Source: Cyanobacteria bacterium P01_F01_bin.150 | Lineage (GTDB): Bacteria > Cyanobacteriota > Cyanobacteriia > CAKZMO01 | Assembly: GCA_039189765.1 (NCBI GenBank) | Contig: JBCCYL010000007.1 | Location: 32,001 to 96,000, forward strand | Reading direction: 5' to 3' | Length of the DNA stretch: 64,000 nucleotides | In this document: positions 1 to 64,000 of the stretch, one piece after another | How the letters are laid out: each line of letters starts with the position of its first letter | Numbering within the stretch: the first letter of the stretch is position 1 | Made by a program: the position numbers and the translations under genes | Notes under the pieces: model-generated | The model's database searches: none | What the model was told of the DNA's origin: nothing | What the model saw: the letters and a program-made list of their open reading frames with translations, nothing else

Positions 1-163
1 GTAGCTTAAAAAATGCATCATAAACAGACCACTCAAATGCCTGAAAAAGCCCCATTGCATTTAACGCGGCAGCTATAGCTACGACGCTGGGTGCAATGAG
101 AAATAATGCACAATCTTGAATCCACCAACGCTTCACAGTCAACTTTGGGATATATTGTTTCAT
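1..163 (-). CDS. CHASE2-domain signalling protein, N-terminal part (runs off the window edge; absent from the ORF track)
   Basis: Manual translation from the ATG at 163 gives MKQYIPKLTVKRWWIQDCALFLIAPSVVAIAAALNAMGLFQAFEWSVYDAFFKL, open to the edge. A TM helix followed by GLFQxFEWxxYD is the usual CHASE2 start (compare GGLDTWEMVIYD in 1746..4328). It lies next to DUF928. Confidence 0.75.
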   Translation of the reverse strand, partial: MKQYIPKLTVKRWWIQDCALFLIAPSVVAIAAALNAMGLFQAFEWSVYDAFFKL

Positions 164-566
164 TCATGTTATGCGCTTGGGACTGTATACAAGACCTACA
201 GGAAAAAACTTTAGATTTCCATGACATTAGTGTATGCCTCAAGCAGGAAACCTCCCTTTAAAGTCCTGAGATAATTCATGTTCCAGAGCCTTAACCTACA
301 GGCCATAAAGTAGCATATGTTATGCACAGCTAAAAACAGACTTTTTGGCTTAGTATTTTCCCTACAAAGGAGTAGCGACTAAATAGGAACTCTGTCAATT
401 AGTTGTTAGCAGCATATCCTCTATAGACCCTGTATAAATATGCTCAAAATACTGAGAATTGATAATTTCTAACAAAAAATTAAACATTGAGCCATGAGTT
501 AGTTACTTACAATGAAGTAAACGTATGAAAAATAGTAAGTATCTTCACTTTCGGAAAGCTAAAGAA

Positions 567-1361
567 CTAAGGACTAACTTCCCCTAAGTTAACGGATTGA
601 AGAACATTTTGCCAATTGCTGCTGACACTAGAATTCTCCGGTGCACTTTCCTTTAAATATGCGAGAAGGGCGAGCATATCATACCAAATTCCGGCTTGGC
701 CATATTGACTTGCTTCTTCTAAAGATGAATTTAGTTCATTTGGTGAATATTCTATAGAGTCATCTGCGATGCGTTGAACCCACCCACTGACAAAAGGACT
801 ATCGGGTCGCAATCGAGCAGAGCAGGGAACTGCAATTCCCCATTCATAGTTTTTTCCCACCTCCAATGAGGGAGCATCCTTGGGCATCTCAATCGTTATA
901 ACCCCACCAATATCTTGCACGGGTAAAAATGTTTCATAAACACTTTGGCCCTGTTCATCTCTAAGATTGAAAAAAACGGATCCTGTGGGAACGCTGGGCA
1001 TATACACTACAAAAGTAGGGTGGGATTGAGTTGTTAGTCCGTAGTTTGATTGAGGTACTAAGGCTGTTAAAGAGGATTGTGTTTCCTCTGTCTGTAAGCA
1101 AGAACTATCCCGGGCTGCACCTCCACGAGTTTCACGGGGAGCATCTCCATTTGGAGGAACAAACGTAACTTGAACTGTTCCATCTCCAATTCTGGCTGTT
1201 GTTGCATGTCCAGGTACAGGTATAGGAGATGCGGCAGCAGCGGAACCCAACAAGCTGCTGATCATAAGGCAACCTAGTAGTAAGGAGGAAGACATCGAAG
1301 TGCTTTTTGCAGCCTGTGAGCTATTTAGTCTAGAAGATAATTGATGTTTCATAACTTGCAT
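567..1361 (-). CDS. DUF928 domain protein, probably exported
   Basis: Signal-like hydrophobic stretch; motifs RGGAAR, LTALVPQSNYGLTTQSHPTFVVYMP, LEVGKNYEW, GWVQR and GIWYD. Confidence 0.9.
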   Translation of the reverse strand: MQVMKHQLSSRLNSSQAAKSTSMSSSLLLGCLMISSLLGSAAAASPIPVPGHATTARIGDGTVQVTFVPPNGDAPRETRGGAARDSSCLQTEETQSSLTALVPQSNYGLTTQSHPTFVVYMPSVPTGSVFFNLRDEQGQSVYETFLPVQDIGGVITIEMPKDAPSLEVGKNYEWGIAVPCSARLRPDSPFVSGWVQRIADDSIEYSPNELNSSLEEASQYGQAGIWYDMLALLAYLKESAPENSSVSSNWQNVLQSVNLGEVSP

Positions 1362-1461
1362 GTAGTACCTTCTCTAGGGAATTAATTGCATCATCTATCA
1401 TCCACCTATCTACAGTGAGGGTTTATGTGCTATCCCTCCTTAGGAGCTAAGACAATGCTGA

Positions 1462-1503
1462 TGTAAACTTAGTTACAATAATATCTGGGTCAATACGTAA
1501 ATT
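1462..1503 (+). promoter_or_regulatory. Candidate NtcA box with a -10 element
   Basis: TGTA-AACTTAGT-TACA (GTA-N8-TAC) at 1462-1477; TAAATT (TAN3T) follows 21 nt after the TAC, at 1498-1503. Confidence 0.45.
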
Positions 1504-1745
1504 CAAGCGAAATGATCCCTAAATATATTTATTTTGAATAATTCTGTGGTTTATAAAGAATAGAAAAAGCATATTTATCTGTAATATTTATGTGTATATA
1601 AGTATTTTTACGAGGAAGCTTTAGCTGTAAAAGAGTTGCTACATGAATTATGTTTATTAATCCGTAAGTATGGCAATTGACAAAATATTAATCGGTTGAT
1701 ATTTACTTTGACTTCGTTTAGGGAACTCTAGGGTATCAGCGATAC

Positions 1746-4328
1746 TTGCTGATGATTCATATTGTTCTAACTAGCTGTTGTGATGCCCTTGTGATTTCCC
1801 TCAAAACGATTTATCAATCAACGTGTCTGCCCCATGGCTATCTATCCGTTCGTAAATATTTATTAAAGTATCCTTTCTTGCTAGCCAGTATTTCGGTCAT
1901 GGGATTACTGCTAATTTTTCGGCAAATAGGAGGTTTAGATACATGGGAAATGGTGATATATGACTATTTAACTCGCCGACAATCCCACACTAGTCAAGAA
2001 TCACGAATTTTAGTTGTTGAAATTACAGAGCAAGATATTCGAACTCAGCAAAGGGCTATTATGTCCGATCAGGTCATTGCTGAAACCCTTGCAAGCTTAC
2101 AGATGCATAATCCTGCTGTAGTAGGTTTAGATATTTTCCGAGATATTCCTCAGCCTCCTGGAAATACTGAGTTAAGAGAGCAGCTTAAATTTTCAAATGT
2201 TGTTGTGATTAATGAATTAGGTGATTTAGCAGAGGGAATGGTGCCGGCTCCCGACTATGTGCTCTCTGAACGTGTAGGTTTTAATGATTTTGTCTTAGAC
2301 CCTGACGATATTTTACGTCGTCATTTGATGTATGCATTTGATGAAGAAGAAACCTTCTACTCATTTTCATTGCGCTTGAGCTTGAAGTATTTAGAAAAAC
2401 AAAAAAAAAATCTAAAAGTAACGCCGAGCTTCTTACAGATTGGGGAAACTGTATTTCCTCGTCTTAGGCCGGGTGCTGGAGGATATCAATCTATTGATAC
2501 GGCTGGTTATCAAGTTTTACTTCGCTATCGGTCACCCGATCAAATTGCCCATAGAGTTTCATTAACAGAGGTTCTTAATGGCCAGTTTGATCCAGCGAGT
2601 GTTGAAAATAAGATTGTTCTAATTGGTACAACCGCTAGAACATCTAAAGATTATTTCTCGACACCTTATAGTGCTAGCGTTGAGGGGAATCGCGCAGAAC
2701 ACAAGTTAGCGGGAGTTCTGGTTCATGCTCAACTGACAAGTCAAATTCTGAGTACGGTTTTGGATCAATCCCAACTAATTTGGTTTTGGCCTGAATGGAT
2801 GGAAATTGCTTGGATGATGAGCTGGGCTTTAATCGGGGGCACGATTGCATGGTGGTTAAAGCACCCTATGGAGTTAGGTAGTGCAGTCGGTATTGCTTTA
2901 ACAAGCTTGTTTGGGGTCTGCTGGATGCTGTTTGTGTTAGCAGGTTGGGTTCCATTCGTAGCTCCAGCCCTTAGTCTAGTCATCACGGCTGGATGTGTCA
3001 TGACCTATCGAGCGTTTCATGTTACTCACTATGACGCTTTAACTGGATTGCCGAATCGGTCATTGTTTCTACAACAGGCACAACGTACTATTACTACAAT
3101 CCCCAAAAAAACTCCTGCTTTATCAGCAGCCATACTATTTCTCGATTTAAATCGTTTCAAGGTCATTAATGAAAGTTTTGGGCATCAAGCTGGGGATCAG
3201 TTGCTGATTAAAGTGGCTAGGCGAATTAAGGCCTGTGTGCCTCCAAATAATCCATTAGCAAGGGTTGGGGGGAATGAATTTGTAGTATTGCTTTCTCGCA
3301 TCAAAGATGCAGAGACTGTTGCGGCGATCGCCGATGAAATGCAAGCCGCATTAAATGAACCGATCTGTCTAAATAATCAAGAGATTTTCATGACTACCAG
3401 TGTAGGAATTGCCATGAGTGCAATTGAGGGTAGAGAAATTCAGGCCGACACGTTGCTAAGAGATGCTCATACTGCGATGTATCGAGCCAAAGCTTTGGGG
3501 AAATCTCGACAACTTTTTGCCAACAGTATGCATACGGTTGCGGTGTCTCGATTGCAGCTAGAGTCGGAGCTTCGTCAGGCTATTAAGCATCGTGAATTTG
3601 TTCTAAATTATCAGCCGATTGTTTCTCTCAAAACAGGGAGAATTAAAGGCTTTGAAGCTCTTGTTCGTTGGCAACACCCGAAGCGTGGTTTTGTGTCACC
3701 GGGACAATTTATTCCAGTAGCTGAGGAAACGGGACTAATCATTCCCATGGGCCGTTGGATTTTAGAGGAAGCCTGTCGACAAATGCATGGTTGGCATCAA
3801 AAGTTTTCCCAGTCTCAGCCTTTGGTGATTGGAGTGAACTTATCCAGCCGTCAGTTTACTCATCCAAAGCTCATTGATGAAATTGAGCAAATTTTGGTAG
3901 AAACTCAACTTGATCATCGCACCCTGAAACTGGAAATTACCGAAAGCATGGCAATGAGTGATGTGGAATCTGCGATTGATATGTTGTTGCGATTGAAGAA
4001 GATGAACCTGACGCTAAGTATTGATGATTTTGGTACGGGTTATTCATCCCTGAGCTATCTCCATCGCTTTCCAACGGATATTTTGAAAGTGGATCGCTCT
4101 TTCGTCAGTCGTATGGAAAATGGAGATGAAGACGCCGAAATCGTGAAAACAATTATTTCTCTTGGCCATAATCTGGGCATGGGAATCGTTGCGGAAGGTG
4201 TGGAAACAGAGTCCCAGCTTGAGACATTGCGGTTGTTGGGTTGTGAGTATGGGCAAGGATATTTCTTTGCTAAACCAATGGCTGCAAAGGATGCAGAGCA
4301 AATGTTAGAGCGATCGCCTACTTGGTGA
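1746..4328 (+). CDS. CHASE2-GGDEF-EAL protein, likely c-di-GMP phosphodiesterase (start may be downstream)
   Basis: CHASE2 motifs (VGLDIFRD, KIVLIG, GVLVHA), three TM helices, YDALTGLPNR, degenerate GGNEF, EALVRW, DDFGTGYSSL and AEGVET. Confidence 0.95.
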   Translation: MLMIHIVLTSCCDALVISLKTIYQSTCLPHGYLSVRKYLLKYPFLLASISVMGLLLIFRQIGGLDTWEMVIYDYLTRRQSHTSQESRILVVEITEQDIRTQQRAIMSDQVIAETLASLQMHNPAVVGLDIFRDIPQPPGNTELREQLKFSNVVVINELGDLAEGMVPAPDYVLSERVGFNDFVLDPDDILRRHLMYAFDEEETFYSFSLRLSLKYLEKQKKNLKVTPSFLQIGETVFPRLRPGAGGYQSIDTAGYQVLLRYRSPDQIAHRVSLTEVLNGQFDPASVENKIVLIGTTARTSKDYFSTPYSASVEGNRAEHKLAGVLVHAQLTSQILSTVLDQSQLIWFWPEWMEIAWMMSWALIGGTIAWWLKHPMELGSAVGIALTSLFGVCWMLFVLAGWVPFVAPALSLVITAGCVMTYRAFHVTHYDALTGLPNRSLFLQQAQRTITTIPKKTPALSAAILFLDLNRFKVINESFGHQAGDQLLIKVARRIKACVPPNNPLARVGGNEFVVLLSRIKDAETVAAIADEMQAALNEPICLNNQEIFMTTSVGIAMSAIEGREIQADTLLRDAHTAMYRAKALGKSRQLFANSMHTVAVSRLQLESELRQAIKHREFVLNYQPIVSLKTGRIKGFEALVRWQHPKRGFVSPGQFIPVAEETGLIIPMGRWILEEACRQMHGWHQKFSQSQPLVIGVNLSSRQFTHPKLIDEIEQILVETQLDHRTLKLEITESMAMSDVESAIDMLLRLKKMNLTLSIDDFGTGYSSLSYLHRFPTDILKVDRSFVSRMENGDEDAEIVKTIISLGHNLGMGIVAEGVETESQLETLRLLGCEYGQGYFFAKPMAAKDAEQMLERSPTW

Positions 4329-4404
4329 CCTTAGCACATTCTTTCTATTTGACAGTCTTTGATAGAAAGCGATCGCGTCAATACAAAATTATTATTTTAT
4401 TTGG

Positions 4405-7095
4405 GTGTCAATTTTTGGGAATCTTATTTTAATGGTTCGTCTACTCTCCCGATGCCAGGTTGTCATTATAGGCTTATTCATTAGTACGATTAATCTTTAC
4501 CCACTACCAAGCTTGGCTCAAATTAGTCCTGATCAAACTTTAGGGGACGAAGCTTCAGTGCTTCACCCTGACACCGACCTTGATGGGGTATTGGTGGACT
4601 TGATTAACGGTGGCGCAACAAGAGAGACAAATCTCTTCCACAGTTTTGAGCATTTTAATGTCAGCGAATCACAGCAGGTTTATTTCGATAGTCCCAGCGG
4701 TATTGATACGATTCTGACTCGGGTTACAGGCAATCGTGCCTCCAACATTATGGGGACATTGGGTGTAAACGGTGGTGCCGACCTGTTTTTGCTTAACCCC
4801 AATGGCATCGTTTTTAGTACTAATGCTCAATTAGATGTGGGTGGTTCGTTTATTGCTACAACAGCAGATGCGTTTCAATTCGAAAGCATGGGCACTTTTA
4901 GTGGGCGTGAGCCAGATCTTCCCTCTTCCCTATTGACTATTGCTCCATCGGCCTTCTTATTTGGTCAAGAGGCGGCGGGATCGATTGTGAATCAATCAAC
5001 GATTGCAGCCACGTATGATGATTTGCCTGATGCTGTTATGGGGTTACGGGTTCCTAACGGTGAGACGTTGGGATTGCTAGGGGGTGATGTGCTAATAGAT
5101 GGCGGATGGCTGAGTGCTTTAGGTGGACGTATTGAAATTGGCTCAGTGGTGGGAGACGGAACCATTAGCCTTAGTGAAAATAGTCGCTTCCAGTTTTTAG
5201 ATACCGTACATCGCGGTGAGGTTCGATTTCAGAACGATGCGGTTGCTGATGCAGCTCTGCGAGGCGGTGGCAATATTCGAGTGATGGCAGCAACTATTGA
5301 TATTATGTCGAGCCTGTTACAAACGGGTATCCGAGCTGGAGAAGAGACATCTGGACGACAGGCCGGAAAGATTTTACTGGATGCAACCGAGCGCATCAGA
5401 CTTAGAGGAGGGACGGATCGCAGTGAAACTGATAATCTGCAAAGTTTTGGTATTTCGAATAATGTGGAGCAGGATAGCATTGGTGATGCAGGACTTATTA
5501 AAGTTATATCTCCTATCCTAACGATTCGCAATGGAGCACAAATTAATGCTTCTGTATTTGGAGGAGGAAATGCAGGCAGAGTGATTATTGAAGCAAGCGA
5601 TCGCGTCACTGCTGCTGGCACTTCAGCCCTAGAAAGCTCCCTTAGCGGCATCTTTAGTTCGGTAGAACAGGGTGGTGTAGGCCATGCAGGGAGAATTCAG
5701 ATCACAACGCCAATCCTCAGAGTAAGAGATGGGGCCAGGATTAGCTCTTCCGTTAATGGTAGCGGGGATGGTGGCAATATCAAGATCAATGTGAGCGACC
5801 AGATAACATTGGATGGAGCATCTACCACTGGCTCCAATGCGAGTGGTGTCTTTAGTACTCTGGATATGGGAGGCGTTGGCAGTGCAGGTCGCATTAAAAT
5901 TACTACGCCTATCTTGAATGTGCAGAACGGGGCACGGATTAACTCGTCTACACTCGGTCAAGGCGATGGCGGCAGCGTCATTATTAGCGCCACTCAATAC
6001 ATTAGTATTGAGGGCAGAACTGACGATGATGATGAAAACTCTTTTTCACGCATTGCTAGTGAAGCATTTTATTTTGGCGATAGTAATAATGAATCGAATG
6101 AAGAAGAAAATACCGACAGTAATGCATTATTTCCCCAGTCTAATGGCATTGTGCTCGGTAATGCAGGTCGGATTGCGATCGCCACACCTGTTCTAAATTT
6201 GACAGATGGGGCACAGATAACCTCCGCCAGTTTCAGTGCTGGGGATGGAGGCAATATCATTATTGATGCAGCAAATCAGATTCATTTGGATGATGGCCTG
6301 ATCAAAGCGAGTAGTCTACAGGATTCTTTTGGCCAAGCAGGAGATATCACGATCACTACGGAGCTGGCTACCGTAGAAAATGATTCCCAACTATTGTCCA
6401 CAACTGGAGATACGACTGGGGGCAATATCTCTTTAGATTTAGATAATTTATTTTTGCTAAGCGGGAGTCGTATTGCTGCGGCTTCAGGGGCAGAAGGGTC
6501 GGGAGGAGACGGGGGCAATATCGTAATTGGTGCCGACTTTATCGTGACGTTGGCCAATCAGGACAGCGATATTGATGCCAATGCCTACAGTGGAAATGGT
6601 GGCAATATTACGATTGAGGCCGAAAACCTATTTAATATCGAATTTCAAGAGCAGCAGTTAACGCCTCGAAATGATATTACTGTCAGCTCAGCGTTTGGGT
6701 TAGATGGTGAGGTCACTATTGAGTCACCCAATATTGATCCAAGTCGCGGAACCACTACGTTACCGACTAATTTGATCGCTAGTCTTCCCCTTGATGCTGT
6801 TTGTCACTCTCAAAATGGTAACCATAGTCAGTTTGTGATGGCTGGCCGAGGAGGATTACCGTCGGCTCCGACAGGGATGCTCAATGGAGTGACGGTTTTG
6901 ACTCCGTGGGTGGTGCGCGATCGCTCCACTTCATTTCTCCCTTCAACACCTACAAGCAACCAGCTTGCTTACTCCTCAGGATTTATTGAGGCTGAGCATT
7001 GGGAAACAGACAAAAATGGGAAGGTCGTTCTTGTCACGTCTTCCCATGTAACTTCCCAGGAACGATGGCCAACCCACAACCTGTGCGCTTCATAA
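4405..7095 (+). CDS. Filamentous haemagglutinin N-terminal-domain (TPS-like) exoprotein; likely start ATG 4432
   Basis: Signal peptide ending in AQ, NLFHSF, LFLLNPNGI, four GxAGxIxIxxP beta-helix repeats and a C-terminal GRGGLP motif. Confidence 0.9.
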   Translation: MSIFGNLILMVRLLSRCQVVIIGLFISTINLYPLPSLAQISPDQTLGDEASVLHPDTDLDGVLVDLINGGATRETNLFHSFEHFNVSESQQVYFDSPSGIDTILTRVTGNRASNIMGTLGVNGGADLFLLNPNGIVFSTNAQLDVGGSFIATTADAFQFESMGTFSGREPDLPSSLLTIAPSAFLFGQEAAGSIVNQSTIAATYDDLPDAVMGLRVPNGETLGLLGGDVLIDGGWLSALGGRIEIGSVVGDGTISLSENSRFQFLDTVHRGEVRFQNDAVADAALRGGGNIRVMAATIDIMSSLLQTGIRAGEETSGRQAGKILLDATERIRLRGGTDRSETDNLQSFGISNNVEQDSIGDAGLIKVISPILTIRNGAQINASVFGGGNAGRVIIEASDRVTAAGTSALESSLSGIFSSVEQGGVGHAGRIQITTPILRVRDGARISSSVNGSGDGGNIKINVSDQITLDGASTTGSNASGVFSTLDMGGVGSAGRIKITTPILNVQNGARINSSTLGQGDGGSVIISATQYISIEGRTDDDDENSFSRIASEAFYFGDSNNESNEEENTDSNALFPQSNGIVLGNAGRIAIATPVLNLTDGAQITSASFSAGDGGNIIIDAANQIHLDDGLIKASSLQDSFGQAGDITITTELATVENDSQLLSTTGDTTGGNISLDLDNLFLLSGSRIAAASGAEGSGGDGGNIVIGADFIVTLANQDSDIDANAYSGNGGNITIEAENLFNIEFQEQQLTPRNDITVSSAFGLDGEVTIESPNIDPSRGTTTLPTNLIASLPLDAVCHSQNGNHSQFVMAGRGGLPSAPTGMLNGVTVLTPWVVRDRSTSFLPSTPTSNQLAYSSGFIEAEHWETDKNGKVVLVTSSHVTSQERWPTHNLCAS

Positions 7096-7245
7096 GGTCG
7101 TTGGTACCTAGCGGTTGGATCGGCTCGAAAAAAATACCAGTACGTTACGGCTGTTGTTTACCATCTCCTATGCATATGCAAACCTTGACTTTGTTGATCT
7201 ATGTTCGCCTAGTCGGAACGATGCCTACCTTACAGCAGTGCTTTT

Positions 7246-7322
7246 GAAGGATGGGCAAAACGAACGTGTGCTCGTCTGGAAGAACGGTTGGTGGGCACGT
7301 CATTGCGTTTTGCCCACCCCAC
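7246..7322 (-). repeat. REP-like palindromic element (GTAGGGTGGGCA family), copy 1
   Basis: The reverse complement aligns with 48016-48094 (gggtgggcaaa...gacgtgc(c/t)caccaa...cgttcgttttgcccatcct). It lies between convergent genes. Confidence 0.7.
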
Positions 7323-7350
7323 GCCAGCCCTTGATTGTCTAGCAGATATC

Positions 7351-8898
7351 CTAACTCAACTTTGTCAGAATACTCAGGAACTTTTTGGTTCTGGGCGTTA
7401 GCAATGTACGGCGATACAGATCTGCAGCCTTTTTAATTGCCTCGGCTTGAGTGGGATAGGGATGAATCACACTAGACATTTTGCTTAGGCCAATCTTGTG
7501 GACAATGGCGGTGGTAACCTCGCTAATCATTTCCCCAGCGTGGCTGGCCACAATAGTTGCGCCGAGGATCTCATCTGACCCTTTTTTATGGAGAATTTTA
7601 ACGAAGCCTTCTTCTTCCCCTTCGGCGATCGCTCGATCTACATCATCAAACGGAATTTTGATGATGTTGGCATCAATACCTCTAGCATGGGCATCCTGCT
7701 CGTACATTCCCACATGGGCAATTTCGGGATCAGTATAGGTTACCCAGGGCATCACTAAATCACTAAGCTTGTATCGCCCAAAACCAAAGGGAGAAAATAG
7801 AGTATTCTTTAGAACAATACGGGCAGCCGCATCCGCTGCATGGGTAAATTTCCAGTTCATGCAGATGTCCCCAGCTGCATAAATATTGGGATTGGAGGTC
7901 TGGAGATAGTCATTTACTTTGACCCCCTTGCGAGGATCATATTCGACGCCAACCGCCTCCAAATTCAGGGTGTCCACATTTGGTGCGCGACCAGCCCCGA
8001 CAAGAATCTCATCTACTACAACAGATCCTACCTGATCCCCAGAATTGTAATGCAAGACCTTCCCTTCAGCGGTCTTTTCAACCCGATGCAGCTTGGCATT
8101 TAGCACAAGCTTCACCCCTGATTTGATAAATGACTGCTGAACAATTTCAGCTGCATCCGCATCTTCCCGAATCAAAACATGATTAGCGCGCTCAAATAGT
8201 ACCACCTGCGTTCCCAATCGTTGGAACGTTTGAGCTAGCTCACAACCAATGGGGCCACCACCAATTACAGCTAAACGTTTAGGCTGTTGCGTCAAATTAA
8301 AGACCGTTTCGTTTGTCAGAAATCCGGCCTCTTCTATCCCCTCAAGATTAGGGCGAAAGGCTCGTGCCCCAGCAGTAATGACCGCCTTCTTAAAGTTTAA
8401 TGTTTGACCATTTACCTCGACCGTATTGGGACCAGTAAATCGTCCTGCTCCCAAAAACATATCTGCCCCTGCCTTTTGAGCACCAATCGCAGAGTCAACC
8501 GGGCTAATCTTGGCTCGAACATGACGCATCCGCTGCATCACAGCAGCAAAGTCAACTTCAATATTCCCCGTTGCCCGTACTCCGTAGGCGCTTGCATTGA
8601 GAATATCTGCAACGGCACGGGAGGAACGAATTACGGCTTTAGAAGGGACACAGCCAACATTAAGACAGTCTCCACCAATCAGGTGTTTTTCAATCAGAGC
8701 TACGTTTAATCCTACATCCAGGCCAGCCGCTCCCTTTGCCGTGACCAAGCCAGCTGTGCCTGCACCAATAACAACCAAGTCATAAATGGTCTTGGGTTTA
8801 GGGTTTTTCCAGTCCAGCGGATGCACATTATCAACCAATGCTTGATTATACTCATCCCTTGGATAAAGATTTAGCTCTTGAAACGTAGAGTGTGTCAT
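7351..8898 (-). CDS. Pyridine nucleotide-disulfide oxidoreductase (MerA/LpdA-like)
   Basis: GAGTAG, GGDCLNVGCVPSK redox pair, GGGPIG, AAGD and HPYPTQAE; it lacks the C-terminal Cys-Cys pair of true MerA. Confidence 0.9.
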   Translation of the reverse strand: MTHSTFQELNLYPRDEYNQALVDNVHPLDWKNPKPKTIYDLVVIGAGTAGLVTAKGAAGLDVGLNVALIEKHLIGGDCLNVGCVPSKAVIRSSRAVADILNASAYGVRATGNIEVDFAAVMQRMRHVRAKISPVDSAIGAQKAGADMFLGAGRFTGPNTVEVNGQTLNFKKAVITAGARAFRPNLEGIEEAGFLTNETVFNLTQQPKRLAVIGGGPIGCELAQTFQRLGTQVVLFERANHVLIREDADAAEIVQQSFIKSGVKLVLNAKLHRVEKTAEGKVLHYNSGDQVGSVVVDEILVGAGRAPNVDTLNLEAVGVEYDPRKGVKVNDYLQTSNPNIYAAGDICMNWKFTHAADAAARIVLKNTLFSPFGFGRYKLSDLVMPWVTYTDPEIAHVGMYEQDAHARGIDANIIKIPFDDVDRAIAEGEEEGFVKILHKKGSDEILGATIVASHAGEMISEVTTAIVHKIGLSKMSSVIHPYPTQAEAIKKAADLYRRTLLTPRTKKFLSILTKLS

Positions 8899-8948
8899 TA
8901 GTTTTGAATTCTGATGGTAAGTATCAACTGTAGGTTACTTATGAACTG

Positions 8949-9749
8949 CTATGCGTCCTGAGGAGTTTGCTCAGCTTGCTCAGTAAGCTTTTCATCCAAG
9001 GCTTTGCGAGCAATACGGGTAATAATGACGGTCACTATAAAGGTCGCGACTATCCCAACGCCGAATAGTAACCATTCAGCCAAAGACTTGTCTCCTCCTC
9101 CCCCAGCAAAAACTTGTGCTAAATTTCCGGCTGCGGCCCCCAGATAGGTGTAGAGAAAGGTTCCAGGGATCATGCCAATAAACCCTAAAACATAGTCCCT
9201 GAGGGAAACACTTGTGATCCCAAATGCGTAATTGAGCAAAACAAAGGGGAAAACAGGAGAAAGACGAGTCAACGAAACAATCTTCAAGCCCTCGTCGCCT
9301 ACAGCACTATCAATGGCGCTAAATGTCGCATTTCCTTCAATTTTTTTCGCAACCCATCCTCGTGCCAGATAACGGCCTACGAGAAATGCAGCCGTTGCAC
9401 CCAAGGAGGCACCAATAAAAGCACATATTGCTCCTTTCCAAAGGCCAAAGAGTGCTCCAGCACCGAGGGTTAACAATCCACCAGAGATAAAAGCAACAGT
9501 GGCAACAACATAAACTGCTATTAGGGCGATCGGTCCCCACGGACCAAGACTGTCAATTTGGGTCAGAGTGTTTTGAATTAACCCTTGAATGCTAAACCCA
9601 CCTCCACTGGCATCTTGGGCTAGAGCTGGGGTCGAAAAGAGGAAAACACCCAAGCAAACGAAGCCGAAGATTTTCAATGGCTTTTTCAATAACGTTGACT
9701 GTTTTAGCAAGGGGTTAAGGCGTAATCGAGAAAAGAAATTGAGATCCAT
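8949..9749 (-). CDS. TVP38/TMEM64 (DedA/SNARE-associated) membrane protein
   Basis: GALFG, GATAAFLVGRY, RLSPVFPFVLLNYAFG and GMIPGTFLYTYLG. Confidence 0.9.
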   Translation of the reverse strand: MDLNFFSRLRLNPLLKQSTLLKKPLKIFGFVCLGVFLFSTPALAQDASGGGFSIQGLIQNTLTQIDSLGPWGPIALIAVYVVATVAFISGGLLTLGAGALFGLWKGAICAFIGASLGATAAFLVGRYLARGWVAKKIEGNATFSAIDSAVGDEGLKIVSLTRLSPVFPFVLLNYAFGITSVSLRDYVLGFIGMIPGTFLYTYLGAAAGNLAQVFAGGGGDKSLAEWLLFGVGIVATFIVTVIITRIARKALDEKLTEQAEQTPQDA

Positions 9750-10042
9750 GGTTCGTTTGTCTGCAGCCTTATGTAGAGGTTGATTATTTTAGATATGGAT
9801 TGAGATAAGAAGAGCAACGTGAAGCAATCACAAATATAGACCAGTTAGAGGCACTTTGCTCTCAACTCTAACGTTCCCTCTTTGAGAGTAATAGTAAAAT
9901 CCTGGGCCAGGCTCAAAATGAGTTTGGGATGAGAGAAAAATAATGGTTTGCTGGCAATCGAGTCGTTTTCTCTTCTAAATTGCCAGGTATAATCAACAGG
10001 CTGTAATTTGCGTCCATCTGCGATATTTGCGGACAAATTCCT

Positions 10043-11983
10043 ATGAGCATTTTCACCTGGCGATCGGTCAAAAAAGACTTTGGCATTAAAGAGATTCTTC
10101 GGGACGCCAGTTTCAGTATTGATGAATCTGATAAGGTGGGAGTCATTGGCACCAATGGTTCTGGTAAGTCCACCGTGCTCAAAATGTTAGCAGGTATTGA
10201 ATCCATTGACAGTGGAGACTTTCAGGTCAACCCGAACGTCCGCATAGTGTATCTTCCACAGCAGCCTGATATGGCGGACAATAATACGGTCCTCGAACAG
10301 GTCTTTGCGGATACCGGAGAACAGATGGCCTTGGTGAAAGAATATGAGGACCTGTCCCAGCGTATGGCTCAGGCGGAAGGGGCCGAGATGGAAAAATTGA
10401 TGACCCGACTCTCTGGGGTGACGGAAAAAATGGATGCCACCGGGGCTTGGGAGCTGGAAACTAAGGCGAAGATCGTCCTGAGTAAATTGGGCATTGAAAA
10501 TTTTGGCGATCGCGTTGGCACCCTCTCCGGCGGCTACCGCAAACGCATTGCCCTAGCCACCGCTCTCCTGTCCGATCCAGATATTCTGCTGATGGATGAG
10601 CCAACGAACCACCTAGATGCCGAGTCGGTGGAATGGCTCCAAGATTACCTTAAGCAGTTTCGCGGGGCACTGTTACTAATCACCCACGATCGGTATTTCT
10701 TAGATAGGGTGACCAATCGCATTATCGAAATCGATCGGGGCGATCTTTACACCTACAGCGGCAACTACTCCTACTATTTGCAAAAGAAAGCGGAGCAAGA
10801 AGAGTCGGCCCTCAGCAGTCAGAAAAAGCATGCGGGCATTTTGCGGCGAGAGCTGGCGTGGTTACGCCAGGGGCCTAAGGCCCGGAGTACTAAGCAACGA
10901 GCACGGATCGATCGCATTGAGGACCTTAAGAATAAGGAATTTAAGGAGGCCCAGGGTAAAGTTGATATTACAACGCCTGGACGCCGCATTGGTAAAACCG
11001 TGATTGAGATGGAAGGGATTAGTAAAGGGTATGGCGATCGCAACCTAATTCAAGACTTTACCTACGAATTCTCCCCCGAAGACCGGGTCGGCATCATCGG
11101 CGGCAACGGTGTCGGCAAGTCCACCTTGATGGATATGATCACCGGACGCCTTGAGCCGGACACGGGGCGGGTCAATATTGGCAGTACCATCCACATCGGT
11201 TATTTTGATCAGCACTCTGACGATCTCCAAGCTGCTCTAAACGAAGATGAACGGGTGATCGACTATATCAAGGAAGAAGGCGAATTTGTCGAAACGGCAG
11301 ATGGCTCTAAAATTAGTGCTTCCCAGATGTTGGAGAGATTTCTATTTCCGGGCAATCAACAATATGCACCCATTCATAAACTGTCAGGGGGCGAAAAGCG
11401 GCGGCTGTTTTTGCTACGAGTATTAATGGGTGCGCCCAATGTGCTGATACTGGACGAGCCAACCAATGATTTGGACGTGCAAACCTTAGCCATTTTGGAA
11501 GAGTATCTGGAAAGCTTTAACGGCTGTGTGATTACCGTATCCCACGATCGCTATTTTCTAGACCGGGTTGTTCAACGGATTTTTGCCTTTGAAGCCCAGG
11601 GCCTGGTGAGACAGTATCCCGGTAACTATTCCATGTACTTGGACTTTAAAGCCCGTCAAGGGCCAGACTTTCAAGGCGACTCAGCAAGTATCGATTCAAA
11701 AGAAGAATCTTCCAAAGCAAAAGCGAAAGCAGCTAAACCCAAGCACTCGTCTGGACCTCGTAAACTCTCCTATAAAGAAAAACGAGAGTTGGAAACCCTA
11801 GAGACCCAAATTCCAGAGATGGAGGCTGAAAAAGAGACGATTGAACAGCAGCTTTATAGTAATCCGCCATTAGACTATACAGAGGTTGAAGCCCTGACAA
11901 AGCGGCTGGCTGAGTTGGATGAGACGATTGATCAGTCCACAGAACGCTGGATGGAGTTAGAAGAAATTGCCTCTCAGGAGTAG
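10043..11983 (+). CDS. uup: ABC-F family ATPase (Uup-like)
   Basis: Two ABC domains (GTNGSGKS/LSGG/DEPTNHLD and GGNGVGKS/LSGGEKRR/DEPTNDLD), no TM helices, C-terminal KLSYKEKRELE coiled coil. Confidence 0.9.
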   Translation: MSIFTWRSVKKDFGIKEILRDASFSIDESDKVGVIGTNGSGKSTVLKMLAGIESIDSGDFQVNPNVRIVYLPQQPDMADNNTVLEQVFADTGEQMALVKEYEDLSQRMAQAEGAEMEKLMTRLSGVTEKMDATGAWELETKAKIVLSKLGIENFGDRVGTLSGGYRKRIALATALLSDPDILLMDEPTNHLDAESVEWLQDYLKQFRGALLLITHDRYFLDRVTNRIIEIDRGDLYTYSGNYSYYLQKKAEQEESALSSQKKHAGILRRELAWLRQGPKARSTKQRARIDRIEDLKNKEFKEAQGKVDITTPGRRIGKTVIEMEGISKGYGDRNLIQDFTYEFSPEDRVGIIGGNGVGKSTLMDMITGRLEPDTGRVNIGSTIHIGYFDQHSDDLQAALNEDERVIDYIKEEGEFVETADGSKISASQMLERFLFPGNQQYAPIHKLSGGEKRRLFLLRVLMGAPNVLILDEPTNDLDVQTLAILEEYLESFNGCVITVSHDRYFLDRVVQRIFAFEAQGLVRQYPGNYSMYLDFKARQGPDFQGDSASIDSKEESSKAKAKAAKPKHSSGPRKLSYKEKRELETLETQIPEMEAEKETIEQQLYSNPPLDYTEVEALTKRLAELDETIDQSTERWMELEEIASQE

Positions 11984-12026
11984 AGGAAACGCAATACTTG
12001 CCGAAATTTCCTTAGTTGGTCCCCCA

Positions 12027-15000
12027 TTAATCCTCAATAAAAATAATGCCAGAAGCCAGTGGAGTCTGCTTAAAGCTTACGTTGTCTCGTTTTTCTTCAA
12101 TACTTTTGAGTTTGATGTCTAGTTCACGATTGACTTTTCTCAACTGTCCCTCTGTAGCGGGAATAATTTGAGTTTTCCCCTCCTGTCGGAATCTCTCTAA
12201 ACGAGTGCTCAGCTCTTTCTGTCTCCTTGCTGCAAATGCCCTGGCGCTATTTTCCTGAGTATTGCAGCGATTATCATTGTCAATATAAAAGTCATCTATG
12301 GCCTGACCATAGGTATCCTCAAGGTAGGCATCACACTGCTTTTGGCGCTCAATAAGGCGATCGCTATTACCAACAAAGTTATGGGCATTGGGCTTTAAAC
12401 GTCCATATTTCATTAACGTTGCTAAGACTGATTCTGATTGCTGGTCGGACAGAAATTGTTTATCGTTAACGTTGATAATTTTATAGGCTAGCTGACTCTC
12501 GGTTTTGAGCCCCTGAAACGTCCAGACATGTACAGAGTAAGCATACAGTCCTGGCACCAGCTTTACGGTATTGGGAGAGGCTTGAATTGCCGAAACGGGG
12601 TGTAGGGACTGGGCCGCAGTGGCGTAGCGATCGCGTATCCAAAGAATCAGTGGATGGGTCGGATCAAGCAACTCATTACTTTGGCCCATATGGTCTGACT
12701 GCTTGGGGTTAAAAAAGCAGCCAATTGGAGACCCAGAAGTATGTAAACGAGTCGGGGTCACGCAACGGTTCTGGCTAACAAAAAAGCCTAAGTCAACTTT
12801 AGCTTTTTCCGATAGGCTAATGTGAAATAGACCTGGAGAGCTGGCCAAGGGCTTAATTATGGTGCCGGGATAGTAACGGGCAAAACAATCTTCTACAAAC
12901 GACTGCATTTCTTCTGGCTGTAGCCATCGTCCTTGTTCTCGGCTGTTATTAATTGAATCTAAAATATGGTCTGAAAAGGCCATCATATTGACGGCTTCAT
13001 TTTCCAGTTCTGTTTGTAGCAGCTTATTTTTTTTCAGGGCATCGCCTGTTTCAATCGCTCGCTTTTCCTTTTCTGCTGGAGATAAGTTGGGATTAAATAA
13101 TTCCGCGATCAGCTCCTCGGTCATATCGCCCAGAATATTTTCTAAGTCGCCAATACTTTCCTTAAAAATATCAATCCGCTCGTACAGCTTTTCTAGAATT
13201 CTTTCTTCGACAGTATTGACTAAGCTGAAATTTATAATGGAAATTCGTTCTGCTTTTTGCCCCAATCGATCCAAACGGCCAATGCGCTGTTCCACTCGCA
13301 TCGGGTTCCAGGGTAAATCATAGTTGACTAAAAAATGGCAGTGCTGGAGGTCGATGCCTTCGCTGCCAACTTCAGAGGAGAGCAAAACGGAGGGACCATC
13401 GTCTTGGCGGAAGTGCTCGACTACATCCCATTTGCGATCGCCCATATCCCCCATAATTAAGCAGGTAGAAATCCTATCTGCCTTTAGCCGCCGTTCTAAG
13501 TAGGTCAATGTTCCTCGAAAGTAGGCAAAAATTACAAACTTCTCGGCGGGATTTGCATCGAGAGTGTCTTTTAGAAACTCGACTAACTGAGCGTATTTAC
13601 TATCCTGAGCTTCTAGCTTTTCAATCCACATGGATGGGGACACGTTGGGAGAAAAGAGAGGCCTTGAGCGATCGCGTTGATTCGACGATGCAAAGTATGG
13701 ATCGCCTGGTTCTCGGAGCTGAGGAGAAACGCCAAAGTCTTCCCAAAGGGATTCATTTACCAAATCGTCAAGAATACCGTCTGACTGCCAGGTTTCCAGA
13801 GCGGCTACCATGCAGCTAGCCATTTGTCGTTGCCGAGCCACCAGGCTCAGTAACGATGTGCCCTTTTGTCCTTGGGCCTGTTGGCGAATTTCTTCCGTAA
13901 CCGTTTCATAAATTTGGCGTTCGGGTTCAGAAAAGTGGACCGTCAACGTTTGGGGATCGCGTTTGACTCGATTTGGCAAAACATCACGTTTACGACTGCG
14001 GGTCAGGTATTGGCTTAGTAGGGAGACTTTTTCCAGTTTGTAGCCAAGGTCAACTCGCTGATCGTCGGTGAGGCGATCGCTCCCCTCCAGGGTCTGAGCA
14101 ATTTGCTTTATCAGCGCATTTTCTACAAAGTAGCTGGACTTAGACGCTTGCTGTACTGATTCTTTAGCCTTAGGAGCGTTGGCAGGTTTAGTCCATAAAT
14201 AACGCAGGGCATGGACCACAGGCTGATTGGCCTCCAGCATCTGATCAAACACATCCTCATTAAAAAAATCTTCTGGACTCAGCAACCGCAGAAGCTGATA
14301 TAGATTTGTACTATCGGTTTGAATCGGCGTTGCCGTTAGCAACAGCAGATGATGGGATGCGTCTCTTGCTAGCTGACCAATTCGATGATTGGCGGTGGTG
14401 GCATTTCGCAGATAGTGAGCCTCATCAATAATCACCAGATTAAACAGACTAAACTCATTGCTGGCAGGATTATCGTCCAAAAGTCGAGCCAGTTCAGCCC
14501 TCGCACTGGTTGCCCTTGGCTCTTCCCATCCGCTGGGCGGACGTAAGCCTTCCAAACTGGCAATACAAACAAACGAGGGCTGTTTACGCTGGTTTTCCAG
14601 ACAGAGCCTAGAACGATTTAGCAGCTCCTTAGCATCCACAATATCAGCAAAAATATTAAACCGCTGGAGTAAATCATCCTGCCACTTCTGCCGCAGCATG
14701 GCGGGGCAAATAATTAACAAGCGCCGAGCATCTTCACGGCTCTGGAGTTCTTTCCAGATGTACATTGCCTCAACGGTTTTACCCAACCCCACCTCATCCG
14801 CAATCAAAATTCTCCCCACAGGAGAATTCAAAAATTTAAGCACAGGCTTAAACTGGTGGGCATAGAATGTGGTCTGGCTTGATTCCATGCTGTAAAACAC
14901 ATTTGTAAGCTGTCCCTTCAGTTTTTCAAAGGTCAGAATTCGCCGCAGATCGTCCGGCCCCCCATACCTCCCCTGCCGCATTAAGCCAGCAATACTATCA

Positions 15001-15185
15001 TCATCTCCACACAGCTCCAGAAGATTTTGGGGTTTGTACGTTTTTTCTGCTGGTCCAAACTGTACTTCAACCAAGAGCCTTGTTCCAGCTTGACGAACTT
15101 TTCCTGTCGTTTTGCCGCGTCGCCCTGGATTGGATTTCAATCGAACGTCTTGATCCGCAATTTCTGGATTCCATGTTTGAGCCAT
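12027..15185 (-). CDS. SNF2-family (RapA/DrmD-like) helicase
   Basis: ADEVGLGKT, IDEAH, LTATP, SEVGSEGIDLQ, YDLPWNP and EQRIGRLDRLGQ. Confidence 0.92.
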   Translation of the reverse strand: MAQTWNPEIADQDVRLKSNPGRRGKTTGKVRQAGTRLLVEVQFGPAEKTYKPQNLLELCGDDDSIAGLMRQGRYGGPDDLRRILTFEKLKGQLTNVFYSMESSQTTFYAHQFKPVLKFLNSPVGRILIADEVGLGKTVEAMYIWKELQSREDARRLLIICPAMLRQKWQDDLLQRFNIFADIVDAKELLNRSRLCLENQRKQPSFVCIASLEGLRPPSGWEEPRATSARAELARLLDDNPASNEFSLFNLVIIDEAHYLRNATTANHRIGQLARDASHHLLLLTATPIQTDSTNLYQLLRLLSPEDFFNEDVFDQMLEANQPVVHALRYLWTKPANAPKAKESVQQASKSSYFVENALIKQIAQTLEGSDRLTDDQRVDLGYKLEKVSLLSQYLTRSRKRDVLPNRVKRDPQTLTVHFSEPERQIYETVTEEIRQQAQGQKGTSLLSLVARQRQMASCMVAALETWQSDGILDDLVNESLWEDFGVSPQLREPGDPYFASSNQRDRSRPLFSPNVSPSMWIEKLEAQDSKYAQLVEFLKDTLDANPAEKFVIFAYFRGTLTYLERRLKADRISTCLIMGDMGDRKWDVVEHFRQDDGPSVLLSSEVGSEGIDLQHCHFLVNYDLPWNPMRVEQRIGRLDRLGQKAERISIINFSLVNTVEERILEKLYERIDIFKESIGDLENILGDMTEELIAELFNPNLSPAEKEKRAIETGDALKKNKLLQTELENEAVNMMAFSDHILDSINNSREQGRWLQPEEMQSFVEDCFARYYPGTIIKPLASSPGLFHISLSEKAKVDLGFFVSQNRCVTPTRLHTSGSPIGCFFNPKQSDHMGQSNELLDPTHPLILWIRDRYATAAQSLHPVSAIQASPNTVKLVPGLYAYSVHVWTFQGLKTESQLAYKIINVNDKQFLSDQQSESVLATLMKYGRLKPNAHNFVGNSDRLIERQKQCDAYLEDTYGQAIDDFYIDNDNRCNTQENSARAFAARRQKELSTRLERFRQEGKTQIIPATEGQLRKVNRELDIKLKSIEEKRDNVSFKQTPLASGIIFIED

Positions 15186-15197
15186 CGCGATCGCCTC

Positions 15198-17609
15198 CTA
15201 GGTCATATCTTTGGTATCGCCATAGTGCATTGGCCCGTCAAAAGCCTCATAGGACGATGAATCATCTGATTCGACTTGACTGGGAAGACGGATAGCTGGC
15301 CCTTCCCAATTTGGAATACACAATCCATAAGCCACAGCAAAGCGATTAAAGTTAACGGGATCAATGCCATTAATCGCTAAATTTTTAGGCGGCGGGATGT
15401 CTTTAATTTCATAGGGGGGAATGCTCGCAGAGCCTTGGTTAAACTCTGCGTGAGTCGATTGAATGGTTGTTCGGAAAAAGGGCGTATTTCCTCCACCACC
15501 GCCGACAAAGACGTTTAAGGTTGCATCCAAATCATTTTTATACATGCCACCACGGGCGTCCTGATGCTTCTCGTTGCCATCCATCACTACCGACGCCACA
15601 AGTCTCTGCACATTAAGGCGGGTGGTACTATCCTGTAGCTTGTCATGGAGGGTTTGATCATAGAGTTCAGGATCTGGATTGAGTGAAGAGAGCTGTTGTT
15701 CGGATGCTCTGTTGCCATTTGAGGCTAACATCATGCGAATTTGATGGGACGTACTGCCTAATTCTTTAGCGGCTTGCTGGGCAAAGGCCGTTACCCCTAA
15801 AGGCTGTACCTCCCCTTTGTAGAAATCAACATACTTCCCTCCATCCTGTCGCCAGAACCGAAACGCGGCCCCATCTAACGTACCGTCGCCAATATCAAAG
15901 AATGTATAGAAGCCTTCCTGAGCTTCCCGTGAATCTAAAAATGACCAAACCGCTGCGGCAATTTCCGGTGTCGTCGCACAATCGAGTTCTTGAACTGCGT
16001 TATCAACCATCCATTTTTCTAAATGATCGAGCAATTGTGTTAATGAGGACAATGTCACATTGGGTGTGTTAAGGTCGGTCTGACTTAGGACCCAAGCTAG
16101 AGATAAGACCTTTTGAAATCTGGCTAAAGCAGGAGAATCACAGTATTCTACGGGCACTCCGACATTGATACTCCACCGAACGGTTTGATTGGTCAATAAG
16201 TCAGCATGGTGGCTTTTAATCCATTTTTGGGCACGTTGGATAACCTGACTGAGATAGTAAGCGCTCAAGCGTTCTACTATTATTGGATCATCAAGCTCTG
16301 GCAATTTCTCCAAACGCCATAAAGACTCTGAAGAGGACTCTGACGGTAAATCAAGGTCCGCTAACCGCATTTTAATAAAGTCGATAGTCTGTTCAATACA
16401 GTAGTCTCCTTCTTCCCATTCCGCTAAGGTTAAACCGGTTAGAAGCGTTCCGTCTTCAAGAATAGCGAGTTTAGTGGGAATTAAGGTTTGTTCTAACGGT
16501 AGCGGATGCTCTAACGTATTGATATCGACAAAGGTGACAATTTCAGCCTGATCTCGACTCAAGTCACGAAAACAAACCTTGGTAAATCCTGTCCCAAAGT
16601 CAATTCCAATGTTGAGATCAATATCGTAGTCTTTGCCCGCTGTGGGAAGCTGAGGCACTATATTGTGCCACTGATCCCTGATTAGAGATTCTGAGGATGG
16701 GAGCTGATCTGGATCTGGAGGAATTTCTCTGGCAGAAGACTCAGACGGCGGCTCGGATGGCGCTGGAATAGATCGAAATTCAATCCGCAGGCTGTTAATC
16801 TCTTGCTGAAGCTGAGTCAACAATTCTGAGAGTTGAGTGACATCGGTATCCAATCTGCGGGTCTGTTGATCAACCTCAGTTCTCTGATCCGCAAATGCTT
16901 GCTGCTGAGTTGCAAATGCCTGCTGTTGAGTTTGAGTAAACTGCTGGAGTTGAGATTGCTGGGATGCAAAGGTTTGTTGCTGAGTCTGGGTAAGCTGCTG
17001 AAATCGATCGTCAATTTTCTGGTCGATTTGGTCAAGCTGATCGATTTTGTTGGCGATCGCATCCACCGACGGCAAAAGCTGTTCTAGCTGGGTTGTCCAG
17101 GTATCGACACTCGACACCCGGGCAAATGTGGCCATTTGCTGGTCATGCTGGTTGAGGCGATCGCGCAACTCTCCAACCACATCAGTAAAAGCTTGAACCT
17201 GCTGACTAAGCTCTTGACGCAGGGTTTGTTCTAGAGCCTGAAGTTGAGCTAAGTTATGATTGGTCTGGGGGTCGGGCTGTTCCTGCCGCTGTTCCTGCTG
17301 TTGTTCAAATCGCTGGGCCAAGGCATTCAGCTCTTGCTGGAGCTTCTGTGTATGCTTGGAAAATCCATCGACCCGTCGTTCAAGTTGCTGGACAGAGGTG
17401 TTGGCTTGGGCCAGATGCTGGTCGATATGCTTTGATATTTGCTGTTCTTGCTGACGACGGCTGGCAAGATTAAGAGCAACAGTCACGGAAAGGGGAATAA
17501 CGGAGTAGGCAATTTGCTGGGTGGCGATCGCAATAATGGAGCCGATCCCTGATGCAGAGGCAGATGCATACTCCGCAATATTGAGCAACGAGCGATGATG
17601 AGACGACAT
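15198..17609 (-). CDS. Membrane-anchored coiled-coil protein with a C-terminal actin/Hsp70 (ASKHA)-fold ATPase domain
   Basis: Hydrophobic N-terminus, long Gln-rich coiled coil, then IGIDFGTGFTKV, VGVP, PEIAAA, FDIGDGTLD, VFVGGGGG and AVAYGL. Confidence 0.8.
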   Translation of the reverse strand: MSSHHRSLLNIAEYASASASGIGSIIAIATQQIAYSVIPLSVTVALNLASRRQQEQQISKHIDQHLAQANTSVQQLERRVDGFSKHTQKLQQELNALAQRFEQQQEQRQEQPDPQTNHNLAQLQALEQTLRQELSQQVQAFTDVVGELRDRLNQHDQQMATFARVSSVDTWTTQLEQLLPSVDAIANKIDQLDQIDQKIDDRFQQLTQTQQQTFASQQSQLQQFTQTQQQAFATQQQAFADQRTEVDQQTRRLDTDVTQLSELLTQLQQEINSLRIEFRSIPAPSEPPSESSAREIPPDPDQLPSSESLIRDQWHNIVPQLPTAGKDYDIDLNIGIDFGTGFTKVCFRDLSRDQAEIVTFVDINTLEHPLPLEQTLIPTKLAILEDGTLLTGLTLAEWEEGDYCIEQTIDFIKMRLADLDLPSESSSESLWRLEKLPELDDPIIVERLSAYYLSQVIQRAQKWIKSHHADLLTNQTVRWSINVGVPVEYCDSPALARFQKVLSLAWVLSQTDLNTPNVTLSSLTQLLDHLEKWMVDNAVQELDCATTPEIAAAVWSFLDSREAQEGFYTFFDIGDGTLDGAAFRFWRQDGGKYVDFYKGEVQPLGVTAFAQQAAKELGSTSHQIRMMLASNGNRASEQQLSSLNPDPELYDQTLHDKLQDSTTRLNVQRLVASVVMDGNEKHQDARGGMYKNDLDATLNVFVGGGGGNTPFFRTTIQSTHAEFNQGSASIPPYEIKDIPPPKNLAINGIDPVNFNRFAVAYGLCIPNWEGPAIRLPSQVESDDSSSYEAFDGPMHYGDTKDMT

Positions 17610-17877
17610 GAGGCTACAGAAATTATCCTAAAAGAGTGGACCTACTGGGCATAATTCCCAAGAATAGACGTTCATTATTCATGCAATGGCAACCTCGATG
17701 ATTTTCTTAAAGTTTTCACCGCCTAAGAAACACGACGTGTTTTTTTAATTTTGGATGTGTTATGTCGGTGGAGCCTACACATTAAAGGCTCAGTTCTTAA
17801 ATCCGATGGTATTCAACTTCATGCAGCCAAGTGGCTGTTCTAGAATAAAAGTACTTCACCAAATCTTTTAGGACTTC

Positions 17878-18528
17878 TTGGGTAGCATGGCGACAACAGA
17901 TTCTCTATCAGGCAAAACTAATAAGAAAAATTTCTCTAGCTTTTCTAAAAAAGAAGCATTTAAAGCTCTGGATCTGAAGGATCTAACTCAGTGGAATATT
18001 GAAGCACCTCCTCTTGCTCCCAGTCCGTTTCTAAAGGAAAGACTGGCGCGGCTACAGCGTCACTTTGACTTAGACAGTGGGGAAGAAGCGAAAAAGTTAC
18101 TGATCGACGCTCTATGTGATGAAGCCCTGGAATCGTGCGATCGCCTCAAAATCTGGAAATCAGCCAGCCTAGAAGGAGAACACACAAATGGGGTTGCCGA
18201 TTACCTGGTGGCTGAACGAAAACGGTATTTAGAAGCCCCTTTTCTGTGTATTGTTGAAGCCAAAAAAGATGACTTTGAACAGGGTTTAGCCCAATGTTTA
18301 GTGGAAATGAATGCCTGTGCCTGGACTAATCAGCAAGTCGGACAATCCCTCGATATTATTGGCATTGTGACCAATGGAGAGGGATGGAAGTTTTATAAAT
18401 ATGCCCGTGATGGCTCCATTTACGAAACGCTACTGTTTTCCATCAGCAACCTCGGTGATGTACTAGGGGTCTTGCATTTCCTATTCCATCAATGTGAGTC
18501 CCAACTGGTTGCGGCTGAAAATGAATAA
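17878..18528 (+). CDS. PD-(D/E)xK / HsdR-N-like restriction-endonuclease-fold protein; likely start ATG 17887
   Basis: GVADYLV...IVEAKK...GLAQC...GIVTNGEGWKFY. Confidence 0.75.
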   Translation: MGSMATTDSLSGKTNKKNFSSFSKKEAFKALDLKDLTQWNIEAPPLAPSPFLKERLARLQRHFDLDSGEEAKKLLIDALCDEALESCDRLKIWKSASLEGEHTNGVADYLVAERKRYLEAPFLCIVEAKKDDFEQGLAQCLVEMNACAWTNQQVGQSLDIIGIVTNGEGWKFYKYARDGSIYETLLFSISNLGDVLGVLHFLFHQCESQLVAAENE

Positions 18529-18530
18529 GC

Positions 18531-21500
18531 TTAGGGAGCTGTGGGACTTAGCTCAAAGGTTAGGACAGTCTCATCAACTCCTTTGAGTGCAAGGGGTTCA
18601 AACTTGTTGATTTCCTGATCGTCCAAATAGTCTGCAACAGTCGCCGATACCAGAATGCTGCCAGGATTTGCAACAGTCTGAATACGGGACGCAATATTTA
18701 CGCTGGGACCGATGGCCGTATAGTCTGAGCGTTCTTCACCCCCAAACATACCCACCACAGCAGTGCCTTGATGAATACCGCATCTAAATTGAATCGGGGG
18801 AATCCCCTGTGCTTGCCATTTGGCATTAAGCGCTTCCAGGGACACCAGCATCTGGCGGGCAGATGCGATCGCCTGTCGTACCTGCTCATTTGGGCTGATT
18901 TCCTCAGGCGCACCAAAAATTGCTAGGACCGCATCCCCCATAAACTTATCGACAGTGCCACCATTTTCAAACACTGCACGGGTCATCCCTGCCAGGTATT
19001 CGTTTAAGAGGGATGCCACCCGACGCGATCGCAGCGTGTTAGAAATTTGCGTAAATCCAACAATATCGCTAAATAATACCGTCACCAAGCGAGGCTCAGG
19101 CCGTAGATCCAAACTGAGTTCCCCCTGAGCAGCTTTTTGTACCAACGTAGGGGGGAGAAATCGCCTGAGGACAGACTCTGTTAAGTAGGCATTAAGTTTT
19201 GCCACCCTTTTCTCACTCGCTTTTAGCGCCAGTAAGTTTCGTACTTCTGCCAATAGCTCACGGTGATTAAATGGCTTTGAGAGATAGGCATCCGCCCCTT
19301 TTTCTGCCCCCTCAATCCGCGTGTCCTCGTCTGCTTTAGCGGTTACCAAAACAATCGGTGTCCCCTTTACCTGATCCATTTGGCGAATGTGCTGAATCAT
19401 TTCTAGGCCAGACATCTGAGGCATCATCAAGTCAGTCAGAATTAGATTAGGCATCTGATCCTGCACTATCCGCAGCCCCTCTGCCCCGTTACGGGCAGTG
19501 GAGATTTTGTAGCCAGCTCTTTGCAAAATGGAACCAACATATCCTCTCAAATCGGGATTGTCATCTACGATTAAGATATGAGACTCTGAAGGTACTTCAG
19601 TAATGTCCATTGCACTGGGTGCTGTTCCAATAGCTCCAATTGCCGTGCCCTGGGGAGCGGATGTGTATTGACTATCAGAATTTTGGTCTAGACTTGGCAG
19701 TTGTGATGGATAAATGGTCGGCGTTGGCAATGTTGGTAATGCGGCATCAGGTGCAAGCATATCCGATGCGTCGGCATTAATATCCGCTAATTCTACAAAC
19801 GACTGAGTCCGCTCAATGGTTGCCGATACTTCAGATACCTGGTCTGATGGTAAGTGGTCTGAGCCATGGGGCAAGATGATAGTAAACGCCGTTCCTTGAC
19901 CATATACGGATGACACACTAATTTGGCCTCCGTGTAGTTCCACCAGCTCTTTCACCAATGCCAGTCCTAATCCGCTACCTTCATAATTACGATTGGCAGA
20001 TCCATCTGCCTGACGGAATCGATCAAACAGATAGGGAATTTGATCCGCCCGGATGCCAATCCCAGTATCCTGAACCTTTAATGTACAGTGCTCACCTTCC
20101 GATACCAATGTAATATGAATAGAGCCGCCAGATGGCGTAAACTTCATGGCATTGGATAGTAGGTTGTACAAAACCTTGTCAAATTTTTCTACATCCAAAT
20201 ACAAGGGTGGGACATCTGCTAAAGCTGTCATTAAGGTGATGCCCTTCTTCTCACAATAAGATTGGAAGGATTCCACAACTTGCTGAACAAAGTGCTTTAC
20301 TAGACAAGGCGTGAAGGTTGGTTGCATTCGCCCTGCATCTAATCGCTGCAAGTCTAGAAGTTGATTCACCAAACGCAGTAGGCGACGGGAATTTCGGAGA
20401 GCGATTATGGCTTGGTCGTAACTCAAGCCTTCTTTATGTTCAACACAAGCTTCTAAAGGCCCAATATTAAGAGTCAGGGGTGTTCGGAATTCATGGGAAA
20501 TATTCTGGAAAAATTCGGTCTTTTGTCGATCCAACTCTAGGAGTTTTTCAGACTGCTGCAGGGTTGTCTGGAATAAGTTGGATTGCTGCACTGCGATCGC
20601 TGCCTGGGCTGCTACGACTTGAGCCAGATCAATCGCGTCGGCTTCCCAGTGGCGTGGCTCTTTGACCTGACGCAACGAAATACTGCCAATAATAGCTCCA
20701 TCGGACAGCAATGGAACCACCAATAAAGATCGTGCAGGCAGTCGTAAAGGCAAATCTAAGATATTTAATTCAGGGCGACTAGCTAAGTCATCCACAATCA
20801 CAGGAGATTGGGTTTCAAGCAGTTCTTTAAGGACTGGATTTCCCTCAATGGGGACCAATGACTTTGGTAAGGGCGATCGCTCTTTATTATCAGAATAATT
20901 AATCTCCGAACCATTTACATTTACGCTGCTCTCAGACGACTTTTCGGATGCTGTCACAGATGATTCATACAGGCCAACACATTCCACATAAATATCGTCT
21001 TTAGTCCACAGTGACAACGCACAGCCATCTACCTGTAAAGCCTCTCCCAACTGATGGGTGATAGCAGCAAAAATATCCTCCGGGTCTAAACTGGAACGAA
21101 TAGCTGTCGTAATCGTATTGACTAGCGCTTCGCGCTTTGCTAAAGCCCTAACCTGCTCATAGGTCTGAGCTTGGGAAAATGCCAAGGCTGCCTGATTGGC
21201 CACCATCGCAATTAGCTTAATATCATCGTCTTCCCATGTTTGCTCTTGCCCAATATGGTGGAGTGCAAGAACAGCCAATAATTCAGCTTGATAAACAAAG
21301 GGTACAAGGAGACTGGACCGGATATTTAGTGATTGGTAGCCATCTTGCACATGAATTGGAATATCGGCATACGCTAAGCTCTGATCCCTGCCGTTTAATA
21401 AGCGAATACTGCGAACTTCACGGGTAGGCCAAACCATTTGGGACAAGGTTTCGATAAAAGGCGGAGCCTGATCTTTTGTTAAGCAGTCACTCAGCTCAGG

Positions 21501-22142
21501 AGAGAGATAGGTAAACACAGTTTTAGCTAACTGGTCAGCCTGTATTGGTCGCAAAACACAGCAATCCACCTCAAAAATATTACCTACCGTATCCACGATG
21601 GTCTGTAGAATTTCCCCAGAATTCGGTGCCCCTTGAATTGCGCTGTTTACAGTGTTGACCAATGTCTCCTGGCGCAGGTTACTGCGAAGCTCACGAGTTC
21701 TAGCTCGCAATACTAAATGGGTATCTAGGGCTTGTTGCACAACTCCTTTGAGTTCTTCATCATCCCAGGGTTTGGTCACATATTTGAAAACTTGGCCTGC
21801 ATTAATAGCTTCTACCAAGTCTTCAACATCCGTATATCCCGTCAAAATAATCCGAATGATGTCAGGATACTGAGTTGCGGTCAAACTCAAAAACTCCGTC
21901 CCACTCATGGACGGCATTCGTTGATCCGAGATAATGACAGCAATATCATCCTGTTCTTCAAGCAGCGCCAAGGCTTCTGGCCCGCTTTCTGCCTTCAAAA
22001 CCTTGAATTCCCTTCGAAACGTACGATAGAGTAAATCGAGATTGTCTGGTTCATCATCGACAACCAGAATCTTCGGTTTAGGAGGTGTAAGGGTATTTCG
22101 TGAGGATGTCATGCACCGCTCTCCTAATGCGGGGGCTATCAT
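18531..22142 (-). CDS. cyaC: Hybrid adenylate cyclase REC-GAF-GAF-HisKA-HATPase-REC-AC; likely start near 22112
   Basis: ILVVDDE and ISDQRMP receiver, two GAF domains, SHEFRTPL, NLLSNAMKF, GSGLGL, second receiver, cyclase motifs FSDIVGFT, DKFMGD and YTAIGPSVNIASR. Confidence 0.9.
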   Translation of the reverse strand: MIAPALGERCMTSSRNTLTPPKPKILVVDDEPDNLDLLYRTFRREFKVLKAESGPEALALLEEQDDIAVIISDQRMPSMSGTEFLSLTATQYPDIIRIILTGYTDVEDLVEAINAGQVFKYVTKPWDDEELKGVVQQALDTHLVLRARTRELRSNLRQETLVNTVNSAIQGAPNSGEILQTIVDTVGNIFEVDCCVLRPIQADQLAKTVFTYLSPELSDCLTKDQAPPFIETLSQMVWPTREVRSIRLLNGRDQSLAYADIPIHVQDGYQSLNIRSSLLVPFVYQAELLAVLALHHIGQEQTWEDDDIKLIAMVANQAALAFSQAQTYEQVRALAKREALVNTITTAIRSSLDPEDIFAAITHQLGEALQVDGCALSLWTKDDIYVECVGLYESSVTASEKSSESSVNVNGSEINYSDNKERSPLPKSLVPIEGNPVLKELLETQSPVIVDDLASRPELNILDLPLRLPARSLLVVPLLSDGAIIGSISLRQVKEPRHWEADAIDLAQVVAAQAAIAVQQSNLFQTTLQQSEKLLELDRQKTEFFQNISHEFRTPLTLNIGPLEACVEHKEGLSYDQAIIALRNSRRLLRLVNQLLDLQRLDAGRMQPTFTPCLVKHFVQQVVESFQSYCEKKGITLMTALADVPPLYLDVEKFDKVLYNLLSNAMKFTPSGGSIHITLVSEGEHCTLKVQDTGIGIRADQIPYLFDRFRQADGSANRNYEGSGLGLALVKELVELHGGQISVSSVYGQGTAFTIILPHGSDHLPSDQVSEVSATIERTQSFVELADINADASDMLAPDAALPTLPTPTIYPSQLPSLDQNSDSQYTSAPQGTAIGAIGTAPSAMDITEVPSESHILIVDDNPDLRGYVGSILQRAGYKISTARNGAEGLRIVQDQMPNLILTDLMMPQMSGLEMIQHIRQMDQVKGTPIVLVTAKADEDTRIEGAEKGADAYLSKPFNHRELLAEVRNLLALKASEKRVAKLNAYLTESVLRRFLPPTLVQKAAQGELSLDLRPEPRLVTVLFSDIVGFTQISNTLRSRRVASLLNEYLAGMTRAVFENGGTVDKFMGDAVLAIFGAPEEISPNEQVRQAIASARQMLVSLEALNAKWQAQGIPPIQFRCGIHQGTAVVGMFGGEERSDYTAIGPSVNIASRIQTVANPGSILVSATVADYLDDQEINKFEPLALKGVDETVLTFELSPTAP

Positions 22143-22911
22143 AATACTAAACAGTCCAAGCGAGTTGGACTGATAGATGGGTCAACGTATAAAAAATCAA
22201 AAAAGCGGACCAGATCCAACATAGACGCTGCAATCACTATTTATTACTAATTGACATCTGTGGTGAGCTTAACCGGATAGATTTTATAAATACTTGTATG
22301 ATGACGCTTAATCTCCAGAATGCTTCTAAATAAATTTGGGCCTTAGTTCATAGGATGCACTGATGGGAGTAAAAATAGATCACTACTGGAAAGATAATAG
22401 GCCAGGATGGAAAAATTATCTCTTACATGAAAAAACTCAGGCAACCTCAAACGTTGAGTATGGCTTAATTTCAGAAAAGTATTCCAATGTTTTGCAACCA
22501 CGATTCCTTAAGAAAATTGGTTGAACCCGCAAGTCCCTCCATCATAACGAATCATTTTTGGTTGATGCCTTCTCTTTAAGATAATCAGCGTATAACAAGC
22601 AGACAGATGAACCTCATGACTCTTAACAATGTAACTCGTTAACACATACCCATGATTAATGGCTTAGTTGTAAATGCTCTCATCCTTTGCCTGTCAGCCA
22701 GGATAACCACTAGTTAATGCCCCAGGCTTATCTGGCATGAGGGAAAAACTATGGCATTTTTTCCTCATTTGTTTCTTGCTCGAGTACTAGTGGATATCTA
22801 AGGATGGTGGGATACATTTTCTAGCATTACCATGTCTATGTATAGAGTGCCCCAAGTCAAGACTGAATTAACCTTTAGTGGAATCACAGTTAAAGCCACT
22901 GTCCAAATTAT

Positions 22912-23484
22912 ATGGTGTCTAAGCTATCATCCTCAGAACTATCACCCATCGCTATTCGCAATGCTCAGCCAAGCGATATTAATGACTTGTCTGTTCTTCT
23001 GCTCCATAGTTTTAATCATGGTCTAGGAGAAAGCAATAATAGATGGATGCAAATGTTGATACAGCTGAGTATCCAGGCTGATTTAAATCATCGTATAAAT
23101 ACGCCGTCTCGTTATCAATCTACGCAGCATCGATGTCTTGTCGCGGTTAATCCATCTGACGAGAACACAATCTTAGGGACGGTTGAAGTATCAATTCAAC
23201 GCCATTATCTTTGGTCGTCATCTAGATATGTTTACCTATCTAATCTTGCTGTGCAAACCAATTATCGTCGTCAAGGAATTGCCTATGAGCTGCTACAGCG
23301 CTGTGAATTAGTAGGAAAATCATGGGGACTTGGCGATATGTATCTTCACGTGCGAGAAGACAATCGGGCTGCTCGTCAGTTATACGAAAGATGCGGATAT
23401 CAGATTCAACGTATCGACTTCAACCTCGGCTCTTTGCTCTTAAGGCAGGCACAACCATTATTTCTTCATAAAAAATTGCAATAA
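22912..23484 (+). CDS. GNAT N-acetyltransferase
   Basis: YLSNLAV, YRRQGIA and LHVREDNRAARQLYERCGY. Confidence 0.9.
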   Translation: MVSKLSSSELSPIAIRNAQPSDINDLSVLLLHSFNHGLGESNNRWMQMLIQLSIQADLNHRINTPSRYQSTQHRCLVAVNPSDENTILGTVEVSIQRHYLWSSSRYVYLSNLAVQTNYRRQGIAYELLQRCELVGKSWGLGDMYLHVREDNRAARQLYERCGYQIQRIDFNLGSLLLRQAQPLFLHKKLQ

Positions 23485-23603
23485 GCTTTATCTAGCAACT
23501 CAATCTCACGATTCGCTCATATATTAACCTGAAAAAATTAAGATATCCTGGGATACTGCTTGCTTCATCGCATTGCCTCCAAGTACAAGCCCAACAATTA
23601 CAA

Positions 23604-26390
23604 ATGAAGGACTCACTACATAGCTTGAACAATCGTTCCCCAGATACTCCCCATGAACCTGATATTGAGACGTTTGTTAATCTGCCGTCCAATAAATTGT
23701 TGTCTCCCGATCCCAAATTACTTGAACCTTGTTGTGAAACTCGGGAAGATGCTCAGAGTATGAATCAACAGGTAGCTATGAACTCTAGTCTGTTACCGCA
23801 AGATGTGACAGTGGAGCCTACAGTCCCATATCCTTTCGAATCAGCTGCTCAGAGACATACTGAGCCAACGGTTAAAATTCCAGATAGTGCATCGAATACC
23901 GAAACTAAAAGCCTTGAAGAAACTGGAACTGCTGGGCGATCGCCTTTTCGTTCCACCTATCTTAGCAATCTAAACCTAAGCGGCTTAAGACTGACAAACC
24001 TCAGTCGTTTGCTACTTGACCATAGTCAACTCTTACGGGATGACGGTAAAGGATTAAGTTTGCTGGGGGTTGGCCATGGCATTGTCGCAGGGATTGCTGT
24101 TGTAGCTTCGGGCTTGACGATACTGAATCCTCCCTGGATTCAATCTTTGGAATATGAAGTTCAAGCCTTCTTCTTCCAACATCGGGGAACGATCAGCCCT
24201 CCTCAAGATATTGTGATTTTGGAAATTGATGAAACATCACTAGCTCAAGGAGAATTTTATAGCAGCGATCCTGATAAATATTCTGATCTTGAACTAATTC
24301 AACAGTGGCCTTGGCAGCGGCAAGTCTATGCGATCGCCATTGAGCGAGTGATGGAAGCAGGCGCTAAAGCAGTTGCTTTAGACCTAATTTTGGATCGACC
24401 AAGTGTTTGGGGAGATAAAGATGATGGTTTTCTCCAATATGCTTTAGAGCGCTATCCCGAAAGAATTGTCTTAGCGTCGAGTTTTGACGATAGTGCAAAT
24501 GATACTGGTTCCACCCTTCAGCTTGCACCTCCTCTCGTTCGCTTTTTGGATGCAGGTGGTAGACCAGGGGTTATTAATTATCCGTTTGCTCCCAATGATC
24601 GTATCCATAAGTTCTCTCAAGTCTGGTTACAGGATCAAGCGGATTCTGATATCGCGATGCAAACATACTTAAATGGATTACCGGACTCATTAACTCAAAC
24701 CTTTGTTGAACAGACGGTATTGGCTGCTCAGAACCGTAATATGGTCGAGACGGTCGAGGCTGATCTATCACTAAGGGGAGAACAAATATTTTTCTATGGT
24801 CCAGCAGGCACCTTTGAGCATGAAGCATTTTGGACTATTTTGGATCCGCAAAATTGGGAGGTGCATCAATTCCAAAATACCTTTCGAGACAAAATTGTCT
24901 TGATTGGCCCCACTGCCAAACTCTTTCAAGACTCGCATCGTACGCCCTTTGGGTTCATGTCAGGGATTGAAATTCATGCCAATGCTATTGCCACCTACCT
25001 CAATAATCGATCGATTACAGAGGCGTTGCCTAATCCTTATCTCAAGGCAGGATTGGTTTTAGGGCTAACTATATTGACTGGATTAGGGGCTAGTTATCCT
25101 CGCCGCACATCGTATCGTATGTTGATTACTCTTGCCGGAGTGAGTGCTTGGACTGTCTTCAGTTATGTTTCTTGGGTTGCAGGACGCTTGGCCTTACCAA
25201 CCGCTGTACCTTTGGGTGCCATTACCCTTGGGGGGGCTGGGTATGTTACGACTGGGTTACTCCAAGAAAAACTGCGCAAACTGAAATTACGTAGTGCATT
25301 GAAACAATATGTCAGCTCCCCTATTGTTCAAGACATCATTAACCAGCAGGATGATCTCCATGATTTAATTTCTGAGGAAGAGAAAGAGACCATCGGCAAG
25401 ATTTTAGATGGGCGATACAAAATTATAGAGATCTTGGCCTCGGGAGGTTTTGGCCAAACGTTTATTGCCCAAGATTTAAGACGTCCGGGTCAACCACGCT
25501 GCGTTGTTAAGCAACTCCGGCCAGTTAGTAATGATCCCCGAGTTTTTCATCTCTCAAGACGGTTGTTTAATAAAGAAGCTGAAACCCTTGAGCGACTCAA
25601 TCATAATCAGATACCTCAGCTTTTGGCTTATTTTGAAGAGGCCCAAGGCTTTTACTTAGTGCAAGAACTGGTTGAAGGGCACCCGCTACGCTACGAACTA
25701 TTGCCTAAGCCAAGTTCAGAATTAAATGTCATCCTTATTTTGAAAGAACTTCTAGAAATTCTTGTCTTTATCCATGATATGAGAGTGATTCATCGTGACA
25801 TTAAACCTAGCAACATTATCCGTCGTCACTCCGATCAGCGGTTAGTCCTCATTGATTTCGGAGCCGTTAAAGAAATTCAGGCAACCGCACCAGGTGAAGA
25901 AGGAGAACCAGACAAAACAGTTTCTATTGGTACTCGTGGTTATATCTCGAATGAACAGTTAGCAGGGAATCCACGATTTAACAGTGATATTTACGCGGTT
26001 GGTGTAATTGGGATACAGGCTAGTACAGGATTATCGCCTGATAAGTTGGTCGATGATGCGGAAACTGGAGAACTCGTCTGGCAGCCATTTTCTGACCATA
26101 GTGAGGCGCTCAAAGAAATTATTGATAAGATGGTCCGATATGATTTCAGTAAACGATATCAGTCAGCTCAAGATGTTCTAGAGGACTTGCAGCCGTTGTT
26201 AGATATGCACATTACAGATGATGAAGGAGCAGTCTCAGCATCTCTGCCAGCATACACAATATTAAAGTCTCACCACAGAACTGAGTTTGGTGATGAGACC
26301 ATTGAACTTACAGATGGCGATTTAGATGCTACAGTTCCTTGGCCGACGGGAGTGAAAGAAGATCTGATTGATGACGCCACAAACTCCTAA
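23604..26390 (+). CDS. CHASE2-domain Ser/Thr protein kinase
   Basis: CHASE2 motifs (WPWQR, VALDL, KIVLIG, GIEIHA), TM helices, kinase motifs SGGFG, VVKQL, HRDIKPSN, DFG and SDIYAVG. Confidence 0.93.
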   Translation: MKDSLHSLNNRSPDTPHEPDIETFVNLPSNKLLSPDPKLLEPCCETREDAQSMNQQVAMNSSLLPQDVTVEPTVPYPFESAAQRHTEPTVKIPDSASNTETKSLEETGTAGRSPFRSTYLSNLNLSGLRLTNLSRLLLDHSQLLRDDGKGLSLLGVGHGIVAGIAVVASGLTILNPPWIQSLEYEVQAFFFQHRGTISPPQDIVILEIDETSLAQGEFYSSDPDKYSDLELIQQWPWQRQVYAIAIERVMEAGAKAVALDLILDRPSVWGDKDDGFLQYALERYPERIVLASSFDDSANDTGSTLQLAPPLVRFLDAGGRPGVINYPFAPNDRIHKFSQVWLQDQADSDIAMQTYLNGLPDSLTQTFVEQTVLAAQNRNMVETVEADLSLRGEQIFFYGPAGTFEHEAFWTILDPQNWEVHQFQNTFRDKIVLIGPTAKLFQDSHRTPFGFMSGIEIHANAIATYLNNRSITEALPNPYLKAGLVLGLTILTGLGASYPRRTSYRMLITLAGVSAWTVFSYVSWVAGRLALPTAVPLGAITLGGAGYVTTGLLQEKLRKLKLRSALKQYVSSPIVQDIINQQDDLHDLISEEEKETIGKILDGRYKIIEILASGGFGQTFIAQDLRRPGQPRCVVKQLRPVSNDPRVFHLSRRLFNKEAETLERLNHNQIPQLLAYFEEAQGFYLVQELVEGHPLRYELLPKPSSELNVILILKELLEILVFIHDMRVIHRDIKPSNIIRRHSDQRLVLIDFGAVKEIQATAPGEEGEPDKTVSIGTRGYISNEQLAGNPRFNSDIYAVGVIGIQASTGLSPDKLVDDAETGELVWQPFSDHSEALKEIIDKMVRYDFSKRYQSAQDVLEDLQPLLDMHITDDEGAVSASLPAYTILKSHHRTEFGDETIELTDGDLDATVPWPTGVKEDLIDDATNS

Positions 26391-26908
26391 AGAAGGTGTA
26401 CATCTTGGATAAAGTTCAAGAGGATAGCTTGGTGAGGAGTTCCAATGGGGCAGATTTTCTGGGCCAGCTTTGAATAGGCTTCTCCGTTGCGAATATCGCT
26501 ATAACTCAAAAAATCCATATCCCATCCTTCATTGAGGATTAACGTGGACAGATCAGCCTTTAGCGGCGCATGATAAACATGACGAATTACAGGAGAGTCA
26601 GTAGTTGCAATGGTGTCGGTGTATGAGCGATACAACTTTAAGTTAGGAGGAACAAAATTAATTTCTTCTAAGAGTTCACGGCTGATGCCATCATCAGGTG
26701 TTTCCCCCGGCTCCAAATGGCCGCCGAAAAAAGCCCAATGGCCAGGATAACGAATTGTTGGAATGTCATCTCGAAGCTGCATAAGGAAACGCCCAGGTTG
26801 GTGGAGAATGGCGATCGCCACCTCAATTTTAGAATGCGCTCCAAAAAAGGGCTGTATCTGCATCACAATGAGTCCACATGCTTGAGAATTACTTGAGACA
26901 GGACTCAA
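26387..26908 (-). CDS. NUDIX hydrolase; likely start near 26863
   Basis: QLRDD...PGHW and the Nudix box GGHLEPGETPDDGISRELLEEI. Confidence 0.9.
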   Translation of the reverse strand: MSPVSSNSQACGLIVMQIQPFFGAHSKIEVAIAILHQPGRFLMQLRDDIPTIRYPGHWAFFGGHLEPGETPDDGISRELLEEINFVPPNLKLYRSYTDTIATTDSPVIRHVYHAPLKADLSTLILNEGWDMDFLSYSDIRNGEAYSKLAQKICPIGTPHQAILLNFIQDVHLL

Positions 26909-27054
26909 ATCATAAAATAAATTGGTTCCAACGTGGAAATCGTAACGTCCTCCCAGTTTGGCTCAGGTAATTGTATCGACGGAAAATTCCCAAAATGTTC
27001 AGAAAAGTCGCCAGATAGTCCGGATTCTCAATCGTCTTCCTAGGAGATAGGAAT

Positions 27055-27104
27055 GGTAGATGCACCCTGATTCGACCCCGTTAGGATTTTCCTTTCGGGG
27101 TTTT
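27055..27104 (+). ncRNA. nsiR1: NsiR1-like sRNA copy 1 (most divergent)
   Basis: TCCGGA at 27019, N18, GGAGA; core; ACCCCG...CGGGGT hairpin and T-run. Confidence 0.7.
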
Positions 27105-27213
27105 CTCTTAGATTTAAATATTCCGTTAGTTTAGAAATTGATAATAGCTGAGATTTATAAAAAAATATATATAAAAGTCCGGATCTTATTAATTTATGAA
27201 GGTAGACAGGAAT

Positions 27214-27262
27214 GGTAGATGCACCCTGATTCAACCCTGAAAGATTTATTCTTTTGGGGTTT
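27214..27262 (+). ncRNA. nsiR1: NsiR1-like sRNA copy 2
   Basis: TCCGGA at 27178, N18, GTAGA; core; ACCCTGAAAGA/TCTTTTGGGGT hairpin. Confidence 0.75.
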
Positions 27263-27592
27263 CCTTATGCTTACTGCCGTAATCTATGAGTGAGCATTTA
27301 GATTTATTGACTGGGCAATTAGAAATTAATTTATTTTATGAAACTTATAGCTATGAATTATTCCAAAATGTGATTATGGAAATATATTTTATTTTTTGAA
27401 TATTTGTATTTTGCGTAAATTTGCTGATGCTCATTTATTTATTGATAATATATTGAAGCTTTTTTGTTGTTAGCTAGTGAACTCATTTGATTTTCGGATA
27501 TTTTTATCGAGCTTTAAAACTTTTTGATGGAAAGAACTATTGTTATATTCAAAATATCCGGATATTGAATTCCTCTATGAGTAACTAGGAAT

Positions 27593-27643
27593 GGTAGATG
27601 CACCCTGATTCAACCCTGAAGAAATTTATCCCTTCGGGGTTTT
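27593..27643 (+). ncRNA. nsiR1: NsiR1-like sRNA copy 3
   Basis: TCCGGA at 27557, N18, GTAAC; core; ACCCTGAAG/CTTCGGGGT hairpin. Confidence 0.75.
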
Positions 27644-27757
27644 CTTGTTTTTTATAATTTTATTAAGGTGATAATTTAAGTTCGTTATAAATATATAGGT
27701 CTTTATTTTTATAGCTAAACTATCCGGAGATCAATATTATTGTAGGTAAGTAGATAT

Positions 27758-27808
27758 GGTAGATGCACCCTGATTCAACCCTGAAAGAATTTATTCCTTC
27801 GGGGTTTT
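27758..27808 (+). ncRNA. nsiR1: NsiR1-like sRNA copy 4
   Basis: TCCGGA at 27723, N17, GTAAG; core; hairpin and T-run. Confidence 0.75.
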
Positions 27809-27920
27809 CTCATTTCTCTATTGATTTAGAGTTTCAAGTGCTTTAATCTATCTTTGAAAGGATTTTAAATTTACGAACAAACTGTCCGGAATATAGATGT
27901 ATTTATAGGTAACCAGATAT

Positions 27921-27971
27921 GGTAGATGCACCCTGATTCAACCCTGAGAGGATTTATTCTTTCAGGGTTTT
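27921..27971 (+). ncRNA. nsiR1: NsiR1-like sRNA copy 5
   Basis: TCCGGA at 27885, N18, GTAAC; core; ACCCTGAGAGGA/TCTTTCAGGGT hairpin. Confidence 0.75.
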
Positions 27972-28074
27972 CTTGACTTTATTCGTTAATTTATAAAATA
28001 TTTAAATACTTTTTTGTTTGATTTCTATGATTAAAATTTCCGGAGTTTAACTATTTCTGCGAGTAAGTAGAAAT

Positions 28075-28125
28075 GGTAGATGCACCCTGATTCAACCCTG
28101 AGAGGATTTATTCTTTCAGGGTTTT
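28075..28125 (+). ncRNA. nsiR1: NsiR1-like sRNA copy 6 (transcribed part identical to copy 5)
   Basis: TCCGGA at 28039, N18, GTAAG; core; same hairpin as copy 5. Confidence 0.75.
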
Positions 28126-28237
28126 CTTGTTCTTAGCCTGCCACTTAGTAAGATTGGAATACCTTCTAAATATCTGCTTATTTATCTTTTCAGCTAAACT
28201 ATCCGGACTTTGAATACTCTTATGAGTAAGTAAAAAT

Positions 28238-28287
28238 GGTAGATGCACCCTGATTCAACCTCGAAAGAATTTATTCTTTCGGGGTTT
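28238..28287 (+). ncRNA. nsiR1: NsiR1-like sRNA copy 7
   Basis: TCCGGA at 28202, N18, GTAAG; core; ACCTCGAAAGAAT/ATTCTTTCGGGGT hairpin. Confidence 0.75.
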
Positions 28288-28632
28288 CCTGTTTCTACAG
28301 GAAAAATGACATAACTTACGTAACTCGAATGCCAATTTTAGGCTGGTAGTGTAGGGGCGTCGCCTTCGCTCTATCTGTGGTTTTGTGTCAGATTAAAGCG
28401 AAACCCCACAACTTAGACTTATTAACGATGAGAACCCAAAGCATTTTGCTGTCGATAAAATCGGTCTTCAGCCTAAAGATATGTACAAAGATATCGCTTT
28501 GTACTAAATCCGTAACGGATAAGGGCAAAAGAATCCATTGACCAACAGGACACGATAAAATCCGGAAAGGATGAATTGGTGACGAATAATGCCATTCAAC
28601 CGAAACTCTTCAATTAATTCGGGGGAAAGCCT

Positions 28633-29091
28633 GTGACTGCTATTTTATCGAATGAAGCTGATGTAACAACTGAACATTATGTTGTCTTGGGCCTGGCGAA
28701 CTGCTTTATTAAAGAAGATGGTGAGGTTCATCCAGTCAAAGTGTTGGAACCCATTCCATCAGCGGCATTGGAAGCCTTGATAAAGGGTATCCCCACATCC
28801 TATAGTTTGGCTTATGCTACTCAAATTGGAGCCATCCTCTCTGACGAAGCCCCCACAATGCCCAGTGTTTTTCCGAAAGATGTGCAGCTATGTGATGATT
28901 TTGCAAGCCGAGCAATCGCTGCTGCACGCACTTACCACTCCCGTCCTGAGGCACAAACTCACATTCCGCTGAATACGACCTACGAAACTTTCAACACGTC
29001 TTTAGATCGGAAGCGCGTATTAAATTCAGAAAACATCGTTAGAACAGAAGATAACGTTAAACAGCACTCATATACACATCAAGTTCTTTAA
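28633..29091 (+). CDS. Conserved cyanobacterial hypothetical protein
   Basis: 152-aa ORF with a GTG start after a purine-rich tract; protein-like composition; 5 nt from the GST ORF. Confidence 0.75.
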   Translation: MTAILSNEADVTTEHYVVLGLANCFIKEDGEVHPVKVLEPIPSAALEALIKGIPTSYSLAYATQIGAILSDEAPTMPSVFPKDVQLCDDFASRAIAAARTYHSRPEAQTHIPLNTTYETFNTSLDRKRVLNSENIVRTEDNVKQHSYTHQVL

Positions 29092-29096
29092 TTAAT

Positions 29097-29666
29097 TTGT
29101 CTAAATTTATGACTCTCAAACTTTACGGTGGTACCCGTACTCGCGCCTCTATTATTAAGTGGTACCTCGAAGAAAAAAATATTCCCTACGATTTTGTTCT
29201 GCTGGACTTACGAGCTGGGGAACATCAAACATCGGAGTTTTTAGCGATTAACCCGATGGGGAAAGTCCCCGCCATTGTGGATGAGGATGTGACTTGTTGG
29301 GAGTCTGGTGCGATTTTACTTTATTTGGCAGACCATTATGCTCCGACTCCTCTAAGTGCCGCTCACCGTGCGGCTTTAGGGCAGTGGGTAATGTTTGCCA
29401 ATGCAACGCTGGGACCAGGCTTGTTTATTGAAAGTAACAGGGAGAGGGAAGGCGATCGCCTCCTTTCTTCTTTAAACAGCGTTCTGGAAAAATCTGAATA
29501 TTTGGTTGATGATGACCTAAGTGCGGCAGATATTGCCGTTGGGGCCTACTTAGCGTACGCCACTATGATGGTCAAACTCACCTATGAGAACTATGGGGCG
29601 ATCGCCACCTATGTGACTAATCTCACTCAGCGCCCTGCCTTCAAGTCCACCATCGGTGCTCGTTGA
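29097..29666 (+). CDS. Glutathione S-transferase family protein; likely start ATG 29109
   Basis: INPMGKVPAI, WESGAILLYLA and SAADI. Confidence 0.92.
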   Translation: MSKFMTLKLYGGTRTRASIIKWYLEEKNIPYDFVLLDLRAGEHQTSEFLAINPMGKVPAIVDEDVTCWESGAILLYLADHYAPTPLSAAHRAALGQWVMFANATLGPGLFIESNREREGDRLLSSLNSVLEKSEYLVDDDLSAADIAVGAYLAYATMMVKLTYENYGAIATYVTNLTQRPAFKSTIGAR

Positions 29667-29772
29667 ATTCTTGCATCGCTTTCGGATGTTAATTTTAGGC
29701 GAATAATGGGGCCTCGTACCTTCATTGACGTTGACTGGGGTTTGTCTGAGAGCAGAACCCCGTTTTTCTTAG

Positions 29773-32700
29773 CTAGAGGCAATTAGAAACAGGCGCTAAG
29801 CTCAAAGATCTGTTGGCGGTCAACTGGATTGAACCATCCGAAGCCACAGTAAATTCTGTAGCTTCTTGAGGATGGGCGTGGATTTTCATGGCAGAGTGAT
29901 TAGTGGGAGGGGCAGAAGAGACTGTTGCGCTCTCAATGGTCTCAGGAATAGTTCCAAAATCAGGAAAAATGTGATACCAGGAGCGATCGCTGTTTCCATC
30001 TGGCTCTGTAGATAACCCACCCTGTCCGATTATGACAAAGTAACTTCCTTGGGCTACGTTACAGGATGTCGAAATAGCTTGAGTCACATCAGTAATGGTG
30101 GTGGGCAGGATGACTGCCGCACTGCTTGGGTCAATGTCGGGAGTTGTAATCTGGACAGTCCCGCTAATTCCTGATTGTGAGCTAGCTGTAATATCGTTCC
30201 CATCTGTCAATCTATCTCTGACGGCTAAGTTAAATAATCCCTCTGTTGTAATTTGAATATTGCCTCCATCTCCATCAAAGGCATTGGCGACAATATCGCT
30301 ATTGCCAGTTGCAGCCAAAAACGGTGATGTAATTGTAATGTTGCCACCATTGCCACCATCTCCCTGCCCTGTACCTGCTTGGGTAGAAATGGCCCCTTCT
30401 CCTCCCCTGTCGGCTAAAATCAAACCCCGATCAATATCGAGAGTGATATTACCGCCACCGCTTTGTTCGCTAAGAGCCGTTATGGCTCCGTTATCTAAAA
30501 TTAGAGTACCGATATCCATTGTTACGTTGCCCGCTCTGGCTTCCTGAGGGAATGACGAGGCTGTAGAAACTGAAGGCGATCTGGATTGAGATCGCGATCG
30601 CCTATTGCTGAATAAACCATCAAAGTTGATTGTGTCTGCACTAGCGGAGACTTCTGCTCCATTTTGAATTAGGAGTAGAGGAGCTGTGACCATAATGTCG
30701 CCGCCTAACCCACTAGCCTCTATTTCAGTCTCTGACGAGAGTAATCGTTGTGCGCCTGCTGATAACCCACTAGCGAATAAACCATCCGAAGGAGAGCGAC
30801 CATCTAATAAAACTTGACCAGATGCTTGAACGGTCAGATTCCCCGCATTCCCCTCACCAAAGGTAGCGGATAAAAACTGCCCTCCGTCTCGAAAGCCTAG
30901 AGTGTTAGTCTCAATCTCGATGTTTCCGGCTGTACCCCTACCAAATGTTGATGTCGTCAATACGGAACCAATAACCTCAATATCTGTTGCTACAACATCA
31001 ATATTTCCCCCAGTACCATCTTTAAAAGCTGAGCTAGCGATAATCCCGCCATTCTGTAAGTGAAGCTGTTCAGAGGTGATTTGAATTTGTCCCGCTTGCC
31101 CTTCTTCTAAGGCAAACGTGCCGATGCCTTGGGTGAAATTATCAGGGCTAAAGGTATTGGTAAACGCAGGCAAAATAGCATTTTGGCGTAAATCTTCACT
31201 GCCCGTACCCATAATATTGATGTCTATGGCTTGAATGTTAATATTGCCTCCATTCCCAGACGTTGTCGTAGAGGCGTTGATTAAGCCATTGTCTAAGATC
31301 AAGTTATGGGTATCAAGGTTAATATCGCCACCGCTGCCTGTGATGGTTGTGGCTGCAATTGTCCCCTGATTTACAAGCTCAGTTGTATTAGTTTCAATCT
31401 CCAGTTCTCCTGAGTCTCCAGAACCCTCCACAATCAAAGATATAGCCGCCTGATCTGAGATTTTTAAGTTGGGAGTTGTAATTGAAATATCGCCAGCATT
31501 CCCCTCCAGACTGTCGTCTAAGCCTAAAACTTGCCGACTCGTGTCATCAACAACAGTCACTTCAGAGCTAATCCGACTCCGAGTCAAGTCATCTGCAAAA
31601 GGGTTAGGAATAGCCCCTCTAACTAAGATTCGCTCTGATGCATGAATATCAAGACTACCCGCATTACCATCACTGATACTCGACGAGTCGATAATATTGC
31701 CATCCAGAATCTCTAATAATCGCGTGTTTATCTCAACAGTTCCGGCATTCCCAGACCCTAGAGTGGCCGAAGAGATTCCAGAGCCACTTAATTGATTGTT
31801 ATTGCCTGTAAGGCGAATGGAATCAGCCTGAATTGAAATATTTCCGCTATTCCCTTGCCCAATTAGGGTAGAAGAGGCAATCACTGCGCCATCTTTTACT
31901 ATCAAATTGCCTGTTTGAAGGTCGATATTTCCGGCATTTCCTCTTCCCCCAATGGCTGTCGCACGAATGGTGCTGACCTCTGTGCCAATTGGCGAGACTA
32001 AAAAAGGATAAACCCCAGCGACTTGAAGCTTATTTTTAGCCCAAATTTCAATGTCCCCCCCTTGCCCAGAGTTAAACGTGGAGGTGTTAATCCGGCCTCC
32101 ATTTCTGACCCGTAATGCTGGTGTCGTAATAAAAATATTACCTGCGGCGCCTTCACCAAGCGTCTCTGCTGCTAGTAACGTCCGAAACTGTGCCTGTGTG
32201 GTCAGGCCATTTACCAGTATTGAATCGTGGGCCTGAACAATAATATTTCCTCCTGGATTGTGACCAGTCTGACTTAGGATTGCTGAGCCACGGTTTAGGG
32301 AAAGCCTGTTTGCTTCAATACCGACTGAACCGGCTTGGGAAGCACTGACATCTACCAAGGCAAGATTAGACAGTTGGATGTCATTAAACAAAGTGCCTTC
32401 ATAGTTAAAGTGCCAGGGAACTGAATTTTGGGTGGTATCGGCAACTATTTCAATTCTGCCTTGAGCTACGCTGCCTAACTCAATGCTCCCACCAGGCGCT
32501 GTGAGAACTGCTCCATCAAGCTGAATGGTGTTACCAATAAAGGCTAAAGATTGACCAGATGATACTTCTAGGCCAAGACTATCGCTGGCATTATTGGATA
32601 TGGGAAACAAGTCACTGATTTGATTCAGTTGATGACCGGGGCCTTGAATTTCAACTGCACCTGAAGACTGGCCGAGCTGTAATCCAATGGGAGTCTTAAT

Positions 32701-33210
32701 GGAGAGTAAGGGCGATGACTGGAGGTCGGAAATACTAAATTCTAGTTGATTATCGAATAATAAGCGATCAGCCGTAGTTGCTAGAAACGAACCACCAATA
32801 TCTAAACGGGCATTGGGGCCAAACAGAAAACCATTAGGATTAAGCAAGAAAAGATTAGCATTCCCGTTGGCTTTAATTAACCCGTCAATATTAGAAATCT
32901 CACTGCCGGTAATGCGGCTAATAATGTTCTGAATATCTATTGCATTGTTGAAGTATACTGAGCTATCAGTAGGAATCGAAAACTGATCAAAGCTGTGAAA
33001 TAGATTGATTCCTGCTTGATCGCCTTGCTCAATTACAAAATTGAAGTTATCGATTGAGCGAACAGTAGTGGAAAGAGTTCCGTCATGGGTAACTTGGGCT
33101 AATGCTTGATGTTGCCCTTGAATACTAAAGTTGACCAACAGAAAGAGGCCTAAAGTATTAATTATTTTTATCCATGGGTGGTAAATAAAGCTGTTTTCAA
33201 CACTGACCAT
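29773..33210 (-). CDS. Filamentous haemagglutinin N-terminal-domain exoprotein
   Basis: Signal peptide ALAQ, NLFHSF, LFLLNPNG, GxxGxIxI repeats and C-terminal GQGGL. Confidence 0.9.
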   Translation of the reverse strand: MVSVENSFIYHPWIKIINTLGLFLLVNFSIQGQHQALAQVTHDGTLSTTVRSIDNFNFVIEQGDQAGINLFHSFDQFSIPTDSSVYFNNAIDIQNIISRITGSEISNIDGLIKANGNANLFLLNPNGFLFGPNARLDIGGSFLATTADRLLFDNQLEFSISDLQSSPLLSIKTPIGLQLGQSSGAVEIQGPGHQLNQISDLFPISNNASDSLGLEVSSGQSLAFIGNTIQLDGAVLTAPGGSIELGSVAQGRIEIVADTTQNSVPWHFNYEGTLFNDIQLSNLALVDVSASQAGSVGIEANRLSLNRGSAILSQTGHNPGGNIIVQAHDSILVNGLTTQAQFRTLLAAETLGEGAAGNIFITTPALRVRNGGRINTSTFNSGQGGDIEIWAKNKLQVAGVYPFLVSPIGTEVSTIRATAIGGRGNAGNIDLQTGNLIVKDGAVIASSTLIGQGNSGNISIQADSIRLTGNNNQLSGSGISSATLGSGNAGTVEINTRLLEILDGNIIDSSSISDGNAGSLDIHASERILVRGAIPNPFADDLTRSRISSEVTVVDDTSRQVLGLDDSLEGNAGDISITTPNLKISDQAAISLIVEGSGDSGELEIETNTTELVNQGTIAATTITGSGGDINLDTHNLILDNGLINASTTTSGNGGNINIQAIDINIMGTGSEDLRQNAILPAFTNTFSPDNFTQGIGTFALEEGQAGQIQITSEQLHLQNGGIIASSAFKDGTGGNIDVVATDIEVIGSVLTTSTFGRGTAGNIEIETNTLGFRDGGQFLSATFGEGNAGNLTVQASGQVLLDGRSPSDGLFASGLSAGAQRLLSSETEIEASGLGGDIMVTAPLLLIQNGAEVSASADTINFDGLFSNRRSRSQSRSPSVSTASSFPQEARAGNVTMDIGTLILDNGAITALSEQSGGGNITLDIDRGLILADRGGEGAISTQAGTGQGDGGNGGNITITSPFLAATGNSDIVANAFDGDGGNIQITTEGLFNLAVRDRLTDGNDITASSQSGISGTVQITTPDIDPSSAAVILPTTITDVTQAISTSCNVAQGSYFVIIGQGGLSTEPDGNSDRSWYHIFPDFGTIPETIESATVSSAPPTNHSAMKIHAHPQEATEFTVASDGSIQLTANRSLSLAPVSNCL

Positions 33211-33400
33211 CAGTATCCAAAAAATGTTTTGTTCGCCTATGTTTTAATGCGGTATTGAGTGATAGGGGCAAAGTGTCTCATATTGTCATTAAAATTTTCC
33301 AGACTTTGGCTATGGGCATAAACCTTTTCATTTCCTTAATGTTCCCAATGCTGAAAGAACTTACTATGCCTATTTACGAAGATTCGTATGATGAGGACTA

Positions 33401-36067
33401 TCATTTTAGAGTAGAGTGTAGAGACGGGTCACAGTTTGACTCGATTGAGTTGATGATCGGATTTGTACCCGAGATTAATTGAATCTTGCCTGAGGATGCG
33501 ATCGCCATTTGGGAGGCCTCTTGAGGCAATAGGGGAGTTAGAAAGGCCGTGGAAGTTTGGAAAACACCAGGAGCAGGAGCATCGGCAATAGAATTCGGTA
33601 TGGTGCCGAAATCAGGAAGAATATTTGGCCAGGGGCGATCGCCATCGCCATCAGGATTGGTCGGCAACCCACCTTGGCCGGTAACCACAAATTGACTGCG
33701 GCTAGTCGACTCACCACATGCTGTGGCAACTTGATCGGTGGCATCGTTCACTGTTGAGGGCAACAAAATAGCATCTGCACCAGGATCAACATCTGGTGTT
33801 GTAATGCTAACAGTACCGCTTACACCAAATTCTGAACTAGCGGTGATATCGTTGTTGGACGTTAAACTATCTCGAAACGCAATATTGAATAAACCTTGAG
33901 TAGTGATTTGAATGCTGCCGCCATTGCCAGTAAATGCATTGGCCTCAATATCACTATTGCCAGCAGCAACAATAAATGGAGCTTCAATTTGGATATTTCC
34001 CCCATCTCCACCACCGCTATCTACTGTTCCGGCCCGAGTTGAAATAGTACTCATATTGGATAAAAAAAGTCCATCATCAACCGTCAGATTAACGCCTCCA
34101 CCCCTACCAGACGAGAGAGAGGATGCGTTGATTCGGCCATTATTTAAACGTAGAATGTGAGCATTAATAGTTATACTACCTCCACTGACGGTATTCGTTG
34201 TTGCAGTGATCGCGCCCTGGTTCTCTAAGGCTACTCTTTCGGCAGAAATGTTTAATTGTCCCGGATTGCCGTCACCAGATACATTATTGATGGTTACAAC
34301 GCCACTATCAGCAATACGCAAATAAGGAGTGTCAATGGTAAGATTGCCCACATCGCCCGCTGGAATCGGTGATAAGTCCAAAATTTGCCGAATCGAGTCA
34401 TTGAGAGTGATGACGGCAGAACTAATGGCACTAACCTGAACGTTACCTTCACTATTTCTGAGTCTAAACCCTTGCACAACAACTTGTTCAGATGCACTGA
34501 TTTTTAAATCTCCAGCATGCCCAAGGCTTGCACTTGCAGAGTCCACAATGTTGCCATCTAAGACAACCAACTCGCGAGTATTGATCCTAATATCTCCTGC
34601 ATTGCCGTCACTTAAGGTACTAGAAAAAATTCCAGCACCTCCAATTTCAATTTGGTGAGTCGTTCCCTCTAAACGAATGGAGTCAGCCTCAATAAGAATA
34701 TCCCCTCCTGTTCCTTCTCCAGCTAGAGTAGATGAACTGATAATGCCCCCGCCTCTAACCCTAACGATTGGACTATTAATGTCAATATCCCCTGCATTGC
34801 CTAAACCGCCAATGGTGGTGGCTCCAATGACACTAACATCCGTCCCACTCTTGGCAATAGGAGATATTCCCTCTACGTGAAGGGCCTCTTCTGCTCGAAT
34901 ATGAATACTGCCTGAATCACCACCATCAAACGTCGTCGATCTAATTGCTCCTCCATTTTTAAGCCTCACTAAGGGACTTTGAATATCGATGAGGCTTCCT
35001 TGGCCACTACCTAAAACTTCTGCCCGAATTGAACTGCGAAAATTACTTGAATTGACCCCACGAATGATAAGAGACTCGTCGGCATAAACTTGGATAAATC
35101 CAGCTAGAGCATTGCCTGCATTTTGGCTAAGTAGAGTAGAACCTCCGCTCAAACGAATTTGATCGCCTTGTAAAGACATCGAACCAGCCTGATTTGCGCT
35201 GCTATCTAAAAGGGCATTACGAATCAACTGAATGTTATCGAAAGAGGCCCCGTCATAGGAAAAGACCCAATTACCATTATTGTCGTCGAATTTGATAATG
35301 CCGTCCCGAGCGCTACCGAGTTCAATATGTCCCCCTGCCGTCGTTAATACGGCTCCATTCAGCGTTAAAGAACTACCAAGCAACGCTAAATTTTGAGAAG
35401 AAGATACTTCAAGGCCCAATGATTCGGAGGAATGATTGGTCGTTTGGAGAAGGTCGTTACCTTGCATAAGCTGGTGTCCTGAACCCAGCACTTCGATAGA
35501 ACCGGGTTCAGCCCCCATTTGTAAGCCCAAAGGGATATTAATCGATAGTAATCTTTCTGCTTGACTTGCACTAAAAGTAATATCATCTTCAAATAAAAAA
35601 CTGTCGGCAGTGGTTACCAAAAATGAACCACCAATATTTAAGCGAGCATTAGGGCCAAAAATAAAACCATTGGGATTGAGCAAGAAAAGACTGGCAGTGC
35701 CATTAGCTTGAATTAAACCATCAATATCAGATAGACCTGAACCAGTAACTCTAGTAATGATGTTTTCAATGGCGATCGCATTACTAAATTGGGCAGAACC
35801 ATTAGTGGGAATTGAAAACTGCTCAAAACTATGAAAGAGATTACGATTGACACGATTACCTGCATCAATCACAAAGTTGAGATTATCTGTGGTGGTTACA
35901 GTGGTAGCCAGAGTTCCATCTGGGGTTACTTGCGCATAGACAGCAGGTTGCAAAATAAAGCCCCACATTAGAGTAGCAGCACCTATGGAAACGATATCTG
36001 CTGCGCATTGGCATGTTGACATCACTCTTTGCATCCTCCAAAGAATGGTCATTCCAGAAGTGGGCAT
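33401..36067 (-). CDS. Filamentous haemagglutinin N-terminal-domain exoprotein (paralog of 29773..33210; start uncertain)
   Basis: VYAQVTPDGTL, NLFHSF, LFLLNPNG and C-terminal GQGGLP/PDFGTIP. Confidence 0.9.
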   Translation of the reverse strand: MPTSGMTILWRMQRVMSTCQCAADIVSIGAATLMWGFILQPAVYAQVTPDGTLATTVTTTDNLNFVIDAGNRVNRNLFHSFEQFSIPTNGSAQFSNAIAIENIITRVTGSGLSDIDGLIQANGTASLFLLNPNGFIFGPNARLNIGGSFLVTTADSFLFEDDITFSASQAERLLSINIPLGLQMGAEPGSIEVLGSGHQLMQGNDLLQTTNHSSESLGLEVSSSQNLALLGSSLTLNGAVLTTAGGHIELGSARDGIIKFDDNNGNWVFSYDGASFDNIQLIRNALLDSSANQAGSMSLQGDQIRLSGGSTLLSQNAGNALAGFIQVYADESLIIRGVNSSNFRSSIRAEVLGSGQGSLIDIQSPLVRLKNGGAIRSTTFDGGDSGSIHIRAEEALHVEGISPIAKSGTDVSVIGATTIGGLGNAGDIDINSPIVRVRGGGIISSSTLAGEGTGGDILIEADSIRLEGTTHQIEIGGAGIFSSTLSDGNAGDIRINTRELVVLDGNIVDSASASLGHAGDLKISASEQVVVQGFRLRNSEGNVQVSAISSAVITLNDSIRQILDLSPIPAGDVGNLTIDTPYLRIADSGVVTINNVSGDGNPGQLNISAERVALENQGAITATTNTVSGGSITINAHILRLNNGRINASSLSSGRGGGVNLTVDDGLFLSNMSTISTRAGTVDSGGGDGGNIQIEAPFIVAAGNSDIEANAFTGNGGSIQITTQGLFNIAFRDSLTSNNDITASSEFGVSGTVSITTPDVDPGADAILLPSTVNDATDQVATACGESTSRSQFVVTGQGGLPTNPDGDGDRPWPNILPDFGTIPNSIADAPAPGVFQTSTAFLTPLLPQEASQMAIASSGKIQLISGTNPIINSIESNCDPSLHSTLK

Positions 36068-36108
36068 AAGTTAGTTTCGGAAGGTCTACTCTTTAATATG
36101 CCCCGAAG

Positions 36109-37089
36109 TCAAAAAGGAACTACAGATGCGATCGCAATCGTTAATCCCATCCAGAGAAGAAGACTCCAGCGGGTTAAGCTAAGGGCCTTGTCAATTGAAT
36201 CTGGCGAAATATCCTGGAGGCGATCGCCCAAAAGAGGTTTTTCTTTCTTTTGACCCTGATAATAATTTATTCCACCTAATTGCACTCCCAAAGCAGCAGC
36301 ATAGGCACATTCACTCCAGCCAGCGTTGGGACTCGGATCTTGTGGTGCATCACGACGACAAATGTGCCAGACCTGCCGTGGTTTGCCAGACAAGACACTG
36401 ATAGTCGCAACCACCAGACGACAAGGAAGCCAGGTTAACCCATCCTCAAATTTTGCGCTAAACCACCCCAACTCTTTAAAAGGAGGTGTTTTGTAGCCCA
36501 CCATAGAATCAAGAGTACTTGCCGCTTTATATCCCAGGACTAGGGTGGCACTTCCCGTTGGCAAGAAAGCTCCCACCATCGCAAACCAGAATGGAGCCAA
36601 CACCCCATCAGTGGCATTTTCACTAACTGTCTCCATTACTGCCCGTAGAATACCGGCTTCGCCTAACTGCTGGGTGTCTCTCCCTACATACAGCGCCATT
36701 TTGTCACGAGCCATATCTAAATTTTTTGTACTCAGAGGTCCCAGCACATCATAAGCAGCATCTCGTAAACTGCGTCCTGCCAGCCCACTGGCGACCAAGA
36801 TACTCTCTACCCCTAAGCCAAAGAACGGATGAATCCACCTAGCCCAATACACTATTCCCCAAACCACCAGACCAGTTCCCACAATCGTCGATAATCCTAA
36901 AAAGATTCCGGCGATTTTTAAGGTCAAAGGCTGATGAAATCGATTGAGTAGCAACTTGGACAGTCGTTCAATCCATTTCCCAATCACTTGAACTGGATGA
37001 ATCCAATTCCATGGGTCGCCAATCAAATAGTCTAGGAGTAGGGCGATTGCCAAAATAGCCAAGCTATAGGTTATGTCTATGCTTACCAT
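36109..37089 (-). CDS. cobD: Adenosylcobinamide-phosphate synthase CbiB/CobD
   Basis: DYLIGDP..IHPV, VGRDT, ETVSENATDG, YKAASTLDSMVGY and SPNAGWSE. Confidence 0.95.
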   Translation of the reverse strand: MVSIDITYSLAILAIALLLDYLIGDPWNWIHPVQVIGKWIERLSKLLLNRFHQPLTLKIAGIFLGLSTIVGTGLVVWGIVYWARWIHPFFGLGVESILVASGLAGRSLRDAAYDVLGPLSTKNLDMARDKMALYVGRDTQQLGEAGILRAVMETVSENATDGVLAPFWFAMVGAFLPTGSATLVLGYKAASTLDSMVGYKTPPFKELGWFSAKFEDGLTWLPCRLVVATISVLSGKPRQVWHICRRDAPQDPSPNAGWSECAYAAALGVQLGGINYYQGQKKEKPLLGDRLQDISPDSIDKALSLTRWSLLLWMGLTIAIASVVPF

Positions 37090-37544
37090 AAGTTACTCTT
37101 GGCTCTCTGCCGTTTTTCTTCCTCTAGTAAAGCATTCTAGAACTCTGTAAAGAAATAAAAAACTGTTGCCCAGTCTCGCAATCCCTTGCTCAGCAAGCAC
37201 TTTTGGACGTGACTAGAGGAAAATACTGAAAAAATATTCTTACTTTACGGAATGCTCTAAAGCTTTATTGATTCCTTATATTAAGGCGGAACCATCGTTG
37301 GAAAAGCCCCCACGACCAACGATGGCCCCACTAAAGAATAGCGGAGAGGGTTAATTTTGTCTTCCCCTAACAAAAAGTCTTCTTTCCTCTACTCCACTAG
37401 TGGTTTGCCTTTCCGCCTACACCGTTTCCAACGTCCACTATGGATCCATGAACTGAGTCCATTAAAGGTCCCTGGACGGCGTAAAGCCCCTGTGTCCAAT
37501 GTAATTGTCAAGATGGATTTCTCATTCCATCTTAAACAGTAAGA

Positions 37545-37745
37545 GAGTCCCTAAAAAGCCCCTGAGTCCCCAAAATTGAGTCTCCTAAAAACTGAGTCCC
37601 TAGAAAGCCCCTGAACCCCCAAACATTGAGTCCCCAAAAACTGAGTCCCTAGAAAGCCCCTGAACCCCCAAGCATGGAGTCCCCAAATCAGGCTCCCCAA
37701 GCCCTTTTAGAAGTCCCTAACAAGCTCCTGAGTCCCCTAATAAGC
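37545..37745. repeat. Imperfect tandem repeat of GAGTCCC/AAAGCCCCTGA modules
   Basis: AAAACTGAGTCCCTAGAAAGCCCCTGAACCCCCAA occurs exactly twice (37588, 37637; 49-bp period), flanked by several degenerate GAGTCCC(C) units. Confidence 0.85.
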
Positions 37746-37796
37746 GTCCTAAAAGTTCTCAATCAAAGATAAACTGCCCTCTGCGAGAGCCAAGCC

Positions 37797-40577
37797 CTAC
37801 TCAGCCCGCTCAATAAATGCCTCCGTTTGTTCGGATTGAAATGACTCTCCAGCGGAATTTGGGAATGCTCGAATATTTTGCTCTAAGTTTAGATGTGCCA
37901 CCCCTTTTGGAAGAAGCGGTTTATCAAAGGACCGAGATGACTCTTTCAATGCTCGTAACACTAATTGCTGGTCCCTACCCTCGACAAATTCCGATAGGCC
38001 AGCACGAGTATAAACGGGAACAAATTCTACCCCCATATGGCGATCGCCTAAAATCACTTTTACCATAGTGGCCATGGTGTGGTTAGCCGCCTCTTTACTC
38101 GTTAGCGGGCCATCAATTCCTCCATCCGTTTGTCCATCTGAACGCGCTGGTGAGGTGCGGATACCGGACTCAGGCAATTGATGAGGAACAGTATCCAAAA
38201 CGTTATTATTTGGATTCGCACTGCCAGGATTGGTCACAGCCCCCTCGTGAATATCTGTGTTGCTCATGGATAAAGGAATTTGACCGATGGAATAGGCGAT
38301 TGCTCTACCGTTGTAAATCTCGCCGCCTTGTATGACATCTGGATGATAACCCACCACTAAATCAGCTCCCTCATCCACTGCTAAGTGGGCAAGGCGAACC
38401 TGTTGTTCTGTCGGTGGTGCAGCAGACGTGGTTGCATCAATATTGCTCCAGTGATAAGACACGATTACCCAATCCACCTGATCGCGAATCTCATCGATAT
38501 CGGCAGCGAGGCGGCGGCGAGACCCTGGATTATTTCCCGCCATATCCTGATCGGCCGCAAAGAGATGGGTATCTACGTACCCCAAAATCGCTATCCGATG
38601 ACCTTTAACGTCAAAAATTTGAGGTCGGCTGGCGTCCTCTTCAGTCAAGCCAGCTCCAACAGCGCGAATTGCAGACCGATTCAATGATCTGACGGTTTCC
38701 TTTAACGACGGTTTTTGGGATTTGGCAATGTCACTTCCAGCAATATTCACTACATCAATTCCACCCTGGCGTAAATCTTGAATTGGCAGAATCGAGGCAG
38801 CATCAGACTCTGCTGAATTAACGACTCCACTGACTGGAGTATTAATCAAGGCCATTGCAATATCAGCAGGATGACTTGGCATTGGGGCAGGGGGTAAGGA
38901 AAACAGCGATCGCCAGCCTTTGGGTTTCGTCTCTGCGTCTGGTGGAGGCAGTGGCACAATGGCCTTGCCAGTAAAGGTAACTGTCACTTCAGAGAGACTG
39001 GATGTTGTTGGCAGCAAAGGCACTACATCAATAGTTTGATCTCCCATTTCAACGGTCTTGGGGCGGCTGATAGGGCGACTAAAAGACGCGGAAGAAACCG
39101 ATGAGTCCGCAACTACATCATTATTGGCTGCATCTGCTGTCGTATTGTTATCAACCGATAGCGATACAGATTTACTAGCAGATTCATCAATAGTGGCATT
39201 AGATAGCCTATCGGAGCGATCAGAATTAGCGCTGAAATCTTCCCCTGTTGACCTATCTGGTTGGGCTAAGTCCTTCTGTTGACCAATAGGTGCACGATTA
39301 TCTTGAGAAGAATTATCCTCAGAAACAGAATCCATCAAGGCACTGCCGACTAAAAAAGCCGCGATCGCTGCGCCTCCCAACATCCAAGGGCTGGGATTCA
39401 TCAACTGGTCCATAACTTTAGCCTGCAATTGCCCAAAGCCTTTACCAAAACTATTACCAAAACTATTACCAAAACCATCACCACCGCCAAAGGCTGGGGT
39501 ATTAAAGGGGCCGACAGTTCCATCATCCAAATCAAAATCCCCTGTAGGCCCGTTAGGTGCCACGGCAGGATTTGCAACATTAGGCGACATGAAAGGCTCT
39601 ATGACTACATTAGGAGTCATGTTTGTTGAAGGCTGGGGCTGCTGGGCTGGCTGTTGATCTAAAGGAGGAGCCTTGGCTTGTGTGTTTTCTGGACTCTGGT
39701 TATCCTCTTGAGAGCTAGGAGTCTGATAGACCGTTTGCAGCAGCTTGACAAGAGAATCCAAAGACTGAGTAGCTTGAGATTGAATAGCCTGAGCTTGAGG
39801 GGTTTGTGTTTGGTTGTGGGCCAAGCGCTGACCTTGTTCTATTTGACTAGCATGTTCTTGGGCTTGCTGAAGGATCTCTAGAGGAATAGATCCGGTGCTC
39901 TCAGCTTTAATTGGTTTTGATTGGACCGATAAATCATATGAATGATGATGGTTACTGGGTTGCTGGACAACTTCTTTTTGATGTTCAGGTCGCTCATTTT
40001 CCTGTGTTTTGGATCTAGACCATTCTTCCACTTTCTGTTGGCCCATGGTCCAAGCTTCTGCTGTCTTGACCTTTGCCTGTTGCTGCCATTCTTTTAACTG
40101 TTCACGCCAAACTTCCAATTTGGAGGGTTGCTTATAGATATCAGGCAATGGCAATCGCACCAACTGATTCCACAAAATTAAATTTGTTTGGGCAACCTGA
40201 ACCGTCAGATTCGCACCCAGAACCACATCTGATTTCAAAGAACAAAGCTGATGAGACACTAGCTTAATCAAAGGTTGGCGCTTGGGTGGTCGCTTTACCG
40301 TTAATGTTATTTGTAAGTAACCTGGCCCCGCTTCCCCTACCCAAGCAGAAATATGATGGGGCTTGAGGATGTTATTCAAGACAGTGGCGATCGCTTGAAA
40401 ATTTCCACTTCGAGCTGTGGCCAACAATTCCGCATTCAAAGCTAAGCGTTTACCCTGTCGCTGTCGCCCTTGAAGGCGTTGTTTTTGAACAGGACGAACT
40501 TCTGGGTTGACTGTTTGACGATTGGATGAACTGGAGGATCTGGATGGACGTTCAGGGGGATAAAACTGCGCTTGCAT
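37797..40577 (-). CDS. CapA/PGA_cap-family membrane protein with a long low-complexity N-terminus
   Basis: Single TM helix (WMLGGAAIAAFLVG); C-terminal VGAG, RIAILGY, IVSYHW, GADLVVGYHPDVIQ and IAYSIG. Confidence 0.8.
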   Translation of the reverse strand: MQAQFYPPERPSRSSSSSNRQTVNPEVRPVQKQRLQGRQRQGKRLALNAELLATARSGNFQAIATVLNNILKPHHISAWVGEAGPGYLQITLTVKRPPKRQPLIKLVSHQLCSLKSDVVLGANLTVQVAQTNLILWNQLVRLPLPDIYKQPSKLEVWREQLKEWQQQAKVKTAEAWTMGQQKVEEWSRSKTQENERPEHQKEVVQQPSNHHHSYDLSVQSKPIKAESTGSIPLEILQQAQEHASQIEQGQRLAHNQTQTPQAQAIQSQATQSLDSLVKLLQTVYQTPSSQEDNQSPENTQAKAPPLDQQPAQQPQPSTNMTPNVVIEPFMSPNVANPAVAPNGPTGDFDLDDGTVGPFNTPAFGGGDGFGNSFGNSFGKGFGQLQAKVMDQLMNPSPWMLGGAAIAAFLVGSALMDSVSEDNSSQDNRAPIGQQKDLAQPDRSTGEDFSANSDRSDRLSNATIDESASKSVSLSVDNNTTADAANNDVVADSSVSSASFSRPISRPKTVEMGDQTIDVVPLLPTTSSLSEVTVTFTGKAIVPLPPPDAETKPKGWRSLFSLPPAPMPSHPADIAMALINTPVSGVVNSAESDAASILPIQDLRQGGIDVVNIAGSDIAKSQKPSLKETVRSLNRSAIRAVGAGLTEEDASRPQIFDVKGHRIAILGYVDTHLFAADQDMAGNNPGSRRRLAADIDEIRDQVDWVIVSYHWSNIDATTSAAPPTEQQVRLAHLAVDEGADLVVGYHPDVIQGGEIYNGRAIAYSIGQIPLSMSNTDIHEGAVTNPGSANPNNNVLDTVPHQLPESGIRTSPARSDGQTDGGIDGPLTSKEAANHTMATMVKVILGDRHMGVEFVPVYTRAGLSEFVEGRDQQLVLRALKESSRSFDKPLLPKGVAHLNLEQNIRAFPNSAGESFQSEQTEAFIERAE

Positions 40578-41001
40578 AATGAAAATGAGAAGGTTGAACT
40601 ATTTAGCTACCAAATTTTTTGGTCAGCAACACATTCGACAGCGATAGACATGTAGGGCTAGTTTAGCGTATGGCCAATCAGTCTAAAATGATCTATCTGA
40701 ACAGTGTGTAGAATGCCCCTGAGTAGATGGTTCCAGTAGCCTAAAAGGAGAAAGTTATAGGGACCATACGGGTGATAATAGCATTGCTATGACTTAACCT
40801 AAATGCAGTCTTAACTGTTACGGGCTTGAAAAGCCTGCTCCTAGATTAGAGACATATGCTTTGACTACCAAAAAAATTAATATTTAAATCCCATCAGTTC
40901 CTAAAAAAAGGTTTGCTTTAGTGATGCTGGCCTCAGATGTGCGGTAAAGTCGTTGAACCGTAGCCGCCTTAAACTACTATCCTATTTACTCCATCGATCC
41001 C

Positions 41002-42261
41002 ATGAGTCCTGAGACTGATCCAGCGCCATCTACGTCTTCAGATTCCCAACTCTCTCCAACCGCTCCATCACCATTAACTGCCCAATCTTCTCTATCCCCT
41101 TCGGCTTCCACTCCTCTTAGCCTCTCTGTCCCATCACCATCCAGCCGACAGGCTCCCAAAAAACAACCGCCTGGTATTTTGCTATTGGCTATAGCCCTCA
41201 TATTAATGATTATAGGTTTGGGGCTTAATCTTGAGTGGTTGGGGTGGAGTGGGTGTGTTATTGCTCTCCTCCTCTCTGCCAGGATTATTTGGGGGCTTTT
41301 TAAGCCTCTGATTGCCGAGGTTATCTCCCCTGAGCAAGTCACATTAATTTTTGCCCTAATTGGTGGTTTTGCAGCGCTAGTGGGATTGTTTTTATTGACT
41401 GAGGCTAATGAGCGGATTCCATCATGGATTAGCATCAGCGGTTGGGATGAAATTGGTGCGATTGGGGATGTTGTGGGGGCCTTGGGCCAAATTTTGATTG
41501 CAATTTTAGCTGTTTACATTGCTTGGCGACAGTATGTGATTTCTAAAGATTTAACAATTCAGCAGAACCTAATTACTCAACAGCAAACCATTGATTCATA
41601 TTTTCAAGGTATTTCCGATTTGGTTTTGGATGCGGAAGGATTACTAGAAGACTGGCCCCAGGAACGGGCGATCGCAGAAGGACGCACAGCAGCAATTCTC
41701 AGCAGTGTCGATCCCACTGGAAAAGCAAAAATTGTTCGTTTTTTGTCTCGTTCCCGCTTGCTAACACCGCTAAAACGCGATCGCCACCTAGGCCGAGCCA
41801 TGTTAGACGGCATGGGGGGCTACCAAGAAGATCGTGATTTTGGTATTCGAGTAATCGATTTGGGTGTTATGCTAGCGGCCTCTAATTTGGCTGGAACAGA
41901 TATGCGCTGGACTGACCTGAGTGATACTAATTTAGTACGGGCTAATCTGGTGAGTTGTGATCTAGTGAAATCTAATCTGGGTCGAACCATCCTATACGAA
42001 GCAAATTTACAAGGTGCGGACTTAATGGGGGCCAAATTGTTCTATGGCATGATTGAGACTGCCACCCCTCGCACACGCACAGAAGTACCTAACTACAACA
42101 CGGGGACTTGCACTGGAGCTGTAGTGGAGAACGCCAACTTTACAGGAGTTCAGCGCCTTTCAGTAGAACAGCGTCAATATATTTGCCAATGGGGTGGAAA
42201 GAAAACACGAGCGACTGTTCCTGGTGGTTGTGGGGATATTCCAAATAAGCTAGGTCGCTAA
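41002..42261 (+). CDS. Membrane-bound pentapeptide-repeat protein
   Basis: About four TM helices, then pentapeptide repeats SNLAG/TDLSD/ANLVS/ANLQG/ADLMG. Confidence 0.88.
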   Translation: MSPETDPAPSTSSDSQLSPTAPSPLTAQSSLSPSASTPLSLSVPSPSSRQAPKKQPPGILLLAIALILMIIGLGLNLEWLGWSGCVIALLLSARIIWGLFKPLIAEVISPEQVTLIFALIGGFAALVGLFLLTEANERIPSWISISGWDEIGAIGDVVGALGQILIAILAVYIAWRQYVISKDLTIQQNLITQQQTIDSYFQGISDLVLDAEGLLEDWPQERAIAEGRTAAILSSVDPTGKAKIVRFLSRSRLLTPLKRDRHLGRAMLDGMGGYQEDRDFGIRVIDLGVMLAASNLAGTDMRWTDLSDTNLVRANLVSCDLVKSNLGRTILYEANLQGADLMGAKLFYGMIETATPRTRTEVPNYNTGTCTGAVVENANFTGVQRLSVEQRQYICQWGGKKTRATVPGGCGDIPNKLGR

Positions 42262-42927
42262 TGCTGGCTTACATTAACGCAAAATATCCAATCTGGATCA
42301 AGGTCTCAGCGCTGTTTACGTAGTTTTAGCGTTTCAAGATAAATCCTTCATATAAGGCCCACATATGTTCTGCGTATTCACGCAGTCCAATGGCAAAACC
42401 GGAGTTTTATCCCTAAGCTTTTTCAGATATTTATCGAATAATTCAGAACTTAATACTTCATTGAAATGGTGCTTCTAACCATTGTTCAAGGGCTTCAGAA
42501 ATTGCTATTTATAAAATGTCCAAATAATTCCGTGAACATCCTGAATAATCGTCTGTAGGAATAGGGAATAACTAGACTATCCTTTGATAGCTAGTATTCA
42601 AGCCCATTTATCCTAACTTGATTTTACTGATTGTGGGATGGGTTTTAATCTTGCAAAATATGTTTTTCCTGAATAAGGCTAATGGTTTCAAGGATTCTAG
42701 ATGAGTCCCATCTAGTTTTTTATTGAAATATATTTCCTGCTTGAAGCTGAATACAGCCATTGTTTTGTATTGATTAAAACACTTAACTTGAACCAAAACT
42801 GATTTATTCACATTTAAATGTGTCGTATTTACGGGTTTGGATGCCTTTGATGTAAGGGTGCTTTAAAGGCTAATTAAATCAAATGTTAAGTAAGAACTAA
42901 ACGGGTCATTCGGACAACTCACCTACC

Positions 42928-45900
42928 ATGCAGTTACACAACATTTTCCAGGGGTTCTGGACATTAATAAAATGGATTAACCATAGGATTCATATGTTTA
43001 TGAAAGCCCTTATGGTGAGCCTATTACGGTGTTTATTCCTTTTTAGTCAGCCATCCCGGATAGAAAGAGGATTTATTTTACCTACTACCGTTTTACTTAT
43101 TTTGGTGGTTACTTTGGCAGTCGGCTCAATGACATTACGAACTCTGAATCGAACGAGTCAGGTAGCGGGCGATCGCCAGCAGCGCATCATCTACAACGCT
43201 GCCACTCCAACAATGGATCGCGCCAAAGCCAAATTAGAATTCTTATTTGATACTCAGCGAAATCCCCTTTATCCAAACGGCATTCCGGATCAGGCTGTTT
43301 TGAATGACATGATGCTAAATGACAGCCTTGCCGATAACAACTATATAATTTCGTTTGAGGGCTGTGATGGAAACCAAAAGGATCCGTTCACATTTCCTGC
43401 CGATGAGTGTGACTACACTTCTGCGGAAGCAGAGACTCGGATTGATATTGATGGTGATGGGAACAATGACAATGCCTGGTCCTACCGTATTGATATGAAT
43501 GAGGACGGTACGTTAGATGCCAGCGTTGCATACTCGATTATCTTCAATAAACCATCCAATAGTGATGCCAATAACAAATTAGAGAATGCATCTGATATAG
43601 CTATCTCAAACAGAGCTCAAGCACTACAGGTCAGGCACGGTCCCCTCAGTATTCCAATTCAAGATAATGGCTGTGGCAGTGTGGGCGGTGATACAGCTGA
43701 AAGTGACGATGGCTGGAGCAAGCCTGTACAAGGAGGGGCAACTCTTTACAAGAACTTCCAAATTAATGTGTTTGTCAAGCCTGATGATCCGGCTACAACC
43801 GTTTCTACATTGGAATTCCATCAAGACCGGAAAATTGATGAGGGTAACAAGTGGGGGGCATGGTTCCGTAATGACTTAGAAATTTATCCAGGGGCAGAAT
43901 TTAACTGGAACGGAGCCATGCATACTGAAGGTAATCTCTTTATGGGAAATACTAACTTCGAAGGTTACCTGATTAGTTCTCCTGCTTCTTGTTATTATAG
44001 TCAGGCCGATTCTGAAGTTACCGTTGCCGATCGATCTGCACCTGTTCAAGCCAATAACTTTGAGGGGCAAATCATCAGTGCACAGTTGAAAGATAATGAT
44101 TGGGACCAGAACGACAACAGTTCAAAATTTCACCTCTTTAGGGCTGATGGCAACATCACAAATGCCGATATAAAGGCGTTAAACATCACCAATGACTCCG
44201 TGGATGAGGATGGGAGTTCTTCTGCACCAGCCGACTACCTATTGGACCCAGTAGTTCTAGCCACCCAAGATATTTCTAAGGCAAGGAACTTTCCAAGTGA
44301 TACGGCGACAGAAGATGGTAACCCTGCACCTTCTCGGGCTGAAGAATGGCCCAAGGATACAAACGACTTCTTTGACAGAAAACGTTTATATAATCAGACG
44401 GAGGATACTCCTTCTGTGGATGATTCTTTCCGCGCCGACAATCGTTATGGTCCGAAAGCTCGTATTGACGGTCAAGATATACCTGGCAAAATTGGTGAAA
44501 AAATTGATTCTAGTAAAACAAAATTGATTAACTTAGGTGATGATTTTGTAGATGATTTCACCAATGTAGGGCTGGATGGCTATTGGGAACGCCGGGCGCG
44601 GGCCGAAGGATCACGGTTTATTGTGGGCCAACGCTTAGAGCTGGGCAATACCTTTAGTTGGGGAGGTCTAGACAAGGATGGAGATTATCTTGACTTAGAC
44701 ATCGATGATCTAACAGCGCGCGAGCCACTTATGCCTTGGGATGGATGTGATGAGTATCAAGACTCTACCCGCTGTGAGGAAGGACGCCAGCGGCGCAGTT
44801 TACGGGATAATCTGGCAGCCGTACAAGCAACGGCGGTTTATCATGCTAATGCAGCAAATGGTGATAAGGATTTTCCTATAGCCTGTCTAGCATCTACGGT
44901 TCATCCGGGTACTCCCTACACGCTGCAAAATAGCTCTACTTTCTTAGACTGGACTAAAGGGCTAGAGGGCTATTGGGATAGTGCCGATTTTGGTGGAACC
45001 TCTCCACAACTGATTAGCGACTTTTTCCGAGGAGAAGGGACCAACGGTTGGGAATATGCTCCCCCCAGTAGTGGCAATGCCTCCACTTTTGGAACCGATT
45101 TGGCAGAGACACAACCCTTGGGTAAAGCTTTGCGAAATTGGGCCTACTTTGCTGGAGACCCTGAGGCTGGGGCACCCTCATTTACACCCACACAGGAGGC
45201 GGGGAAGGTTCACCCTTATCCTTTAATGTCCATGTGGGGAGATGCCTCGGTGTTGCGACGTATCTTTGCAGAGTTGGATAACACTAGCTATGCGAACTTG
45301 AGTCCGGCAGATAAAACCACCCTGCAAACAGCCGCCTGTAGTCTAGGCATGTTGGCCAATGAGCTATACATACTAGAAAAGTTTCAATATGCGAATGATA
45401 TTGAGGCCCCACCGGGAAAATATGGAGCTGGTACTCCAAAACTTCTAGATGTTTTAAACGCTCGCTTAATCGCATTGAGCCTAAATAAAGCAAACGCTAG
45501 TAAAGTTGACGATACCTACAATCAAGACGCATTGGATGCCCTGGGTATTACTACCGATCAGAATGGGGATACTGTTTTGGATGGAGACGATTTACCTGAC
45601 TACTGGGCAGAGCCGCCTCTAGATCAAAGTACCAATAAACCTTACGGTTACTACAATAAGACAACGACCCTATCGTCACGTTTTGATAACTTAAATAATG
45701 AAGGGGACGATCCTGAACGCTATATTGCTCGCTTACAACAGTGGCACGATGCTGATTTGCTAGCGTTTGATAACGATAGGATCACTGACGCCACTCTACG
45801 TCTACAAAAGTTTAACGTGGATGATGACTTGATTAATTTGGCCAAGATCATCATGTTACGAGAGCAAACCATACGCGATCGCTCTTGGGGATTTATGATT

Positions 45901-47988
45901 AATGGAAACTTTGGTAAAAGTCAGAATTGCTTGGCTTTTACAAGTGTTTCGTCTTATTTCTCTGATGCATATGGGGTATACAAGGATCTAAACAGCGAGC
46001 AAGGGCTAAAGAAACTCTGTAGTGATCGTCCTAAATTTGGTGCCCTCTATTCCATTTTTCCTGGAGAACAATTTCCGAGTAGTGAGGCAAATAAGGGGAT
46101 TGGTACTGATGATAACCATGGAGAAGATCATCCTTTTTCTAGAGGGCTAGATAACACTGACGATATACAGATCATTACAAGCGTCAATAGTGGCAATGAT
46201 CTGTACAAAGCAATGACAGATGATGATCTCGCCGCCATTAGTCTCCAACCCCTTGCCCCCACAAGCTGGAATCTGCCCCACGGCACTCCATCTACAGCAA
46301 ATGACGATAAGCTTAATCCCAACGATAGTGGCTCCCTAATGGTGACCTGTAATGTTGAGGTCTGTTCCTCTGGAACTAGCGCTTCAAATCATACTAGAGA
46401 TGGGCTATACCAAACTCAAACAATGGCTGTGGCCTTGAAAGATGCCAGCATATATAACGGTCGCGAATATATGAGCGTCCGCTTAATGGATCTTGATTTG
46501 GACATGCTGCGGGAAAACAATGGTGGATTAAGCAGTACGGATCGATGGTTACCTAATTCTGGGATTGTCTATGCCTTCCGAGAAGATGCCGTGCGGGAAG
46601 ATGCGATTACTCGTCCTAGTCGTCTTGCCTGGGCAAGTTGCGATAACGACGCAGCCTTTGCCACCGGTTCAACGGCCTGTCATATGGATAAGCTTGATGA
46701 AGTGGCTGAGAATGCAACCGATCCACCGCTCAACGATACGAATGCTATCAGCCCGAAGCCTGTTGATTATGCTCCCGATCCTGACCGACGTCCCAATGGA
46801 TTTCGCCTGACTAATGGTGAAAGATTAAAACGTCCAAATGATCAGGGCAAAGGACTATCGTTTGTCACAGACAATGCTCTTTATGTCAAAGGTCATTTCA
46901 ACCTCCACCAAGACTCACAGGATAACCCCTTAGAAGAGTTTAGTGATTATCTCCTGTATTCTGAAACAGATTCTAGCTTTGATAAGTTCTACGATCGCAA
47001 AATCCGGGACAATAACTTCGCCACCACTGATGGTGATGAATGGCGACCTTCTGAATTGCTAGCGGATGCAATCACTATTGTGTCTAACAACTTCTGTGAT
47101 GGCAGTATGTTTGATAGCTTGCATTCAGCTAACACTGATTTTGGCAATGTCCAAGTTAACGAAGAAGAAAATGATAGCAACCGCAAGATTAAGGGGTATT
47201 CGGGAAGTAAATTAGGCGCTATCAATCGCCCTTGGCGTAGTCTCTATGGATGTGTGGTGACAAATGCAAACCGACAACAAACGTCATATGCAAATGGGGT
47301 TTTTCAAGACGTAAACGTCAGGGGAAACACTCATCAACTTCCCCAAGACCAATCCAGATCTGGTTTTGAAGAATATTGGCAGCACGTTAATCCCTTTGAT
47401 ACTCGTTCGCCTTATACTCTCACTCGCCAGGGAAATCCCCGTATTCCTCTAAATGGGGGGGGGTACAACGGCGATTATTTCTTGATTGGCGAAACTGATG
47501 CGTTTACTAGACCTAGCTTAGCCTCCTATACCAATGTCAATGCCATTATTATCAGCGGTGCAGTTCCCTCTCGGCCAGGTCAGTCCTATGGTGGTCTTCA
47601 TAATTTCCCTCGTATGTTAGAAAACTGGGGTGGTACTAACCGCAACGGTACTGGTGATAACGTAGGCTTGAGAATTTCTGGCTCCCTAATGCAGTTAAAC
47701 TTTAGCCACACGTCCGTTGCCCCCTACGACCACGATGCTTGGAATCCGGGCCAAGAGAGTGATAGCAACAGTGAGCCAATTCCTTATTACTGGCCACCCA
47801 CCCGACTCTGGGGATATGACGTGGGACTCCAAAAGGGTGTGGCAGGGCCTATGGCCAAGCGATTTGTTTCAGGTGCAGAACCGACTCGTAGCGAGTTTTA
47901 TAGTGAACCGCCTGCGGATGATCCGTATGTTTACAACCTATGTCAGGCTATTTCAACTGACTGCTATAGAGATCCACCATTGGATTAA
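42928..47988 (+). CDS. hpsA: Hormogonium polysaccharide protein HpsA-like (PilX-like N-terminus; start probably slightly downstream)
   Basis: GFILPTTVLL prepilin-like motif, NKWGAWFRNDLEI, GLDGYWERRA, C-terminal GGLHNFPRMLENW and RLWGYDVGL; followed by three pilin-like genes. Confidence 0.85.
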   Translation: MQLHNIFQGFWTLIKWINHRIHMFMKALMVSLLRCLFLFSQPSRIERGFILPTTVLLILVVTLAVGSMTLRTLNRTSQVAGDRQQRIIYNAATPTMDRAKAKLEFLFDTQRNPLYPNGIPDQAVLNDMMLNDSLADNNYIISFEGCDGNQKDPFTFPADECDYTSAEAETRIDIDGDGNNDNAWSYRIDMNEDGTLDASVAYSIIFNKPSNSDANNKLENASDIAISNRAQALQVRHGPLSIPIQDNGCGSVGGDTAESDDGWSKPVQGGATLYKNFQINVFVKPDDPATTVSTLEFHQDRKIDEGNKWGAWFRNDLEIYPGAEFNWNGAMHTEGNLFMGNTNFEGYLISSPASCYYSQADSEVTVADRSAPVQANNFEGQIISAQLKDNDWDQNDNSSKFHLFRADGNITNADIKALNITNDSVDEDGSSSAPADYLLDPVVLATQDISKARNFPSDTATEDGNPAPSRAEEWPKDTNDFFDRKRLYNQTEDTPSVDDSFRADNRYGPKARIDGQDIPGKIGEKIDSSKTKLINLGDDFVDDFTNVGLDGYWERRARAEGSRFIVGQRLELGNTFSWGGLDKDGDYLDLDIDDLTAREPLMPWDGCDEYQDSTRCEEGRQRRSLRDNLAAVQATAVYHANAANGDKDFPIACLASTVHPGTPYTLQNSSTFLDWTKGLEGYWDSADFGGTSPQLISDFFRGEGTNGWEYAPPSSGNASTFGTDLAETQPLGKALRNWAYFAGDPEAGAPSFTPTQEAGKVHPYPLMSMWGDASVLRRIFAELDNTSYANLSPADKTTLQTAACSLGMLANELYILEKFQYANDIEAPPGKYGAGTPKLLDVLNARLIALSLNKANASKVDDTYNQDALDALGITTDQNGDTVLDGDDLPDYWAEPPLDQSTNKPYGYYNKTTTLSSRFDNLNNEGDDPERYIARLQQWHDADLLAFDNDRITDATLRLQKFNVDDDLINLAKIIMLREQTIRDRSWGFMINGNFGKSQNCLAFTSVSSYFSDAYGVYKDLNSEQGLKKLCSDRPKFGALYSIFPGEQFPSSEANKGIGTDDNHGEDHPFSRGLDNTDDIQIITSVNSGNDLYKAMTDDDLAAISLQPLAPTSWNLPHGTPSTANDDKLNPNDSGSLMVTCNVEVCSSGTSASNHTRDGLYQTQTMAVALKDASIYNGREYMSVRLMDLDLDMLRENNGGLSSTDRWLPNSGIVYAFREDAVREDAITRPSRLAWASCDNDAAFATGSTACHMDKLDEVAENATDPPLNDTNAISPKPVDYAPDPDRRPNGFRLTNGERLKRPNDQGKGLSFVTDNALYVKGHFNLHQDSQDNPLEEFSDYLLYSETDSSFDKFYDRKIRDNNFATTDGDEWRPSELLADAITIVSNNFCDGSMFDSLHSANTDFGNVQVNEEENDSNRKIKGYSGSKLGAINRPWRSLYGCVVTNANRQQTSYANGVFQDVNVRGNTHQLPQDQSRSGFEEYWQHVNPFDTRSPYTLTRQGNPRIPLNGGGYNGDYFLIGETDAFTRPSLASYTNVNAIIISGAVPSRPGQSYGGLHNFPRMLENWGGTNRNGTGDNVGLRISGSLMQLNFSHTSVAPYDHDAWNPGQESDSNSEPIPYYWPPTRLWGYDVGLQKGVAGPMAKRFVSGAEPTRSEFYSEPPADDPYVYNLCQAISTDCYRDPPLD

Positions 47989-48015
47989 TGCTTACCCTCT
48001 ATAGTTTCGTCGGGT

Positions 48016-48094
48016 GTAGGGTGGGCAAAGGACGTTAGGACGTGCTCACCAAAGCCAATTTCTGATTGGCCCCCGTTCGTTTTGCCCATCCTAC
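48016..48094 (+). repeat. REP-like palindromic element, copy 2
   Basis: Terminal inverted repeat GTAGGGTGGGCAAA...TTTGCCCATCCTAC. Confidence 0.75.
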
Positions 48095-48103
48095 GTCAGC
48101 TAA

Positions 48104-48167
48104 AGGGGAGGGCCGGAACCCCCTCTAGCTCTCTCCCTTGCTAAGGGAGAGGACCGGAGTCCCCTTT
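48104..48167. repeat. CCCCT...GGGA-type cyanobacterial palindromic repeat
   Basis: ctctccctt-gct-aagggagag hairpin followed by gaccggagt; related to 58261-58298. Confidence 0.55.
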
Positions 48168-48247
48168 TAGTTCATCTTATGCCCTTTGATAAAGATCTAA
48201 ATTTACCGCGTTATTCACTTTACTGTTGAGAGTCGTCGCTTAAGTTC

Positions 48248-49039
48248 ATGAAACCTACTATGAAGTCATCATCGTTGCATACACTGTTATCTTGTCTTGT
48301 CCAGCCGGGACGATTTCTTTATAGCGCTCGACAGAATAGGAGTTGTCGAGGGCAGAGGAACGGAGCCTCAGAGGACGGTCTTACATTACTAGAATGTGTG
48401 GTGGCGATCGCCGTTATTGCCTTAACAGGTGCAATGATTGGTCCCCCTCTGGTTCTGGCCGCAGCCACCCGAGTCCAGAATCGTCGTGCTGAGCAAGCGA
48501 TGCAACTCGCCCAAGGAGAGGTCGATCGCATTCGTGCCATGGTTATAACCGGTGAGGCATCGGTTGCCAAATTGCCTGCTCTGGTAACGGCAACCGATCT
48601 AGAAACCCACCCTGCTCCGGCCCGACTTATGAATGGAGAACTCAAATCGCCTGAATGTAATACCTATGATCCAACTACCGATGTGCCTGCGGCCGATGAA
48701 GTACTGGCAGTGGATGTGAATGGTGAAGAGACCCCAGGCAACTGTGAGGCTGACTTTTTGATTCAAACCTTCCGCCAAAACTTAGACAGAGATGGAGAGA
48801 CCCGAGATTTTCAACTAATGGTTCGGGTTTATTTTGCTAAAGCTGCGGACGATTTTACAAGTCTGCAGGAAGAACAGGCGAGCTTAGGGTTTACGTCTGG
48901 TAGTGGAGAGTACTGGCAAAAGCCCCTTGCTGTTATCACCACCCGCATTAATGAAAGCGACTCTAACGCAGCCCTGTGTGGATATCACGGCCTTAATGAT
49001 GAAACGACCTCTGATGGCTCAGCCGATACTGATTGTTAA
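48248..49039 (+). CDS. hpsB: Type IV pilin-like protein HpsB
   Basis: Prepilin motif GLTLLECVVAI and AATRVQNRRAEQA; directly follows hpsA. Confidence 0.8.
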   Translation: MKPTMKSSSLHTLLSCLVQPGRFLYSARQNRSCRGQRNGASEDGLTLLECVVAIAVIALTGAMIGPPLVLAAATRVQNRRAEQAMQLAQGEVDRIRAMVITGEASVAKLPALVTATDLETHPAPARLMNGELKSPECNTYDPTTDVPAADEVLAVDVNGEETPGNCEADFLIQTFRQNLDRDGETRDFQLMVRVYFAKAADDFTSLQEEQASLGFTSGSGEYWQKPLAVITTRINESDSNAALCGYHGLNDETTSDGSADTDC

Positions 49040-49096
49040 TACCTTCTACATGGCCCGTTCTAAAAAAGATACTACATTTAAGGATTTATAGAGACG

Positions 49097-50074
49097 ATGG
49101 AACTTCTACTAAAAAAACTTTGTACTCAGCCCCATAAAACAATAACTAAACAGTCAAGTAAAGGCTTTACTTTAATTGAACTGTTGGTCGTAGTCTTAAT
49201 CGCCGGGGGCATCATTTCTGGGTTGATGTTTATGGTAGTGGAGTTGTTAACCGCTGACCAAAAGGAAGCTTCCAAAAATCAGACTCAGCAGGAAATGCAG
49301 ATGGCAATGGACTACATCAGCGCTGAGTTACGAGAGGCGGTCTATGTTTACGATGCCAATTGTCTGGGCAGCACAGCAAATGGCAGCGCTGGCGATGCAG
49401 ATTATTGTCCAGGTCTGTATAATCATTTGCCTACAGGCTTGACAGATGGCGATACTACGCCAATCCTAGCCTTTTGGAAACAGGAGCAATTGCCTACAAC
49501 AGTTCGTGAGGCTTGTGGTGGTACCGGGACTTTGGTTGACGATACTCCCTGTATTGCTGGCCATGCCTATTCACTGGTGGTTTACTCAACGGACACAGCC
49601 AATAACACTACCTGGGATGGTAAATCTCGTATTACTCGCTATGCCTTAGATAAGTACAAAGTATCAGGGGCAACCTATTCAGAAACACCTGGGTATGTTG
49701 ATCCAGGTGCCTATGGTAATGAATTTAGAAGCTGGCCTTATTATCAGGGAATTGGGGATATCACCCAAGTGAATAAGCAAACTGGAACATTGGATGAAGG
49801 GACCGACGATGTGCTAGTCGATTTTGTCGATAGTGAGGCTTTAAATCCAGCTCCCACATGTCAGACCGGCTATAACTTGAGTACCAACGGGACCATTACT
49901 GGCTTTTATGGTTGCGTCAGTGATGGCGACGCAACCGATAACAATCGAGACATTATTCTGTCTCTGAGAGGTAATGCCTATGGGCGTCCAGCTATCAGTG
50001 GAGAGAAGTCATACTTGCCTATTATCGAGACCCATGTGCTGAGTCGTCCTGTTTTGAATAAATCTCCTAATTAG
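49097..50074 (+). CDS. hpsC: Type IV pilin-like protein HpsC
   Basis: GFTLIELLV, AMDYISAELREAVYVY, PILAFWK and LRGNA. Confidence 0.8.
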   Translation: MELLLKKLCTQPHKTITKQSSKGFTLIELLVVVLIAGGIISGLMFMVVELLTADQKEASKNQTQQEMQMAMDYISAELREAVYVYDANCLGSTANGSAGDADYCPGLYNHLPTGLTDGDTTPILAFWKQEQLPTTVREACGGTGTLVDDTPCIAGHAYSLVVYSTDTANNTTWDGKSRITRYALDKYKVSGATYSETPGYVDPGAYGNEFRSWPYYQGIGDITQVNKQTGTLDEGTDDVLVDFVDSEALNPAPTCQTGYNLSTNGTITGFYGCVSDGDATDNNRDIILSLRGNAYGRPAISGEKSYLPIIETHVLSRPVLNKSPN

Positions 50075-50109
50075 TCTTTAGATTCTGCACCATTATTCTA
50101 GGCACTGCT

Positions 50110-50721
50110 ATGACTTCATTTTTGCTCAAGTTTTTAATGGCGACGAGGCTTCAACCTGATCGTACGTTGAGTGACTCTTCTCCTATCAACCCATATTTCA
50201 AGACCAAGCAATTAAATGGCTCTTGCTCATCATCTAGTGGATTTTCTTTACTGGAAATGATTGTGATTGTCGTAATTGTAGGCGTTCTGGCCGCGATCGC
50301 TGCTCCCAGTTGGTTGGGTATGGCCAATCGACAGCGTGTAAATACAACCCGTAATGAAGTCCTCCAGGCTATTCGCACCACTCAAAGCACTGCTAAGCAG
50401 AGACGTCGGCCTCAAGAGTTGGGATTTACACAGGATGGGACAAATGATTTGCCAACCATCACTTTGGGGGGAGTTTCCACTGAGTTGGGGAGTGGAAACT
50501 TGAAAGCAGATATGGTCAATATGAACGTGACGGATGGTGGTGGAAATGCATTGTCTATCCTTGAGTTTAGAGAAGACGGTACGCTGGAAACAGAGGATCC
50601 CGCAGTCACGCTACCTGTCAAGATTGTCTTCACCGCGACAAATGGGAGAACCAAGCGTTGTTTATTGGTTGAAACGTTATTGGGAAGCGTCAGATCTGAA
50701 TCGGACGACGATTGTTTATAA
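50110..50721 (+). CDS. Type IV pilin-like (FimT/HpsD-like) protein
   Basis: GFSLLEMIVIVVIVGVLAAIAAPSW and C-terminal KRCLLVETLLG...C. Confidence 0.85.
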   Translation: MTSFLLKFLMATRLQPDRTLSDSSPINPYFKTKQLNGSCSSSSGFSLLEMIVIVVIVGVLAAIAAPSWLGMANRQRVNTTRNEVLQAIRTTQSTAKQRRRPQELGFTQDGTNDLPTITLGGVSTELGSGNLKADMVNMNVTDGGGNALSILEFREDGTLETEDPAVTLPVKIVFTATNGRTKRCLLVETLLGSVRSESDDDCL

Positions 50722-50723
50722 GC

Positions 50724-51107
50724 TTATATTGAGTCAAGCAATCTGCTGTCAACGTTTTCAACTTGCGCCACAATATCGTCTGTTTGTGGCGACAGAGGTG
50801 GGTTAATCTCCACTTTGACCACCGTGTCCATATTAATCAGCACTGACTTTCCCTGTAACTGTAGGACCCACCAATCTTTCCCCAAAAGGTGACGGACATG
50901 GTGCTGAAATAAATCAGGTGAATTTATTGTTTGGTCAGCTGATTGAGATGTGGCTGGCTGTGACGGTGACTGTGATGATGAGGGTTGAAGGGATTCATAG
51001 ACCGTAAATGACTCGTTGCGGCCATCCAGGTAATGAAATGTGAGTTCGGTGGCGATCGCCTGGCTTCCATTCCTTTTAGTTATATTAGTTATATTCTTCT
51101 GGCTCAT
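50724..51107 (-). CDS. Hypothetical protein, probably co-transcribed with thiS
   Basis: 127-aa ORF starting 6 nt after the thiS stop, with GAGG upstream. Confidence 0.65.
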   Translation of the reverse strand: MSQKNITNITKRNGSQAIATELTFHYLDGRNESFTVYESLQPSSSQSPSQPATSQSADQTINSPDLFQHHVRHLLGKDWWVLQLQGKSVLINMDTVVKVEINPPLSPQTDDIVAQVENVDSRLLDSI

Positions 51108-51113
51108 AGCGCC

Positions 51114-51326
51114 TCAACCTCCACCGACAATGGTGACAATTTCAAGGCGATCGCCCTCTTGTATTGCGGTCTTGTCCCAAAATTGTCGATGCAAAATTTC
51201 ACCGTTGTATTCTACTGCTACCAACCGTGGATTCATTCCTAATGATTCTAGGAAGTGGGGCAGTGTGACATTGGCAGAACAGCTTTTCGCCTTGCCATTT
51301 ACGATCAGAGAAATTGTATTAGACAT
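51114..51326 (-). CDS. thiS: Sulfur carrier protein ThiS
   Basis: VNG, VAVEYNGEI and C-terminal EIVTIVGGG. Confidence 0.95.
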   Translation of the reverse strand: MSNTISLIVNGKAKSCSANVTLPHFLESLGMNPRLVAVEYNGEILHRQFWDKTAIQEGDRLEIVTIVGGG

Positions 51327-51435
51327 TTACTGTTTAGTTTATGTTGTGGGTATCAACTTTATGTGGGTAGTAGGTGGGATGTTCTATAGCATTTTCGGTC
51401 AAAATTGTTCATGCATAAACGCATAAACGCTGCTG

Positions 51436-51493
51436 GTGGGCAATGCCCACCCTACACGAGCTGATGGGCCACGTTCGTTTTGCTTATCCTACG
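51436..51493 (+). repeat. REP-like palindromic element, copy 3
   Basis: ggtgggcaatgcccaccctac followed by cgttcgttttgcttatcctac, the tail shared with copies 1 and 2. Confidence 0.7.
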
Positions 51494-51524
51494 CGAAATT
51501 GGTATGTTACTTTCCCACAAGTCC

Positions 51525-52652
51525 CTAATTTTGCATTGCCTTAGAACGAAGTTTGCCATGAACTAACTGGGAAAGGCAGTATTGGGTCAACATCGTAGGA
51601 TTTTCTGCCTGCATAATTGCTCGCACCATGGCCACACGGTCCGCGCCTGCCCCAATCACATCCGTTAGATTATCGGCATTGACACTGCCGATGGCGTACC
51701 AAGGAACGGTGGCATGAGTAGCCGCATAGCTGACATAGTCTAAGCCTGCTGCTGCTTTTCCGGGTTTCGTCGGCGTTTCATATACCGGTCCTACACCAAT
51801 GTAGTCCGCACCTTCTTTAATCGCTCGCTCCATTTCATCTGGATTCGTTGTGGAACGACCAATGATGCGATTCGTCCCCAACAATTGACGAGCTATAGCA
51901 ATGGGCAAGTCCTGTTGGCCAAGATGAACACCATCCGCATCAACAGCCAACGCCAAATCCACTCGGTCGTTGACAATAAACAGCGCATCATATTGGTGGC
52001 ATAAATGCTTGAGCTTGTCGGCTAGGGAATATCGAATAATATCGTCTTCCTCCTTAGCACGATACTGTACCAGCTTTAGTCCTCCTTGGAGGGCTGCATC
52101 TACTACCGATAGCAGATTATCGTGGGGAGAAGTGACCAGATAAAGTTGGGCCTGGAGCAATTTTTGATGACGATGGGACCCCATCAGCTCACTCTCTAGT
52201 GTGTATACCTGATAGCGCATTTGTTTACATGCGTCTCCCATCTCGGGGCGATAAAGCTTGCCATATTCTTCTAAAACCCTTAGCGCTTCTTGTACTCGAC
52301 AAAAATTAGCCTGCAAAACGTGGGTTAGACTAGGGCGACTTCTTTCTTGGGCATGGGTCAGCTCAGTTCCCGGATCGCCAGGGGTATTCCGGGCCGCTCG
52401 AATTTCTGGAGTATGCCAGAGGGCGATCGCCTGTCGCAGTTCTTTACACTGCTCGGTTAAATGGGATTGATTCAGACCAAATCTGCACCATTCTTCAACG
52501 ATGCGAAGCCCCTCCCTGGCTCGATCCAAGTTGGCATCTAAAATACGACACACGGCTGCTTCTAGATAAGCATCGGTATTATCGATGCTATGAATAGAGC
52601 TATGGCTATGGTTATGATTATGGCTAGTTTCAGTCACTTGTTCTGCCATCAA
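51525..52652 (-). CDS. thiE: Thiamine-phosphate synthase (cyanobacterial long form)
   Basis: N-terminal RILDANLDRAREGLR domain; VQYRAK, NDRVD, GVHLGQQD and GPVYETPTK. Confidence 0.95.
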   Translation of the reverse strand: MMAEQVTETSHNHNHSHSSIHSIDNTDAYLEAAVCRILDANLDRAREGLRIVEEWCRFGLNQSHLTEQCKELRQAIALWHTPEIRAARNTPGDPGTELTHAQERSRPSLTHVLQANFCRVQEALRVLEEYGKLYRPEMGDACKQMRYQVYTLESELMGSHRHQKLLQAQLYLVTSPHDNLLSVVDAALQGGLKLVQYRAKEEDDIIRYSLADKLKHLCHQYDALFIVNDRVDLALAVDADGVHLGQQDLPIAIARQLLGTNRIIGRSTTNPDEMERAIKEGADYIGVGPVYETPTKPGKAAAGLDYVSYAATHATVPWYAIGSVNADNLTDVIGAGADRVAMVRAIMQAENPTMLTQYCLSQLVHGKLRSKAMQN

Positions 52653-52799
52653 ATCCCCTCTTTAAACATGAAATCCGCCTTTCTCTATTACAATATCGCA
52701 ACAGTCTTTAAAAAACTTAGCTCAATACCCGGTTCAAACTGAACAAAGTCAGGCAAAATATAACACCATTACAACTTTTTACGCCCCGGGATTGGACCT

Positions 52800-54935
52800 A
52801 TGGCTTTGCAAAATTCTTTGACTGCGTTGATAATCAAGCGATACGTGTGGGCAACTCTATGGGCAATTCTGGGGGCCAGTTTTGGCTTCTCTATGGGAGG
52901 GTGGCCTTCAATTGCACAGGCTTTAGAGTTGGATATTGTGACTGAAGAAGGGGCACAGGTAGCCTCTAGTCATCCTTCAATCCATGCCTCATCTACTCTA
53001 TTGTTTGTACATCCAGCTATTGGTGATGATGAAAGTGGAGCAGGCACTCAGCGATCGCCTCTACGCTCCCTAACCCGTGCCTTAGATGTGGCAGAAGTTG
53101 GCACAATTATTATGCTTTCTCCAGGCATCTATAACGCTGATAATGGAGAACAGTTTCCAATTCAACTCAAGTCCGGTGTGATAGTCCAAGGAGACCCTAA
53201 TCATTTAGGTGAGGGAATTCTCATCCAGGGGGGCGGGCGATTTGTAAGTCCGGCGTTTGCAGGGCAAGATGTAGCACTATTAGGTGCTGATGACGCTGTA
53301 TTGAGGGGAGTGACCGTAACGAATCCCAATCATCGTGGCTATGGTCTTTGGATTGAATCCACCAGTCCCATCGTAGAACGCAATACTTTTAGTTATAGCG
53401 TCCACGATGGAGTATCCATTACAGGAGATAGCCAAGCCATGGTTCAGGGCAATCACTTTTATCGCAATGGTGCAAATGGAATCACTATTTATGGCACCAG
53501 CCAACCTGAAATTCAGGGTAACGTATTTGAAGATACTGGTTTTGGCATCAATATGGGCCAAAAGGCCGCTCCCTATTTAATGGATAATCGATTGTGGAAT
53601 AATCGATCTGGCATTGTAGTGCAAGGAGAATCTAGGCCAATATTGCGACGCAATGTGGTGGAGTTTAATGAACAAGATGGGTTAGTGGCGATCGCTGATT
53701 CTCGACCTGATCTTGGCTTGAGCGATGATCCAGGACAAAATCGCTTCAGCGACAATGGCCAAGCAGACATTAATGCTGAAGTCGCTGTGCATCCCATTAT
53801 TGCAGTTGGAAATACTCTTGACCTAAGCCGAGTATTGGGACAGGTGCAAACGACAATGCCACAAAATCGAATTGCCAGCTTTCCACGTTCATTGCAGCCC
53901 TCAACATTGACCACTGATTTGGAATTAGCTCCAGACCCATTCCCACATATACAATCAGAGCGAGCACTGCCAAAAGCAGATGCAGATGTAGATGCAGATG
54001 CATCTGCAGATGTAGAAATATCGCTTGAAATAGAGTCAGGAGGATCGCTGGATACCCAGCATCTAGATGCATTGATAGATATAATGCAGGACGGGCGACC
54101 AGAAGTGCCAGTAATGTCGTCATTGACGGATGTAGATGTGCCAATATTGCCTAGAGCCAGTTCTTCTAGGGAAGAAAATGTTGCTCCGGAAATTACTATT
54201 GCTGCACCCACTGTGGATAAGCTGCCAGAGTCACCATTGGAGCCAACACAAGAACTAACGGTAATAGGGTCTGATTTGGCAGGGGTTGACCAGGATGTAA
54301 CCCCAACCATCAATAGTGACCTGGAGGAGGGGGGCGTTGAGATTCCAATTATTTTTCCTGGAGAAAATCGATCTAATCCTTTACTAAACCTTTTATCGTT
54401 ATCGAGCCTTGAATCAACTAATAACAATGTTACATCCCAAGAAGCAAGCGCCATCAATAGAGCCGCTCCCGAGACTTTTCTTGAGGACTTTGAGCGAAAA
54501 GATACAGCTCCTGACTTGTTACCATCTGTGGCGATACCTGCAACATCCGCCCCATTTCCTTCTAATCCTGCTAGTCCTTCAATTCCAGACAATCTTTTGC
54601 CTGTACCTGGAATATTAGTGCCAGAAGGGCATTTAGGGAACCTGTCAACGTTGCCTGTGCAATCGACTGCGTTGAATACTGCACTTCTAGCCGCTACTCC
54701 ATTTAATCCTACATCTACTCGCACTAATGAGCTGCGGTATCGTGTATTGGTGGAAGTTGATAGTCACGACGCAAGGGTTCTAGTTAACTCTATCGCTCCT
54801 GACGCATTCTTTACCCAGGTGCGAGGACGCTCAATGATGCAGATTGGAGCTTATCATCAGTTTAATAATGCCAATGACATTGCGTATCAGCTAGTTGAAC
54901 AGGGGTTACAGGTTGAGGTACAGAGAATCGACTGA
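52800..54935 (+). CDS. DUF1565 / right-handed beta-helix exported protein with a small SPOR-like C-terminal domain
   Basis: Signal peptide AQA, GDDESGAGTQRSPLRSLTRAL, GEQFPI, parallel beta-helix repeats and C-terminal YRVLV...MQIGAY. Confidence 0.82.
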   Translation: MALQNSLTALIIKRYVWATLWAILGASFGFSMGGWPSIAQALELDIVTEEGAQVASSHPSIHASSTLLFVHPAIGDDESGAGTQRSPLRSLTRALDVAEVGTIIMLSPGIYNADNGEQFPIQLKSGVIVQGDPNHLGEGILIQGGGRFVSPAFAGQDVALLGADDAVLRGVTVTNPNHRGYGLWIESTSPIVERNTFSYSVHDGVSITGDSQAMVQGNHFYRNGANGITIYGTSQPEIQGNVFEDTGFGINMGQKAAPYLMDNRLWNNRSGIVVQGESRPILRRNVVEFNEQDGLVAIADSRPDLGLSDDPGQNRFSDNGQADINAEVAVHPIIAVGNTLDLSRVLGQVQTTMPQNRIASFPRSLQPSTLTTDLELAPDPFPHIQSERALPKADADVDADASADVEISLEIESGGSLDTQHLDALIDIMQDGRPEVPVMSSLTDVDVPILPRASSSREENVAPEITIAAPTVDKLPESPLEPTQELTVIGSDLAGVDQDVTPTINSDLEEGGVEIPIIFPGENRSNPLLNLLSLSSLESTNNNVTSQEASAINRAAPETFLEDFERKDTAPDLLPSVAIPATSAPFPSNPASPSIPDNLLPVPGILVPEGHLGNLSTLPVQSTALNTALLAATPFNPTSTRTNELRYRVLVEVDSHDARVLVNSIAPDAFFTQVRGRSMMQIGAYHQFNNANDIAYQLVEQGLQVEVQRID

Positions 54936-55128
54936 TCTCTACTACAGTTGAGCAACCACACTGTCTAGTGAACATGTGAATCAGCAGGCGTCGTAGCCCA
55001 TCATAAAGACATCTGTCAGACAATATACCAAATGTGTGGTAATGAGCGTCTTGCCTGTTACCACACACTTGAGGTATCCAACTTTTATTATTGACAGTTC
55101 CCTTCCCTAAGCTGTATTGCTTAGACCC

Positions 55129-55905
55129 CTAAAAACATGTGGGTTGATGTCGGATAAGGTTTAGGAACTCTTCACGGGTCTTTTGATCCTCTTGGAAAGA
55201 ACCCATCATGGAACTAGTAACAGTCCAAGAGCCAGGTTTTTGAACCCCACGCATTACCATACACATGTGTGATGCTTCCATTACTACAGCAACGCCTTGG
55301 GGTTGTAACACTTGTTGCAGGGCTTCAGCTACCTGACGCGTCAGGCGCTCTTGTACCTGAAGACGACGGGAGTACATTTCTACGATGCGGGCAAGCTTAC
55401 TCAATCCAACAACTTTCTGATTAGGAATGTAGGCTACGTGGGCTCGCCCCATAAAGGGCAGCATATGGTGCTCACACAAGCTAAAGAAGTTGATATCTCG
55501 GACTAAGACCATTTCGTTATGACCTTCGTCGAAAATCGCACCATTGATTAGCTCTTCCAGTGATTGATTATATCCACTGGTCAAGAAACGCATCGCTTCT
55601 GCAACGCGCTTAGGAGTTTTCAACAACCCTTCTCGCTCAGGATCTTCTCCAACACCCACAAGTAACTCATGAACCGCCCCCATCATCCGTTCCTTGGTCT
55701 CATCGGAGGGGTGGCCTGGATTAACTTCACGACCATTGGCCGTATTACGATCAGGACGCGATACCACTTGGCTGAGCGAGTCATTGGATTCAAGCCTAAT
55801 AGAGCTTGTATTTAGCACTATATTTGAACCATTAGAAGAACCATTCGGTAATTTTGGGGAGGAACCGTTAGAAGGAATAGTCATAGTAAGTGTCGTGTGA
55901 TACAT
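55129..55905 (-). CDS. folE: GTP cyclohydrolase I; likely start near 55884
   Basis: [41 protein letters not shown] and HMCMVMRG. Confidence 0.97.
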
Positions 55906-56091
55906 TTAATAAACAAAGAGACTCGAAATGAACCCCCGTAAAACCATTGAGCTATTTACCCGATGGCACATAGCATCCGTGCTACTCGCACTAGTTTTCA
56001 GCAGCCATGGAAATTCCATGCTGTACTCAGACATGCATTTGCAAATCAACAATTTCGCTCTCTAAGGCAGATGATACGTAGCATATTGGTA

Positions 56092-56907
56092 TTACAATGC
56101 CCCTGCACTGGGCATAATAGTGATATCTTCGATAACGGCATAGGATGGTAAAGAAACAGCATGTAAAATAGTTTGTGCAACTGTTTCTGGCGATAGCATC
56201 CCGGAGCGATCAAAGTCTGATTGAACAGTTTCTGTGTCCCAAATAGGAGTATTGACGGCTCCCGGACACACGATTACGGAACGAATACCATTACCCCGCT
56301 CCTCTACGGTGATGGTTTTGGACAAGGCAATAAGGCCCGCCTTACTAACGCTGTAGGCTCCCCAGCCTGGAAATGATTGACGACCTGCAATAGACGCAAC
56401 ATTGACAATCAATCCTTGATTCAGTTCTCGCATGGAGGGAATCACAGCCTGTAGCACTTGAAAAACGCTGGTTAAGTTTAGCTCCAACACTCGCTGCCAA
56501 TCTGATAATGGCGTGTCCATTAATTCCCCTGTATACCCCATACCTGCGCTGTTAATCAGAAGATCAACCGGACCACAGTCATTAACAATGCCATGAATTG
56601 CCGATTTCACCTGTTCTACTTTATCAAGATCAATACAGTAAAAGCGAGCATCAACGCCAATCGCACGGGTCGCCTCAACAACAGCAACTAGCCTTTCCTT
56701 CGAACGTCCAACTAGTGCAAGTGGAATATTAGCCTTTGCTAGGGCCAGAGCAGTGGCCTTGCCAATGCCACTACTTGCTCCCGTGATTAAAGCGCGACGA
56801 TAAGTCGAATCGAGCATGAAGATAGTTAGAAAGATGTTTAGATTAGAGAGACTGTAGCAAGCACAACATGTAAACACGCCAACAGGAGCGGACAATAACT
56901 GGTACAC
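56092..56907 (-). CDS. SDR-family oxidoreductase; likely start near 56817
   Basis: TGASSGIG, INSAG, YSVSK and PGAVNT. Confidence 0.92.
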   Translation of the reverse strand: MYQLLSAPVGVFTCCACYSLSNLNIFLTIFMLDSTYRRALITGASSGIGKATALALAKANIPLALVGRSKERLVAVVEATRAIGVDARFYCIDLDKVEQVKSAIHGIVNDCGPVDLLINSAGMGYTGELMDTPLSDWQRVLELNLTSVFQVLQAVIPSMRELNQGLIVNVASIAGRQSFPGWGAYSVSKAGLIALSKTITVEERGNGIRSVIVCPGAVNTPIWDTETVQSDFDRSGMLSPETVAQTILHAVSLPSYAVIEDITIMPSAGAL

Positions 56908-57119
56908 TCAGTCAATGAAACAGTCAGCAAACGCTACGTAAACCAATATTCAGTCTTATACCCTACAGCCAACAAGTCCTTAAATAGTTTAGGCAATGTA
57001 AACATTTATGTCAAAGAATTATAGCACTATAAGATAATCCTTTTTTTGACTCAATAGAATTATCATTAATTCTCACCTTTGTCCAAGTGGATCTTGAGCA
57101 CTGTAATTGACTGCTCAAG

Positions 57120-58103
57120 CTAAGCTACAGCCTCAGTGAATCGACCAATTTTACGAAACTTTTGGTAACGGTGATCTCTGCGCTGTTGTCCAGTCATCTG
57201 ATTCAAGTCAGATAGATTTTGAACAAGAGCCTCTTTGAGAGTTGCTGCGGCGTGGAGCGGATCAGAATGAGTTCCACCGATGGGTTCAGGAAGGATCTGA
57301 TCTAAGATATCTAGACTGAGTAAGTCTGTCGCAGTAATTCGCAGGGCTTCCGCAGCCTCTGCGGCTTTTCCTGCATCCTTCCATAGAATCGCTGCGCAAG
57401 CTTCCGGACTTGCCACAGTGTAAACAGAATGCTCAAACATCATCAGACGATCACCCACACCAATTCCTAATGCGCCCCCGGAGCCTCCTTCCCCAATGAC
57501 GGTGCAAATAATAGGAACATCCAAACGGAACATTTCCCGTAAGTTGTAGGCGATTGCCTCTCCCTGCCCAAACTGTTCGGCTTCCAGGCCAGCCCAAGCA
57601 CCGGGAGTATCAATGAGAGTAATGATAGGCATCCCAAATCGATTTGCATGGTTCATTAATCGCATGGCCTTGCGATAGCCCCCTGGAGAGGCCATGCCAA
57701 AGTTTCTCAACACGTTATCTTTGGTATCTCGGCCCTTCTGATGTCCCAGAACCATCACGGGTTGGCCATCTAAACGGGCGATACCGCCCACCAAAGCAGG
57801 ATCGTCAGTACCGCTTCCACGATCACCATGAAGCTCGATCCACTCGTCGCTGATTGCTTGAATATAATCAAGAGTACTGGGACGACGGGGATGGCGAGCG
57901 ACTTGCAGGCGTTGGGCTGGAGTCAAGCTGCTGAAAATCTCTTGACGAAGTTGAGCTGCCCTTGCTTCCAACTGCTGAATTTGGTCCGAAACATCAACAT
58001 CATTTTCATCTGCTAGATCATGAATCTGAAGAATGCGTTTCTCCAGTTCAGCCAAGGGCTTTTCAAAATCTAGTAGGATTGGTTTTCGTTCCTTTGTGGC
58101 CAT
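57120..58103 (-). CDS. accA: Acetyl-CoA carboxylase carboxyltransferase subunit alpha
   Basis: [38 protein letters not shown] and [11 protein letters not shown]. Confidence 0.97.
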
Positions 58104-58260
58104 AGTTGGGTGGATTAGATAGCAACACGCTTAATTTGCCAGTACACAAAATACCTATGTAGCTGACCTGTGCAATTATGCCACATTGCCTATCCATTCG
58201 TCTGACGAAGAGACCCCTAAGAGCCTCTCTAGCTAAAAGTAGAGGGCAGAAGGCAGAAGA

Positions 58261-58336
58261 ACCCACCCCTAGCCCCTCCCAGGAGGGGGACCGGAGTAGC
58301 TCAGCTCCCTAACTCCCTAACTCCACAACTCCCTAA
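58261..58336. repeat. Palindromic CCCCT...GGGA repeat followed by a short octamer tandem repeat
   Basis: cccctccc-a-ggaggggg-accggagt, then CTCCCTAA four times (one copy CTCCACAA) at 58305-58336. Confidence 0.65.
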
Positions 58337-58704
58337 ACATCTAAATCTGGACGTAGATCCTTTGCTCCGCGTAGGTAGATGTGATGAACTGAAGGGTCTG
58401 ACTTTAAGGAATTTAGCGTTAACATGACTCGAATGCAATGCTTCAAGCTGCCTTGTACTGCCATATGCTGTACATCCAAAAGGGGAACTGTTTCCCAGTT
58501 GGGGCGCCTACGGGCAATGGCCGCTGGGAAAATCGCATCAATATCGCTGGTCACTGAAAATGTGACATTTACAATGGCGCTAGTGTCTAGCTGATTTCTA
58601 TCTTCCAGGATGTCCAGCAATTCTATAACGGCAGCCTCTATGGCTTCTACTGTATTTTCAGATACCGTGGTCGCACCTCGAATGGCCCGAACTATCCGTT
58701 CCAC
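58333..58704 (-). CDS. aroH: Chorismate mutase, AroH class
   Basis: VRAIRGATT, FPAAIAR, CIRVM and IYLRGAKDLRPD; GGAGG RBS before a GTG start. Confidence 0.95.
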   Translation of the reverse strand: MERIVRAIRGATTVSENTVEAIEAAVIELLDILEDRNQLDTSAIVNVTFSVTSDIDAIFPAAIARRRPNWETVPLLDVQHMAVQGSLKHCIRVMLTLNSLKSDPSVHHIYLRGAKDLRPDLDV

Positions 58705-58968
58705 ACTATTTTCCTCCGCTCCCTAAAAATGACGGTACAACAGCATGTCTTACCCTGTCATTTTTAGATTGAATATTACCTATACAACTATAATTTATGG
58801 CTTAACTTTTAAATCCTTCAATAACACATCAGCAAGACGCAATGAGCCTGGCAGCACTGTACGGCTTACTTGCGTTGTTTTTTCATAATGCCGCAGCCAG
58901 TGCAGATATTGTATTTGAGCTAAATTATAGGCTAGGCATCAGAAAACATATTTTTCAGCAGTGCCCTA

Positions 58969-59787
58969 TCAAGGGCGATAGAGCCATAGAGGTAATCCAT
59001 TTGTTCTTAGTTCAAACTCCATCCAGTCTATCCCCGCAGATAGCTGAGTTCGCCCCTGATTATTGGGCAGCAGTCGACTTAACAGAGATTTGGGTTCTTC
59101 AAAGTTGTAGCATTCTGTTTTCTCGGGATCTAAGTCTGCCAGTTCTGCAGCCCAGCGGCGAGCGTCTTCTTCTGTCCCCAGACGATCTACTACCCCTAGA
59201 TTTAAGGCCTGGGCACCTGTGAAGATGCGACCATCGGCAAATTCTTTTACTGTTTCAACAGGCAATCCCCGACCCGTTGCTACTGTTTGGACAAATTGCT
59301 CATAGCTGCTATCTATGAGATCTTGTAAAATCCCTTCCTCTGCTGATGTTAGCTGTCGATCAAAGGACAGAATATCTTTGTAGGGACCAGATTTAATCAC
59401 TTTGAACGAAACCCCTACTTTCTCCAGCAGGCGCTCTAAATTGTTGCCCCTCAAAATCACGCCAATGCTTCCAGTGATGGTGCCAGGATTGGCCACAATG
59501 TGGGGTGCTCCCATGGCAATGTAGACTCCACCAGAAGCCGAAATATTGCCAAAACTAACGACGATTTTGACTTTTTCTTGTAAACGTTTTAATGCCTCGT
59601 AAATTTCTTGGGAATCACTTACTGTTCCACCGGGACTATCAATTCTCAGCAATAGAGCTGGGAATTTCTTGTCTTCTACTTCTTTCAGGGCGCCTAAGAC
59701 TCGCTTACGCGTTCCGCTGGCGATCGCTCCCGTCACTTCAATACGGGCAATCTTCTTTTTAAACCGTGGCTTGAAGGGCCAAATCAT
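58969..59787 (-). CDS. sppA: Signal peptide peptidase SppA (short form)
   Basis: LRIDSPGG, SASGGVY, TGSIGV, KSGPYKD and DGRIFTG. Confidence 0.95.
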   Translation of the reverse strand: MIWPFKPRFKKKIARIEVTGAIASGTRKRVLGALKEVEDKKFPALLLRIDSPGGTVSDSQEIYEALKRLQEKVKIVVSFGNISASGGVYIAMGAPHIVANPGTITGSIGVILRGNNLERLLEKVGVSFKVIKSGPYKDILSFDRQLTSAEEGILQDLIDSSYEQFVQTVATGRGLPVETVKEFADGRIFTGAQALNLGVVDRLGTEEDARRWAAELADLDPEKTECYNFEEPKSLLSRLLPNNQGRTQLSAGIDWMEFELRTNGLPLWLYRP

Positions 59788-60045
59788 ACTGCAACTCTAA
59801 CTCTAAAGACAAAATCTGACTTCCTTAGTGTGCCTCATTTATGCGGTTTCTGCTGATTCTGTGAAACTTTTGGATAGAATTGGTCAAGTTATATTGAGTT
59901 GGCTCAGCTTAGGTAGTAGGGCAAATCCTCTGAGCATGGTAATAGATCGTGACGATAACAAACGTGACTGTAGTTGTCCCAACTGACCTAAACTGAGCGG
60001 CTATGATACACCCTATGCAATGCAATAAAAGCAGATAAGGACCCT

Positions 60046-61038
60046 ATGGCAAAGTACGATGTTTATGGTCTGGGTAATGCCCTGGTCGATATTGAATGTG
60101 AGGTTGCTCCTGAGCTTCTTAGTGAGTTGGGCATCGAAAAAGGCGTGATGACCTTACTGGATGAGGAGAACCAGAACAAGATTTTAGGTCGTCTTGCTGG
60201 TACGTCCTTACGACAATCTTGTGGAGGATCAGCCGCCAATACCGTAATTGCGGTAAAACAGTTTGGCGGTAACGCTTTCTATTCCTGTAAGGTTGCGAAT
60301 GATGAGACAGGTCTGTTTTATGCCAAGGATTTAAAGGCCTGTGGTGTGGACACCAGTTTGGATACCCAGACTCCGGGTGCAGGTATCAGCGGTAAGTGCT
60401 TGGTGTTCGTTACCCCGGATGCCGATCGCACCATGAATACATTTTTGGGTATTTCTAGTGAGTTTTCTACCGCTGAATTAGTTCCTGAGGCGATCGCCGA
60501 TTCTCAATACACCTACATTGAAGGATATTTAGTCAGCGGCGAATCCAGCAAGCAAGCAGCGATTAAAGCACGAGAATTAGCCCATGCCGCCAACCAACGA
60601 GTCGCCTTTACGTTGTCCGATCCCAATATGGTGAAATTCTTTAAGGACGGCTTATTGGAGATTATTGGTCCCGGTGTAGACCTGCTATTTGCCAACGAGA
60701 GCGAAGCTCTGATGATGGCTGGTACCGAAAGTTTAGACGATGCGATCGCCTATCTCAAAACCCTCGCTAAACGGCTGGCTATTACCCTAGGACCCAAAGG
60801 CTCTGTTATCTTTGATGGCAACAACTTGCTTGAAATTGAACCTGTTCCCACCCAGGCCGTAGACACCGTTGGCGCTGGCGATATCTACGCTGGTTCCGTA
60901 TTATATGCAGTTACTCATGGTATGGGGTTCTTTGATGCAGGACGATTGGGCTCCCTGGCCGCATCTCGTTTGGTATCCACGATTGGCCCCCGCCTGTCCA
61001 CAGATCAGGTCAGTGATTTACTATGGGAAGTCTATTAA
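60046..61038 (+). CDS. PfkB-family (adenosine kinase-like) kinase
   Basis: GNALVD, GGSAANT, RTMNTFLG, ANESE and DTVGAGD. Confidence 0.92.
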   Translation: MAKYDVYGLGNALVDIECEVAPELLSELGIEKGVMTLLDEENQNKILGRLAGTSLRQSCGGSAANTVIAVKQFGGNAFYSCKVANDETGLFYAKDLKACGVDTSLDTQTPGAGISGKCLVFVTPDADRTMNTFLGISSEFSTAELVPEAIADSQYTYIEGYLVSGESSKQAAIKARELAHAANQRVAFTLSDPNMVKFFKDGLLEIIGPGVDLLFANESEALMMAGTESLDDAIAYLKTLAKRLAITLGPKGSVIFDGNNLLEIEPVPTQAVDTVGAGDIYAGSVLYAVTHGMGFFDAGRLGSLAASRLVSTIGPRLSTDQVSDLLWEVY

Positions 61039-61166
61039 TTCAATTAATTTACGAACTCTCAGAAATTTAGTTACAGGGCTATGAATGATGTAGATAACTG
61101 TTGCTAAATTAAAAGTCTTAGAGACTTCTACGGGCTTTCTGTAGCTTTATTCCTGAAGCCTACTCA

Positions 61167-62177
61167 TTACTCTTTGCTTTTGGGCCATATTCTTATTCCA
61201 AATAAGACAATGGCCCAAATGGCTAAAGCGGGCAGAATTAGTATCGTCAACGATGAATCAAGGGACTCTAAATCTTCAATTCGCTGTAGATCATTCCACA
61301 CTAGTTGCCCCAATGGGGTCAAATCATTCACATTAGCCCCGTCAAAGTAATGACCATGGCCTTCATCTTTTATTGTCAAATCATTTCTATCATTTGCGCT
61401 AAATACCCACACCATACGTCCGATTTCCCTTTGCTGTGCGGCGGTCATCATCTGTTGAGATGCGGCTAAAGTAGAATGAGTGTTATTTACAGCCCCGTAC
61501 TCTCCAACCATAATGGGGATATTACGCTCATGGAGCTGGTCAAAGTAGATGCCGATATCATTTTGATTCCACTGATCATACACATGAATGGAAAATAAAA
61601 TATTTTCATTTTCATCTATAAGTTCAAACCCGTGGTTTAGGATAGTTTGGCTGTAAAAATCCTGTCCCCATGCTTCCCCATCTATCACAATAATATTATT
61701 AGCGCCTTCCGCCCGAATAATATCAATCAATTCGCGATGATAGGCAATCCATTGCTGAGGATTAGCATTCTTTTTTCCCGGTTCATTATGTAAGTTAAAC
61801 CATACATAAGGATTATCTTTAAAGAGTATGGCCATTTCACGCCAATATTGCTTTAAGGTCTCAAATTCCTCTCCCTGATAATAACGACCTACACGATCGT
61901 GGGCATCGAAAATAACAACCGTTTTCTGGTGAGAATATCCTTGAGTAAACCTTTGAACAATTTGTTGGTTTGTTCTATACTCGTCTACCTCGGGATGAGG
62001 TTGGTCATAACTCCCTAAAAGAAAATTGGGAACACGAATGGCGTTAAATCCCCAGTCTATGACAATAGAATTAGCACTATCTGTGCCTTCCCACGCAAAC
62101 ATATTGGTCCCTTTGACAATAAACTCGTTGCCATCCGGGGCATAAATTTTGGTATCGATGACGCGAAACTGAGCCAT
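61167..62177 (-). CDS. Glycoside hydrolase family 5 (mannanase/cellulase-like) with a C-terminal TM helix
   Basis: WGFNAIR, NEP acid/base motif, FSIHVY, VGEYG nucleophile motif and hydrophobic C-terminal tail. Confidence 0.88.
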   Translation of the reverse strand: MAQFRVIDTKIYAPDGNEFIVKGTNMFAWEGTDSANSIVIDWGFNAIRVPNFLLGSYDQPHPEVDEYRTNQQIVQRFTQGYSHQKTVVIFDAHDRVGRYYQGEEFETLKQYWREMAILFKDNPYVWFNLHNEPGKKNANPQQWIAYHRELIDIIRAEGANNIIVIDGEAWGQDFYSQTILNHGFELIDENENILFSIHVYDQWNQNDIGIYFDQLHERNIPIMVGEYGAVNNTHSTLAASQQMMTAAQQREIGRMVWVFSANDRNDLTIKDEGHGHYFDGANVNDLTPLGQLVWNDLQRIEDLESLDSSLTILILPALAIWAIVLFGIRIWPKSKE

Positions 62178-62420
62178 AAACTTAATGTCTAATCTGTTCT
62201 AACGGGCTTGTATTTTAAGGCAAGTTTCTGAAGCACGGAGCGCCTGAGAAACTCGTTCAGTTCTTCCCGACTTAAGTTTTAAGCCTTCTGACGATACCAT
62301 AAAGAAAAATGCCCTAGAACAAATTCAAGGTCGGCAACGAAAAGCCTCTAATCAAATCCAGTTAGGGTTTGCACAAGTTAGCTTGGTTTGCTCTATTAAA
62401 AAGTCAGTGTTTGAACAGAC

Positions 62421-63035
62421 TTGCCCGTTATCATTTCGTCAGAACCCATGGACACAAAACCTCAACTAAGTGATCGCGTAAAAGAACTCATTGGCAAAGC
62501 TAGAATTGTCAGCTTTGCAACGTGGACAGAAACCCATCCGTTAGACCTACTTCAACGTTTTCAGCATGCTGATGATGAGCGTCAATATTTAACGGATGAA
62601 GATTTAGACGCTATTCGTCAGTATGATCCACATATGACAGAGGTTTTGAAGGCTGTGGTAATGTTGCGCGATCGCGCCGCAGACATTATTGATGAGGCTC
62701 GGGCGGCAGTTTTGGTTCAATTTCCGACCATTCTGGACCCAGGTGGCGGTCTTTATCCTCCTATGCGAGCTGAAGCTTGCTGGCGTGATTTTTGGCAATT
62801 TTTACGCTGCATTACCTACGGTATTGCTGGACAGCATATAGATTACACAAGCGATCAAGGCTTACATTATATGAATATGCTCTATCAAGAACTTCAGGTT
62901 CCTCTAGATGCGATGGTAGTGGGTTTAGAGAACGTTAAGGTGGCATCATTGAAACGACTAGAATCACCATCTCAACAAAAGGATATTGCTCCTTATTTTG
63001 AGCATCTGCTTGGGCAATTGCGGCAGTTTCAGTAA
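62421..63035 (+). CDS. Phycobiliprotein-fold (allophycocyanin-like) protein; likely start ATG 62448
   Basis: ADDERQYL, PGGGLYP...ACWRD...LRCITYG and LYQELQVP. Confidence 0.85.
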   Translation: MPVIISSEPMDTKPQLSDRVKELIGKARIVSFATWTETHPLDLLQRFQHADDERQYLTDEDLDAIRQYDPHMTEVLKAVVMLRDRAADIIDEARAAVLVQFPTILDPGGGLYPPMRAEACWRDFWQFLRCITYGIAGQHIDYTSDQGLHYMNMLYQELQVPLDAMVVGLENVKVASLKRLESPSQQKDIAPYFEHLLGQLRQFQ

Positions 63036-63184
63036 TGGGTGACATGAAAATAGACGAGAAAGTGTTAAAAAGTATCTTTTTGTCGAACTGTTCCCACAAA
63101 ATCTTGGATATCAACGCTTAATGTGATTTGATTAGGTGCTTAAACATAACTTATTAGTCCTTTGATTTATGTTTTAACACAAAA

Positions 63185-63200
63185 AGTGATTAAGATCACA
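63185..63200. promoter_or_regulatory. CRP-like binding site
   Basis: AGTGA-TTAAGA-TCACA, one mismatch from TGTGA-N6-TCACA. Confidence 0.45.
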
Positions 63201-63253
63201 GTCGCAAATGATCCAGATCGTGTCACTTTCGGGATAATCTAGGCATACTGTAA

Positions 63254-63336
63254 ATGACTCAACTCTAGCCGAGTCATCAACAGGGAACACACGACTGGCC
63301 GACAACTCCTCTGCGCGGAGAGTGTCGGTTTTTTTT
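63254..63336 (+). ncRNA. Candidate unannotated small RNA
   Basis: Hairpin ATGACTC/GAGTCAT, single-stranded AACAGGGAACACACG, terminator GCCGACA...TGTCGGT plus T-run; CATACT at 63244. Confidence 0.5.
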
Positions 63337-63502
63337 GCCTAAATGTCTGGTCATTGCTCAAGATAATTCCTTGTCCGAATCATGCAATATCGGTTATCTC
63401 ACCTATACTCCCGTAGAGCCTCTCGATAAGATAAGCCCATAGACACAAACAACCGTTTACTTCTAGAGACCAGCCTTTAGCCTACATGAGGGGGATTTCA
63501 AA

Positions 63503-63883
63503 ATGGCATTGAACCAGGTTCGCGATACACTGACCACCGTCTACGATCAAGATAAGCGTAGATTGCTCTCAGCCTTATCCCACGGCTCTATTTTCTTTAG
63601 CACTTTGTTGTTCTCTATCGGCGTTCCGATCGCTATCCTTTTGATCTCAGATGACCCTGTGGTCAAAGATAACGCGCGGGAAGCCATTAACTTCTCCTTT
63701 AATGTCTGGTTCTGGGGCGGGGTGATTGGGGCTCTGTCTTTCTTGACCTTGGGTTTACTGGGCTTTTTCCTTATTCCCCTTGGATTTATCTGGCACTGGG
63801 GATTCACCATTTGGGCCACTATGAGCACTCTAAATAACCCAAATGAACCCTTCCGTTATTCGTTTATTTTTCGTCTTCTATAA
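63503..63883 (+). CDS. DUF4870-family membrane protein
   Basis: LSALSH, DPVVKDNAREAINF, EPFRYSFIFR and three TM helices. Confidence 0.85.
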   Translation: MALNQVRDTLTTVYDQDKRRLLSALSHGSIFFSTLLFSIGVPIAILLISDDPVVKDNAREAINFSFNVWFWGGVIGALSFLTLGLLGFFLIPLGFIWHWGFTIWATMSTLNNPNEPFRYSFIFRLL

Positions 63884-64000
63884 AGAAGCATTGCTAACGA
63901 AGTGCTTGTAAATTAGGTCTTAGAAAGTGCGTTATGGATTTGTATCCTGCGTACTTTTTTAAGCAAATGATGATTGCCTAGTCGTTTAGAATCTCACGCA

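Follow-up and report, generated by a model that had tools for sequence, protein, structure and literature searches.

Seven tandem NsiR1-family RNA genes under DIF1-type promoters, detached from hetF, in a cyanobacterium placed outside the Nostocales

The window analysed here, a 64-kb stretch of cyanobacterial DNA, contains seven units of the NsiR1 type, all on the plus strand and spanning positions 27,019–28,292. Judged by its covariance-model matches the region is a genuine NsiR1-family array, and by motif and spacing each of its units carries a promoter with the DIF1 or sigma-HetZ type of architecture. Our main reading, to which we give a probability of roughly 0.7, is that the array represents seven independent NsiR1-family small RNA genes in a Leptolyngbya-like cyanobacterium outside the Nostocales, which would be fired through HetR and then HetZ, would act in trans and would belong to a pre-heterocyst system. 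The literature, as far as its available text goes, portrays NsiR1 as heterocyst-specific, with NtcA/HetR-dependent induction confined to developing heterocysts, save for one remark on Limnospira (PMC8400943).

The seven copies are packed into 1.27 kb as a tandem multi-copy array (Table 1). The intergenic stretch that holds them (26,909–28,632; 1,724 bp) has a GC content of 0.25–0.37 compared with 0.45 window-wide, and the longest ORF inside it comprises 64 aa, in keeping with the AT-rich region of about 1.7 kb and no credible ORF reported in the preliminary description. The seven units and shared 21-mer listed there were also recovered, with the same six spacings of 159, 379, 165, 163, 154 and 163 bp. 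A search of the 64 kb for this 21-mer, ATGGTAGATGCACCCTGATTC, gave seven matches with no mismatches and on the plus strand only, starting at positions 27,053, 27,212, 27,591, 27,756, 27,919, 28,073 and 28,236; there were no further copies elsewhere in the window, and none of 100 shuffled sequences contained a match. Alignment of the seven units upheld the proposal that conservation is limited to the promoter, the 21-mer and the hairpin with its T-run, with linkers that differ: invariant columns make up TCCGGA, the G and the A of the −10 element, the 21-mer and, in part, the hairpin and T-run, and the sequence 3′ of the terminators is unconserved. The 379-bp spacing between units 2 and 3 is due to the long linker found there. 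A decayed extra unit within this linker was considered and rejected, as it had no Rfam match at E ≤ 1 and its local alignment scores with four unit periods (38–48) were like the shuffle means (36–48).

Table 1. Features of the NsiR1-type array and its flanks (positions are those of the 64-kb window; fold energies are predictions)
Feature	Positions	Strand	Description	RF02399 score (bits)	Fold (kcal/mol)
NUDIX hydrolase gene	26387–26908	−	Left flank, divergent from the array; Pfam PF00293 5.6e-13; NCBIfam Nudix/MutT weak, below cut-off
Unit 1	27019–27108	+	TCCGGA (27019–27024), 17-nt spacer, AGGA, 8 nt, NsiR1 gene 27054–27108, terminator hairpin	44.8	−18.8
Unit 2	27178–27268	+	TCCGGA, 17-nt spacer, GGTA, 8 nt, NsiR1 gene 27213–27268	48.4	−15.9
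Linker	27269–27556		Long, AT-rich
Unit 3	27557–27648	+	TCCGGA, 17-nt spacer, AGTA, 8 nt, NsiR1 gene 27592–27648	45.7	−14.9
Unit 4	27723–27813	+	TCCGGA, 16-nt spacer, GGTA, 8 nt, NsiR1 gene 27757–27813	48.0	−15.7
Unit 5	27885–27976	+	TCCGGA, 17-nt spacer, GGTA, 8 nt, NsiR1 gene 27920–27976	47.3	−18.9
Unit 6	28039–28130	+	TCCGGA, 17-nt spacer, AGTA, 8 nt, NsiR1 gene 28074–28130; terminator-like site 28094–28123	49.9	−18.9
Unit 7	28202–28292	+	TCCGGA, 17-nt spacer, AGTA, 8 nt, NsiR1 gene 28237–28292; terminator-like site 28257–28286	47.3	−17.8
Candidate eighth DIF1-type promoter	28561–28596	+	TCCGGA-N16-CGAA-N8-T; sequence match only
152-aa conserved cyanobacterial hypothetical protein	28633–29091	+	Right flank; GTG start
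Glutathione S-transferase (GST)	29097–29666	+	Right flank; Pfam GST_N 1.2e-18, GST_C 7.6e-06

The identity of the RNA was examined with the Rfam NsiR1 model RF02399 (60 positions, gathering score of 39 bits), which all seven units exceed with 44.8–49.9 bits over model positions 1–60, bearing out the earlier assignment to NsiR1; no other Rfam family was matched in the window. The 5′ block of the family, UGGUAGAUGCACCCUGAU, is identical in the seven copies. In Nostoc/Anabaena sp. PCC 7120, for which 12 NsiR1 copies are described upstream of hetF (PMC9045159, PMC8406250), the array shares with ours, within what these sources describe, this same 5′ block, an equally spaced TCCGGA promoter and a terminator for every copy, as well as the tandem disposition of the copies, divergent from the gene on the 5′ side of the array. 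On the other hand, the window array has seven copies and not 12, its host appears to lie outside the Nostocales, and its divergent neighbour is a NUDIX gene instead of hetF. The RNAs themselves differ too, since the window RNA continues after the core as UCAACCC..., where NsiR1 of PCC 7120 has AACUxxCUCCCC, is 3–5 nt shorter than the 60-nt model and ends in a weaker U-tail.

The promoters have a common layout in the seven units, formed by an exact TCCGGA, a spacer of 17 nt (16 nt in unit 4), an nGnA −10 element, 8 nt and the RNA start, so that the DIF1 promoter previously proposed for each unit was found, at the level of sequence, in 7/7. From the first base of TCCGGA to the T of TGGTAG, at or beside which the RNA is predicted to start, the distance is 35 nt in all units but unit 4, where it is 34 nt. 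The −10 variants are AGTA (n = 3), GGTA (n = 3) and AGGA (n = 1), giving the consensus (A/G)G(T/G)A with an invariant G and A. Known promoters of the DIF1/sigma-HetZ type, such as those of patS, patX, hetR, sigC and hep in Anabaena and the one predicted for patX-hetR in Leptolyngbya sp. BL0902, share with these units the TCCGGA −35, the 16–17-nt spacer and the invariant −10 G and A, as far as they are described (PMC13342950, PMC11298460), whereas in the window seven consecutive promoters each drive a non-coding RNA and have A or G as first −10 base. The sigma-HetZ consensus, TCCGGA-N16-17-TGnA-N7-9-T, has T at this position, and strict TGnA is matched by none of the seven units; according to the available part of the same source, in the patS promoter A is a full substitute for this T-13 and G or C a partial one (PMC13342950). 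The hexamer TCCGGA occurs at 11 sites in the window, with 12.4 expected from base composition, and eight of them fall in 27,019–28,561. Apart from those of the seven units, the last of these is the sole TCCGGA within 14 kb. It conforms to the relaxed pattern TCCGGA-N16/17-nGnA-N7-9-T and constitutes a candidate eighth promoter, whose end lies some 38 nt before the GTG of the 152-aa gene.

Taking these elements together, each unit would be a complete transcription unit with a DIF1-type promoter, an RNA of ~55 nt and a terminator hairpin of the Rho-independent type. The units would be fired together by the HetR to HetZ circuit, which seems to be retained in many non-heterocystous filamentous cyanobacteria; in this line, the non-heterocystous Leptolyngbya sp. 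BL0902 is described as having hetR and hetZ-patU, with a DIF1 promoter predicted upstream of patX-hetR (PMC11298460). For Anabaena, Dataset S2 of PMC13342950 lists a HetZ ChIP peak of 3,151 bp over nsiR1(1-12), which is lowered in the hetZ4-201 mutant, and gives the expression of nsiR1(1-12) in this mutant as 'up', not down; even in Anabaena, therefore, the available part of that source falls short of demonstrating that sigma-HetZ simply activates NsiR1. The multiple copies would result in a strong burst of one RNA species, acting by base-pairing through its conserved 5′ region, where the invariant block UGGUAGAUGCACCCUGAUUC is predicted to form a hairpin of 3 bp and then to remain single-stranded. 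In Nostoc, NsiR1 is described to repress hetF in antisense and alr3234 in trans (PMC9045159). The known Nostoc targets are the hetF 5′ UTR and a hetP-like mRNA; with no hetF close to the array, the RNA of the window host would have to find its targets in trans. Within the window, comparison by RNAduplex of the 24-nt 5′ block with 36 translation-initiation regions gave a best value of −19.1 kcal/mol, which lies within the background (mean −14.2, 5th percentile −19.7 kcal/mol). For this array, we infer HetR/HetZ dependence and a role outside heterocyst differentiation: the NsiR1 system would predate heterocysts and, in the host lineage, would serve a HetR/HetZ-controlled response other than their formation.

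The genes around the array are, as already described and now backed by Pfam, a NUDIX gene on one side and a hypothetical/GST pair on the other. The NUDIX gene, which starts with TTG at 26,908 or with its first ATG at 26,863, sits where hetF does in the Nostocales and has the same orientation. The 152-aa protein belongs to no Pfam or NCBIfam family and has 1,852 homologues at E ≤ 0.001, every named one of them 'hypothetical'; its gene and that of the GST, 5 bp apart, are probably co-transcribed. The lack of an adjacent hetF extends to the whole window, as a tblastn search at E ≤ 1e-3 with the HetF protein of locus L002, confirmed by NCBIfam NF045509, found no homologue anywhere in the 64 kb, and the same query matches 23 of the 80 loci examined with flanks. 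Moreover, a Pfam scan detected no CHAT domain in any of the 33 window ORFs scanned, and there are no hetZ, hetR, patU or hetP-like genes within the 64 kb. By analogy with hetF, antisense control of the NUDIX 5′ UTR by unit 1 was also considered, for which a sigma-70-like site at 27,192–27,164 of the minus strand would supply the transcript. The idea is at most tentative, and the six promoter-like sites of the region show no enrichment over shuffles (7.7 ± 3.0).

Beyond this genome, the NsiR1 core was found in at least 125 loci of public genomes, at least 66 of them from taxa named outside the Nostocales. On sequence grounds, NsiR1 genes preceded by the same promoter are widespread among non-heterocystous cyanobacterial genomes, including arrays of 7–11 copies unlinked to hetF. 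Culturable carriers of such genes include Microcoleus vaginatus, Phormidesmis priestleyi, Leptolyngbya sp. PCC 6406 and Oscillatoria sp. CS-180. Among the loci listed, the closest parallels to the window are the multi-copy arrays of Microcoleus vaginatus GB1-A2 (L046, 11 Rfam matches), Microcoleus sp. D2_18a_B4 (L079, 10 matches), Symploca sp. SIO2C1 (L020, 7 matches) and Microseira wollei NIES-4236 (L048, at least 5 matches). Like the window, these four loci show DIF1-type promoters and no hetF within the examined flanks, but the genes at their sides are others, a short-chain dehydrogenase and a Peptidase_S8+DUF5942 subtilase in Microcoleus and a methyltransferase and an M24 peptidase in Symploca, and the RNA 3′ halves of the Microcoleus, Symploca and Microseira arrays differ from ours. 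The uniqueness implied by the preliminary description consequently does not hold. An NsiR1-like RNA of 57 nt, 'RNA162', had already been remarked on in Limnospira indica PCC 8005, also a filamentous non-heterocystous host; unlike the window array, it is presented, in the available text, as one gene that came to light in a transcriptome study of radiation, with no mention of an array, a promoter motif or linkage to hetF, and its authors linked it to the hetR-patS locus of Limnospira (PMC8400943). A literature search found, among the papers it covered, no discussion of the Microcoleus, Symploca or Microseira arrays, and a Trichodesmium transcriptome paper does not mention TCCGGA or NsiR1.

Such a distribution bears on the possibility that these NsiR1-family RNAs are expressed but wired differently, under a HetZ paralogue or some other alternative sigma factor, in response to a non-nitrogen cue (hormogonium development, desiccation or general stress) and with targets unrelated to hetF or hetP, which we regard as unlikely. 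The absence of hetF from the window would fit this idea, and so would the gene neighbours of NsiR1, which vary widely among non-Nostocales loci, the changed level of the Limnospira RNA reported under gamma irradiation (PMC8400943), the mention of a HetZ′ paralogue in the available part of PMC13342950, and the variation of the −35 hexamer outside the Nostocales, which is TCCTGA in 33 and TCCGGG in 9 of the 130 units listed. However, the window host and Nostoc share an identical 18-nt 5′ block as well as the promoter geometry, which speaks for conservation of both a partner and the polymerase holoenzyme. Among the units listed, a hexamer within one mismatch together with nGnA is present in 85 of the 86 with a Nostocales name and in 128 of the other 130, and hetF is still adjacent and divergent in 12 of the 65 flanked loci not named as Nostocales among those listed.

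The predicted structure of the RNA speaks to whether the array is a silent and functionless relic of an ancestral system, a reading that we judge very improbable. All seven units are predicted to adopt a common two-hairpin fold of −14.9 to −18.9 kcal/mol, with a GGU/ACC 5′ mini-hairpin of 3 bp and a terminator hairpin of 10–13 pairs, so the terminator advanced earlier for each unit was recovered in the folds. The RNA size of about 50 nt given at that time came near, the Rfam envelope indicating somewhat longer molecules, of 55–57 nt when the U-rich tail is counted in full. In favour of a relic, the U-tracts are weak, being short and interrupted by C (UUUUCU, UUUCCU), and the Rfam scores lie at the low end of the 41.1–67.5 bits obtained in other non-Nostocales loci; a simple terminator scan found full-length stems in only two of the seven units, plus a partial one. 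Relics, however, decay, and what has been kept here counts against that origin: every promoter retains the exact TCCGGA and the invariant −10 G and A, the 21-mer is identical in all copies despite the diverged linkers, and the hairpins have been maintained through substitutions, with several of the 16 predicted consensus pairs kept by one-sided changes and two by changes on both sides.

Placement of the host relied on best hits, not on a phylogeny, and used the closest relatives bearing a name for three proteins: AccA, an ABC-F ATPase and the 152-aa protein. AccA is 92% identical to that of a MAG titled Merismopedia sp. SIO2A8, followed by Leptolyngbyaceae (89%) and Elainellaceae (85%); the ABC-F ATPase reaches 82% with a MAG titled Cyanothece sp. 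SIO2G6 and with a Leptolyngbyaceae genome, and the 152-aa protein 74% with SIO2A8. No Nostocales name appeared among the named entries in the best 120 of each list. These relatives of Leptolyngbyaceae/Elainellaceae type agree with the suggestion that the host falls outside the heterocyst-formers, and point to a Leptolyngbya-like organism outside the Nostocales, whose morphology and presumed lack of heterocysts follow from best-hit taxonomy. Comparison of the window by blastn with the 125 listed loci gave only seven short matches of 69–77% identity, and tblastn with the kinase, NUDIX, 152-aa, GST and GNAT proteins revealed no syntenic locus among those listed, in which close relatives of the host are probably not represented. 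A heterocyst-forming host with an ordinary secondary NsiR1 locus has a precedent of sorts in locus L019 of Nostoc sp. FACHB-280, where three units lie with no hetF within 10 kb, and therefore unlinked arrays are possible in the Nostocales too; we nevertheless hold it to be most improbable, as the best named matches of the three proteins (74–92% identity) are all non-Nostocales and the sequence after the core is not of the Nostocales type, reading TCAA or TCGA versus AACT in 84 of the 88 Nostocales units listed. Finally, a non-RNA element, either of MITE/REP type or an array of protein-binding sites, would suit a tandemly repeated, AT-rich and non-coding region but is scarcely credible in view of the full-length match of all seven units to a curated covariance model, the confinement of conservation to promoter, RNA 5′ block and terminator, as in a transcription unit, and the lack of copies elsewhere in the 64 kb.

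Given how common such arrays are in other genomes of non-heterocyst-formers, the NsiR1 system probably has an older origin and a broader scope than the textbook role suggests. The same RNA and the same specialised promoter recur in many lineages that never make heterocysts, often in multiple copies and often detached from hetF, and an Rfam match to NsiR1 should not be taken in annotation as evidence of a heterocyst-forming genome. More tentatively, and with considerable doubt, NsiR1 and the sigma-HetZ/DIF1 promoter may constitute an ancestral pre-heterocyst module, whose arrays would be switched on in a subset of cells that depends on HetR/HetZ and may be spatially patterned, and would act in trans on hetF or hetP-like mRNAs. 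The product of hetF is a cell-division protein. If this ancestral module existed, a fusion to the nsiR1 promoter would reveal a hidden differentiation of cell states in organisms thought to have none. The role of hetR, hetZ and patX in non-heterocystous filaments has been termed 'a mystery' (PMC11298460), and a conserved multi-copy target of the circuit would offer a handle on it, with a promoter to be used as a reporter and a short RNA with comparatively predictable targets.

The seven-unit array proposed in the preliminary description was fully recovered: a search of the whole window with the 21-mer ATGGTAGATGCACCCTGATTC found seven exact copies, all on the plus strand, compared with no matches in 100 dinucleotide-preserving shuffles, and a repeat finder delimited an 87-nt unit present seven times at the spacings described (159, 379, 165, 163, 154 and 163 bp). 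The array-bearing intergenic stretch (1,724 bp) is AT-rich (GC content 0.25-0.37, compared with 0.45 in the window as a whole), and the longest ORF in it spans 64 aa, in agreement with a region lacking any credible coding sequence. When aligned, the seven units were invariant in TCCGGA, in one G and one A of the -10 element, throughout the 21-mer and in part of the hairpin and T-run, with no conservation 3' of the terminators, so that conservation is indeed limited to promoter, 21-mer and hairpin while the linkers differ. The assignment to NsiR1 also held, as Rfam 15 at gathering thresholds gave exactly seven matches in the whole window, all of them NsiR1 (RF02399) over the full model (1-60) with 44.8-49.9 bits vs a cut-off of 39; a permissive scan of 26800-28700 gave no further matches. 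Each RNA is predicted to fold into a 5' hairpin of 3 bp (GGU/ACC) inside the invariant 5' block, a single-stranded stretch and a terminator hairpin of 10-13 pairs (-14.9 to -18.9 kcal/mol). RNAalifold predicted 16 pairs, several of them preserved by one-sided and two by two-sided changes. Each U-tail is short and not continuous (UUUUCU, UUUCCU), and a simple terminator scan detected full stems in no more than two units, with a partial one in a third. Altogether, at the sequence level the window holds seven NsiR1-family units, each complete with predicted promoter, RNA and terminator, in which the promoter and 5' block are strongly conserved against diverged linkers.

Coordinates of the NsiR1-type array, its surroundings and other features of the window
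Feature	Position	Strand	Remarks
21-mer, unit 1	27053	+	0 mismatches
21-mer, unit 2	27212	+	0 mismatches
21-mer, unit 3	27591	+	0 mismatches
21-mer, unit 4	27756	+	0 mismatches
21-mer, unit 5	27919	+	0 mismatches
21-mer, unit 6	28073	+	0 mismatches
21-mer, unit 7	28236	+	0 mismatches
Array-bearing intergenic stretch	26909-28632		
NUDIX hydrolase gene, left flank	26387-26908	-	first ATG 26863; profile match and translation
Sigma-70-like site	27164-27192	-	between units 1 and 2
Eighth TCCGGA	28561-28596	+	DIF1-like geometry: N16, CGAA, N8, T
Conserved 152-aa hypothetical, right flank	28633-29091	+	profile and homology searches
GST gene, right flank	29097-29666	+	profile match
hpsA, hpsB, hpsC and a further pseudopilin	42928-50721	+	
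Possible partial or variant defence island	12027-18528		1,052-aa SNF2 helicase (full-length PADLOC DrmD (DISARM) match, 1,026 bits), beside an 803-aa coiled-coil protein (weak JetC/LmuB-like matches) and a 216-aa PD-(D/E)xK nuclease
Predicted CyaC-type multi-domain cyclase	18531-22142	-	1,203 aa; two GAF, histidine kinase, two receiver, adenylate/guanylate cyclase domains
Three large TPS-domain (two-partner-secretion type) proteins, two CHASE2 sensors, one DUF928 protein	567-7095 and 23604-36067		

The proposal of a DIF1-type promoter before every unit is backed by an exact TCCGGA and a relaxed nGnA -10 motif in all seven; the strict TGnA pattern occurs in none. The predicted architecture reads TCCGGA, 17 nt (16 in unit 4), [A/G]G[T/G]A, 8 nt and TGG, which places the T of TGGTAG 35 nt after the TCCGGA start in six units and 34 nt in unit 4. 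The hexamer appears 11 times in the window vs 12.4 expected by base composition, and 8 of these sites fall within 27019-28561. HetZ has been reported as a sigma factor reading DIF1 promoters (PMC13342950, 2026), with a TCCGGA-N16-17-TGnA-N7-9-T consensus where replacement of T-13 is fully tolerated for A and partly for G or C. Dataset S2 of the same work lists for Anabaena a HetZ ChIP peak (WT_HetZ_peak_832) of 3,151 bp over nsiR1(1-12), lower in the hetZ4-201 mutant, in which nsiR1 expression is nevertheless given as 'up'. A simple activator model fails to explain both entries, and simple activation is therefore not demonstrated even in Anabaena. The candidate promoter with the eighth TCCGGA precedes the GTG start of the 152-aa gene by ~38 nt, and this gene and the downstream GST gene may form a protein-coding operon under the promoter type of the RNA array.

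The neighbours of the array, a NUDIX gene and a hypothetical/GST pair, are those initially described. In the Nostocales loci that we fetched, the left divergent gene is HetF (841 aa and 1,469.9 bits on NCBIfam NF045509 for the one in locus L002), in agreement with Anabaena, where nsiR1 and hetF are transcribed in opposite directions and the start site of hetF, at -256, falls within nsiR1.2 (PMC8406250). A tblastn search with the L002 HetF (E<=1e-3) gave no match in the 64-kb window yet was positive in 23 of 80 loci fetched with flanks, so that the claimed absence of an adjacent hetF is correct. Several assemblies among the matches listed have two NsiR1 loci and, in some, one is linked to hetF and the other is not (L073 with L089; L030 with L056). 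The sigma-70-like site on the minus strand is a candidate source of the NUDIX mRNA, whose 5' UTR would then run antisense through unit 1 (26863-27108), an arrangement resembling hetF/nsiR1.1 of Anabaena; such sites around the array showed no enrichment over shuffles.

As for the host, a phycobilisome protein, the hormogonium polysaccharide proteins HpsA/B/C and 54 HIP1-type octamers mark the window as cyanobacterial. Among the best 120 matches, the closest named relatives of AccA are a MAG titled Merismopedia sp. SIO2A8 (92%), Leptolyngbyaceae (89%), Synechococcales (87%) and Elainellaceae (85%), followed by Trichocoleus, Oculatellaceae, Elainella and Leptolyngbya (~81-83%); those of the ABC-F ATPase are a MAG titled Cyanothece sp. 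SIO2G6 and a Leptolyngbyaceae genome (82%) and Elainellaceae (75%), and those of the 152-aa protein are SIO2A8 (74%), then Leptolyngbyaceae, Kovacikia and Phormidium. No Nostocales genus appears among the named rows for any of the three, many other rows being without a taxon name. Moreover, the 18-nt core is followed by TCAA or TCGA in the window units, whereas 84 of the 88 Nostocales-named units among the matches listed have AACT, which supports placing the host outside this order. Since heterocyst-formers are a single clade, the Nostocales (PMC11298460), and the best named matches lie elsewhere, the host is very probably not a heterocyst-former, as first suggested. The hps genes and pseudopilin point to a motile filamentous lifestyle.

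The articles consulted associate NsiR1 with heterocystous strains (PMC4030482, PMC6596454, PMC9045159, PMC4734099, PMC11797042), as the preliminary description had it, except for a remark on a 57-nt NsiR1-like RNA in the non-heterocystous Limnospira indica PCC 8005, connected to the hetR-patS locus of the genus (PMC8400943). The non-heterocystous Leptolyngbya sp. BL0902 has both hetR and hetZ-patU, and a DIF1 promoter is predicted in front of its patX-hetR (PMC11298460), in an article silent on small RNAs.

Searching the 18-nt core in public genome contigs gave at least 125 loci (L-numbers here), a sample and not a census. Grouped by record title, 25 are Nostocales-named, 66 are named for taxa outside the Nostocales (among them Leptolyngbyaceae, Elainellaceae, Oculatellaceae, Phormidesmis, Microcoleus, Symploca, Spirulina, Geitlerinema, Coleofasciculaceae, Microseira, Hormoscilla, Oscillatoria and Chamaesiphon), 33 are cyanobacterial MAGs without taxon name and one is a 'Clostridia' MAG. 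The latter (L014:10001-10018) lacks both promoter and terminator and appears to be a random hit, of which hand arithmetic predicts ~17 for an 18-mer in 596 Gb on both strands. Leaving aside this locus and the duplicates from four overlapping pairs, each on one contig (L045/46, L048/49, L058/59, L065/66), nGnA and, correctly spaced, a hexamer with at most one deviation from TCCGGA precede 128 of the 130 non-Nostocales or taxon-unnamed units listed (exact TCCGGA in 80, TCCTGA in 33, TCCGGG in 9) and 85 of the 86 Nostocales-named units among the matches listed. Of the 45 short loci, 20 were scanned with Rfam, 16 of them bearing names from outside Nostocales and 4 no taxon name, and every one gave at least one NsiR1 match above the gathering score (27 matches, 41.1-67.5 bits). 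Nine long non-Nostocales loci, chosen for at least two core matches, gave 46: 11 in Microcoleus vaginatus GB1-A2 (L046), 10 in Microcoleus sp. D2_18a_B4 (L079), 7 in Symploca sp. SIO2C1 (L020), 5 in Microseira wollei NIES-4236 at a contig end (L048), 4 in a MAG (L074), 3 in a Leptolyngbyaceae MAG (L006) and 2 each in Leptothoe (L035), a Leptolyngbales MAG (L018) and Stenomitos (L027). No hetF was found in the fetched flanks of the first five, and the window, with seven copies and no linked hetF, thus exemplifies a widespread pattern. In this regard, the idea of a system outside heterocyst-formers stands for the array and the class of host, but not for its singularity.

An adjacent and divergent hetF was present in 12 of 65 flanked loci without Nostocales name among the matches listed, two of which (L028, L047) may belong to Nostocales given their Nostocales-type RNAs. 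Other neighbours varied: a Peptidase_S8+DUF5942 subtilase accounts for 4 of 107 neighbour proteins (beside arrays L013, L046, L050 and L079, in L050 alongside HetF), and a NUDIX domain occurs once, in a MutY-type protein. Single NsiR1-type genes with TCCCGA replacing TCCGGA occur in Chamaesiphon (L015:10001, L031:10001), a unicellular genus, so the RNA is not restricted to filamentous forms. Four loci (L104, L112, L113, L124) combine the core and TCCTGA with a continuation GTTTCCT... and a longer, different 3' part, and may represent a divergent sister family.

As a working model, a HetZ-type sigma factor under HetR would transcribe the units, the multiple copies would deliver a burst of a single RNA species, and its 5' block would base-pair in trans with hetF and/or hetP-like mRNAs. 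That the 18-nt block is identical in over 100 genomes speaks for a conserved partner, for which hetF is the evident candidate given that its linkage recurs outside Nostocales. For the whole package, from NsiR1-family units in a non-Nostocales host to HetR/HetZ transcription and trans pairing, we estimate a probability of about 70%, with nearly all the doubt falling on regulation and targets and not on identity. The array is thus a real addition to the known NsiR1 family, in a class of host unexpected from the literature and not a singular oddity, and its value lies in the broader pattern that it exposes.

Follow-up and report, generated by a model that had tools for sequence, protein, structure and literature searches.

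A seven-unit tandem array of NsiR1 small-RNA genes with sigma-HetZ-type promoters in a cyanobacterium outside the Nostocales

Seven promoter-RNA-terminator units stand head-to-tail and in register in one intergenic stretch of the window (the whole 64,000-nucleotide stretch of DNA that was analysed; positions are those of the window unless a contig is named). The array belongs to the NsiR1 family of small RNAs, and not to the nsiR1-hetF locus type of the Nostocales. We consider it likely that it is a dosage array of a trans-acting small RNA, driven by the sigma factor HetZ, which arose through lineage-specific tandem amplification of NsiR1 genes.

The seven units and their surroundings

The same seven units, with the same spacings of 159, 379, 165, 163, 154 and 163 bp, were recovered as in an earlier note made from the sequence alone. 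Each unit starts with its TCCGGA motif; the units and the genes beside them are the following:

26387..26908, minus strand: left neighbour, a divergent Nudix hydrolase gene outside the system (NCBIfam Nudix matches below cut-offs)
27019..27108, plus strand: unit 1; -35 TCCGGA at 27019, N17, -10 AGGA; NsiR1 RNA 27054-27108 with terminator hairpin (fold); Rfam 44.8 bits
27178..27268, plus strand: unit 2; N17, -10 GGTA; NsiR1 RNA 27213-27268; Rfam 48.4 bits
27557..27648, plus strand: unit 3; N17, -10 AGTA; NsiR1 RNA 27592-27648; Rfam 45.7 bits
27723..27813, plus strand: unit 4; N16, -10 GGTA; NsiR1 RNA 27757-27813; Rfam 48.0 bits
27885..27976, plus strand: unit 5; N17, -10 GGTA; NsiR1 RNA 27920-27976; Rfam 47.3 bits
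28039..28130, plus strand: unit 6; N17, -10 AGTA; NsiR1 RNA 28074-28130; Rfam 49.9 bits
28202..28292, plus strand: unit 7; N17, -10 AGTA; NsiR1 RNA 28237-28292; Rfam 47.3 bits
28633-29091, plus strand: right neighbour, a conserved hypothetical gene
29097-29666, plus strand: right neighbour, a glutathione S-transferase

The Rfam model RF02399 (NsiR1, gathering score 39) matched all seven units over its full length with 44.8-49.9 bits and no other Rfam match was present in the window, thus the resemblance to NsiR1 which the earlier note had pointed out was borne out by the model search. An identical 21-mer, already recognized as invariant there, is found in every unit and occurs eight times in the 10.6-Mb genome, the eighth time on contig C98. 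The promoters follow the pattern TCCGGA-N16/17-RGKA-N8-T in 7/7 units, with AGGA, GGTA or AGTA as -10 box, and the final T is the opening base of the Rfam match. The intergenic stretch (26909-28632, 1724 bp) has 33.9% GC (13-32% in the linkers) against 46.7% in the genome, and its sole open reading frame of at least 60 amino acids (27040-27234, minus strand) is an antisense reading of units 1-2 which the coding model did not call; the region is thus AT-rich and free of a credible gene, as had been stated.

The predicted RNAs are about 53-57 nt long, somewhat longer than the roughly 50 nt first proposed, and their 5' end is uncertain by 2 nt, since the Rfam match and the sigma-HetZ consensus place it on the T and Table S3 of PMC4734099 (for the Nostoc RNA) on the second G. 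In the predicted fold of each RNA a 5' hairpin of three pairs is followed by an unpaired stretch and then by the terminator stem. The hairpin and U-rich tail were seen in 7/7 folds (a simple terminator scan caught 3/7), and together with the promoter geometry this agrees with the proposal of an own promoter and terminator for every unit. An alignment of 17 copies of the genus-type hairpin, drawn from the host genome and three others in the genus, gives a terminator stem that is 96.6% paired and in which both partners have changed in three pairs, and sliding the pairing by 1-3 columns lowers the whole structure from 97% to 34-73% paired. The covariation of the stem is modest: the count of three double changes was reached by 34 of 500 shuffles, and the compared copies come from kin genomes. 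The overall pattern, in which the core is invariant, the stem stays paired and the promoter spacers and linkers have diverged, fits selection on function. The linkers differ for the most part, as the earlier note had it, except that linkers 3 and 6 have a common 3' end (0/200 shuffles as good).

Two further candidates were rejected. The promoter-like TCCGGA at 28561, which lies upstream of the hypothetical gene, was not counted as an eighth unit, as it is absent from 5/5 orthologs. The core resembles positions 16-35 of tRNA-Thr and tRNA-Leu, but in a comparison with the 78 host tRNAs 28 and 22 of 500 shuffles, respectively, were equally similar, and mimicry of, or origin from, a tRNA D-loop was set aside. 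Elsewhere in the genome, contig C4 gave more than 30 ARAGORN calls (e.g. 23817-26783), including tRNAs with unusual anticodons, which suggests a tRNA gene cluster.

The pair of the hypothetical gene and the glutathione S-transferase gene is kept in 5/5 relatives searched, and in none of them is an NsiR1 core present within 1.5 kb. An ESM Atlas query with the downstream hypothetical protein returned nothing. Further downstream (29773-36067, minus strand) two adjoining large proteins are encoded, the first with a filamentous haemagglutinin N-terminal domain and the second apparently similar by its sequence; large proteins of this type are common in cyanobacteria.

The stretch was found in one sequencing run, labelled marine metagenome. 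Contigs of run X1 match 25500-27944 and 28080-30000 with zero differences, although X1 may be the source sample and is thus not independent. Within the array (27215-27944) the contigs of this run have a depth of 10-11 against about 42 in the flanks. The cause could be that AT-rich DNA was poorly covered, or that part of the population has a shorter array; among the X1 contigs no joint for a shorter array was listed.

Promoters and the regulatory genes of the host

According to PMC13342950, HetZ is a sigma factor which reads TCCGGA-N16-17-TGNA-N7-9-T, and DIF1 promoters depend on HetR indirectly. All seven promoters fit TCCGGA-N16-17-NGNA-N7-9-T when compared with this published consensus, therefore HetZ, and not HetR, is most likely their direct reader. 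The designation as HetR-dependent DIF1 promoters in the earlier note has to be amended accordingly, since any dependence on HetR would be indirect only. The fit has its irregularities: three -10 boxes begin with G, which is partly tolerated in vitro, and unit 1 carries at -11 a G that lies outside the tolerated bases given in the same paper. The ChIP table of PMC13342950 reports a HetZ peak over nsiR1(1-12) which is reduced in the hetZ mutant, and it also marks nsiR1 expression as 'up' in a leaky hetZ mutant, which simple HetZ-dependence does not predict. In Anabaena, no sharper early reporters at the single-cell level are known than the NsiR1 promoters (PMC4030482).

The promoter type extends well beyond the array. 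A hexamer with at most one mismatch from TCCGGA stands 35-38 nt upstream in 326/343 distinct copies of a sample that favours this class through its search pattern. In the host genome there are 58 strict sigma-HetZ-type intergenic sites, six of them in the array, where unit 1 lies outside the strict pattern. In three genomes which have only the paralog HetZ' and no HetR match (two Chamaesiphon MAGs and G023) all seven promoter-bearing copies read TCCCGA or TCCTGA. TCCTGA is also frequent where both sigma factors are present (61/326), and a preference of HetZ' for TCCTGA/TCCCGA is only a lead.

The host genome (10.64 Mb, 46.7% GC, 99% complete, 4.7% contaminated) contained neither nifH nor nifD over the cut-off. 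Its assembled 16S is a 133-nt fragment. In a single-gene HetR tree of 42 rows, in which the deeper branches are unsettled, five named Nostocales form a clade without the host (100/99), and the host groups with six members of its family and the MAG J06627_8 (93/94). The phylogeny and the gene search agree with the non-heterocystous host supposed earlier. The genome carries two hetR genes and hetZ', as well as a hetZ that scores over the family cut-off and is followed by a patU equipped with its own TCCGGA promoter. There are also two patX-like ORFs, one of them just before the second hetR. This second hetR (contig C19, 21133-23253) is 59% identical to the first, directly follows the patX-like ORF, which ends in RGSGR, and has two GGG-N5-CCC boxes 600-900 nt upstream. 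The absence of an adjacent hetF was likewise found again: hetF lies on contig C30, unlinked to the array, with no core in the 1.3 kb upstream of it. A tblastn search with four HetP-family queries, taken from two Nostocales genomes, did not find a hetP-like gene (best E 0.039).

Compared with the sigma-HetZ (DIF1) regulon and the HetR-PatX/HetZ-PatU circuit as described in PMC13342950 and PMC7377430, the host thus shares the promoter consensus in 7/7 units, the regulatory genes and a conserved patU promoter inside the end of hetZ. It differs in having no heterocyst output, and the exact HetR box upstream of hetZ was not seen. Among 20 hetZ loci this box stands at the expected place in only two, both Nostocales-like, and outside the Nostocales hetZ may be under a weaker or different direct control by HetR.

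The NsiR1 model gave 12 matches in the host genome, 10 of them over the cut-off, and five lie outside the array. Those on contigs C98, C104 and C124 have TCCGGA promoters; those on C2 and C184 lack one and are both under the cut-off. The copy on C98 is single and near-identical (52/57 nt). The single copies at C104:27798-27849 and C124:16234-16283 start within about 90 and 10 nt of ORFs (one divergent, one upstream on the same strand), where local cis effects are possible. The sub-threshold copy at C184:5026-5076 (minus strand) lies downstream of a flavodiiron-protein-like gene and has neither a TCCGGA nor a HetR-type box.

With NsiR1 of Nostoc/Anabaena sp. PCC 7120 (RF02399) the array shares the 5' core, the small 5' hairpin with terminator, the length (about 55-60 nt there) and tandem copies with their own DIF1 promoters. 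In contrast, the host stands outside the Nostocales and is without nifH/nifD, the array is not upstream of hetF and no antisense copy accompanies the host hetF; a hetP-like target was not found, and the copies have another, genus-specific terminator hairpin.

Distribution of NsiR1 and a second gene class

NsiR1 was described from heterocyst formers (PMC6596454, PMC4030482; for the context of hetR, patX and DIF1 see PMC11298460 and PMC7761841). Homologs outside them are already on record: Table S3 of PMC4734099 (2016) has 38 NsiR1 homologs among 89 genomes, of which 27 belong to heterocystous strains and 11 fall outside heterocyst formers, with the columns of Trichodesmium, Arthrospira PCC 8005, Oscillatoria and Microcoleus marked, and PMC8400943 (2021) describes the 57-nt NsiR1-like RNA162 of Limnospira indica PCC 8005, detected by RNA-seq. 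These records share with our case an NsiR1 in filamentous cyanobacteria without heterocysts and differ in that the parts of the sources consulted give presence only, with no arrays, promoter classes or targets. No NsiR1 array in a non-heterocystous strain was found in the literature searched, and the primary papers (Ionescu 2010; Brenes-Alvarez 2020, Environ Microbiol) lie outside that search. The novelty which the earlier note saw in a system outside heterocyst differentiation is in part removed by these records.

In our scans the Rfam model matched 16/16 other genomes of the host family and 8/14 genomes of other families. A scan of named genomes returned at least 125 stretches, and many non-heterocystous taxa were among the matches listed, as were arrays in Symploca sp. 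SIO2C1 (6 copies), Leptolyngbyaceae MO_188.B28 (4) and Microcoleus vaginatus (3); one match in a Clostridia MAG is an evident chance hit. In 50 named genomes from these matches (completeness not given) a HetR match was present in 48, two of them weak, and nifH in 21. Since arrays of 4-8 copies occur in other non-heterocystous genomes, the multicopy arrangement is nothing special to this host. Position is labile even within the genus of the host, where the same hairpin type is found at other loci (five copies beside hisA in G003, pairs and singles in G001 and G002).

A sample of 151 genomes of the class, at least 90% complete, was searched for the exact 15-nt core. It was present in 85, all-or-none by family (23/36 families), and the reversed control had zero matches. 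A full-length hetZ-family gene was found in 84 genomes, the core in 84/84 of these, and hetR in 82 of the 151; in this co-occurrence kin genomes are not independent, and assembly gaps can hide genes. Four genomes (G023, G026 and the two Chamaesiphon MAGs) have the core and a hetZ-family gene but no HetR match, and one (G141) has the core with neither. Family f32 (3/151 genomes) is the only Nostocales-like one in the sample, a placement inferred from the HetR box of hetZ and the HetZ tail, which match published Anabaena sequences. At 24 hetF loci, chosen for having the core and so indicating recurrence and not frequency, a divergent antisense copy stands 180-720 nt upstream of hetF in 23, including Symploca, Crinalium and Phormidesmis.

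A second gene class, outside the window, has the same core behind a different promoter, with a GGGG-N5-CCCC box about 40 nt upstream, an extended -10 of sigma-70 type and a distinct terminator. The host copy (C2:114624-114716) precedes ffh and has a GGG-N5-CCC box over the -35; as GGG-N5-CCC occurs only 0.23 times per kb in the host, the box is beyond chance. The pattern is present in 70/151 class genomes, that is in 70 of the 85 with the core, and in 38/50 named genomes, not including Nostoc foliaceum, Atlanticothrix and Tolypothrix. Five listed rows are first-class copies matched by chance, and the three genomes concerned also each have a true one. The commonest neighbours (30 loci) are gatB upstream and ffh or argJ downstream, and this class is also found in arrays (8 copies in Symploca sp. 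SIO1C2). The box fits the HetR requirement GGGnnnnnCCC given in PMC4192349 and resembles the hetP site, thus it may be a HetR-type site; as it overlaps the -35 position, its sign could be either activation or repression. hetR was found in 69/70 box-bearing genomes, and G141, without hetR, keeps the gene without the box. Against this reading, G026 has the box and no HetR match.

The novelty of the locus is thus lower than first claimed. What is new is the presence of the core in all 84 hetZ-bearing class genomes, the HetR-box gene class and a pairing with patU described below, and these lie mostly outside the window. No mention of a second promoter class or of the patU pairing was found in the literature searched, outside which some key papers fall.

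Possible targets and function

In Nostoc, hetF is the cis target of NsiR1.1, and NsiR1.4 acts on the hetP-like alr3234 in trans (PMC9045159). Neither target applies in the host: since cis-antisense action on hetF is not possible and no hetP-like target was found, the host targets must be other mRNAs. For this reason the array probably serves to amplify the dosage of a seed that acts in trans. Going by the published consensus, RNA polymerase carrying sigma-HetZ or the paralog HetZ' would start at the seven promoters, and the predicted transcript of each unit is a 53-57-nt RNA that begins with the same 20-nt 5' core and ends in an intrinsic terminator of its own, a structure which the folds support. 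The seven promoters would raise the dose of one seed when the HetR-PatX/HetZ-PatU circuit is on. By analogy with Nostoc, the seed would pair in trans over ribosome-binding and start regions via the anti-Shine-Dalgarno-like CACCCU and lower translation, and the RNA would probably be bound by PatR. Sibling multicopy trans-acting small RNAs of other bacteria (PMC9045159) likewise deliver one seed additively from several genes; the host copies differ in their head-to-tail order and in having a developmental sigma factor as driver.

In a duplex scan of 7241 crudely called host start regions, a gene set outside which the patX ORFs fall, no target was clearly beyond shuffled RNAs (best -26.4 kcal/mol against -23.4 to -26.1 for six shuffled ones). 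The regulatory genes ranked 7212 (hetR1), 5102 (hetR2), 2031 (hetF), 727 (hetZ), 1271 (patU) and 164 (hetZ'). A pairing site upstream of host hetZ (-20.6 kcal/mol) was discarded, since it is inside the coding sequence of the divergent gene and is a top-two site in only a few of 21 other hetZ loci.

The lack of a prominent host target, together with a 15-18-nt core that is invariant over 23/36 families whereas the host either lacks the known targets or has them unlinked, could also mean that the RNA is mainly a protein ligand or sponge (e.g. for PatR or an RNA-binding PatU), whose copy number sets how much protein is titrated. CLIP-seq does show PatR bound to NsiR1, and for PatU3 of Nostoc RNA binding has been validated (PMC11797042). 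Nevertheless pairing-dependent repression of alr3234 and hetF was demonstrated in Nostoc (PMC9045159), and many non-heterocystous genomes have retained the divergent antisense copy upstream of hetF, so we regard a pure ligand role as unlikely. We give even less weight to the view that a functional NsiR1 needs only one or two copies and that the others arose neutrally, by unequal recombination between the short identical cores. The labile number and position of copies in the genus, the flanking gene pair without a nearby copy in the relatives and the lone near-identical copy on C98 are in its favour. However, the linkers and spacers have diverged almost beyond alignment, yet none of the seven units has lost its -35 or -10 box, its core or its stem, and the 288-bp linker, checked for a decayed unit, contained none; intact units amid diverged linkers point to lasting selection on every copy. 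That the DNA promoters are what matters, as a decoy sink of tandem sigma-HetZ sites with the RNA as by-product, is very improbable: the array does hold 6/58 of the strict intergenic sites, but the transcribed core and terminator are more conserved than any promoter part except the -35 and -10, and the same core stands behind a quite different promoter class in 70/151 genomes.

Besides the dosage-array reading of the locus, the hetZ-patU junction, outside the window, gives a second lead. At the end of hetZ, the 16 nt that lead up to the patU start codon have a family-weighted consensus almost complementary to the NsiR1 core (59/62 loci; the three without the junction pattern were dropped). The duplexes average -14.2 kcal/mol, compared with -8.5 +/- 1.4 for shuffled cores (2/1000 as low), for a pairing which was noticed post hoc and whose segment is in part the patU Shine-Dalgarno and at the same time coding sequence and a promoter spacer. 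The host junction (C7:104340-104369) and 58 orthologous ones have a conserved TCCGGA-N17-TGAA promoter, the spacer of which is the pairing segment. The junction is in the top decile of its own locus in 8/18 families, the host not among them, and in ten families including that of the host (host -5.8 kcal/mol) the pairing has decayed with the core unchanged. In Anabaena the first ORF after hetZ is patU5, which is reported to have no part in differentiation (PMC7377430). The junction pairing may be a relic of the origin of the RNA rather than a live target.

On this basis a wider reading can be put forward tentatively, which we hold to be doubtful as a whole. NsiR1 would be an ancient core-circuit RNA of filamentous cyanobacteria, with the ribosome-binding site of patU as its original target, and it would be wired twice, through sigma-HetZ promoters and through an ancestrally single gatB-ffh/argJ gene with an extended -10 and a HetR-type box. 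Sigma-HetZ would induce NsiR1, NsiR1 would repress the anti-sigma factor PatU, and sigma-HetZ would be freed in a feed-forward loop; the family of the host would have lost the patU pairing and would act on other targets instead. If this were true, the arrays would tune the gain of a cell-state switch older than heterocysts.

It should be emphasized that the interest of the case rests on the tight link to hetZ and on two leads, the HetR-box class and the patU pairing, and not on a single locus. Both leads are specific predictions testable in existing model strains, and the seven-promoter array, together with NsiR1 in every hetZ-bearing genome sampled, provides a ready reporter for patterned cell states. 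[quoted passage not shown]
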